DNA from: Neisseria flavescens
GTDB taxonomy: Bacteria > Pseudomonadota > Gammaproteobacteria > Burkholderiales > Neisseriaceae
Strand: one strand, 5' to 3'
Assembly: GCF_001618075.1 (NCBI RefSeq)
Contig: NZ_LAEJ01000024.1
Length of the DNA: 32,000 bases
Every line of letters starts with the position of its first letter. Within the stretch, counting starts at the first letter, position 1. Of the stretch, positions 1-32,000 are shown piece by piece. Both the position numbers and the translations under genes were made by a program. The notes below the pieces were generated by a model. That model did no database searches and was not told the origin of the DNA. It saw only the letters and a list, made by a program, of their open reading frames with translations.

Positions 1-1
1 A

Positions 2-94
2 TTACAACTAACTCATAAAAATGAATTAATTCTACAAAAAGATAACGAAATTAAAATGTTACAAAATGTAATTGAAACTCTTAGTAAAAAATAA
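2..94 (+). CDS. 3' end of an unidentified CDS entering from the left edge (partial)
   Basis: Frame 2 is open from the window edge to TAA at 92-94 (LQLTHKNELILQKDNEIKMLQNVIETLSKK*). The tail is K/E/L/I-rich and looks coiled-coil. A DUS hairpin follows at 101-130. It is too short to identify. Confidence 0.3.
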   Translation, partial: LQLTHKNELILQKDNEIKMLQNVIETLSKK

Positions 95-100
95 TTAAAA

Positions 101-130
101 AGGCCGTCTGAACATTTTTTCAGACGGCCT
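101..130. terminator. DUS inverted-repeat hairpin between convergent genes
   Basis: AGGCCGTCTGAA (101-112) and TTCAGACGGCCT (119-130) form a perfect 12-bp stem around a T-rich loop. Confidence 0.6.
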
Positions 131-153
131 TGTTCTATCTATAAACTTTCTGC

Positions 154-359
154 TTATTTCGGCAATACCAAAAAGCTAATCAGCAATTCTTTAAATACGA
201 ACCCAAACACACCCAAGCCCAAAACCAAGAAGAGCATGGCAATGCCGAATTTGCCGGCTTTGGATTCTTTACCCAAGTTCCAAACGATAAAACCCAAAAG
301 ATAATCAGGCCGGTGAGGAGGATTTTCATTGCCCACGAGGCAAATTCTGCTTCAGACAT
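154..359 (-). CDS. Small predicted two-TM membrane protein; reading frame ambiguous (possible 1-nt frameshift)
   Basis: ATG at 359 follows an AAGGA Shine-Dalgarno and gives MSEAEFASWAMKILLTGLIIFWVLSFGTW..., a clean TM helix. The listed 154..336 ORF is in another frame, starts at GTG without an SD, and has a clean C-terminal TM (FGIAMLFLVLGLGVFGFVF). One extra base near 270-285 would fuse the two parts into a protein of about 68 aa. Confidence 0.3.
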
Positions 360-400
360 TATTTTTTTCCTTTTATTCTTAAGATGTGTGTTTAATTGCT

Positions 401-435
401 TTCAGACGGCCTATTAAAATTTAAGGCCGTCTGAA
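401..435 (-). terminator. DUS inverted pair downstream of metZ
   Basis: TTCAGACGGCCT (401-412) and AGGCCGTCTGAA (424-435) flank an 11-nt AT loop, 14 nt past the metZ stop. Confidence 0.5.
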
Positions 436-448
436 ATTTGTTTTTAGA

Positions 449-1618
449 TTATTTGTTCAATGCTTGTTGCAAATCATCAATCAAATCGTCGATGTGTTCC
501 AAACCGACAGAGAGACGGATCAAACCCAGACGGATATTGGCGGCGAGTTTTTCTTCAGGCTGCATCCGGCCGTGCGTGGTTGTCCACGGATGGGTGATGG
601 TTGAACGCACATCGCCGAGGTTGGCAGTACGGGAGAAAAGCTCCACGCCGTCCACGACTTTCCATGCGGCTTCTTGGTCGGCAACTTCAAAGCCGATGAC
701 GATGCCGCCACCGTTTTGTTGCTTGCGGATAAGCTCTGCCTGCGGATGGTCGGGCAAACCGGTGTAGTACACGGCTTGGACTTGCGGCTGTTGTTGCAGC
801 CATTGGGCGATTTTCAACGCATTGTCAAACTGTTTTTCCATACGGATAGCGATGGTTTCGATACCACTGAGCAATTCCCAAGCATTGAATGGCGACATCG
901 CCAACCCGCAAGAGTTGCAATATATGGCAACTTGCGTCATCAGCTCTTCCGAACCGGCCAATACGCCGCCCATCACGCGGCCGTGTCCGTCGATGGCTTT
1001 GGTTGCAGAAGAAACAGAAATATCTGCGCCGTGTTTCAAAGGCTGCGAACCGACAGGCGATAAGAGGCTATTGTCCACCACCAAAAGCGCGCCGATGCTA
1101 TGCGCCAGTTCAGCCAGCGCTTCCAAATCGGCAACTTCGCCCAATGGGTTGGACGGAGTTTCCAAGAAAAACAGTTTGGTATTGGGCTTGATGGCCGCTT
1201 TCCATTCATCTACATCAACCGGTGATACATGGCTGACTTCGATGCCGAACTTGGTAACGATGTTGTTGATGAAACCGACGGTCGTGCCGAACAGGCTGCG
1301 GCTGGAAACAACGTGGTCGCCTGCTTGCAAGAAGGTAAAAAACGCCGCCTGAATTGCAGACATACCGGTCGAAGTGGCTACCGCGCGCTCTGCGCCTTCC
1401 AATGCGGCAATGCGTTTTTCAAAAGCGGCAGTAGTCGGATTAGCTGTACGGCTATAGGTAAAGCCTTTAATTTTTTTGGAAAACAAATCTGCCGCATGTT
1501 GCGCGCTTTCCCACATGAAGCTGCTGGTCAAAAACAGCGCCTGATTGTGTTCACGATATTCGGTCTGCTCTTTGCCGCCCCGGATGGCCAGTGTTTGCGG
1601 ATGAAGTTTTTTGTTCAT
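449..1618 (-). CDS. metZ: O-succinylhomoserine sulfhydrylase (Cys/Met-metabolism PLP-dependent enzyme)
   Basis: 389-aa ORF with family signatures: HPQTLAIRGG, YSRTANPT, a PLP-lysine context SSATKAIDGHG, and C-terminal RLSVGLE. Confidence 0.85.
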   Translation of the reverse strand: MNKKLHPQTLAIRGGKEQTEYREHNQALFLTSSFMWESAQHAADLFSKKIKGFTYSRTANPTTAAFEKRIAALEGAERAVATSTGMSAIQAAFFTFLQAGDHVVSSRSLFGTTVGFINNIVTKFGIEVSHVSPVDVDEWKAAIKPNTKLFFLETPSNPLGEVADLEALAELAHSIGALLVVDNSLLSPVGSQPLKHGADISVSSATKAIDGHGRVMGGVLAGSEELMTQVAIYCNSCGLAMSPFNAWELLSGIETIAIRMEKQFDNALKIAQWLQQQPQVQAVYYTGLPDHPQAELIRKQQNGGGIVIGFEVADQEAAWKVVDGVELFSRTANLGDVRSTITHPWTTTHGRMQPEEKLAANIRLGLIRLSVGLEHIDDLIDDLQQALNK

Positions 1619-1760
1619 TTATTCTCCAATCTACTGTATATTCCAATGGACGGAACAATATTTTCCGTCTGTTTAACTTGTTAACATTTTGCGCCGATTT
1701 CTACCATCTTTCAAGCCGAAGGCCGTGTTTCGGGCCGTCTGAAAAACAGGAAAACCGTTT

Positions 1761-2258
1761 TTACTGATAAAGGCGGCCATCGTGTTTCAACCAGCCGTCA
1801 GTATGCCGGCCTGACGGGTCATGGTGCGTCCAATGGATAACGCCACCCTGCTCCGACCATTCGTATTCGCCGTAAAATGCTACTTTATCGCCTTTTTTCA
1901 AACCCTTAATCTTATCGGCAAGGTCGATATTGTGTGCCACCAAAAGCGTCTGGCCGCTGGATAGCTTCAAGATAAAGCGTTGGTGGCGCGTGCCTTTGTT
2001 GTCATCCGGCAGGGTTTTCCATACCGTGCCCTCGCCCTCAACCTGAATATCGCTTTGTTCGTTTTCAAACGCCTGTTTCAAAACCGCTTCGGCTGATTCT
2101 TTGCCCGAACCGATTTGCTGCTGAGCCGTATCGGCATTCTTTTTGCCCGCATTATTTTGTTTTTGAACAGCTTCTATCTTCTGCTGATTCTGCGATTGTA
2201 GCGGCTGCTTGTTTTGCATTTTGTTATAGGCAAATACGGCAACCAGAGCAATCAGCAA
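1761..2258 (-). CDS. DUF3465 domain-containing protein
   Basis: 165-aa ORF with an N-terminal hydrophobic anchor. The C-terminal block FYGEYEWSEQGGVIHWTHHDPSGRHTDGWLKHDGRLY is typical of DUF3465. The listed start is TTG; an out-of-frame ATG at 2281 suggests an N-terminal frameshift (see findings). Confidence 0.75.
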   Translation of the reverse strand: MLIALVAVFAYNKMQNKQPLQSQNQQKIEAVQKQNNAGKKNADTAQQQIGSGKESAEAVLKQAFENEQSDIQVEGEGTVWKTLPDDNKGTRHQRFILKLSSGQTLLVAHNIDLADKIKGLKKGDKVAFYGEYEWSEQGGVIHWTHHDPSGRHTDGWLKHDGRLYQ

Positions 2259-2406
2259 TACAATGATTTTGTTTTATTCATAACAATCTCAAAAAAATGC
2301 CCGATTCTGCATCGGGCATATCAACTATTTAGAAAGGATATTTATCACGAAAACGTGAGCCATTATTATACACGCTTCGTAAAATTTTAAGGGAAATTTA
2401 CACCGA

Positions 2407-2434
2407 AGGCCGTCTGAAACTTTTCAGACGGCCT
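2407..2434 (-). terminator. DUS inverted-repeat hairpin after the 268-aa gene
   Basis: AGGCCGTCTGAA (2407-2418) and TTCAGACGGCCT (2423-2434) lie 7 nt past the stop at 2441. Confidence 0.6.
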
Positions 2435-2440
2435 GGATAC

Positions 2441-3247
2441 TCAACGGCGGTATTTCATTTCAGTCTTCATATCGTCCAAGATACGTTTGACGTTGTGTTC
2501 CAATACATCCTCCACCAAGCCCGGTGCCTGCTCGTTCAGCATTTGCTGCAACTGATAAGTGAACAAGGCCATTTGTTTTTGTACGGCAATCCGAATCATG
2601 CCGTTGACCGCATCGGCCACATGGGGGCGCAAACGTTTAATCAGACGCTCGGTCAAATCTTTTTCAGAAACGCAGAATACTTCCCGACGGCCAATCGCCT
2701 GCGGGTTCAATACATTGATATGGACATTGATGGCCGGTTCTTTTTCAGGTTCAAGGCCGTCTGAAACCGCCCCTTCAGCCGTTTCCGCATCATCATTTTC
2801 CGGTTTTTCAGTTTCTTCCACTTCAGGCATATCAAAATCTACTACACCTGATTTCGGATTCAATCTGACGGTGCGCGTTGATTCGATATGACGCTCTGAA
2901 GCCGCAGCCTGCAACGCTGATTGCGCGCTCAACCAGTTGTCCTGCAAAACCACCATCGCATCGGTTTCCACTGCTTCGCCATCGTCGGTCAAAGCAGTAT
3001 TGTGTTCCAACTGCCAACGGTACAAATACTCTTCCAGCACTTTTTCACGATTGTCTGCATCCAGTTTATATTCTTTTTTAGCCGCGGTTTTGGATGCGGT
3101 ATCGACAGCTTCGTCCGATTTTTTGACCAATGGTGCATGGGTCGGCGCGGTATTGAATTGTCGCGCCTGACGCAATCTTTCCAGGCGTTTTTCCCAATTC
3201 AGGTCTTCTTCCTCGAGGGCTGAGGGGTCAAGACGGTTGTTTTCCAT
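2441..3247 (-). CDS. Hypothetical acidic protein (Glu/Asp-rich centre, helical basic C-terminus)
   Basis: 268-aa ORF, ATG start. All overlapping plus-strand ORFs are shorter with low-complexity translations. No motif recognised. It contains an in-frame DUS at 2754-2765. Confidence 0.6.
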   Translation of the reverse strand: MENNRLDPSALEEEDLNWEKRLERLRQARQFNTAPTHAPLVKKSDEAVDTASKTAAKKEYKLDADNREKVLEEYLYRWQLEHNTALTDDGEAVETDAMVVLQDNWLSAQSALQAAASERHIESTRTVRLNPKSGVVDFDMPEVEETEKPENDDAETAEGAVSDGLEPEKEPAINVHINVLNPQAIGRREVFCVSEKDLTERLIKRLRPHVADAVNGMIRIAVQKQMALFTYQLQQMLNEQAPGLVEDVLEHNVKRILDDMKTEMKYRR

Positions 3248-3409
3248 AATAATCTCGTTTTTTCATTTTTATTGTGAACCGTATTCAAGCCTAAAATCAT
3301 TTGAAATACAGCCGATGGTTGGACATATCCGGCAAGCCGGCGCAAGCGTCACATTTTAATATTAATTCGCTATATAATCACTATTTTATTTAATACTCAA
3401 GGATACATC

Positions 3410-3661
3410 ATGAGCAGCATCGAACAACGCCTCGAATATCTGGAAGAGGCCAACGACGCTTTGCGTATGCAAAACCACGTCCTCGCCACCGCGCTGAAAG
3501 GCCTTATCCGCTCCCTGCCCTCCGACATGGCCAACGATGCCGTAGAATCCATCCAGCTTGCCTTTGAAGACGCGTTGGCGGAATTGAGCTATGAAGACAG
3601 TCCGCACACCGACCTCTTCCATGACGTAACCTACGCATTTTTCCGAGAAAAAGACCACTAA
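3410..3661 (+). CDS. Hypothetical 83-aa helical protein
   Basis: ATG is preceded by AAGGA about 8 nt upstream. The sequence is coiled-coil-like (MSSIEQRLEYLEEANDALRMQN...). The antisense 90-aa ORF lacks an SD and reads as noise. Confidence 0.55.
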   Translation: MSSIEQRLEYLEEANDALRMQNHVLATALKGLIRSLPSDMANDAVESIQLAFEDALAELSYEDSPHTDLFHDVTYAFFREKDH

Positions 3662-3737
3662 TTTCAGCTAGTTTGTTCACAAAATTATGCTAAACTAAGA
3701 TTTTATCCGTTAACATTTTATTAAGAAAGCACATATC

Positions 3738-4541
3738 ATGAACATGAAAAAATGGCTGGCCACTGCCCTCGCTTGTTCCGCCCTTGCCCTGACTGCCTGC
3801 GGCGGTCAAAGCAACAATGCCTCTGCTCCTGCCGATAAAGTGTACCGTGTCGGCTCTAACGCCGAGTTTGCCCCATTTGAATCTTTGGATTCTGCCGGCA
3901 AAGTAGAAGGTTTTGACGTAGATTTGATGAATGCCATGGCCAAAGCCGGCAACTTCAAAGTCGAATTCAAACACCAGCCATGGGAAAGCCTCTTCCCTTC
4001 TCTGAACAACGGCGACGTGGACATCGTTATGTCCGGCGTAACCATCACTGACGACCGCAAACAAAGCATGCTCTTCAGCGATCCATACTTTGAAATTACC
4101 CAAGTTGTCCTCGTTCCAAAAGGCAAAAAAGTGGCTTCTTCCGAAGACCTGAAAAACATGGCCAAAGTCGGCGTGGTAACCGGCTACACCGGGGACTTCT
4201 CCGTTTCCAAACTCTTGGGCAACGACAATCCGAAAATCGCCCGCTTTGAAAGCGTTCCCCTGATTATCAAAGAATTGGAAAACGGCGGTTTGGATTCCGT
4301 CGTCAGCGACAGCGCGGTTATTGCAAACTATGTGAAAAACAACCCGACCAAAGGCCTGGATTTCATCTCCCTGCCTGACTTCACCATCGAAAACTACGGT
4401 ATCGCTGCACGCAAAGGCGACGAAGCAACCATCAAAATGTTGAACGATGCGCTGAAAAAAGTACGCGAAAGTGGCGAATACGACAAAATTTACGCCAAAT
4501 ACTTTGCTAAAGAAGGCGAAAAAACCGAAGCAGCCAAATAA
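3738..4541 (+). CDS. Amino-acid ABC transporter substrate-binding lipoprotein (family 3 SBP)
   Basis: Signal peptide plus lipobox LALTAC|GG. SBP_bac_3 hallmarks: YRVGSNAEFAPFE, GFDVDLMNAMAK, VDIVMSGVTITDDR, SDPYF. No permease or ATPase gene lies adjacent. Confidence 0.85.
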   Translation: MNMKKWLATALACSALALTACGGQSNNASAPADKVYRVGSNAEFAPFESLDSAGKVEGFDVDLMNAMAKAGNFKVEFKHQPWESLFPSLNNGDVDIVMSGVTITDDRKQSMLFSDPYFEITQVVLVPKGKKVASSEDLKNMAKVGVVTGYTGDFSVSKLLGNDNPKIARFESVPLIIKELENGGLDSVVSDSAVIANYVKNNPTKGLDFISLPDFTIENYGIAARKGDEATIKMLNDALKKVRESGEYDKIYAKYFAKEGEKTEAAK

Positions 4542-4564
4542 TCCGGTTTGACTTCTTAAACTAA

Positions 4565-4593
4565 AGGCCGTCTGAAAAGTTTTCAGACGGCCT
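4565..4593 (+). terminator. DUS inverted-repeat hairpin
   Basis: AGGCCGTCTGAA (4565-4576) and TTCAGACGGCCT (4582-4593), just after the stop at 4541. Confidence 0.6.
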
Positions 4594-4670
4594 TTAATCT
4601 GGTTAACGCCATTAAACGCAAGCGTCCCCTATAATCCACTTGTTTTTATCCTTCAAATGAAAGACACGCC

Positions 4671-4910
4671 ATGCTCAAACCCATCATCCTCAGTCTCGCT
4701 GCCGCAACCGCTTTGGCCGCCTGCTCCGCTTCTGAAAAACCAGAATCTCCTAACGTCGGCGCAGCCAATCCGGCTTCCGAGTTCTGCGTCAAACAAGGCG
4801 GCAAATCCGAAATCAAAAAAGATAAAGACGGTAGCGAATACGGCGTGTGCCACTTGCCTGATGGTAAAGTCGTTGAAGAATGGGAATATTTCCGTCAACA
4901 CAACAAATAA
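4671..4910 (+). CDS. DUF333 domain lipoprotein (putative hemolysin-like, COG3042)
   Basis: 79 aa with lipobox LAAC|S. NPASEFCVKQGGK...GVCHLPDGKVVEEWEYFR matches the DUF333 Cys-containing pattern. Confidence 0.75.
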   Translation: MLKPIILSLAAATALAACSASEKPESPNVGAANPASEFCVKQGGKSEIKKDKDGSEYGVCHLPDGKVVEEWEYFRQHNK

Positions 4911-4927
4911 TTGCCCAATCATATAAA

Positions 4928-4958
4928 AGGCCGTCTGAACCCAAGTTTCAGACGGCCT
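4928..4958. terminator. DUS inverted-repeat hairpin between convergent DUF333 gene and serS
   Basis: AGGCCGTCTGAA (4928-4939) and TTCAGACGGCCT (4947-4958). Confidence 0.6.
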
Positions 4959-4974
4959 TTTATTTAAACAGCGA

Positions 4975-6282
<1,308 letters not shown>

Positions 6283-6352
6283 TTAAGATTCAGAATGGCA
6301 TTATTGTAAACCAATTTAAAGATATTTTCACAGCGACAGGCCGTCTGAAAAC

Positions 6353-6386
6353 AAAAAACGCCCCTGCAAAAGCAGGAGCGTTTTTT
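6353..6386 (-). terminator. Rho-independent terminator; apparently the original tRNA-Glu terminator, now ending the island operon
   Basis: Stem CGCCCCTGC (6359-6367) / GCAGGAGCG (6372-6380) with one mismatch, flanked by A6 and T6. On the minus strand it lies directly 3' of the tRNA 3'-end remnant at 6395-6412. Confidence 0.6.
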
Positions 6387-6394
6387 AAGAATTT

Positions 6395-6412
6395 TGGCAC
6401 GCCCACGAGGAT
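6395..6412 (-). repeat. Distal direct repeat (att-like): duplicate of the tRNA-Glu 3' end
   Basis: TGGCACGCCCACGAGGAT here versus TGGCACGCCCACGGGGAT at 15368-15385, a 17/18 match. Read on the minus strand it is ...GTGGGCGTGCCA, i.e. T-stem, acceptor and CCA. Confidence 0.7.
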
Positions 6413-6433
6413 AACTATCGGCACACAAAATAC

Positions 6434-7258
6434 TTACTGGTAGTTCAAATGTTGTTTCAATTTAGCTTCCTCAAGCCATCGTAAAGCATGATGACGGTCC
6501 AGTTCTTCTCGCTCCACATTGCTATCACTACCCGCCAAGCAATGCTGACAAACGCTACCACAATCAGCTGGGCAATTCAAACGGTCTAAAGCACGACTTA
6601 TGATACCGTTGATGTCATCTACAGCAGATAAAACGAAACCTGCGCCCCCTTCGGCTTTATCGTAAATCTGAATCAAACAGCGAACGGAACCTGTTTCCAA
6701 ATCTCTATCTGCTCGCACGGCATAGCCCATTTCAGTAGTTTCTATACCCAAAAAAGCAGCAATTTCATCGCGTACAGCAACGGCAATCGTGCGGGCGGTA
6801 GTTTTATCTCCACTACCTAGCCATGCCTTGGTTTGTGGATTTTTCAGAGCAATCTCCAATACATCGGTTGAGATATGATGGCCCAGATGGATATTGATCT
6901 GAACATTACTATTAGGACAATCTTTACTATTACTGCTAAGATCCAAACCGCCACCCAAGGTTTTATGATACTCACCCAAAAATACATTAGGCAGTTCACC
7001 TGCTTCAGTCATGGAATCAGCCCTACCGCATCTCATGCAAACAGCAAAACCTTTTTCATGCTTGCCACTAGAGCGAAACAGTACTCTACCGTCACTACCA
7101 TATCTAATTTCACCACACTCATGTTTTAGAAAGGCTACAGTTTCATCATCCAATTGTACTCTAGGAGGCTGGATAGGAACGAATGTTTGATAGGAAACAT
7201 CGTTGCTACTTTTTTCAAAAAAGTCAGTCAAAAAACCTGTTGGGTTAGTACCGTACAT
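6434..7258 (-). CDS. Helicase fragment 3: C-terminal part of the DUF1998-like zinc domain
   Basis: 274 aa with CMRCGRAD and the terminal CPADCGSVCQHCL cluster typical of DUF1998 ends. It overlaps fragment 2 by 31 nt in another frame and has no SD of its own. Confidence 0.7.
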   Translation of the reverse strand: MYGTNPTGFLTDFFEKSSNDVSYQTFVPIQPPRVQLDDETVAFLKHECGEIRYGSDGRVLFRSSGKHEKGFAVCMRCGRADSMTEAGELPNVFLGEYHKTLGGGLDLSSNSKDCPNSNVQINIHLGHHISTDVLEIALKNPQTKAWLGSGDKTTARTIAVAVRDEIAAFLGIETTEMGYAVRADRDLETGSVRCLIQIYDKAEGGAGFVLSAVDDINGIISRALDRLNCPADCGSVCQHCLAGSDSNVEREELDRHHALRWLEEAKLKQHLNYQ

Positions 7259-10176
7259 TGTTCATCAAAAGGAATATTTTCACCGCAGTGAGAACATTGG
7301 ATATCATTACAGCTATATTTGTAACGCGTCACGCCAGATGTACCGCAGTTTTTACAGCGCCACGCAGTATCGAAGCGTTGGTCTTCGTTTTTGCCTCGTT
7401 CATCCGATTTTACCCGTAGATTGATGCCAGCAGAACGGTATACGCGCCCATCTAATACAACATCCGAACCAGGTGCGTATTCACGCAGTGCAATATCCAA
7501 ACTACGACTTGGGTTTTCTTTGCGGATGAACAGATTATCTTCTCGCTCCTCTCGTTCACGGCGTAAGTCTTCCATTTTACGGATTTTCATTTCTACTATG
7601 CCAGTAGGGAAACCATAACCAGGTAGAAATGCGTTTACCGCCAGATAGCCAAGCAGGTTCTCATTTTCATGTAGTTGTTTCTCGCGATTTAAGGCTTTCT
7701 TGTATGAATCGTTGCTAGTTTGCTTAATTTTATGATTGATATTGTGAAAATCAGCCTGCCAATTCTCTGCCAACTCCAGCAGCCGCTGTTTAGCACTTGC
7801 TTTGATACGTGTCAATGGTACTCCTCCCAAAGCAGTACCTGCCGCCAGTTTACCCAAAGCTTGGTCAATAGTAGAGCATTCTGGTGAGTTCATCCAGTCG
7901 CAAAACTGCTGCCAAACAGATTGGGTTGGATTGAAAAACCAAGCAGTATTCAGCTTAGTACGGTCTTTGCCTGTATCGCTGCGCTTGGCAAGAAATGCTG
8001 CCAATAAGAGAGAATGCATATGGCGGCTGACGATTTTTTCAGAGCTTAACGATACTTTCGGAGCAGCAATAGCAGTAGTGAACGCCCATTTTGGATTGGT
8101 AAATACACGGCGATTATGAGGATCATTTTTGCATAGTGTATAAGCTATTGCAGCTGCTTCGCTACGACGGCCTGCACGACCGGCACGTTGCAGGTAATTA
8201 GCAGGGTGTGGTGGTACATTATTCATTACCACTGCTGCCATACCGCCAATATCCACACCCATTTCCATGGTAGTAGAGCAACTCAATACATTAATTTTCC
8301 CTTCTTTGAACATCTGTTCGTATCTGTTTAATTGTGTAGATGCAATTTGTGCTGAATGTTCCGCCGCACGATAGTAGAAACCTCCTTCAATGATTTTATC
8401 GTTCAAATTGCTCCACAAACCTTCTTGGCGCAAGTGGCCTACATCTTTATCTTGCTTCAGCAAACGACGCATTTGGCTACGACGAGATTCAGCAGTGGCA
8501 TCCTGTTTGAAACGATAATAATCTGGAATCTCAGTTTTGCTGCAAAATAGTTTTTCAGACGGCATTTCCTGCCAGTTACCAGGCAAATAAGGAGACACAC
8601 CGCGCAAAGTAGTGTCGATCAGGCGGTGACTTTGCGGACACAGCCACATTTCTTTTTCAGGTAACTTAAACGCTATTGCTGAAAGCGGCATTTTCCAAGT
8701 ATCATTATCGGGATGCAGGATATTGCTATCAGTAGTCAATTGTTTCCACGCAGTTTGCAGCCACGAATTAATTTTGTGTTTAGCCAAAGGGTTTTGAATA
8801 TCAAGACCTGTAACCGCCTGCAAAATTTTGACTGCTCGAGGCTGTTGGCCTTTATCTCGAACTTGCGGCCAAGCCCGTTTGCGCAAAGTTTGCTTTTCTC
8901 TGGTATCGGGCGACAGCAGGGATTTTCCCGAAAAGCGTTTGCCTAACCATCGTTTTTTCTGCTCATCTAAATTGGTAAAGGAATTTTCACGGACATGAAA
9001 ATCCAAAATCATTTTTAAAAATGCTTTCCAATCATCCAAATCCAGCGGCTTGCTTGGATTGTCTGCCTGATTTAAAACACGTGTCTCTACCCAACCATCA
9101 GGCACTGTGCTGATTTTATCCAGACCAGGATAACAAATCATTGTCAAACCTAAAGTTTCCAAACTATTGGCATTTCTTGGGCGTCTGATAAATTCGCGTG
9201 CCAGTAGCAACTCTGCCAGCTTTTCTGCTCCGTTGCCACTAGGGTCATTAAACATACTGGGATTAGTTTCTCGATTGTAAGGCAGTAAATCTTGCGTCAT
9301 TTCAGCTTTGTCGCGCAGTGTACGGTACATATCATCCCAAGTGAGGTAGGCTTTTTTGTCACTTTTTTGTGCTTTACTTTTTGCTACTTCCAACAACATT
9401 TCCGCCAAAGTGGGATCGGTTTGTTTCAATTGTTCGATTTTTGCTGCCATTTCAGGCATTAGGACGTTATTAACAGTTTTTTCAGTTTCCTGCACCAATA
9501 CATCAAATACCATACCACGCAGTTTGGAATACTCTGCTTCCTGCTGCATTTTTACCGCCATTCTCGCTGTGCCTTGACGGCTGTCAGTAAAAGTAATCAA
9601 ACGCCGTCCACGAGCAGGTAACGATTGCGGATCATTTTCAGCATCACTACAAAATTCCAATACGGTCGGAACAGCGTGGGTTACATAAAACGGTGCACCC
9701 AAATATTGTCCACGATAAAACGGCATTCTTTGGTTTTCTTTGCCGCAGGCGGAACAGCAGGCATGCGGGGAGTAATCCAAAGCCAACTCAAAAGCTTTAC
9801 CTTGCTGTACGCCGATTTGCGCAGTTTCTTTATCGATTTTTTGTACCGTATAGTTTTCAGACTGCATATCGACTGGGGCTGCAAGCACTTTATTGCGGGA
9901 TATGAATTGTAGACCATCTGAAATTGAGTTTACGTCATCACCACTGTCTTCTTCATCATTGGCTGCAGGCTCAGGATTGAGTGCAAACTCATCGGTGATA
10001 TAGGTATCACACTGCTGCAAAATACCGTTATGCTCCTGCGCCATCAAGTGCGAGGTACCACAATCTTGGCACAACACTAATTCATACACAGGAGCACCAC
10101 AATCACATTTAGTTCTGCGGTTAAGATAAACCTGCCCAAATAGCCAGTCTTTAAGGTAACCTTCTTTTTGCTGCAA
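7228..10176 (-). CDS. Helicase fragment 2: Zn-ribbon, RecA2 lobe with large insertion, start of DUF1998-like domain
   Basis: 982 aa. The listed start is TTG with no SD. Contains ITFTDSRQGTAR, STTMEMGVDIGG, QRAGRAGRR (8164-8190), then FLPGYGFPTG, LREYAPGSDVVLDGRVY and WRCKNCG...CSHCG. Confidence 0.8.
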   Translation of the reverse strand: MQQKEGYLKDWLFGQVYLNRRTKCDCGAPVYELVLCQDCGTSHLMAQEHNGILQQCDTYITDEFALNPEPAANDEEDSGDDVNSISDGLQFISRNKVLAAPVDMQSENYTVQKIDKETAQIGVQQGKAFELALDYSPHACCSACGKENQRMPFYRGQYLGAPFYVTHAVPTVLEFCSDAENDPQSLPARGRRLITFTDSRQGTARMAVKMQQEAEYSKLRGMVFDVLVQETEKTVNNVLMPEMAAKIEQLKQTDPTLAEMLLEVAKSKAQKSDKKAYLTWDDMYRTLRDKAEMTQDLLPYNRETNPSMFNDPSGNGAEKLAELLLAREFIRRPRNANSLETLGLTMICYPGLDKISTVPDGWVETRVLNQADNPSKPLDLDDWKAFLKMILDFHVRENSFTNLDEQKKRWLGKRFSGKSLLSPDTREKQTLRKRAWPQVRDKGQQPRAVKILQAVTGLDIQNPLAKHKINSWLQTAWKQLTTDSNILHPDNDTWKMPLSAIAFKLPEKEMWLCPQSHRLIDTTLRGVSPYLPGNWQEMPSEKLFCSKTEIPDYYRFKQDATAESRRSQMRRLLKQDKDVGHLRQEGLWSNLNDKIIEGGFYYRAAEHSAQIASTQLNRYEQMFKEGKINVLSCSTTMEMGVDIGGMAAVVMNNVPPHPANYLQRAGRAGRRSEAAAIAYTLCKNDPHNRRVFTNPKWAFTTAIAAPKVSLSSEKIVSRHMHSLLLAAFLAKRSDTGKDRTKLNTAWFFNPTQSVWQQFCDWMNSPECSTIDQALGKLAAGTALGGVPLTRIKASAKQRLLELAENWQADFHNINHKIKQTSNDSYKKALNREKQLHENENLLGYLAVNAFLPGYGFPTGIVEMKIRKMEDLRREREEREDNLFIRKENPSRSLDIALREYAPGSDVVLDGRVYRSAGINLRVKSDERGKNEDQRFDTAWRCKNCGTSGVTRYKYSCNDIQCSHCGENIPFDEQCTVLTQQVF

Positions 10177-11519
10177 TGACGGTCAGCACACGCCCATAAC
10201 CCGTGCAGCATTGATTGAAATAAATGCAAACGCAGTTTTAAAAATGGTTCAGCATTTTCAGACGGCTTTGTCTGAGTCATAACATCCAGCCAGTCTAAAA
10301 CTTCACGCTGCTGTTCATAAAGGCTATCAGAAAGCAAATATGCTTGCGTTGCCTGTATCAATTGGTTCAGCGTGTAAGGTTGGGTATTGGCTGTCAGACA
10401 ATTACGCAGGGTTGTGGCTATTACACTTTGACAAAGGGCTGCAAAGCGTTCGGTTTCGTCCTTAATAGATGTGATATCTGCGAGGCTCTGTCTACCATCG
10501 GCAACACTAATCGGCAAAAAGTCGCGGCTTCCAGAAACTACTAGGACCTGTTCCTTTGGTACCCCAGCCAAATCAGCAAGATAGCAGCGAAGTTCCTCTG
10601 CTGCTTTGTCGGAAGCAATGGTGGCAGATGTAGCAACAAAGCGTATGTCCTCGGGCTTTTTGCCGAAAGCGTGTACTACACGGCGTAATAACAGTGCAAT
10701 TTCTGCCGCCTGCGATCCGATATAACTATGTGCCTCGTCTAATACTATCCAGCGCAATGAACCTGTTTGGCGTGATTTTTCCAAAATAGGGGCATCTACT
10801 TGGCGCACCAGCATATATTCCAACATAGTGGCATTAGTAAGTAGGATAGGCGGAGGTTCTTTACGTAGCAATTCCCGTGACAAGATTTGGTTGGGCCGGT
10901 CTTTGTCACGTGGTTCAGCACTTTCTTTTGTGTTACCGTTGTAAAGACAAAAGCGGATTTTGTTACCAAAAGGTTTCGTCCATGCATCCAAACGTTCCTT
11001 TTGAGAATTGATTAAAGCATTAAGTGGGTAGAGAAACAGAGCCTGAACACCGATAAGCGCTGTTTTTTCTAACGTTTGGCGACGTATCAGATCTTCCAAT
11101 ATCGGAATCATAAAACATTCAGTTTTACCTGATCCTGTACCACTGGTAATGATGGCAGATTTTGGATCATCCTCCAGAAGGTGCTTCCATACCTGCAACT
11201 GATGGGTATAGGGGCGGGCAGTTTTGGGAAAACCATATCTGTCTGCATCTGCCAACACATCTGTAAGTTTTGTAGAAAACAGGTTTTGTCTTACCAAATC
11301 TGCAAAGGTGCAGTCCGCACTTTTCCAACCAAAGGTATGTTCAACGACAGGGGCAGCGAGAAAACAGTTTTCATTACCCAATTCATTGCTAATCAATTGT
11401 CGCAGGTGACTACGCAATTTATTATCTGTAATATCCAATACGCCAATAGTAGCTTCCTTGATACGGTTCAGACTTTGCTCTATCAATCCGGAAAGAGTTT
11501 GCGTGGTATCGGTATTCAT
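10077..11519 (-). CDS. Helicase fragment 1: N-terminal region plus RecA1 lobe (DEAH box)
   Basis: 480 aa. Walker A GTGSGKT (11121-11141), DEAH (10728-10739), TSAT. The last ~29 residues (KKVTLKTGYLGRFILTAELNVIVVLLCMN) are out-of-frame read-through. Confidence 0.8.
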   Translation of the reverse strand: MNTDTTQTLSGLIEQSLNRIKEATIGVLDITDNKLRSHLRQLISNELGNENCFLAAPVVEHTFGWKSADCTFADLVRQNLFSTKLTDVLADADRYGFPKTARPYTHQLQVWKHLLEDDPKSAIITSGTGSGKTECFMIPILEDLIRRQTLEKTALIGVQALFLYPLNALINSQKERLDAWTKPFGNKIRFCLYNGNTKESAEPRDKDRPNQILSRELLRKEPPPILLTNATMLEYMLVRQVDAPILEKSRQTGSLRWIVLDEAHSYIGSQAAEIALLLRRVVHAFGKKPEDIRFVATSATIASDKAAEELRCYLADLAGVPKEQVLVVSGSRDFLPISVADGRQSLADITSIKDETERFAALCQSVIATTLRNCLTANTQPYTLNQLIQATQAYLLSDSLYEQQREVLDWLDVMTQTKPSENAEPFLKLRLHLFQSMLHGLWACADRHCSKKKVTLKTGYLGRFILTAELNVIVVLLCMN

Positions 11520-14500
11520 TATGATTCACTCACTAGGTAGCAGCTCAGGGAAGCGCAGACGTAATCAAACCATTCTGCATCCAAAGCGTAAATACGATAA
11601 AAAGCATCAGCAAACTGTGCAGCAGTCATTTCTAATGGCATGATATCTGAAGGCTGCGCATTGCCGGCTTTAACACAGGCAGTAAATACTGGTAGCCAGA
11701 CAACTGCACGATCAAAAGGAATTTTGGACAGACAGCGTACTTTATTGAAAAATACATCCTGTTGTTTTTCCAACCATTTTTGCAGACCATCTGAAAGCGT
11801 TTCAGGAATGCGTTGGTTGTTATTCTGACGCAATGCATTGTAATGGCGGTTATAACGTGAATCGTGCTTCTTGTCGAAAATTTCCCCAAGCGTTTTTTCC
11901 ACCACTATCATTTCTATTTCTGAAAGAAATCCTTTAAATACATGATTGCGTAAAATCTCGTCATGGCACAACACGCTTGTAGGAATACAGTTTTCAGGCA
12001 GGGGGAAATCATCAGGATTCAAGCCTTGAGCTACAATTTTGGTACGAATGTATGGTTTGTACGCACTTATGGCAGCAAACCAATCTTGTAGAGCCAACCA
12101 CTCCCATACCACAGCCAATTCGTTACGCATCCGCTCGCAAAATACACCATCCAACCTTAAGCGTAATACCGCCAAAGCCAAGGCTTTGGGCTGTTGTACC
12201 AAGGCTTTCCATGTTTCAAATACTGACAATGGCAGATGAGAAAAATGCTGCTTCAGGCTCTCAAAATACGACCAACCAGAATGCTCAGGATTACCCACCA
12301 TTTCTGTAATGATACGGCTAATAGCTTCGGGATTGTGGTCCGGATGGAAGGCGCGTGCAGCAATATGCAGGGAATTATGTTGAAATGGTTCGATAAATTT
12401 TTCACTGCTGTTGTCAAATATAGCTGGACGAAATTGAACTGGTGATTCAGGCGCAGGGTAAATCAACCACAATCCTTCATCATATTGCTCGGACGACAGT
12501 TGATAATGCCCATTTATCCTCATTGCGCTTTCAAGCAACCTTTGTGCACCTTTTTCAGGTGCATCCAAGCGCATGATGTTTACTACTGCTTCTCGGCAAG
12601 TCAATTCGTCTTCTGCCTGCCGTTTGATGACGAAACTTTTTCGTAATGCATCTGTTACTGCCAGAATACCGAAACGGTAAAACTGATTATTCCACATAAC
12701 TAGACCATTATAACGAGACAAGATAAGCCGTATCAAAGGGTTCTCTGAGCCCATATGGCACACAGTAATTTCTACCTGGGCATCTTGACTACTGCTGCAC
12801 GATAAAAGCTGCAAAAGTTGCGGTTTCCATTGATCTAAGAAAAACTGCTGTACCGAACCATCTGCTGACAAACGTTCGCTGATAGAAATGGGGCGACCAT
12901 GCACATTATCCGATAATTTAAATACCAGCCTCATATCGGTCGATGCGGAGGAATATACCATTATCCACTTGCCTAGCAACTGATTAATATTTAGACGGCA
13001 ATCATCAATTCTACCTTTTTCATCATATAGATACGCACCATCAAACGGTAGAGGTAGTCTTAATCGTGCAGCTTGAATAGGGTTACTTCCAACTGCAAGA
13101 ATAATATGAGATGGATAATTACTGTCCTCAGCTTGGCAGATAAATCTAAATCGGGAATGGATTTGTGTGATATCTAAATGCTTGGCAAAGACATCTATGA
13201 AAACCTTTTCGGAAGTATCAACATTTAAAATGGCGGGATCTTTGTCGCTTGCCGCTTGCCAAGTATAGGAAAAATCTTCAGGCAGAACAGTAATTTTACG
13301 CCGCAACAAACAAATTGCGCCCTTATAGAAAGCCACCTGAAATGTACCATAATAGCTCGGGCAGATATTTGATTGGACCTCACCGTTGATTTTGATGTGC
13401 GTCGGAGATAAGTCAGGGGGTGTTAGCAGAGTAGGAAAACCACGATACACAGGTAAACCATCAGTATTTTGGCAGTGATAAAACAGTCTCCCGTGCAAAA
13501 TACTCTGTTCTGTCAGACTAGCTTGTACAACAACTATTTCTCGCCCATCCTCATGATGAGCAGTCAATCCATCCGAACACTTAAACCACTGCCTGCCCAA
13601 ATAGGAAACATTTTCATCTTCAGACAACCTAAAACCGTCTGGTAGATGAATCAAAATATCTCTATCTTTACTGCGCGTGTATTCATTAGTAGAGAACAGT
13701 TGCCAACGTTGATCTTGAGCAGGGTGAAACACCAGCGGTGCATCTTCATCAAATCCAGTATCTCCAAACAACTTGGTATAGAGCAGCCGCCCGCCAGCAA
13801 ACACTCGCACAGACAAAGGCAGACTAGGTTTCTCTCGGACAAAATCAAGCTGTTTCCCAAAAGGAAGTTTGAATGTTAGCTCTCCGCCTGTATCACTAAG
13901 AGAAGCAAATACTGTTGCTCCCATTTGGGCAACTGGCTCTTCCCCTTCAAAAATTTGCCATTGTAAAACCGTTTTACCCTGATAATTCTGAATAGGGAAA
14001 CTAAATTTTTCAGGTAACCCGATTTTAGCATGCAAGCACCAACTTTCCTCCTTTACATAATGCCGACAGGAGAACTCTTGCTTTTCCACTTTTTGACGTT
14101 CGTCTGCTGCATTACCCAACCAGCGGTTGATAACTGCATCCACCTGATTACCATCCAAAGCAAAAGGAAACTCACTGCGCCAACCACTATCTGCCTGATC
14201 TAGGTATTCGACCAAATTGCGTTTATTCTTCAAGTCAAACCGTTCAGCGAGCTTGACTAGCGCTCTGACTGTATCCGCAAATAGAACAACAGCTGCAGTA
14301 TCACGAAATACTTGTGCTAGTCTATACACTCTTTCAGCAATATATTCTTCTAAAGGGCGGAAAGTTTCCATACTCTCCTGATATTTTTTCAAGCCATAAT
14401 CAATAATATTGCGAATAGCATTATCATCAGCTGCAAGCATTTTCAGTGGTAATCCACCTTCAGCAATTAATGTACCAAGATAACGCGTATTTTTAGCAGC

Positions 14501-14866
14501 GTCATATTTCCATTCTCGCCGCCAATATGCCAACCCTTTTTTCAAATATTTGTAACGCTGCTGTTCATTATCAAATTGCGTACCTATTGCATTATCGAAA
14601 AATGCCCAACTCCATTCACCACCCGAATACTCGCGCCGATAAGTTTCACTCACTGCCAGACAGTAACAGGCACACCATTCGTCCTGATAAGAAGAACCCG
14701 ATATCAAAAAAGGCTTACGACAAAACAGCGCACACAGTTCACGGTATTCATTTTCATTAACTGCATAAGTATACAGTGGCCTACCATTCGGAATAGGATT
14801 AAGTGGATCACGATTAAAAAAGAAATGTGATAACCAACTCTTAAACGGGTTCGCAAGATTTTTCAT
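11519..14866 (-). CDS. 1115-aa protein of unknown function; DruH-like partner (STY4851/ECs_5259-type family, named from memory)
   Basis: Uninterrupted 3.3-kb ORF, and only short noise ORFs overlap it. Rich in aromatic residues (W/F/Y). I see no P-loop, nuclease, methylase or helicase motif. Its stop overlaps the helicase start (TAATG). Confidence 0.8.
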   Translation of the reverse strand: MKNLANPFKSWLSHFFFNRDPLNPIPNGRPLYTYAVNENEYRELCALFCRKPFLISGSSYQDEWCACYCLAVSETYRREYSGGEWSWAFFDNAIGTQFDNEQQRYKYLKKGLAYWRREWKYDAAKNTRYLGTLIAEGGLPLKMLAADDNAIRNIIDYGLKKYQESMETFRPLEEYIAERVYRLAQVFRDTAAVVLFADTVRALVKLAERFDLKNKRNLVEYLDQADSGWRSEFPFALDGNQVDAVINRWLGNAADERQKVEKQEFSCRHYVKEESWCLHAKIGLPEKFSFPIQNYQGKTVLQWQIFEGEEPVAQMGATVFASLSDTGGELTFKLPFGKQLDFVREKPSLPLSVRVFAGGRLLYTKLFGDTGFDEDAPLVFHPAQDQRWQLFSTNEYTRSKDRDILIHLPDGFRLSEDENVSYLGRQWFKCSDGLTAHHEDGREIVVVQASLTEQSILHGRLFYHCQNTDGLPVYRGFPTLLTPPDLSPTHIKINGEVQSNICPSYYGTFQVAFYKGAICLLRRKITVLPEDFSYTWQAASDKDPAILNVDTSEKVFIDVFAKHLDITQIHSRFRFICQAEDSNYPSHIILAVGSNPIQAARLRLPLPFDGAYLYDEKGRIDDCRLNINQLLGKWIMVYSSASTDMRLVFKLSDNVHGRPISISERLSADGSVQQFFLDQWKPQLLQLLSCSSSQDAQVEITVCHMGSENPLIRLILSRYNGLVMWNNQFYRFGILAVTDALRKSFVIKRQAEDELTCREAVVNIMRLDAPEKGAQRLLESAMRINGHYQLSSEQYDEGLWLIYPAPESPVQFRPAIFDNSSEKFIEPFQHNSLHIAARAFHPDHNPEAISRIITEMVGNPEHSGWSYFESLKQHFSHLPLSVFETWKALVQQPKALALAVLRLRLDGVFCERMRNELAVVWEWLALQDWFAAISAYKPYIRTKIVAQGLNPDDFPLPENCIPTSVLCHDEILRNHVFKGFLSEIEMIVVEKTLGEIFDKKHDSRYNRHYNALRQNNNQRIPETLSDGLQKWLEKQQDVFFNKVRCLSKIPFDRAVVWLPVFTACVKAGNAQPSDIMPLEMTAAQFADAFYRIYALDAEWFDYVCASLSCYLVSES

Positions 14867-14896
14867 AATAGAAATCGGCAGTTGACTTAAACCGAA

Positions 14897-14905
14897 ATTA
14901 TATCA
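14897..14905 (-). promoter_or_regulatory. Candidate extended -10 promoter for the island operon
   Basis: The minus strand reads TGATATAAT (TGnTATAAT) about 30 nt upstream of the ATG at 14866. No good -35 element. Confidence 0.3.
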
Positions 14906-15320
14906 GCATATAAAAAACATTTGGATTTTAAGTGCAGTGCCTAGACCAATCTTACAAACCTAATATAAAAACAGCATATCAGACGCCTACAACCCAAAAA
15001 CTTACAGATAGGCTTATTAAATATACACTTCCTCAATGGATTTTATAGAAGGGAAATTAATCTATTCTTTTTCAGTGCTTTCAACATGATTTTCGTTTTC
15101 ACGATTTCTTCCCCTATTTATCTTCTAAGTTTAATAACCATCAATTACATCAATGAGACACTCTTTTGCCTTTTCTGAATGATGGTACTCATCCACCAGT
15201 CATCGATACATTATTTTTAGTTAATGTAGAACACCCAGAAATGTCGAATAGGCCGAGTATTTTGCTCCTAGCCCACGTTTACAGTAGAGTTTAAAGATGT
15301 ACAAGCAGTACCATAGTGAC

Positions 15321-15357
15321 AAAAAAATAAACCCTTACTATTTTTTAGTAAGGGTTT
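15321..15357 (-). terminator. Rho-independent terminator immediately 3' of tRNA-Glu (island side)
   Basis: 12-bp stem AAACCCTTACTA (15329-15340) / TAGTAAGGGTTT (15346-15357) with a T5 loop, followed on the minus strand by ATTTTTTT. Confidence 0.65.
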
Positions 15358-15367
15358 ATTCAAAATA

Positions 15368-15385
15368 TGGCACGCCCACGGGGAT
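15368..15385 (-). repeat. Proximal direct repeat (att-like) inside the tRNA-Glu 3' end
   Basis: 17/18 match to 6395-6412. Confidence 0.7.
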
Positions 15386-15443
15386 TCGAACCCCGGTTGC
15401 CGCCGTGAAAGGGCAGTGTCCTAGGCCTCTAGACGATGGGCGC
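15368..15443 (-). tRNA. tRNA-Glu (anticodon UUC)
   Basis: The minus strand reads GCGCCCATCGTCTAGAGGCCTAGGACACTGCCCTTTCACGGCGGCAACCGGGGTTCGAATCCCCGTGGGCGTGCCA, 76 nt. It folds as a cloverleaf with anticodon loop CTTTCAC, T-loop TTCGAAT and an encoded CCA, and aligns closely with E. coli tRNA-Glu. The first acceptor pair is a G1-U72 wobble. Confidence 0.93.
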
Positions 15444-15458
15444 GTAACCGAAGCGCGA

Positions 15459-15487
15459 ACTATACAGAAAGCCTTTTCTTCTGTCAA
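15459..15487 (-). promoter_or_regulatory. Sigma-70 promoter of tRNA-Glu
   Basis: The minus strand reads TTGACA, a 17-nt spacer, then TATAGT, followed by a GC-rich discriminator (TCGCGC). It ends about 15 nt upstream of the tRNA 5' end. Confidence 0.55.
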
Positions 15488-15576
15488 CGCCTTTACTGCA
15501 TTTTTAAAGATGCTGCCGATTTCCGTATGTTATTTTCCCTGTATAATGCCGGTTTTAATAAAAAGGAAAACTCGCC

Positions 15577-16476
15577 ATGTGGTTTAAGCAAATCAGTTTT
15601 TATCCGCTCAACAAAGACAAGTTGCCCGAATTGGAAGTCCTTGCCGATAAATTGGCGCAATCCGAATTTGCCCATTGTCAGGGTTTGGACTGGTTTAGCG
15701 AAGGCTTTGCCACGCCGGTTTCCTTTTCGCCCGAGCTGGTTTTCCCTGCCGATTACACTTGGCGCGTTGCCCTGAAAAAAGAAGAAAAAGTCCTGCCTGC
15801 CGGCGTGATCCGCGATATTTTGGATGAAAAGGTTTTGGAAATCCAAAACAATGAAGCGCGCAATGTCGGCCATAAAGAAAAACAAGAGCTGAAAGAACAG
15901 ATTACTGACGACCTGCTGCCCCGTGCCTTTACGCGCAGCAGCCGCACACAGGCGATTTTCGACACGCGCCACGGGTATCTTTTGATCAACAATGCCGCCT
16001 CTGCCAAAGCGGAAAACATCCTGACCAAACTGCGCGAAGCCTTAGGCGGTTTGGAAGCAGCCCTGCCCAACACCAAACAATCGCCCTCTTCCCTGATGAC
16101 CAGCTGGCTGCTGCAAGGCCATTGCGAAGGTGGTTTTGAATTGGACAGCGATTGCGAACTCAAAGGCGTAGGCGATGTTGTTCCGGTCGTCAAAGTTTCC
16201 AAACAAGACTTGACCGCCGATGAAGTGGTACAACACGTCAAAAATGGCAAAACCGTTACCCAACTTGGCTTGGTATGGCGCGAACAAATCGCGTTCATCC
16301 TCACCCAAGACTTTACGCTCAAACGCATCCAGTATCTGGACGTGTTGCAAGAAGAAGCCGAAAGCAACGGCGACGATGCTGCCAGCCTCGCCTTTGCCTC
16401 GCAAATCCTGATGACTGAAGCCATCAGCACCATGTTAGAAGAACTGGTTTCTTATTTGGGCGGCTGGCAAGAGTAA
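15577..16476 (+). CDS. rdgC: Recombination-associated protein RdgC
   Basis: 299 aa. The N-terminus MWFKQISFYPL... and the overall length are typical of RdgC. Two long antisense ORFs are artefacts. Confidence 0.9.
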   Translation: MWFKQISFYPLNKDKLPELEVLADKLAQSEFAHCQGLDWFSEGFATPVSFSPELVFPADYTWRVALKKEEKVLPAGVIRDILDEKVLEIQNNEARNVGHKEKQELKEQITDDLLPRAFTRSSRTQAIFDTRHGYLLINNAASAKAENILTKLREALGGLEAALPNTKQSPSSLMTSWLLQGHCEGGFELDSDCELKGVGDVVPVVKVSKQDLTADEVVQHVKNGKTVTQLGLVWREQIAFILTQDFTLKRIQYLDVLQEEAESNGDDAASLAFASQILMTEAISTMLEELVSYLGGWQE

Positions 16477-16550
16477 TTTTTCAGATGGCCTTTCGATTGG
16501 GAATATCAAAGGCCGTCTGAAATATAAATAGAAGTATCAGAAAGGATGTC

Positions 16551-17336
16551 ATGATGTTGGGCGCAGTCATCGGCGATATTGCCGGATCACGATTCGAGTT
16601 TGACAACTACCGTCATACCGATTTTGACATTTTCAGCCCCGACAGCGACTTTACAGATGACACGATTTGCACTGCTGCCATTGCCGATTGGGTTTTACAA
16701 GGCTGCAACGATAATTTAGCCTCTATTTTACAAGGCTGGTGTAGGGCATATCCCTGTCCAAAAGGCGCATATGGCGGCCGCTTCTCACAATGGATAGAAT
16801 GGAAAGATCCAGAACCTTATAATAGCTGGGGCAACGGCTCGGCCATGCGTGTTTCTGCCGTTGGCTGGGCATTTGCAACATTGGAAGAAACCCTGCATTT
16901 TTCCGAACAATCCGCCATCGTAACGCATAACCACCCGGAAGGCATTAAAGGCGCACAAGCTGTAGCTGCTGCCATATTTTGGGCGCGTACCGGTATAGGC
17001 AAAGCGCAAATCAAAGAAAACATTACACGGCAATTCGGCTACGACTTGAGCCAAAGTTGCGACCAAATCCGCCCGCATTATCATTTCAACGAAAGCTGCC
17101 AGGAAACCGTACCTCAAGCGATTACTGCCTTTCTTGAAAGCGATGATTTTGAACACGCCATCCGACTGGCGGTTTCCCTGGGCGGAGACAGCGATACCTT
17201 GGCAGCCATTACCGGCAGTATTGCCGAAGCCTACCATGGTATCCCTGCATCCATGCGCGAACACGCTTTAGCCATATTGTCACGCCGTATTGCTGAAACC
17301 TTGCTGACTTTTGAATCCCAATATCAGGCCGTCTGA
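16551..17336 (+). CDS. ADP-ribosylglycohydrolase family protein
   Basis: 261 aa with GAVIGDIAGSRFEF, GNGSAMRVSAVG and SLGGDSDTLAAITGSIAEAYHG, the metal-binding Asp/Thr motifs of the ARH/DraG fold. Confidence 0.85.
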   Translation: MMLGAVIGDIAGSRFEFDNYRHTDFDIFSPDSDFTDDTICTAAIADWVLQGCNDNLASILQGWCRAYPCPKGAYGGRFSQWIEWKDPEPYNSWGNGSAMRVSAVGWAFATLEETLHFSEQSAIVTHNHPEGIKGAQAVAAAIFWARTGIGKAQIKENITRQFGYDLSQSCDQIRPHYHFNESCQETVPQAITAFLESDDFEHAIRLAVSLGGDSDTLAAITGSIAEAYHGIPASMREHALAILSRRIAETLLTFESQYQAV

Positions 17337-17360
17337 AACTGCCTGCAAAAAGGAACAATA

Positions 17361-17792
17361 ATGATGAAATACCTCGCCCTACTTCCCGTCGCCTTCATGC
17401 TGGGTACGCCTGCCATTGCCGAAACCATCAATCCTTATCAGGAAAAAGGTTGCGTTTACGATGGCGATGTCGGCAAAGACGGCAAACCATCCGGCAAAGG
17501 CACATGGAAATGCCAAGACGGCCGCAGCTATGTCGGAGCCTTTAAAGACGGCAAATTTGACGGCAAAGGCGTATATACCGTTTCCAGCAACAGCGAAACC
17601 TTTATCGAACCTTTCTCCTCCAACAGCGCCAAATTACGCAATATGACGCTGGAGGGCGTGTTCAAAAAAGGCAGGGCGCACGGAAACTTTACCGCCTCCC
17701 AAAACGGCACACCCGTCTTCATCATGAAATGCGAAGACGGTATGATTAAAGAAGTCAAACTGGCTAAGAAATCTGCGTCCAAAACCAAATAA
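17361..17792 (+). CDS. Secreted MORN-repeat-like protein
   Basis: 143 aa. Signal peptide [20 protein letters not shown]|E. Repeated G-K-G-x-W/Y...DG..Y.G.FKDGK..G.G units. Confidence 0.6.
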
Positions 17793-17917
17793 ACAGCCTT
17801 TCAGACGACCTTATCCGGCTTTTAGGCCGTCTGAAACATCAATTGACAAGCCTGTCTAAAGGCTGTTGTGTTGATTTCAAAAAATTTCCAAACAACCCTT
17901 ACCCCAGGACAACCACC

Positions 17918-18484
17918 ATGAGCATTAAATCCGACAAATGGATACGCCGCATGGCCGAAGAACACGGCATGATTGAGCCGTTCGAGCCCAACCAAATCAA
18001 AGAGGCCAACGGCCAACGCATCATTTCCTACGGCACATCCAGCTACGGCTACGATATCCGTTGTGCTAATGAATTTAAAATCTTCACCAACATCAACAGC
18101 ACCATCGTCGACCCGAAAAACTTCGATCCGAAAAACTTCGTTACAGTCGAAGACGACTGCTGTATCATTCCACCCAACTCCTTTGCACTGGCGCGCACAG
18201 TCGAATATTTCCGCATCCCGCGCAACGTCCTGACTGTCTGCTTAGGTAAATCCACTTACGCACGCTGCGGCATCATCGTCAACGTTACCCCGTTTGAGCC
18301 AGAGTGGGAAGGCTACGTTACGCTTGAGTTTTCCAACACCACCCCCCTGCCTGCCAAAATCTATGCCGGCGAAGGCGTGGCTCAAGTCTTGTTCTTTGAA
18401 AGCGATGAAGTCTGCGAAACTTCATACAAAGACCGCAACGGCAAATACATGGGACAAACCGGTGTTACCCTGCCTAAGACTTAA
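17918..18484 (+). CDS. dcd: dCTP deaminase
   Basis: I place the start at the internal ATG 17918 ([23 protein letters not shown]...), giving 188 aa, the usual Dcd size. Conserved SSYGYDIR and [16 protein letters not shown]. The listed upstream extension has no homology-like sequence. Confidence 0.9.
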
Positions 18485-18499
18485 TACACAAAATAAAAA

Positions 18500-18525
18500 A
18501 GGCCGTCTGAAATTTCAGACGGCCT
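18500..18525. terminator. DUS inverted pair between convergent dcd and ppsR
   Basis: AGGCCGTCTGAA (18500-18511) and TTCAGACGGCCT (18514-18525), flanked by A-run and T-run. Confidence 0.6.
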
Positions 18526-18538
18526 TTTATCATTTCAT

Positions 18539-19360
18539 TTAGAAACGGCGTTTCAACTTGCAAGCCTGCAAGATATGAACGGCAAGTTCTTCCACAGATT
18601 TATCCGTTGTATTGGTAAACGGCACTCCGTGGCGTTTGAACATATTTTGCGCATCAGCAATCTCGCTGCGGCAAGTATCGATTTTGGCATAGGTCGAATT
18701 AGGACGGCGTTCCTGACGGATAGCCTGCAGACGCTCAGGCTGAATGGTCAAACCGAACAGCTTGTCTTTATAAGGTTTGACCATACGCGGCAAATCGGTC
18801 GATTCCAAATCATCGGGAATCAATGGATAGTTTGCGGCGCGGATACCGTATTGCAGGGCCAGATAGAGACAGGTCGGCGTTTTACCCGAACGGGACACGC
18901 CCATCAAAATCACATCCGCTTCCTGCAGGTTTTTATCGCTGACGCCGTCATCATGATTCAGTGAAAAATTGACCGCCTCCATACGCGCATCATAGCGTTG
19001 AGTATTGCCGATACTGTGGTGCCCCTGCCGGGCAGCAACTGCCTCCGTATTGAGTTCCTTTTCCAAAAGACCGAGAAAGGTTTCAAAGAAATTAATATGG
19101 AACGCATTGGCTTTCTTGATGATTTCACGGATTTCGTCATTGACCACACTGACAAAAGCAATCGGGCGCACACCGAATTTTTCAGCTGACTGGTTGACTT
19201 TGTCTACAACAGCACGCGCTTTTTCAGGCGTATCGATAAACGGATAGGTATGGCGTTTGAACTCAACATTGCCAAATTGGTTCAGCAAGGCTTCACCGAT
19301 ATTTTCAGCGGTCAGGCCGGTTCGGTCGGAAATATAGAAGACTTGGCGTGGATCAGTCAT
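18539..19360 (-). CDS. ppsR: Phosphoenolpyruvate synthase regulatory protein (bifunctional kinase/pyrophosphorylase, DUF299)
   Basis: Start placed at ATG 19360 after GAGGA (MTDPRQVFYISDRTGLTAENIG...), 273 aa. P-loop GVSRSGKT. It lies divergent from ppsA as in other bacteria. Confidence 0.88.
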   Translation of the reverse strand: MTDPRQVFYISDRTGLTAENIGEALLNQFGNVEFKRHTYPFIDTPEKARAVVDKVNQSAEKFGVRPIAFVSVVNDEIREIIKKANAFHINFFETFLGLLEKELNTEAVAARQGHHSIGNTQRYDARMEAVNFSLNHDDGVSDKNLQEADVILMGVSRSGKTPTCLYLALQYGIRAANYPLIPDDLESTDLPRMVKPYKDKLFGLTIQPERLQAIRQERRPNSTYAKIDTCRSEIADAQNMFKRHGVPFTNTTDKSVEELAVHILQACKLKRRF

Positions 19361-19777
19361 AATGAATCCTCTTGAGGGTAACGTTTCAGACGGCAATCAT
19401 AGCAGTTACAGCCTTTGCAATAAAGCGATTCCCGACAGATTACACAGGATTACAACAAATTTGAACAATTTTTAAATTGGCATAAAATTTTATTTTTTTC
19501 CATTTTGTAGAATTTTATTCTAAAATTGCAAAATAAATCTTGTTTATTAAATTTATTAACTTATTTTGTTTTCCATATTTAACAAGAAGATAACACGTAA
19601 AAACATGAATCTTATATTCACATTTCAGAAGGCTACACGCCTGAAAAGCACAATATCACAGACGAATTTGTGATTTTTAAAAAGATAAAACACATGACAG
19701 CCATCAAACGAATGGCTACAATAAGCAGGCGGATTTGTTTCTTTTTTAACATTTTTTGGATTGGATTGGACACACAA

Positions 19778-22162
19778 ATGGCCGAAAACTACGTTATTTG
19801 GTTTGAAAACCTGCGTATGACTGACGTTGAGCGAGTGGGCGGTAAAAATGCCTCTTTGGGCGAAATGATCAGCCAACTGACTGAAAAAGGCGTGCGCGTT
19901 CCCGGCGGTTTTGCAACCACAGCCGAAGCTTATCGTGCTTTCCTGGCTCACAATGGTCTGAGCGAGCGTATTTCCGAAGCCCTGAAACAACTGGATGTTG
20001 AAGACGTTGCCGAGTTGGCGCGTGTGGGTAAAGAAATCCGTCAATGGATTTTGGATACTCCGTTCCCTGAGCAGCTGGATGCTGAAATCGAAACAGCTTG
20101 GAACAAAATGGTTGCCGATGCCGGCGGTGCGGACATTTCCGTTGCCGTACGTTCTTCCGCAACAGCAGAAGACTTGCCGGACGCTTCTTTCGCCGGCCAA
20201 CAAGAAACCTTCCTGAACATCAACGGTTTGGAAAACGTTAAAGAAGCAATGCACCATGTATTCGCTTCCCTGTACAACGACCGTGCCATTTCTTACCGTG
20301 TCCACAAAGGCTTCGAACACGACATCGTTGCCCTTTCCGCAGGCGTACAACGCATGGTGCGCTCTGACAGCGGCGCCTCCGGTGTGATGTTCACCATCGA
20401 TACCGAATCCGGTTACGACCAAGTCGTTTTCGTTACCTCTTCTTACGGCCTGGGCGAAAACGTCGTACAAGGCGCGGTCAACCCTGACGAATTCTATGTA
20501 TTCAAACCTACTTTGAAAGCAGGCAAACCGGCTATCCTGCGCAAAACCATGGGTTCGAAACAAATCAAAATGATCTTTACCGACAAAGCCGAAGCCGGTA
20601 AATCTGTAACCAACGTTGATGTACCTGTAGAAGACCGTCAACGCTTCTCCATTACCGATGCCGAAGTAACCGAGTTGGCTCATTACGCGCTGACCATCGA
20701 AAAACACTACGGCCGCCCAATGGACATCGAATGGGGCCGCGACGGCTTGGATGGCAAACTCTACATCCTGCAAGCACGCCCTGAAACCGTGAAATCTCAA
20801 GAAGACGGCAGCCGCAACCTGCGCCGCTTCTCTATCAACGGCGAAAAAGTTGTCTTGTGCGAAGGCCGTGCTATTGGTCAAAAAGTTGGCCAAGGTAAAG
20901 TCCGCTTGGTGAAAGATGCTTCCGAGATGGATTCCGTTGAAGCAGGCGATGTACTCGTTACCGACATGACCGACCCGGATTGGGAACCGGTAATGAAACG
21001 TGCTTCCGCCATCGTGACCAACCGCGGCGGCCGTACCTGCCACGCAGCGATTATCGCGCGCGAATTGGGTATTCCGGCCGTAGTCGGCTGCGGCGACGCA
21101 ACCGATCTGCTTTCAGACGGCCAAGAAGTTACCGTATCTTGTGCCGAAGGCGATACCGGCTTCATCTACTCCGGCCTGCTGGACGTACAAATTACCGATG
21201 TTGCTTTGGACAACATGCCTAAAGCCCCTGTCAAAGTGATGATGAACGTGGGTAACCCTGAATTGGCATTCAGCTTCGCCAACCTGCCTAGCGAAGGCAT
21301 CGGCTTGGCACGTATGGAATTCATCATCAACCGTCAAATCGGTATCCACCCTAAAGCCTTGTTGGAATTTGACAAACAAGACGACGAATTGAAAGCGGAA
21401 ATTACCCGCCGCATCGCTGGCTACACTTCTCCTGTCGACTTCTATGTCGATAAAATCGCAGAAGGCGTGGCAACTTTGGCTGCTTCGGTTTATCCACGCA
21501 AAACCATCGTCCGTATGTCTGACTTCAAATCCAACGAGTACGCTAACTTGGTGGGTGGCAGCATCTATGAACCGCACGAAGAAAACCCAATGTTGGGCTT
21601 CCGTGGTGCAGCGCGTTATGTAGCCGATAACTTCAAAGACTGCTTCGCACTCGAGTGCAAAGCCTTGAAACGCGTTCGCGATGAAATGGGTTTGACCAAC
21701 GTCGAAATCATGATTCCATTCGTTCGTACTTTGGGTGAAGCAGAAGCTGTTGTTAAAGCCCTGAAAGAAAACGGTTTGGAACGCGGCAAAAACGGCCTGC
21801 GCCTGATCATGATGTGTGAGTTGCCAAGCAACGCTGTATTGGCAGAACAATTCCTGCAATACTTCGACGGCTTCTCCATCGGCTCTAACGACATGACCCA
21901 GCTGACCCTCGGTCTCGACCGTGACAGCGGCTTGGTGTCCGAATCGTTTGACGAACGCAACCCTGCCGTTAAAGTGATGTTGCACTTGGCAATCTCTGCC
22001 TGCCGCAAACAAAACAAATACGTCGGTATTTGCGGTCAGGGCCCGTCAGACCATCCGGACTTTGCCAAATGGCTGGTTCAAGAAGGTATCGAAAGCGTAT
22101 CACTCAACCCTGATACGGTTATTGAAACCTGGCTGTATCTGGCTAACGAATTGAACAAATAA
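19778..22162 (+). CDS. ppsA: Phosphoenolpyruvate synthase
   Basis: Start placed at ATG 19778 ([12 protein letters not shown]...[11 protein letters not shown]), 794 aa. Phosphohistidine swivel motif [21 protein letters not shown] and the PEP-utilising C-terminal domain ([11 protein letters not shown]). Confidence 0.95.
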
Positions 22163-22180
22163 GTTCGATAAGACAAAAGT

Positions 22181-22212
22181 CCCCTGCCCGTTTATCTCGG
22201 CAGGGGATTTTT
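22181..22212 (+). terminator. Rho-independent terminator of ppsA
   Basis: Stem CCCCTGCC (22181-22188) / GGCAGGGG (22199-22206), followed by ATTTTTATT. Confidence 0.7.
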
Positions 22213-22432
22213 ATTGCCTTATTCAATGCCGTCTGAAAGAACTTTCACGTTCTTTTACCTTTTCAAAAAAGTCCCTTTGCATCAAAAAGATATAAAAAGA
22301 TTCTGCCATACCCACAAATTCTCAATGGTACTATATTGCCTTTCCGCATTTTATCCCATGCCTTTTGAGTGAACCTTTTTTCACTCTTCTTATCTATCAT
22401 ACACAGCATAACGATACATTTAGAAACAACCC

Positions 22433-23137
22433 ATGAATACAAATTTTATTTCCACCTTTCAGACGGCCTTAAAACGTCTGGCCCTCATCAGCATCATTGC
22501 CGTCTTAGCAGCCTGCGCCGGCAACAACACTTCTTCCAACCGCTCCGTACCCGACGGCTACTACAAAGTCCGCCCCGGCGATACCCTGATCCAAATCGCC
22601 AAACGCTACGGACAAAACGTCAATACACTGGTTGCATGGAACAATCTTCCCAACGCCTCACAAATCGAAGTCGGCCAAGTATTGCGCGTCCGCCATCATG
22701 TTGCCTCCCGCAATACTGCTACGCAGCAACGCCAAGCAACCGCCGTTACCCCGATCAACCGGTTAAGCTTGCAATGGCCGACCGATAACGCCTCATCCTC
22801 CATTATCCAACGCTACAACGGTACAACCAGCAAAGGCATAGATATTGCAGGCACACAAGGCCAACAAATCCGCTCTGCCGCAGCCGGTACTGTCATCTAC
22901 GTTGGCGAAGAAGTCCGCGGCTACGGCAAGCTGATTTTAATCAGCCACAACGACTACACCATTACTGCCTATGCCCACAACGACACGCTTTTGGTACAAA
23001 AAGATCAAAAAGTCCAAGCAGGTCAAGTTATCGCCACCATGGGCAGCAGCGATACAGACAGCGTCAAGCTTCATTTTGAAGTTCGTCTAAACGGCAAAGC
23101 AGTCGATCCTCTGCCTTATTTGACCAGAACGAATTAA
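22433..23137 (+). CDS. LysM domain-containing M23 family metallopeptidase lipoprotein (NlpD-like)
   Basis: 234 aa. Lipobox VLAAC|A. LysM (YKVRPGDTLIQIAKRYGQNVNTLVAWNNL). M23 motifs (KGIDIAG, GYGKLILISHN, HFEVRLNGKAVDP). Confidence 0.85.
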   Translation: MNTNFISTFQTALKRLALISIIAVLAACAGNNTSSNRSVPDGYYKVRPGDTLIQIAKRYGQNVNTLVAWNNLPNASQIEVGQVLRVRHHVASRNTATQQRQATAVTPINRLSLQWPTDNASSSIIQRYNGTTSKGIDIAGTQGQQIRSAAAGTVIYVGEEVRGYGKLILISHNDYTITAYAHNDTLLVQKDQKVQAGQVIATMGSSDTDSVKLHFEVRLNGKAVDPLPYLTRTN

Positions 23138-23150
23138 TGCTCCAATCAAA

Positions 23151-23184
23151 AGGCCGTCTGAAATAGCAGTATTTCAGACGGCCT
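23151..23184 (+). terminator. DUS inverted-repeat hairpin
   Basis: AGGCCGTCTGAA (23151-23162) and TTCAGACGGCCT (23173-23184). Confidence 0.6.
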
Positions 23185-23310
23185 TTTGATTTGTCTTATC
23201 ATACACACCCATTTCAACAAAGCATTTACCTACTGAACTTATGTTGATTGAGTGAAAACGCCGTTATACAATGGCGACTCTTTTTAACATTCTATTTTAG
23301 GTGCTCTACT

Positions 23311-23793
23311 ATGTCTCCTAACCGCATCCTTGCAACCGCATTCTTGTTTGCTTCTGCATTTGCCAGCGCAGATGTCCATATTGATGAAAGCATCCCTTAC
23401 CGTCATGCAGAAGAAATCGATACCCGTATCGTTTCCGAGTGTTTACAAATTGGCAACGTCATGTCCAAATCTTTGCAAGAAACTGCAGCTAAAAGTGATG
23501 TAACTATTGTCCGTGACGGTAAAAAACAAGGCACATACGCAGATATCTCCATTACTTCCGCCATGAGCGCAGGCGTAGCCTTTGTCGGCCACGCCAAAAG
23601 TATTACAGCCGTTGCCACTTTGTATGTTGATGGCGAAGAAGTCAATAAAAAAACCTTCACCCGCAATTCTTCCGGTGGCATGCTCGGTGTTTATAAAAGC
23701 TCTTGTGCAGTCTTAAATCGCACTTCTAAAGTCTTGGGTTCAGATATTGCCCAATGGATTGTTAGCGAACAAAAAAACGCTCAAGACAAATAA
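23311..23793 (+). CDS. Hypothetical secreted protein
   Basis: Start placed at ATG 23311 (MSPNRILATAFLFASAFASA|DV, a signal peptide), 160 aa. No recognisable motif. The listed start at 23248 is TTG with an implausible leader. Confidence 0.6.
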   Translation: MSPNRILATAFLFASAFASADVHIDESIPYRHAEEIDTRIVSECLQIGNVMSKSLQETAAKSDVTIVRDGKKQGTYADISITSAMSAGVAFVGHAKSITAVATLYVDGEEVNKKTFTRNSSGGMLGVYKSSCAVLNRTSKVLGSDIAQWIVSEQKNAQDK

Positions 23794-23809
23794 AACCCCA
23801 ATTTGATAA

Positions 23810-23842
23810 AGGCCGTCTGAAAAACCGTATTTCAGACGGCCT
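23810..23842 (+). terminator. DUS inverted-repeat hairpin
   Basis: AGGCCGTCTGAA (23810-23821) and TTCAGACGGCCT (23831-23842). Confidence 0.6.
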
Positions 23843-23998
23843 TTATATTTTCTATTACTCTAGAAATAAAGAAATAAATTATCCATTAATCATTGTCAGA
23901 AATAGAGAATTTTATTTTCAACGCCCTTGATTTTAGAATATCTACCCTCAATTATTAAAAATATAAGAATTTTGTATATGAGCAGTCAAAGGAATAAC

Positions 23999-24958
23999 AT
24001 GGCAGAAAAAAACTATTATGAAATACTAGGCGTTGCCAAAGATGCGGATGAGGCCGAAATCAAAAAAGCCTACCGAAAACTGGTGCGCAAATACCACCCC
24101 GATGTGAGCAAAGAACCTGACGCAGCCGAACGCACGGTAGAAATCAACCGTGCCTACGAAACGCTTTCCGACAAAGAAAAGCGGGCCGAATACGATGAAA
24201 TGTTGGCTAATCCTTACGGACGCAGCGCCGGAGGCAATCCGTTCGGTCAAGGTGGCAATCCGTTTGGCAATGGATTTAACGGTGGCGGCTTCCACTATGA
24301 ACGTCATGAAGGCGAACCGTTCGGAGCGGGAGACTTCAATTTTGAAGATCTGTTTTCATCATTCCGCCAATCCCACACTCGTTCCGAGCAACCCCGCGGC
24401 CCAATAAAAGGCGAGGATCAACATGCTGAATTGAGTATTGATATTTACGCAGCGTATGTTGGCGCAGAACGTAGCATGACTTTGAATGTACCGACTCTAG
24501 ACGAATACGGACGTGCGGTTTATCAAAATAAAACCCTCAACGTCAAAATCCCCAAAGGCATTGCAGAAGGCCAACAAATCCGTTTGGCCGGTCAAGGTTT
24601 GCCGGGATATAACGGTGGAGAAAACGGTGACTTGTACTTAAAAATCAAGTTCCACGACCAACCTGATTTATACGTCAAAAACAGGAAAGACGTATATCAA
24701 ACAATAGATGTCAAACCTTGGGAAGCCGTATTGGGCGGCAAAATCATCGTCCCTACCGCTTCAGGCCGCTTACAGGTCAATCTGCCTGCCAACAGCCAAA
24801 GCGGTAAAAGCATCCGCCTCAAAGGCAAAGGTATTCCTGCAAAAGAAGCCGGAGACCTTTATCTCAATATCCGCATTAATGTTCCGCCAGTAGAGAGCGA
24901 AGCCGACCGTGCCGCATGGGAAAAATTGGCCGAACACTTTGCCGCGAAACAAGCATAA
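23999..24958 (+). CDS. cbpA: DnaJ-domain co-chaperone / curved-DNA-binding protein CbpA
   Basis: Start placed at ATG 23999 (MAEKNYYEILGV...), 319 aa. J domain with YHPD, a Gly/Phe-rich linker and DnaJ C-terminal domains, but no Cys-rich zinc centre. Followed by cbpM. Confidence 0.85.
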   Translation: MAEKNYYEILGVAKDADEAEIKKAYRKLVRKYHPDVSKEPDAAERTVEINRAYETLSDKEKRAEYDEMLANPYGRSAGGNPFGQGGNPFGNGFNGGGFHYERHEGEPFGAGDFNFEDLFSSFRQSHTRSEQPRGPIKGEDQHAELSIDIYAAYVGAERSMTLNVPTLDEYGRAVYQNKTLNVKIPKGIAEGQQIRLAGQGLPGYNGGENGDLYLKIKFHDQPDLYVKNRKDVYQTIDVKPWEAVLGGKIIVPTASGRLQVNLPANSQSGKSIRLKGKGIPAKEAGDLYLNIRINVPPVESEADRAAWEKLAEHFAAKQA

Positions 24959-24973
24959 GAGAAAGGATAAATT

Positions 24974-25264
24974 ATGATTCAGTCCTCCGATGTTACCCTT
25001 ACTTTTGAAGAAATCGTTGCCGCCAGCCGCTGCCGTCGTGATTGGCTGTTGGAACTTATAGCAGAAGACATCATCAGCATCGATGGTGCGCCCGAAAAAA
25101 GCACCTTCAGTGGTTTTCATCTTGCCCGCATCCGTCGCGCACAACGCTTAAGCCGTGATTTTGAAGCCGGCATTCCCGCATTGGGACTGATTATGCGGCT
25201 GTTAGACGAGGTGGAAGAGCTCAGAAAAATACAGCGTCCGCTGGTACTACTCGAAGAAGAGTAA
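24974..25264 (+). CDS. cbpM: Chaperone modulatory protein CbpM (MerR-like fold)
   Basis: 96 aa, starting 16 nt after cbpA. Its size and position are typical of CbpM. Confidence 0.75.
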   Translation: MIQSSDVTLTFEEIVAASRCRRDWLLELIAEDIISIDGAPEKSTFSGFHLARIRRAQRLSRDFEAGIPALGLIMRLLDEVEELRKIQRPLVLLEEE

Positions 25265-25338
25265 ATATCGACAAGTTATTCGATTAAATATTGATGACAA
25301 GACAAAGTTTTTGATGTTTATTGATATTCCATAATGAA

Positions 25339-25368
25339 AGGCCGTCTGAAAATATTTTCAGACGGCCT
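25339..25368. terminator. DUS inverted pair between convergent cbpM and the ybdD-like gene
   Basis: AGGCCGTCTGAA (25339-25350) and TTCAGACGGCCT (25357-25368). Confidence 0.6.
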
Positions 25369-25381
25369 TTTTATGCCTTCA

Positions 25382-25576
25382 TTAACAACAGCGTCCGCCG
25401 TTGCCGCCGCAACGGCGTTTGCGGCAGTAGTCTTGGAATTGCAGCTCGGTCATGACCGGCGCATTGGGATTATGTTTGCGCTGGCGGGCAACGTAGTTTT
25501 CATAATCCGGGACACCGGCCATCAAGTTCGCTGTCAACTTGATGGTTTTCCACCAAGAGGTAAGCTTATGCTTCAC
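25382..25576 (-). CDS. YbdD/YjiX family small protein (DUF466)
   Basis: C-terminus MAGVPDYENYVARQRKHNPNAPVMTELQFQDYCRKRRCGGNGGRCC matches the YbdD pattern (PDY.NYV ... G..RCC). I prefer GTG 25576, 6 nt after GGAGG (25583-25587), giving 64 aa. It overlaps the cstA end by 11 nt. Confidence 0.8.
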   Translation of the reverse strand: MKHKLTSWWKTIKLTANLMAGVPDYENYVARQRKHNPNAPVMTELQFQDYCRKRRCGGNGGRCC

Positions 25577-27647
25577 TTTGAGCCTCCGGCTGTTTACCGT
25601 CACGGTACACTGCTGGAATTTCTTTAGCAGTTGGCCAACCGACTTTACGGGCTTTCATGGCGGTACGGAAACCGTACACGGCGACAATCACGACAACTGC
25701 CAAGAACAAAGCGGTCAGACCGGCATTGATTTGGTCGTTGAAGATGATTTGTGACATTTCGCCAATGTCTTTAGCAGGAGCAAGGACTTCGCCTGAAGCC
25801 AAGGCATCGCGGTATTTGCCTGCGTGAGCCAAGAAGCTGACGCGCGGATCGCTATGGAACAGTTTTTGCAAACCGGCATAGCAGGTTACAAACAATACGC
25901 CGACAGCAGGAACCAAGGTTACCCAAACATAGCGGTCGCGTTTCATTTTCACCAATACAACGGTACACATGATCAACGCTACGCCTGCAAGCATTTGGTT
26001 GGCGATACCGAACAACGGCCAGAGCGAGTTGATACCACCCAGAGGGTCGGTTACGCCGGTATAGAGGAAGTAACCCCACAATGCCACAGCCAAGAATGTT
26101 GCAACCAAGTTGGCAGGGATAGAGTCGGTGTTACCGAATGGTTTGTAGAAGATACTGCCCAAGTCTTGAATCATGAAACGGGCAACGCGTGTACCGGCGT
26201 CAACCGCGGTCAAGATGAACAAGGCTTCAAACAGCAAGGCAAAGTGATACCAAAACGCCATCATGGCTTCGCCCGGAATCAGACGGCTCATGATGTGTGC
26301 CATACCGACTGCAAGGGTTGGTGCGCCACCTGCACGAGACAGAATGGTGTTTTCGCCCACTTCTTTAGCGGTGTGCAACAGGGTTGCGGCATCAACAGAG
26401 AAATTCAGTTTAGTGGTGATGACTTCGGCAGCTGTGTTGGCATCTGTACCAATCAGCGCGGCCGGGCTGTTCATCGCGAAGTACACGCCTGGCTCAAGCG
26501 AAGCGGCGGCAGCCAGCGCCATAATGGCCACAAAGCTTTCCATAATCATGCCGCCGTAACCGATCATGCGGACGTGTGTTTCGTTTTCCACCATTTTTGG
26601 AGTGGTACCTGAAGAAATCAGCGCATGGAAGCCTGAAACCGCACCACAAGCGATGGTAATGAACAAGAATGGGAACAATGCACCAGAGAATACCGGGCCT
26701 GAACCGTCAATAAAGTGGGTAACTGCAGGCATTTGCAGAGTCGGGTTAACAATAACGATACCCAAAGCCAAAGCTGCAATCGTACCGATTTTCAGGAAGG
26801 TAGACAGATAGTCGCGCGGAGTCAGCAAGAGCCAAACCGGCAATACGGAAGCCACGAAACCGTAAATCATAATCGCCCAAGTCAGCTGAATGCCGTCAAG
26901 GTCGAACCAGTGACCAAAGGAGCTGTGGGCAACATCTTCACCGTAAATCACGGCCAACATCAGCAAAATAAAGCCGACGATGGAAATCTCGCCAATTTTG
27001 CCCGGACGGATATAACGGGTGTAGATACCCATAAACAGGGCAATCGGCATAGTTGCTGCGATGGTGAACGTACCCCAAGGGCTGTGAACCAATGCTTTCA
27101 CAACGATCAGCGCCAACACCGCCATAATGATGACCATAATCATCAAAATACCGATGGATGCAATCACGCCGGGGACGGTACCGAGTTCTTGTTTCACGAT
27201 ATCGCCCAAAGACTTACCGTCACGGCGCATAGAAACAAACAGTACCATCATATCCTGTACGGCACCGGCAAATACCACGCCGAAGATAATCCACAAAGTA
27301 CCGGGCAGATAACCCATTTGCGCTGCCAATACAGGACCAACTAGAGGGCCTGCGCCGGCAATAGCGGCAAAGTGGTGGCCGAACAGTACGCCTTTATGTG
27401 TGGGAACATAGTCCAAGCCGTCATTGTGGCGTTCTGCCGGAGTCAGACGGTTAGGATCAAGCTGCATCACACGGTTGGCAATGTAAAGACTGTAGAAACG
27501 GTAGGCAATGCAGTATACCGAAATGGCGGCCGTAACCATCCAAATCGCACTGACTTGCTCGCCACGGCTGAGAGCTAAAGTAGTAAAGGAGGCCAAGCCT
27601 ACCAAAACCACAATGCCCCAGATCAAAAATGATTTGAGCGATTTCAT
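25566..27647 (-). CDS. cstA: Carbon starvation protein A (CstA family peptide/pyruvate transporter)
   Basis: 693-aa polytopic membrane protein. The sequences FGHHFAAIAGAGPLVGPVLAAQ and ACGAVSGFHALISSGTTPKM are characteristic of CstA. Confidence 0.92.
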   Translation of the reverse strand: MKSLKSFLIWGIVVLVGLASFTTLALSRGEQVSAIWMVTAAISVYCIAYRFYSLYIANRVMQLDPNRLTPAERHNDGLDYVPTHKGVLFGHHFAAIAGAGPLVGPVLAAQMGYLPGTLWIIFGVVFAGAVQDMMVLFVSMRRDGKSLGDIVKQELGTVPGVIASIGILMIMVIIMAVLALIVVKALVHSPWGTFTIAATMPIALFMGIYTRYIRPGKIGEISIVGFILLMLAVIYGEDVAHSSFGHWFDLDGIQLTWAIMIYGFVASVLPVWLLLTPRDYLSTFLKIGTIAALALGIVIVNPTLQMPAVTHFIDGSGPVFSGALFPFLFITIACGAVSGFHALISSGTTPKMVENETHVRMIGYGGMIMESFVAIMALAAAASLEPGVYFAMNSPAALIGTDANTAAEVITTKLNFSVDAATLLHTAKEVGENTILSRAGGAPTLAVGMAHIMSRLIPGEAMMAFWYHFALLFEALFILTAVDAGTRVARFMIQDLGSIFYKPFGNTDSIPANLVATFLAVALWGYFLYTGVTDPLGGINSLWPLFGIANQMLAGVALIMCTVVLVKMKRDRYVWVTLVPAVGVLFVTCYAGLQKLFHSDPRVSFLAHAGKYRDALASGEVLAPAKDIGEMSQIIFNDQINAGLTALFLAVVVIVAVYGFRTAMKARKVGWPTAKEIPAVYRDGKQPEAQSEA

Positions 27648-27984
27648 TGATTTATCCTTAAAACGTGATGCACCAAGGCTTGCTTTAGCGACAAACTGCC
27701 TTAATGCGCTTCAGAAAGACCAGTCATTATAGTCTTCATGATTTCATGAGTGAAATGTCATTTCAACCCAAATTCAACTGAAAACAAAATGATTAGTTCG
27801 TCCGTAAGGTTAACACAAACAGACAATATACCCTTCATTTTTTACTTCAAAACCAAATATTCCTTAACATATAGCAAACGAAAGGCCGTCTGAAAACCCA
27901 AATATTCAGTTTTCAGACGGCCTGACAAACGGTCAATGCTATAATCCGATATTCCATATTCCCATTTCTCTATATTGCCATACC

Positions 27985-28728
27985 ATGCAAAACAACGATT
28001 CCGAAACCATGCGCCTCTCCAAACGCATGGCGCAATTGGGCTTATGCTCGCGCCGCGAGGCAGACAGCTACATCGAGCAAGGCTGGGTCAAAGTCAACGG
28101 CCAAACTGCCGTACTCGGTCAAAAAGTCACCGAGCGCGACCGCATCGACCTCAACAAACAAGCCCATGAAAAACAAGCAGCGCGCGTAACCATCCTGCTG
28201 AACAAACCCGTCGGCTACGTCAGCGCGCAGGCAGAAAAAGGCTATAAATCCGCCGCAGAACTCATTACCGCCGAAAACCATTGGGAAGGCGACGACAGCC
28301 GTATCCCTTTCAGCGAAAAGCACAAATTCGGCTTAGCTCCTGCCGGCCGCCTGGATATCGACTCCGTCGGATTGTTGGTACTCACCCAGGACGGACGCAT
28401 TGCCAAGCAACTGATTGGTGAAAACAGCAGCAGCGAAAAAGAATACCTCGTCCGCGTCCGTGGCAAACTGGATGACAAAGGCCTCGCCCTGCTCAACCAC
28501 GGCTTGAGTTTGGATGGAGAAAAATTGCGCCCCGCCAAAGTCGAATGGCAAAACGAAGACCAGTTGCGCTTTATTTTGCGACAAGGCAAAAAACGCCAAA
28601 TCCGCCGTATGTGCGAACTGGTCGGCCTGCGCGTCGTTGGTTTGAAACGCATCCGCATGGGCAAAGTCAAACTCGGCAGATTGCCGCCGGGCAAATGGCG
28701 TTATTTACGCGCTGACGAATCGTTTTAA
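27985..28728 (+). CDS. rluF: rRNA pseudouridine synthase, RsuA/RluF family (RluF-like)
   Basis: 247 aa. S4 domain ([30 protein letters not shown]), catalytic [22 protein letters not shown] and KRQIRRMCE. The start could instead be M9 (28009). Confidence 0.75.
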
Positions 28729-28743
28729 TTGCAGATAACAAAA

Positions 28744-28774
28744 AGGCCGTCTGAAAACACATTTCAGACGGCCT
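28744..28774. terminator. DUS inverted pair between convergent rluF-like gene and alr
   Basis: AGGCCGTCTGAA (28744-28755) and TTCAGACGGCCT (28763-28774). Confidence 0.6.
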
Positions 28775-28787
28775 GATCTTTTACTGA

Positions 28788-29846
28788 TTACTCAATATAA
28801 GTAAACTTCGCACGTTTGATATTGCAAAGGATTTCGTACGGAATCATACCGGCAACTTCGGAAACTTCATTGATATTAATTACATCGCCCCAAAGCTCGA
28901 CTTCCGCGCCCAAGCCTTCTTTCGAGGCTTCCAACTCAACCGTAATCATATCCATAGATACCCTGCCGATAATACGGCTGCGTTTGCTATCCACCGCCAC
29001 AGGGGAATTAGTGGAAGCGCGACGCGGATAACCGTCGGCATAGCCGCAGGCAATCAAACCGACACGGGTAGATTTGCTGGTGTAGAACGTTGCGCCGTAG
29101 CCAATCGGAGAATGCGGTTGCAACACACGCTCGCCGAAAACGCGGGAAGTCAGGCGCATAACCGGTTTCAAACGCTCATCCACCCCGCCGAAAGGCGAAA
29201 TACCGTATAAAGCCAGACCGGCACGTCCCCAATCGCGGCGTGCTTCAGGCACGTTCAAAATCGCGGCGGAATTGGCCAAGCTCTCTTCGCCTTCCAAACC
29301 CTCACACGCCAAATCAAACGCTTCAAGCTGCATTTCGGTCATGCCGTTTTCCGGCTCGTCCGCGCAGGAAAAATGGCTGAATTTCACAATATTTTCAACC
29401 GATTCCGATTGTTTCAATGCAGTATAGGCCGCGGCATAATTGTGTGGAAAGAAACCGGCACGGTGCATACCTGAGTCCATTTTCAGCCATACGGTTGTCG
29501 GACGTTGCCACTCATAATGCACAAACGCCTCCAGCTGCCATTGGCTGCCGATTGCCGGCCACAAATCATAACGGTCAACATCCGCATACTCCGCAGCCTC
29601 AAACACGCCTTCCAACAAAACAATCGGATTTTTAATGCCGTTTTGGCGCAGTTCCACGCCTTCATCTACCGTTGCCACCGCAAAGCCGTCGGCAATATCC
29701 GCCAACGCGTGTGCACATCTGACCGCGCCATGCCCATAAGCATCGGCCTTAATCACAGCCAACAATTTATTGCCATGCAACTCTTTGAGAAAACGATAAT
29801 TTTGACGTAAATTATCCAAACGGATTTGCGCATTAAGCGGACGCAT
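28788..29846 (-). CDS. alr: Alanine racemase
   Basis: 352 aa with the PLP-lysine motif AVIKADAYGHG. Conserved YGISPFG and GRVSMDMITVE. Confidence 0.93.
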   Translation of the reverse strand: MRPLNAQIRLDNLRQNYRFLKELHGNKLLAVIKADAYGHGAVRCAHALADIADGFAVATVDEGVELRQNGIKNPIVLLEGVFEAAEYADVDRYDLWPAIGSQWQLEAFVHYEWQRPTTVWLKMDSGMHRAGFFPHNYAAAYTALKQSESVENIVKFSHFSCADEPENGMTEMQLEAFDLACEGLEGEESLANSAAILNVPEARRDWGRAGLALYGISPFGGVDERLKPVMRLTSRVFGERVLQPHSPIGYGATFYTSKSTRVGLIACGYADGYPRRASTNSPVAVDSKRSRIIGRVSMDMITVELEASKEGLGAEVELWGDVININEVSEVAGMIPYEILCNIKRAKFTYIE

Positions 29847-30038
29847 AATGTATTCCTCTTATCGGCATTCCGTTTCAGACGGCCTTCCCCATTACTTTGA
29901 AGTAAATATTATAGGTCAAAAACTACACAGGATTCCATGAAATCCACAAGAATAATCTATTCATAATTTAGATCTCATGCGCACCTTTAGGCATTTATGC
30001 TTCTTCTCAGGCTGTTTTAAGGTTATGATTCAATCCAA

Positions 30039-30524
30039 ATGAAAACGATAGACATCAAGGCCATGAAAGAACTCGACAAAACCGACTTAAAAATTCTCAA
30101 ACTCCTGCAACAAAACGCACGTATCCCCATGACCGAATTGGCTGAAAAAGTCGGCCTCTCCACCACGCCGGTAACCGAACGCGTCCGCCGCTTGGAACGC
30201 GACAACCTTATTACCGGCTATCACGCCCATCTGAATCCTCATGCTTTAGGTCAAAGCCTCTTGGTCTTTGTCGAGCTGAAACTGCGCTCCAAATCCGGCA
30301 ATATTTTTGAAGACTTCAAACGCGAAGTGCTGAAGATTCCGCAAATTCTGGAATGCCACTTGGTCTCCGGCGAATACGACTACCTTATCAAAGTCCGCCT
30401 GCCCAATATGTCCGCCTATCGCGATATGCTCGGCAATATCCTGCTGCAACTGCCGGCTGCAGCCGAAAGCCGCAGCTATGTTGTCATGGAAGAAGTCAAA
30501 GAAGAAGTAGTATTAGACATCTAA
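30039..30524 (+). CDS. lrp: Lrp/AsnC family transcriptional regulator (leucine-responsive regulatory protein)
   Basis: 161 aa. HTH LDKTDLKILKLLQQNARIPMTELAEKVGLSTTPVTERVRRLE, followed by a RAM/ACT-like domain. Confidence 0.88.
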   Translation: MKTIDIKAMKELDKTDLKILKLLQQNARIPMTELAEKVGLSTTPVTERVRRLERDNLITGYHAHLNPHALGQSLLVFVELKLRSKSGNIFEDFKREVLKIPQILECHLVSGEYDYLIKVRLPNMSAYRDMLGNILLQLPAAAESRSYVVMEEVKEEVVLDI

Positions 30525-30541
30525 TTCTATTCAACAAACAA

Positions 30542-30576
30542 AGGCCGTCTGAAAGATTACAACATTCAGACGGCCT
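30542..30576. terminator. DUS inverted pair after lrp
   Basis: AGGCCGTCTGAA (30542-30553) and TTCAGACGGCCT (30565-30576). Confidence 0.55.
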
Positions 30577-30592
30577 TTATTTTAAATAGGCA

Positions 30593-30684
30593 AAAAAAAT
30601 GCACACATCCGACAGAATGTGTGCCAAGTCTACAAAGGAGAAATAGAGGAGAAACTATTAACTGACTACTCGAACCAGCTAACG
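30593..30684 (-). ncRNA. Sibling small RNA, copy A (NgncR_162/163, RcoF/NmsR-type)
   Basis: Minus strand: promoter, about 60 nt, the conserved CU-rich core TTTCTCCTCTATTTCTCCTTTGTAGACTTGGC, then terminator GCACACAT-loop-ATGTGTGC plus T8. No credible ORF. The 5' end is estimated from the -10 box (+/-3 nt). Confidence 0.7.
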
Positions 30685-30690
30685 AAACGA

Positions 30691-30719
30691 ATTATGCAAC
30701 AAGATATTCAACCGCGCAA
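30691..30719 (-). promoter_or_regulatory. Promoter of sRNA copy A
   Basis: The minus strand reads TTGCGC, a 17-nt spacer, then CATAAT. Confidence 0.5.
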
Positions 30720-30791
30720 GTATTTTTCTTGTAAAGTTTCTTAATTATTCGATTTACAGATCTTAAAATGTAATCATGTTTCAATGCAGAT

Positions 30792-30879
30792 AAAAAAATG
30801 CGCATACCGTTTCGATATGCGCCAAGTCTACAAAGGAGAAATAGAGGAGAAAAATCAAGCTGCATCAAGCAACTCAACG
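30792..30879 (-). ncRNA. Sibling small RNA, copy B
   Basis: It has the same 32-nt core as copy A (30821-30852 versus 30623-30654) and its own terminator GCGCATA-loop-TATGCGC plus AT7. The 5' region is divergent. Confidence 0.7.
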
Positions 30880-30885
30880 GCGCGA

Positions 30886-30914
30886 ATTATCCTAGCCTTC
30901 TACCCTCCTGTCAA
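30886..30914 (-). promoter_or_regulatory. Promoter of sRNA copy B
   Basis: The minus strand reads TTGACA, a 17-nt spacer, then GATAAT. Confidence 0.55.
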
Positions 30915-31099
30915 CTGTTTTCCTATCTATTTTCAAGTATTTTGCTAAAAAACAACAAAGTCGCTATTCCCCTCTTTTTCTTGCTATTTTCGCCCATATA
31001 TAAAAGACATTTAGGGTCGTCTGAAACACATATTGCCACTGCAAGCAAACAGCCCCATACTCACACATTCATAGTCCATATCCGTCCCAACCCACAACC

Positions 31100-32000
31100 A
31101 TGACCACCCCACTTTCCCTTGCCGTTGTCGGCCATACCAACACAGGCAAAACCTCGCTCTTACGTACGCTTTTGCGCGACAGCACCTTCGGTGAAGTAAA
31201 AAATGCGCCCTCCACCACGCGCCATGTCGAAGAAGCCCTTATCAACGACGGCGACGACAGCTTGGTTTACCTCTACGACACACCCGGCCTTGAAGATGCC
31301 GGCGGCGTGTTGGACTGGCTGGAAACCCACACATCCGCACGCGATGACGGTATTGAGCGCATTCAGCAATTCCTCAGCAATCATGAAGCGCATCACGAAT
31401 TCAACCAAGAGGCCAAAGTGCTGCGCCAAGTCATGCAAAGCGATATGGCCATGTACGTTATCGATGCGCGGGAACCTGTCCTCGACAAATACAAAGACGA
31501 GCTGACCATTTTGTCTTGGTGCGCCAAGCCCATCATGCCCGTGTTCAACTTCACCCAAAATCAAGATCTGAGCGCTTGGACCAATATGCTCGCCCGCAGA
31601 AACCTGCATGTTTACGCCGGTTTCGATACCGTTGCCTTCGACTTTGAAGGCGAAATCCGATTGTGGGACAACCTTGCCACCATGTTACCTAAGCGCGACA
31701 TTCTCGACCGCCTCATCAATATGCGCCGTCGCGAGTGGCAACGGCTGGATACGGAAGCGCGCCGTGAAATTGCCGATTTTCTGCTGGATGCCGCCGCATT
31801 TACCCAAGAAATTGCCGAAAACGACGACCCTGCCCCGACTTTGGAAGTCATGCAATCGGAAATCCGCCAACTTGAGCGGCAAATGCAACAACGCCTGTTC
31901 ACACTTTACCGCTTCTATCACGACGAAGTCGGCAGCGACAGCACATGGATGCCCAAAGCCTTCAAACAAGATCCGTTTGACAGCGAATTGCTCAAACATT
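31100..32000 (+). CDS. GTPase / DUF3482-type protein (5' partial; runs off the right edge)
   Basis: ATG at 31100 opens a frame that stays open to the window end: MTTPLSLAVVGHTNTGKTSLLRTLL... (P-loop), TTRHV (G2-like), DTPGLED (G3). It is absent from the ORF track only because no stop is reached. Confidence 0.8.
   Translation, partial: MTTPLSLAVVGHTNTGKTSLLRTLLRDSTFGEVKNAPSTTRHVEEALINDGDDSLVYLYDTPGLEDAGGVLDWLETHTSARDDGIERIQQFLSNHEAHHEFNQEAKVLRQVMQSDMAMYVIDAREPVLDKYKDELTILSWCAKPIMPVFNFTQNQDLSAWTNMLARRNLHVYAGFDTVAFDFEGEIRLWDNLATMLPKRDILDRLINMRRREWQRLDTEARREIADFLLDAAAFTQEIAENDDPAPTLEVMQSEIRQLERQMQQRLFTLYRFYHDEVGSDSTWMPKAFKQDPFDSELLKH

What the first reader, a model, noticed from the sequence alone, without database searches (positions are those of the whole stretch)
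6395..15385. Integrase-less 9 kb islet inserted into the 3' end of tRNA-Glu, with the original terminator displaced
Seen in the sequence:
- TGGCACGCCCACG[A/G]GGAT occurs at 6395-6412 and at 15368-15385 (17/18 identical), in direct orientation. The second copy is the true 3' end of tRNA-Glu.
- Immediately 3' (minus-strand sense) of the distal copy sit a hairpin plus T-tract terminator (6353-6386) and a DUS (6338-6349). These look like the ancestral downstream context of the tRNA.
- The intact tRNA now uses a different terminator (15321-15357).
- The 8955 nt between the repeats look somewhat more AT-rich by eye and are DUS-poor.
- No integrase, excisionase or transposase ORF is present.

Inference: this is a site-specific insertion at a tRNA attB whose mobility genes were later lost, or a cassette now spread by transformation and homologous recombination.
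Basis: partly seen in the sequence, partly recalled or inferred. Interest (0 to 1): 0.7.

Follow-up and report, generated by a model that had tools for sequence, protein, structure and literature searches.

The report
Integrase-less Druantia defence islet in tRNA-Glu
A 9-kb block carrying a two-gene anti-phage system (Druantia type III) sits in the 3' end of a Neisseria tRNA-Glu gene, at an attachment site that related temperate phages also use; it has no integrase of its own and now seems to spread by ordinary recombination, which makes it a clear example of a known kind of island.

Summary
The 18-mer occurs only at 6395-6412 and 15368-15385. The second copy is the 3' end of tRNA-Glu(UUC). 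Ten public contigs from the same species group are empty sites in which the left flank (DUS plus terminator) joins the tRNA exactly at the 18-mer.

The 8,973-bp insert is AT-richer than its flanks, differs in tetranucleotide composition and is DUS-poor. It holds only druH and druE, a Druantia type III defence system whose DruE is compact and lacks the C-terminal extension where published type III-A DruE proteins carry their PLD domains.

The 18-mer is a genuine phage att core:
- Phage contigs carry it in attP next to a ~337-aa tyrosine integrase.
- One 40-kb prophage occupies this same serS/tRNA-Glu/rdgC site between the same repeats.
- A diverged Druantia island beside another tRNA-Glu still has an integrase of this family.

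The islet is far less diverged than its flanking core genes (druE dS 0.04; serS 0.34), which points to recent spread by homologous recombination.

The three-way split of druE in this window is probably homopolymer sequencing error, because all 12 other complete copies are intact.

Verdict: a real feature, and a new member of a known kind.

The parts
15368..15443 (-). tRNA-Glu (anticodon UUC), intact. Its last 18 nt form the tRNA-proximal att core.
   Evidence: ARAGORN; Rfam RF00005, 54 bits. The sequence is identical in empty-site loci.
15368..15385 (-). Proximal direct repeat (attL-type core). Read in tRNA orientation it is ATCCCCGTGGGCGTGCCA.
   Evidence: The same 18-mer is present in phage attP (L044 9764-9781; L056) and at both ends of prophage L048/L051.
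6395..6412 (-). Distal direct repeat (attR-type relic), ATCCTCGTGGGCGTGCCA, 17/18 identical to the tRNA end. It is followed by the ancestral sequence that lay downstream of the tRNA.
   Evidence: In L019 the relic has two mismatches (ATACTCG...), consistent with an unselected copy.
6353..6386 (-). Ancestral tRNA-Glu terminator hairpin with T-runs on both sides. It is now displaced 9 kb and lies just downstream of druE.
   Evidence: Sequence and terminator scan. In ten empty-site loci it directly abuts the tRNA 3' end.
6338..6349 (+). AG-type DNA uptake sequence (AGGCCGTCTGAA). It belongs to the chromosomal flank, not to the islet.
   Evidence: present in all empty-site loci.
15321..15361 (-). 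Terminator hairpin brought in by the islet (AATAAACCCTTACTA / TAGTAAGGGTTTATT plus a T-run). It now ends the tRNA-Glu transcript.
   Evidence: It is absent from empty sites. It is homologous (~87%) to the first 47 bp after the tRNA-Glu in the integrase-bearing islands L035 and L030 and to the sequence after the prophage attR in L059. Phage attP L044 and the N. musculi prophage L046 carry analogous hairpins right after the core.
14867..15320 (-). Non-coding leader of the islet. Positions 14980-15320 (341 bp) are specific to this islet type. Positions 14867-14979 are shared with the L035-type island and contain a possible extended -10 element (TGATATAAT, 14905-14897).
   Evidence: Homology limits. 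No integrase vestige by blastx or blastn, and no plasmid match. The promoter is read from the sequence only and is an inference.
11519..14866 (-). druH (1115 aa), intact.
   Evidence: PADLOC DruH3, E = 1.4e-172, full length. NCBIfam YjiT_fam, 563 bits against a cut-off of 150. dN/dS is 0.21 among islet copies.
6434..11519 (-). druE, a YprA/MrfA-type SF2 helicase with a Zn-binding MZB domain. It is the compact form, 1695 aa when intact, with no C-terminal extension. In this window it is split into three ORFs (10077-11519, 7228-10176, 6434-7258) by two 1-nt deletions.
   Evidence: The three pieces match PADLOC DruE3 profile positions 3-455, 456-1413 and 1413-1680 of 2055. Pfam finds DEAD, Helicase_C and MZB. 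It is a single 1684-1695-aa ORF in 12 other copies.
10160..10168 (-). Frameshift 1: the run is A5 here (coding strand) and A6 in every other copy.
7238..7244 (-). Frameshift 2: the run is C3 here (coding strand) and C4 in every other copy.
15459..15487 (-). Sigma-70-like promoter of tRNA-Glu (TTGACA, 17-nt spacer, TATAGT). It is chromosomal and unaffected by the insertion.
   Evidence: 11 of 12 consensus matches.

Best explanation
The block 6395-15367 is an immobilised genomic islet. An integrative element inserted by tyrosine-integrase recombination between its attP and the attB formed by the last ~18-20 nt of tRNA-Glu(UUC).

As usual for this kind of site, the element carried its own copy of the tRNA 3' end and its own terminator hairpin. 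The tRNA therefore stayed intact, while the original 3' fragment, terminator and DUS were pushed 9 kb away.

The cargo is a compact Druantia type III anti-phage system, druH plus a druE that lacks the C-terminal extension. By homology, DruE is a 3'-to-5' helicase that engages phage single-stranded DNA intermediates, and DruH is its partner and probable sensor.

The recombination module (int and a possible excisionase-like HTH gene) is not present. The islet is now fixed at this locus. It moves between strains of a naturally competent commensal Neisseria as a passenger of homologous recombination in the flanking core DNA.

Shown here:
- the att repeats and the empty site
- phage use of the same core at the same locus
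- an integrase-bearing relative of the islet
- the identity of the cargo
- the lower divergence of the islet relative to its flanks

Inferred:
- that this islet's own ancestor carried an integrase
- that transformation is the vehicle of spread
- that the system is active in defence
For: 1. Exact empty sites: ten contigs join the left flank to the tRNA at the 18-mer.

2. All four att forms of a phage family that uses this core were recovered.
- attP without a tRNA: L044 and L056, with the core followed by a hairpin and then int.
- attL and attR of a 40.5-kb prophage. Its ends match window 15368-16476 (96.5%) and 6277-6412 (97.8%).
- attB: the empty sites.
- An N. musculi prophage with a 58%-identical integrase lies directly after rdgC and tRNA-Glu.

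3. A related island, with about 79% nucleotide identity over druH and druE, sits right after another tRNA-Glu in L035 and L030.
- It carries a 340-aa tyrosine integrase (Pfam Phage_integrase, E = 1e-21) and a weak HTH_17 gene.
- It shares with the window islet the 47-bp hairpin segment after the tRNA and the druH upstream region.

4. The composition is foreign: GC 42.6% against 47.9%, a tetranucleotide shift, and 2 DUS against 35.

5. The cargo is identified by PADLOC, NCBIfam and Pfam. dN/dS of 0.17-0.21 among islet copies indicates purifying selection.

6. Evidence for spread by recombination:
- The islet is 99.9-100% identical in L001-L008, while the far-left flank is 94.8-99.9% identical and rdgC 97.3-97.8%.
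- Between L001 and L031, druE dS is 0.040 against 0.339 for serS, 0.125 for rdgC and 0.116 for the binding-protein gene at 3738-4541.
- The window itself is a mosaic. It is identical to L007 up to 15620, and from there it matches the empty-site haplotype at 99.8%.

7. The literature already describes Druantia III as cargo of tRNA-integrated elements bounded by 16-20-nt direct repeats, some of them immobilised (PMC12458937, section 11).
Against: - No vestige of an integrase gene is detectable in the islet. The 341 bp next to the hairpin has no homologue in the integrase-bearing island.
- The integrase-bearing relative is old (dS about 1.0) and sits at a different tRNA-Glu in a different genus. 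It is therefore a cousin, not the direct ancestor.
- I could not find the distal att repeat of that relative.
- L001-L008 were selected for an identical SerS protein, which inflates the apparent haplotype sharing near serS.
- Transformation itself is not observed. It is inferred from competence-associated DUS density and from the mosaic pattern.
Confidence: 0.8

Rival explanations
1. The islet is still mobile in trans. It would be an integrase-less cis-mobilisable or satellite-like element whose two att cores are recombined by the integrase of a co-resident tRNA-Glu phage of the L044/L048 family, so that it can excise and perhaps be packaged or transferred.
For: - Both cores are essentially intact (18/18 and 17/18) and match the core in phage attP.
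- Phages of that family infect the same species group and use the same site.
- Tandem arrangements of a prophage followed by a remnant of an L035-type element exist (L058/L059).
Against: - The predicted excision junction was not found in metagenome or viral contigs.
- Only 21 nt separate the druE stop codon from the distal core, and the proximal side shares only the hairpin with integrase-bearing relatives. Arm-type binding sites, which lambda-, P2- and HP1-type integrases normally need (general knowledge), are therefore probably missing.
- Every copy whose context was recovered lies at this tRNA-Glu beside rdgC, and wherever both ends were recovered it sits between serS and rdgC with the same junctions.
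- The distal core is decaying in L019.
Confidence: 0.1
2. The islet is what remains of a full temperate prophage that carried druHE as a moron near attR. The phage genes, including int, were later deleted.
For: - The same site hosts a 40-kb prophage.
- Phages of this family carry accessory genes (hicAB, a methylase) next to attP on the attR side.
- The element-borne hairpin directly after the core is a shared design feature.
Against: - Neither end of the islet resembles the arms of the phages found. The hairpin and the distal 21 nt differ from them, and blast finds only the core.
- The closest relative with an integrase (L035/L030) is a small island with no phage structural genes in the about 18 kb examined.
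Confidence: 0.08
3. The repeat is a coincidence or an assembly artefact, and the block is ordinary core DNA.
For: None beyond the short length of the repeat.
Against: - No chance occurrence of the 18-mer in 100 shuffles.
- Exact presence/absence polymorphism at the repeat in independent assemblies.
- Foreign composition.
Confidence: 0.01

Closest known systems
tRNA-integrated defence-island mobile elements carrying Druantia type III, including 'immobilised' copies (PMC12458937, section 11 and Figure 5)
   Same: - Druantia III is the cargo.
- The element is bounded by a 16-20-nt direct repeat, one copy being the 3' end of a tRNA gene, with up to one mismatch.
- Immobilised versions lack a working integrase.
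   Different: - The host here is Neisseria, not E. coli, and the target is tRNA-Glu rather than tRNA-Phe or tRNA-Leu.
- The islet is minimal: two genes, with no Zorya or ARMADA partners, no Rep, no AlpA and no moron module.
- No integrase fragment survives.
- DruE lacks the C-terminal extension.
Druantia type III (DruH-DruE), compact III-B-like architecture (10.64898/2026.05.13.724758; PMC13192584)
   Same: - The gene order is druH then druE, with a 1-nt overlap between the two genes.
- DruE has the DEAD/DEAH helicase, Helicase_C and MrfA Zn-binding domains.
- DruH belongs to the YjiT / STY4851 family.
   Different: - DruE stops about 30 residues after the MZB domain, at PADLOC profile position 1680 of 2055. 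It therefore lacks the region where the two PLD domains of type III-A proteins lie.
- In sequence, however, it is closest (about 85% amino-acid identity) to a 2063-aa DruE that has a C-terminal extension (L035).
- I did not place it on the published III-A / III-B tree.
Neisseria minimal mobile elements (Saunders and Snyder 2002; cited in PMC1538595)
   Same: - Different cassettes, or none, lie between the same conserved flanking genes in different strains.
- The block has no mobility genes of its own.
- Spread is by transformation and homologous recombination.
   Different: This block carries clear att-type direct repeats, so its first insertion was site-specific rather than anonymous.
Cis-mobilisable elements (CIMEs) derived from integrative elements (my own recollection of the Streptococcus thermophilus work; not checked here)
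   Same: Flanked by attL- and attR-type sites and devoid of recombination genes.
   Different: Trans-mobilisation is untested here, and the missing arm regions and missing excision junction make it unlikely.
HP1/P2-size (~337 aa) temperate-phage tyrosine integrases that target tRNA 3' ends (the resemblance to HP1 and P2 is from memory; only length and Pfam family were tested)
   Same: - The phages found here carry 336-340-aa Phage_integrase proteins.
- The int gene lies about 200 bp from a core identical to a tRNA 3' end.
- A terminator hairpin follows the core.
   Different: The islet has no such gene. Membership of the integrases in the HP1/P2 subfamily was not tested.

Membership tests
Druantia type III defence system | Adjacent druH and druE genes in one operon | tested here: met
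   PADLOC DruH3, E = 1.4e-172, full length. The DruE3 profile is covered from position 3 to 1680 by the three ORF pieces. The genes overlap by 1 nt. NCBIfam YjiT_fam scores 563 bits against a cut-off of 150.
Druantia type III defence system | DruE has an SF2 helicase core plus an MrfA-type Zn-binding (DUF1998/MZB) domain | tested here: met
   Pfam DEAD 87.5 bits, Helicase_C 45.6 bits and MZB 38.5 bits, all above their cut-offs.
Druantia type III-A | Two C-terminal PLD-like domains on DruE | tested here: not met
   The protein ends at residue 1695, about 30 residues after MZB, at PADLOC profile position 1680 of 2055. The relatives L020 and L035 continue for about 370 more residues. The published architecture is described in PMC13192584 and 10.64898/2026.05.13.724758. 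Pfam itself does not detect PLD domains even in the long relative, so the absence is inferred from length and alignment.
Druantia type III defence system | Confers protection against phage | not testable with these tools
   The only support is indirect: purifying selection (dN/dS 0.17-0.21) and intact ORFs in 12 of 12 other copies.
tRNA-targeted integrative genomic island | Direct repeats at both ends, one of them being the 3' end of a tRNA gene | tested here: met
tRNA-targeted integrative genomic island | Presence/absence polymorphism, with an empty site that reconstitutes attB | tested here: met
   Ten empty-site loci.
tRNA-targeted integrative genomic island | Encodes its own integrase next to the tRNA | tested here: not met
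   No integrase ORF, no tblastn hit and no vestige. A diverged relative does have one.
tRNA-targeted integrative genomic island | The repeat is a functional recombination core for a known integrase family | tested here: met
   attP, attL, attR and attB of a phage family all carry the same 18-mer. This is comparative evidence, not biochemical.
Neisseria minimal mobile element | Alternative cassettes between conserved flanking genes, no mobility genes, exchange by homologous recombination | tested here: met
   Three states exist at serS/tRNA-Glu/rdgC: empty, islet and prophage. The islet's dS is 3-8 times lower than that of the flanks.
Cis-mobilisable element (CIME) | Excision or integration in trans by the integrase of a related element | tested here: inconclusive
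   The predicted excision junction is absent from metagenome and viral contigs.

The most novel reading that the evidence does not exclude
The islet could be a minimal 'att-only' hitchhiker: a two-gene defence cassette that kept just the two cores of a phage attachment site. Whenever a tRNA-Glu phage of the L044/L048 family infects or is induced, the phage's integrase would then excise and move the cassette. That would be an anti-phage system mobilised by the recombinase of the phages that share its integration site.
Probability: 0.08. Interest if true: 0.55.

Novelty: new member of a known kind. Interest (0 to 1): 0.3.

Why it matters
The locus is an unusually complete natural example. Public data hold the same tRNA-Glu site in three states: empty, occupied by a two-gene defence islet, and occupied by a 40-kb prophage. 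The free phage attP is also available. The origin of an integrase-less defence islet can therefore be read directly rather than guessed.

It also shows a compact Druantia III, with a DruE that lacks the C-terminal extension, kept under purifying selection in human oral Neisseria. This bears on the recent report that the PLD domains of DruE were dispensable in experiments with an E. coli III-A system.

For annotation, it gives a practical warning. The apparent druE pseudogene in this window is most likely a homopolymer sequencing error.

None of this changes current understanding of how defence islands arise.

Tried and rejected
1. Excision junction. I searched for the pattern GATAGTTATMCYCGTGGGCGTGCCATATTTTGAA (islet right end, core, islet left end) in metagenome and viral contigs. 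There were no matches.

2. Integrase vestige. blastx and sensitive blastn of 14867-15367 against all proteins and DNA of the L035 module found only the hairpin and the druH upstream region. A search against plasmids found nothing.

3. Truncation at a pseudo-core. I considered whether DruE was truncated by integrase action at a pseudo-core inside druE, because MAFFT seemed to align the long relative's coding sequence right up to the core. A shuffle test showed no significance: 1782 of 2000 shuffles scored at least as high. Homology effectively ends near 6428.

4. Phase variation of druE. The tracts are only A5/A6 and C3/C4. The window differs from L007 over 15.6 kb by five single-base homopolymer deletions and no substitutions. 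Two of these hit two other genes, DUF2788 and DUF3465, and a third lies near the DUF3465 start. Sequencing error is the better reading.

5. Species-representative genomes. The scan with a DruH alignment returned only one locus, an uncultured Neisseria MAG. Distribution across named species could therefore not be assessed.

6. Distal att repeat of the integrase-bearing island L035. It was not found within the DNA held. That island appears to end near L035 22574, without a recognisable core copy.

7. Native Neisseria origin of the element-borne hairpin. The native terminator of the second tRNA-Glu (the tRNA-Arg/tRNA-Glu pair) in Neisseria is a different hairpin, so the AAACCCTTACT hairpin is not native Neisseria sequence.

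Full report
**Observation.** ARAGORN finds a single tRNA in the window, tRNA-Glu(ttc), at 15368-15443 on the minus strand; Rfam confirms it. The pattern TGGCACGCCCACGRGGAT occurs exactly twice, at 6395-6412 and 15368-15385. None is expected by chance, even with two mismatches allowed. The start-to-start spacing is 8,973 bp.

To the left of the distal copy lie a hairpin with T-runs on both sides (6353-6386) and an AG-type DUS (6338-6349). Directly 3' of the intact tRNA lies a different hairpin with 15-bp perfect arms and a T-run. The coordinates and descriptions in the finding are correct.

**Composition.** The insert has 42.6% GC against 47.9% in the rest of the window (1-kb windows, Mann-Whitney p = 3e-4). 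Its tetranucleotide profile lies 0.29-0.32 from the flank profile, whereas flank windows lie 0.14-0.20 from it. It holds 2 of the 37 ten-mer DUS where about 10 would be expected (p = 0.0014). Of the 37 DUS, 31 are of the AG dialect. From memory of the published DUS dialects, together with the oral-metagenome sources of the related contigs, this points to a commensal Neisseria. The only hit among species-representative genomes is an uncultured Neisseria MAG.

**Cargo.** The insert holds one operon on the minus strand.
- The 1115-aa ORF at 11519-14866 is DruH (PADLOC E = 1.4e-172, full length; NCBIfam YjiT_fam 563 bits against a cut-off of 150).
- The three following ORFs (10077-11519, 7228-10176, 6434-7258) match consecutive parts of one DruE3 profile, at positions 3-455, 456-1413 and 1413-1680. 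They carry the DEAD, Helicase_C and MrfA Zn-binding domains.
- Nothing else in the insert has a family hit. There is no integrase, excisionase or transposase.

The block is therefore a two-gene Druantia type III defence islet.

**The split of druE is probably not biological.** In eight contigs that encode the identical SerS, and in four further loci, druE is a single ORF of 1684-1695 aa. The window lacks one base at 10164 (A5 instead of A6 on the coding strand) and one at 7241 (C3 instead of C4), relative to every other copy examined.

Over positions 1-15620 the window differs from contig L007 by five single-base homopolymer deletions and no substitutions. Of the other three deletions, two break two unrelated genes, DUF2788 and DUF3465, and the third lies close to the DUF3465 start. 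Deletions only, always in homopolymers, with no substitutions, is the signature of sequencing or assembly error rather than of pseudogene formation or phase variation. I rate error at roughly 85%.

**Empty sites.** A look-up of the exact RdgC protein returned ten contigs in which serS and rdgC are 333 bp apart. In these contigs the window's left flank (DUS, hairpin, TTTTTTAAGAATTT) runs straight into TGGCACGCCCACGGGGATTCGAACC of the tRNA. BLAST alignments of these loci to the window stop at 6412 and resume at 15368, sharing the 18-mer.

**The 18-mer is a working phage att core.**
- *Integrase-bearing relative.* A diverged version of the islet (about 79% nucleotide identity over druH and druE; dS about 1) was found in metagenome contigs. 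In L035 and L030 it lies immediately after a different tRNA-Glu, the one in a tRNA-Arg/tRNA-Glu pair. There it is preceded by a 340-aa tyrosine integrase (Pfam Phage_integrase, E = 1e-21), a small gene with a weak HTH_17 match (E = 0.004, below Pfam's cut-off) and a metallophosphoesterase. The first 47 bp after that tRNA, a terminator hairpin, are homologous to window 15367-15321, and homology resumes 113 bp upstream of druH.
- *Phage relatives of the integrase.* Homologues at 58-66% identity are phage integrases. Contig L044 is a phage genome in which the stretch between hicA and int contains the exact 18-mer, with no tRNA, followed by a hairpin; this is an attP. A Neisseria musculi prophage lies directly after rdgC and tRNA-Glu.
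- *Scan of viral contigs for the 18-mer.* This returned a second attP (L056) and two prophages with both ends. One of them, UViG_3300009363_000200 (40.5 kb), has one end matching window 15368-16476 (96.5%), with int next to the tRNA. Its other end is the 18-mer followed by window 6412-6277 (97.8%).

The serS/tRNA-Glu/rdgC site therefore exists in three states: empty, 9-kb islet and 40-kb prophage. All are delimited by the same core.

**How the islet spreads now.** Every copy whose context was recovered lies at this tRNA-Glu beside rdgC. Wherever both ends were recovered, it sits between serS and rdgC with the same junctions.
- Among L001-L008 the islet is 99.9-100% identical to the window, while DNA further left is 94.8-99.9% identical and rdgC 97.3-97.8%.
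- Between L001 and L031, synonymous divergence is 0.040 in druE. It is 0.339 in serS, 0.125 in rdgC and 0.116 in the binding-protein gene at 3738-4541.
- The window is itself a mosaic. It is identical to islet-bearing L007 up to 15620, and from there it matches the empty-site haplotype at 99.8%.
- The predicted excision junction was not found in metagenome or viral contigs.
- Only 21 nt separate the druE stop codon from the distal core.
- In L019 the distal core has acquired a second mismatch.

Together these results fit an element that can no longer excise and that travels with flanking DNA by homologous recombination in a DUS-rich, presumably competent host. One caveat is that L001-L008 were chosen through an identical SerS, which biases the picture near serS. 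The L031 comparison is free of that bias.

**The DruE architecture.** Intact DruE here is 1695 aa and ends about 30 residues after the Zn-binding domain, at PADLOC profile position 1680 of 2055. The L035 and L020 relatives, about 85% identical in protein over the shared 1690 residues, continue for about 370 more residues.

Recent papers place two PLD-like domains at the C-terminus of type III-A DruE. They describe a compact III-B subtype without them, and they report that the PLD domains were dispensable in an E. coli III-A system. The Neisseria protein therefore has a III-B-like architecture, although I did not place it on the published tree. A more distant homologue, L021 (53% identity), ends at the same point, so this is a natural domain boundary. 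dN/dS of 0.17-0.21 among islet copies indicates that the compact system is maintained by selection.

**Comparison with what is known.** PMC12458937 (section 11 and Figure 5) already describes Druantia III as cargo of prophage-like elements integrated into tRNA genes. These elements are bounded by 16-20-nt direct repeats that may differ by one mismatch, and some copies are immobilised. The Neisseria literature describes cassettes exchanged between conserved flanking genes as minimal mobile elements. The present islet combines the two: it entered site-specifically and now behaves like a minimal mobile element. It is a new member of a known kind.

**Verdict.** Interest is modest. The value lies in how completely the origin can be documented, and in the naturally compact DruE, not in any new principle.

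Noticed in passing
window 295, 2271, 2290, 7241, 10164: Relative to the otherwise identical contig L007 (no substitutions over 1-15620), the window has five single-base deletions, all in homopolymers. Besides druE, they disrupt a DUF2788 gene (154-359) and the start of a DUF3465 gene (about 1761-2320). This suggests an assembly with homopolymer errors, so other apparent frameshifts in this genome should be treated with caution.
   Followed up: yes
window 23845-25336: A 1.5-kb segment encoding a DnaJ-like (CbpA-type) protein and a MerR_2 (CbpM-type) protein is absent from the otherwise collinear contig L011. Both edges coincide with inverted DUS pairs (23812/23831 and 25341/25357). This is a second presence/absence cassette in the window, here without att-type repeats.
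   Followed up: partly
window 15386-15620: A recombination breakpoint lies just right of the islet. The window matches islet-bearing L007 perfectly up to 15620. It then carries the rdgC haplotype of the empty-site contigs (99.8% identity), whereas the other islet-bearing contigs differ by 2.2-2.7% in rdgC.
   Followed up: yes
L035 4307-22574 (also L030, L024-L029): A larger Druantia island lies after a tRNA-Arg/tRNA-Glu pair. Its genes, in order, are: a tyrosine integrase, a small gene with a weak HTH_17 match, a metallophosphoesterase, an IS (rve; in L035 only), druH, a 2063-aa druE, a 201-aa ORF, a DUF4365 protein and a 369-aa ORF. Its flanks carry AGGCTACCTGAA repeats, which I recall as the Eikenella DUS dialect. 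No distal att repeat was found.
   Followed up: partly
L058/L059 (IMGVR_UViG_2744054922_000001): The attR core of a 45-kb prophage is followed by the same AAACCCTTACT hairpin. About 200 bp that resemble the region upstream of int in L035 come next, and then GC-rich chromosomal genes with no integrase. This looks like another integrase-less remnant of the L035-type element, with a prophage integrated in tandem in front of it.
   Followed up: partly
window 8554-8563 and 10257-10266: The only two DUS inside the islet lie within druE coding sequence, both across a Pro-Ser-Glu (CCG TCT GAA) motif. They are polymorphic among islet copies and relatives (for example ATACCGTCTGAA in L019 and L031, and AAACCGTCTGAA in L035). 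They may be coding by-products rather than acquired uptake signals.
   Followed up: partly
L001 18682-18845 (outside the window, about 2.4 kb left of position 1): The same genome region has a second tRNA-Glu in a tRNA-Arg/tRNA-Glu pair. Its 3' end (TTCCCCGTGGGCGTGCCA) differs from the 18-mer at only one position. It may be a second potential attachment site, and it is empty in all Neisseria contigs examined.
   Followed up: no

Follow-up and report, generated by a model that had tools for sequence, protein, structure and literature searches.

A probable Druantia type III druH–druE islet of Neisseria flavescens encoding a DruE helicase without the PLD module

RESULTS

The inserted islet of 8955 bp at 6413..15367 of the 32,000-nucleotide stretch of Neisseria flavescens DNA analysed here (the window; contig NZ_LAEJ01000024.1 of assembly GCF_001618075.1) is very probably a Druantia type III druH–druE operon that encodes a DruE without the PLD module, would act by helicase-based clearance and has its druE broken in this assembly. 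A DruE-type helicase with an MZB zinc domain is preceded by a co-oriented DruH, and none of the other Druantia genes (DruA–D, DruF, DruG and DruM) was found between the att-like repeats; druH is intact in the window and druE is not. The initial annotation had read the two genes as a Druantia III-like DruH–DruE pair, a reading borne out by a DruH3 match from end to end and by three helicase fragments that tile one DruE3 model. A scan of genome contigs with DruH peptides returned a single locus.

The gene druH (11519..14866, minus strand) encodes an intact protein of 1115 aa of the YjiT / STY4851–ECs_5259 family, identical to WP_157686113.1 of N. flavescens, for which the NCBI name is STY4851/ECs_5259 family. 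It matched the PADLOC DruH3 profile (PDLC00050) with an E-value of 1.4e-172, residues 6–1113 aligning end to end with positions 3–1096 of 1101. The protein had been described as an orphan; it is instead a full-length DruH with more than 70 homologues (71, with the Pfam domains YjiT_N and YjiT_2nd; PF27201 and PF27205) and with a solved counterpart, structure 9tud, which was matched at an E-value of 7e-11 by this DruH alone and at 1e-106 by the family profile. The predicted layout comprises an N-terminal helical region (1–263), a beta-rich Ig-like array (266–818) and a C-terminal helical region (833–1114), and the AF2 model (mean pLDDT 85) has the helical, Ig-like and helical order that has been published. 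A Foldseek search of this model against the PDB to 8 April 2026, in which no DruH is listed, gave matches to generic Ig-like arrays only, with TM <0.2 (NCAM2, contactin-3 and cytokine receptor ectodomains), in agreement with the Ig-like middle region, and a Pfam search of the 1115-aa protein with a Pfam copy that lacks the YjiT and YjiV models gave no match.

Unlike in E. coli DruH, the residues of the ATP/ssDNA pocket (Y670, N672, H689, Y733, R1031, H1062, R1064 and K1067 in E. coli) are not recognisable as conserved counterparts in this DruH subfamily, the alignment being unreliable at about 20% identity. Among residues R22, K28, E64 and E220 of the PaDruH of Loeff, only R22 could be mapped; it corresponds to R19 in the window and is conserved in 45 of 48 sequences. 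The P. aeruginosa DruH compared in the present study has a different allele or numbering than the PaDruH of Loeff. DruH homologues of about 1520–1550 aa were also considered as carriers of a relocated PLD domain, and this idea was rejected; their additional 420 aa or so are N-terminal, have no Pfam match and have a low-complexity look.

The gene druE (6434..11519, minus strand) starts with an ATG that overlaps the TAA stop codon of druH by 1 nt (TAATG), and the two genes are translationally coupled. As judged with PADLOC DruE3 and Pfam, its product is an SF2 helicase resembling YprA/MrfA, which has an MZB zinc domain but lacks the PLD module. The positions first given for the open reading frames and for the motifs were all exact. 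However, the helicase, taken earlier as one gene, is broken by two 1-bp deletions into three overlapping open reading frames on the minus strand, at 10077–11519 (480 aa), 7228–10176 (982 aa) and 6434–7258 (274 aa); the repaired DruE has 1695 aa. The three fragments tile the PADLOC DruE3 model PDLC00037 at positions 3–455, 456–1413 and 1413–1680 with 678, 1134 and 289 bits, respectively, and Pfam identified across them the DEAD, Helicase_C and MrfA Zn-binding (MZB/DUF1998) domains, the last confirming the zinc-binding layout that had been noticed by eye. The motifs GTGSGKT (Walker A; 11121–11141), DEAH (10728–10739), SAT (10620–10628), ITFTDSRQ (9574–9597), MEMGVDIGG (8242–8268) and QRAGRAGRR (8164–8190) are followed by FLPGYGFP (7606–7629), REYAPGSDVVLDGRVY (7438–7485) and the MZB Cys4 zinc motif CPADCGSVCQHC (6539–6574, minus strand), which holds C1650, C1654, C1658 and C1661 of the repaired DruE. 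Walker A, DEAH, motif VI and the Cys4 motif are conserved, DEAH and Cys4 also being kept between Neisseria DruE and III-A DruE, and the four cysteines align with C1681, C1683, C1687 and C1690 of E. coli DruE, which are needed for defence (Himpich 2026).

An SF2 core, an OB domain and an MZB (DUF1998) domain are common to DruE and the MrfA/YprA repair helicase (6znp), and a 3'–5' polarity is predicted for both by homology. This common architecture, the 6znp match itself and weak PADLOC matches to DrmA, DrmB, DpdJ and BrxH could suggest a housekeeping repair helicase of the MrfA/Lhr type or a part of DISARM, ARMADA or Dpd, a reading that is extremely improbable. DruE scored 68 bits against 6znp and 1037 bits against the solved E. 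coli DruE 9tu7, of which chain residues 15–1723 of 2108 were aligned, and DruE3 scores were 10–20 times higher than the rival matches. MrfA is a repair factor of 751 aa with the exonuclease MrfB as its partner, and MrfA/Lhr helicases are encoded by core genes, have about 750–1500 aa and lack a DruH partner; the gene in the window lies in an accessory islet missing from near-identical genomes, and its partner is DruH, not MrfB, DrmB/C/M or ARMADA proteins. The initial annotation had named two outcomes that would speak against Druantia, no DruH profile match for the 1115-aa protein and clustering of the helicase with MrfA; the DruH3 E-value and the two bit scores above show the opposite of both. 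DISARM, Hachiman, Dpd, the BREX helicase and Cas3 were ruled out by score and gene content, in line with the earlier dismissal of DISARM and Hachiman, the best PADLOC scores against the DISARM, Dpd, BREX helicase and Cas3 models being at most 84 bits.

The locus has the same two genes in the same order as Druantia III-A of E. coli (ECs_5259/ECs_5260 of O157 Sakai/EDL933; 9tu7 for DruE and 9tud for DruH) and of P. aeruginosa, and it has in common with them the 1-nt stop/start overlap and the tRNA linkage. Over residues 12–1692, Neisseria DruE is 49% and 36% identical to the DruE proteins of P. aeruginosa and E. coli, respectively, and its DruH is homologous over its full length to III-A DruH, with 29% identity to a P. 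aeruginosa DruH. However, Neisseria DruE lacks the C-terminal PLD1/PLD2 module of about 370 aa that III-A DruE has, its dimerisation (PD/stalk) insert comprises about 33 aa compared to 79 aa in E. coli, the locus stands alone without Zorya II or ARMADA II neighbours, and frameshifts interrupt its druE as assembled here, unlike the III-A counterparts. The size of about 1700 aa that had been taken to define the type III helicase is not the typical one, characterised III-A DruE proteins having about 2050–2110 aa; Neisseria DruE is short because the PLD1/PLD2 module is absent. Its natural C-terminus aligns with E. coli residue 1721–1723, where the MZB domain stops, and no PLD gene was found downstream of druE. 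The PLD-bearing sister protein P0073 (85% aa identity) runs on for another 368 aa, and homology to it ends 3 codons ahead of the Neisseria druE stop codon.

Druantia III-B has a compact DruE, most often with no nuclease domain, and forms a phylogenetically distinct branch (Bell et al., 2025; PMC12458937). The Neisseria locus likewise consists of just two genes with a PLD-free DruE. However, Neisseria DruE nested in the NJ tree among PLD-bearing, III-A-like sequences, from which III-B is set apart by description, and all the nearest neighbours found for it were PLD-bearing, which argues against III-B membership. The protein thus takes the clade placement of the E. coli/Pseudomonas type that marks III-A, without the two C-terminal PLD-like domains that also mark it. 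Considering the PLD-bearing III-A-like neighbours, including P0073, the resemblance to III-B is therefore probably due to convergent loss. A PLD-less DruE with the same boundary was present in at least four separate branches, the Suttonella and Azotobacter proteins likewise being partnered by DruH only, and the form appears from these sequences to have arisen at least four times independently. The dN/dS values were 0.17–0.32 within the PLD-less Neisseria alleles and 0.07 against the PLD-bearing sister allele, indicating that the PLD-less gene is under purifying selection.

Two single-base deletions break druE. The first leaves A5 on the coding strand (10165..10169, minus strand) compared to A6 in all intact relatives; it follows codon 450, and just the N-terminal and RecA1 domains remain in frame. 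The second leaves C3 on the coding strand (7242..7244, minus strand) compared to C4 in the intact relatives, after codon 1425 and upstream of MZB. With druE split as sequenced, only DruH and a RecA1 fragment of about 450 aa would be made, so the system would be inactive; druE as assembled is a pseudogene or bears sequencing errors. The two deletions aside, every base of druH and druE agrees with the intact metagenomic alleles L008 and L013. Intact copies are common in metagenome assemblies, and an intact DruE of 1695–1696 aa was found in 13 of 13 metagenomic loci with this DruH or a 97% identical one (the loci named are L002–L006 and L008–L014).

It is a serious possibility, though somewhat short of probable, that both frameshifts are homopolymer under-calls introduced by sequencing or assembly and that the strain has an intact, functional DruH–DruE. 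The comparison with L008 and L013 yields no substitutions and two indels, an odd ratio for real evolution, and every private indel is a 1-bp homopolymer deletion, including a third that is private to the window (A7 to A6, intergenic, 18495–18501). No other assembly has the frameshifted fragments on record, as an exact look-up of these products showed. Furthermore, the complete genome of N. subflava CP073119.1, which carries a different allele, has the same C4-to-C3 change and also a C5-to-C4 deletion in druH, which would fit a systematic, context-specific error. However, the other window genes checked were all full length, the chance of two random coding hits both falling in druE was about 0.06 (tracts of at least 4 bases), the A6 and C4 tracts are short, and there is biologically nothing unusual about a dispensable defence gene losing its function recurrently.

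The identical C4-to-C3 change in two different alleles, in the window and in CP073119.1, could also be taken as a sign that the frameshifts are functional, through on/off switching by slippage or through a split DruE working in trans, in which a 1430-aa helicase and a separate 274-aa MZB protein would resemble DrmA and DrmB of DISARM. The downstream open reading frame has its own ATG and a complete MZB domain, and split helicase/DUF1998 arrangements occur sporadically among YprA relatives. Such a function is nevertheless very unlikely. High-rate phase variation in Neisseria involves tracts of about 7–8 bases or more, and the druE tracts of 4–6 bases are shorter; instead of the long, length-variable repeat tract of a contingency gene, they have the invariant lengths A6 and C4 in 14 metagenomic loci. 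Moreover, the first frameshift removes RecA2, making a working helicase impossible, and the internal ATG has no obvious ribosome-binding site ahead of it. The broader idea that the short-tract frameshifts are real and recurrent, with commensal Neisseria repeatedly switching off Druantia III by slippage or running a split DruE, is quite unlikely too; as a side consequence, the natural PLD-less DruE proteins would show that the PLD 'nuclease' module can be dispensed with in nature.

The islet is present in or absent from closely related Neisseria contigs, being missing from otherwise syntenic contigs of the N. flavescens/subflava type. In 10 empty sites (L016–L025), the alignment to the window extends up to 6412 and resumes from 15368, with an overlap of 18 bp in common. 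Junction alignment identified the flanks as 18-bp repeats of the 3' end of tRNA-Glu: the tRNA-Glu (UUC) gene itself lies at 15368..15443 (minus strand; also detected with ARAGORN and the Rfam tRNA model), its 3'-terminal 18 nt form the right repeat (15368–15385, minus strand), and the left, att-like repeat TGGCACGCCCACGAGGAT (6395..6412, minus strand) is a duplicate of these and a partial copy of the tRNA-Glu 3' end (17 of 18 bases). The tRNA linkage proposed from the first inspection of the islet is thus supported by both the repeats and the empty sites. Between serS (4975–6270, minus strand), the neighbour on one side, and tRNA-Glu on the other, the coding content consists of the two co-directional minus-strand genes druH and druE only, as had been reported; rdgC is also among the flanking genes. 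Together, druH and druE fill 8433 of the 8955 bp, and the islet holds no integrase or other mobility gene and no further open reading frame of at least 250 aa. Integrases lie near the related P. aeruginosa and E. coli loci. The GC content was 0.40–0.45 within the islet compared to about 0.49–0.52 in the nearest flanking 1-kb intervals; only 2 of 37 DUS 10-mers lie inside the islet. The 31 copies of the AG-DUS in the 32 kb of the window, together with proteins that match N. flavescens records exactly, confirm the Neisseria origin.

At the islet edge, directly downstream of tRNA-Glu, a hairpin with a 16-bp stem is followed by a T-run (15325..15361, minus strand) and is likely a terminator shielding druH from tRNA read-through. 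A promoter scan upstream of druH found no convincing sigma-70 promoter in 14867–15324 and nothing above background. At the other edge, a GC-rich chromosomal hairpin with T-runs on both strands (6355..6386), which adjoins a DUS and which the empty site has too, is likely a bidirectional terminator, at which druE transcription now stops.

DISCUSSION

The mechanism of Druantia III, called unknown in the initial annotation, has since been addressed by papers of 2026. Both genes are required, and defence is non-abortive (Loeff). DruE is a dimeric 3'–5' helicase whose PLD domains are dispensable (Himpich; Hu). ATP and ssDNA compete for binding to DruH (Hu); the protein has been described as a 3'–5' exonuclease (Loeff) and as a sensor with dimer-dependent nuclease activity (Wu), and no nuclease activity of DruH was found by Hu. 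In P. aeruginosa, Loeff finds that the system cannot do without the PLD site (D1740A); the preprints conflict over the need for this site.

By analogy with this work on the E. coli and P. aeruginosa homologues, we propose the following scenario for the Neisseria system. DruE may be a dimerising 3'-to-5' SF2 DNA helicase of the YprA/MrfA type that engages phage DNA undergoing replication or recombination, at exposed ssDNA, 3' tails or forks, and then unwinds this DNA. DruH may bind or process ssDNA and would probably be the infection sensor, and the two proteins would jointly clear phage DNA without the cell being killed. Because DruE has no PLD module, any DNA cleavage would have to be carried out by DruH or by nucleases of the host. 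If the PLD-site requirement reported by Loeff is general, a PLD-less DruE could be crippled. The anti-phage function of the Neisseria DruH–DruE is thus a candidate function, inferred by homology with the E. coli and P. aeruginosa systems.

Even with druE in frame, the PLD-less operon might be what is left of a larger mobile element in decay, its defence lost. Only 21 bp separate the truncation point from the att-like repeat, beyond which serS follows, as would be left by deletion of a larger element's end; neither an integrase nor other cargo is left; mutation of the PLD site is reported to abolish the defence given by the P. aeruginosa system (Loeff); and frameshifts occur in two isolate genomes. 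We consider such decay unlikely, given the dN/dS among the PLD-less alleles, the presence of the exact DruH sequence in 222 blocks of assemblies, with DruE intact at every locus examined, and the identical clean domain boundary in at least four lineages. Furthermore, PLD deletions of E. coli DruE keep defence (Himpich; Hu), and the engineered E. coli DruE 1–1723, which ends at the same boundary as Neisseria DruE, restored defence against Bas26 (Himpich et al., 2026), though it was assayed in E. coli with E. coli DruH and neighbouring systems whereas Neisseria DruE is known from sequence.

PADLOC or DefenseFinder would call the locus Druantia III, and it adds little to the catalogue. The significance of the PLD-less Druantia III operon lies rather in a III-A-like DruE whose natural end falls exactly at MZB. 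Alongside no fewer than three further independent PLD losses, this protein provides comparative support for PLD dispensability, which bears on the disagreement among the preprints, one of which reports the opposite. In addition, the islet has the tRNA-derived direct repeats and the empty site of a tRNA-integrated island without its mobility genes, and its att-like repeats and lack of an integrase make it a clean case of a defence islet reduced to the minimum. It may also represent a defence system that has been inactivated more than once among cultured isolates. The druH and druE sequences, base-for-base identical bar the two deletions, occur across divergent chromosomal backgrounds, which fits a spread through transformation among commensal Neisseria, bacteria that are naturally competent.

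Assignment to Druantia type III

ORF calling placed the 1115-aa ORF, druH (11519–14866, minus strand), ahead of helicase ORFs of 480 aa (10077–11519), 982 aa (7228–10176), and 274 aa (6434–7258), which overlap one another directly 3' of it on the same strand. The 1115-aa protein matched the PADLOC profile DruH3 end to end (PDLC00050, E 1.4e-172), and the three helicase fragments tiled one DruE3 model (PDLC00037) at positions 3–455, 456–1413, and 1413–1680. In Pfam, the first fragment matched DEAD, the second Helicase_C, and the third the MrfA zinc-binding domain (MZB, the former DUF1998), confirming the DUF1998/MrfA domain of the initial annotation, whose listed motifs were all recovered in place. 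DruE with its frame repaired scored 1037 bits against the solved E. coli DruE (9tu7) compared with 68 bits against MrfA, and was 49% and 36% identical to P. aeruginosa DruE and E. coli Sakai ECs_5260, respectively. A profile built from the window DruH family matched the solved E. coli DruH (9tud) with an E of 1e-106. Walker A, DEAH, motif VI, and the four MZB cysteines were all kept in the window DruE; the equivalent E. coli residues C1681, C1683, C1687, and C1690 are needed for defence (Himpich). Furthermore, the druH stop and druE start overlap as TAATG, as in the E. coli pair. These matches, motifs, and the overlap thus bear out the type III assignment first proposed, for which every suggested profile (type III DruH and DruE, DUF1998) gave a match. 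The sequence identifies the locus as a new member of the known Druantia III system, with a predicted defence function in Neisseria; its noteworthy points are a natural DruE without the C-terminal PLD module, a minimal tRNA-Glu islet, and two private 1-bp deletions. PADLOC scores for other helicase-containing defence families were an order of magnitude below that of DruE3, and these candidates were rejected.

The 1115-aa protein, which had zero matches in our local Pfam copy, was initially described as an orphan. A search of 5.8 billion proteins retrieved 71 DruH homologues, several annotated as 'STY4851/ECs_5259 family protein', and all 71 carried YjiT_N and YjiT_2nd, two more recent Pfam families; that description thus no longer holds. 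The AlphaFold2 model of DruH (mean pLDDT 85) is helical at the N-terminus (1–263), beta-rich in the middle (266–818), and helical at the C-terminus (833–1114), a predicted layout that agrees with the published one. Pocket residues of E. coli DruH had no recognisable conservation in the window DruH subfamily. R19, aligned with R22 of P. aeruginosa DruH, was near-invariant, and E74, R77, and the E136-G-G-L-P140 motif of the N-terminal region were invariant. Some homologues (P0003, P0005, P0008; L031 1439–6004 from Suttonella indologenes), 37–46% identical, reach 1521–1552 aa, with about 420 aa added at the N-terminus. This extension has no Pfam match and a low-complexity or coiled-coil appearance; it could be a genuine additional domain, or the start may have been mis-called. 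The long Suttonella DruH is partnered with a PLD-less DruE.

A DruE without PLD domains

Characterised III-A DruE proteins comprise about 2050–2110 aa, with two PLD-like domains at the C-terminus (Loeff; Bell et al. 2025, PMC12458937; Himpich; Hu). The repaired Neisseria DruE has 1695 aa, and its alignment to 9tu7 ends at chain residue 1723 of 2108. Its closest full-length relative, the PLD-bearing P0073 (85% identical, 2058 aa), runs 368 residues further; DNA homology between the two stops 3 codons ahead of the Neisseria druE stop codon, with 21 bp between that codon and the att-like repeat; no PLD gene was found downstream of druE. Five more short DruE proteins, P0078, P0085 (Suttonella), P0119, P0162 (Azotobacter), and P0172, share this end point. 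In a neighbour-joining tree the PLD-less DruE proteins, with that of the window among them, occupied four or more distinct positions among PLD-bearing ones. The Suttonella and Azotobacter PLD-less loci consist of DruH and DruE only. For both genes, dN/dS was 0.17–0.32 among Neisseria alleles and 0.07 against the P0073 lineage, indicating, at the level of substitution patterns, that the short form is maintained by selection. Some type III DruE proteins are already known to be without one or both PLD domains. PLD deletion leaves E. coli defence unimpaired (Hu), and E. coli DruE 1–1723, cut at the boundary where the Neisseria protein naturally ends, restores defence (Himpich). In the P. aeruginosa system, however, D1740A abolishes defence (Loeff et al.). 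Under the scheme of Bell et al. (PMC12458937), the Neisseria DruE has a III-B-like architecture and a III-A-like ancestry.

Although the initial annotation gave the mechanism as unknown, Druantia III has now been studied mechanistically in E. coli and P. aeruginosa. Defence acts directly, not through abortive infection, and depends on both proteins (Loeff). We propose the following scenario for the Neisseria locus by homology, its individual steps coming from those two species. DruE dimers would engage DNA at exposed ssDNA, 3' tails, or forks and unwind it 3'-to-5', dimerisation and polarity being known from homologues (Himpich; Hu). DruH may bind ssDNA in competition with ATP (Hu), may be an exonuclease that trims 3' ends and recruits DruE at forks (Loeff), or may sense phage and have a nicking activity that depends on dimerisation (Wu). 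Because this DruE is PLD-less, DruH or host nucleases such as RecBCD would have to carry out any DNA degradation.

Islet boundaries and probable recent spread

The operon is flanked by serS (4975–6270, minus strand) on one side and by tRNA-Glu(UUC) (15368–15443, minus strand) and rdgC (15577–16476) on the other. The window SerS, RdgC, and 1115-aa protein are identical to N. flavescens KZC83753.1, KZC83755.1, and WP_157686113.1, respectively, and the 32-kb window holds 31 copies of the AG-DUS dialect; the window is therefore Neisseria DNA. In ten contigs encoding an identical RdgC, serS, tRNA-Glu, and rdgC are adjacent with no insert between them. Aligning this empty site to the window set the junctions at 6412 and 15368 with an 18-bp overlap common to both: the right repeat, TGGCACGCCCACGGGGAT (15368–15385), is the tRNA-Glu 3' end, and the left repeat (6395–6412) is an imperfect copy (17/18 bases). 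The tRNA-linked islet proposed earlier is thus confirmed. The 8955-bp insert contains no integrase, its GC content (0.40–0.45) is below that of the nearest flanking windows, and it holds 2 of the 37 DUS 10-mers, the other 35 lying outside.

A strong hairpin with a T-run (15325–15361, minus strand) 3' of tRNA-Glu is part of the insert; where the site is empty, a chromosomal DUS-associated hairpin (window 6355–6386) comes directly after the tRNA. Adjoining rdgC, genes for an ADP-ribosylglycohydrolase and, after it, a small MORN-repeat protein (16551–17792) belong to the core chromosome outside the defence islet, because islet-free genomes also carry both. In E. coli O157 Sakai, ECs_5259/ECs_5260 (DruH/DruE) lie within the phage-like element SpLE6 (L027 9012–18685, L026), between an integrase with Zorya-like genes on one side and four large helicase genes (ECs_5261–5264) on the other, whereas the Neisseria islet has no such neighbours.

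Window druH and druE equal several metagenome alleles (L008/L013 10001–18435 among them) at every base except two 1-bp deletions, whereas the flanks of those contigs diverge (rdgC dS 0.125, serS dS up to 0.14). Across strains sharing identical druH/druE, flanking housekeeping genes showed dS of 0.05–0.34. This contrast, together with the scarcity of DUS 10-mers inside the insert, suggests that the islet spread recently and horizontally between strains of the N. flavescens/subflava group, likely by homologous recombination through the flanks, given that the genus is naturally competent.

Two frameshifts in druE

The deletions leave A5 at 10165–10169, after codon 450, and C3 at 7242–7244, after codon 1425, compared with A6 and C4 in all intact relatives. 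Read as written, druE is predicted to yield no helicase, because the first deletion removes everything beyond RecA1. The exact window DruH occurs in 222 blocks of public assemblies, and all seven listed loci with it carry an intact 1695-aa DruE ORF; a look-up of the exact frameshifted products found no other record. Sequencing errors and real mutations are about equally probable explanations. Zero substitutions yet two indels relative to the intact alleles L008 and L013, together with a third private 1-bp homopolymer deletion in an intergenic tract (18495–18501), point to errors, but the remaining window genes checked were all full length, and the chance that two random coding-homopolymer events would both strike druE is about 0.06, which favours mutation. 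A complete isolate genome, N. subflava CP073119.1 (L030 2655–11087), has the same islet with an allele different from the window's. Its druE carries the identical C4-to-C3 change, giving a 1430-aa product and a 274-aa MZB ORF, and its druH is split by a C5-to-C4 deletion (546 + 605 aa). The shared change fits a mutational hotspot, selection for loss, or systematic sequencing error about evenly. The shortness of the tracts and their constant length in 14 of 14 metagenomic loci make true phase variation unlikely.

Elsewhere in the window, a 268-aa ORF (2441–3247, minus strand) without a Pfam match lies in a region (2270–3400) that is rich in indels among otherwise near-identical relatives, with 3–6-bp indels and poly-A/T tracts that vary at 2276 and 2298; it looks like a gene for a variable surface or secreted protein. 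Two tandem NmsRb sRNA copies (RcoF1/NgncR163; Rfam RF02877; 30595–30685 and 30794–30880, minus strand; 103 and 78 bits) are positioned downstream of an Lrp/AsnC-type regulator gene (30039–30524).
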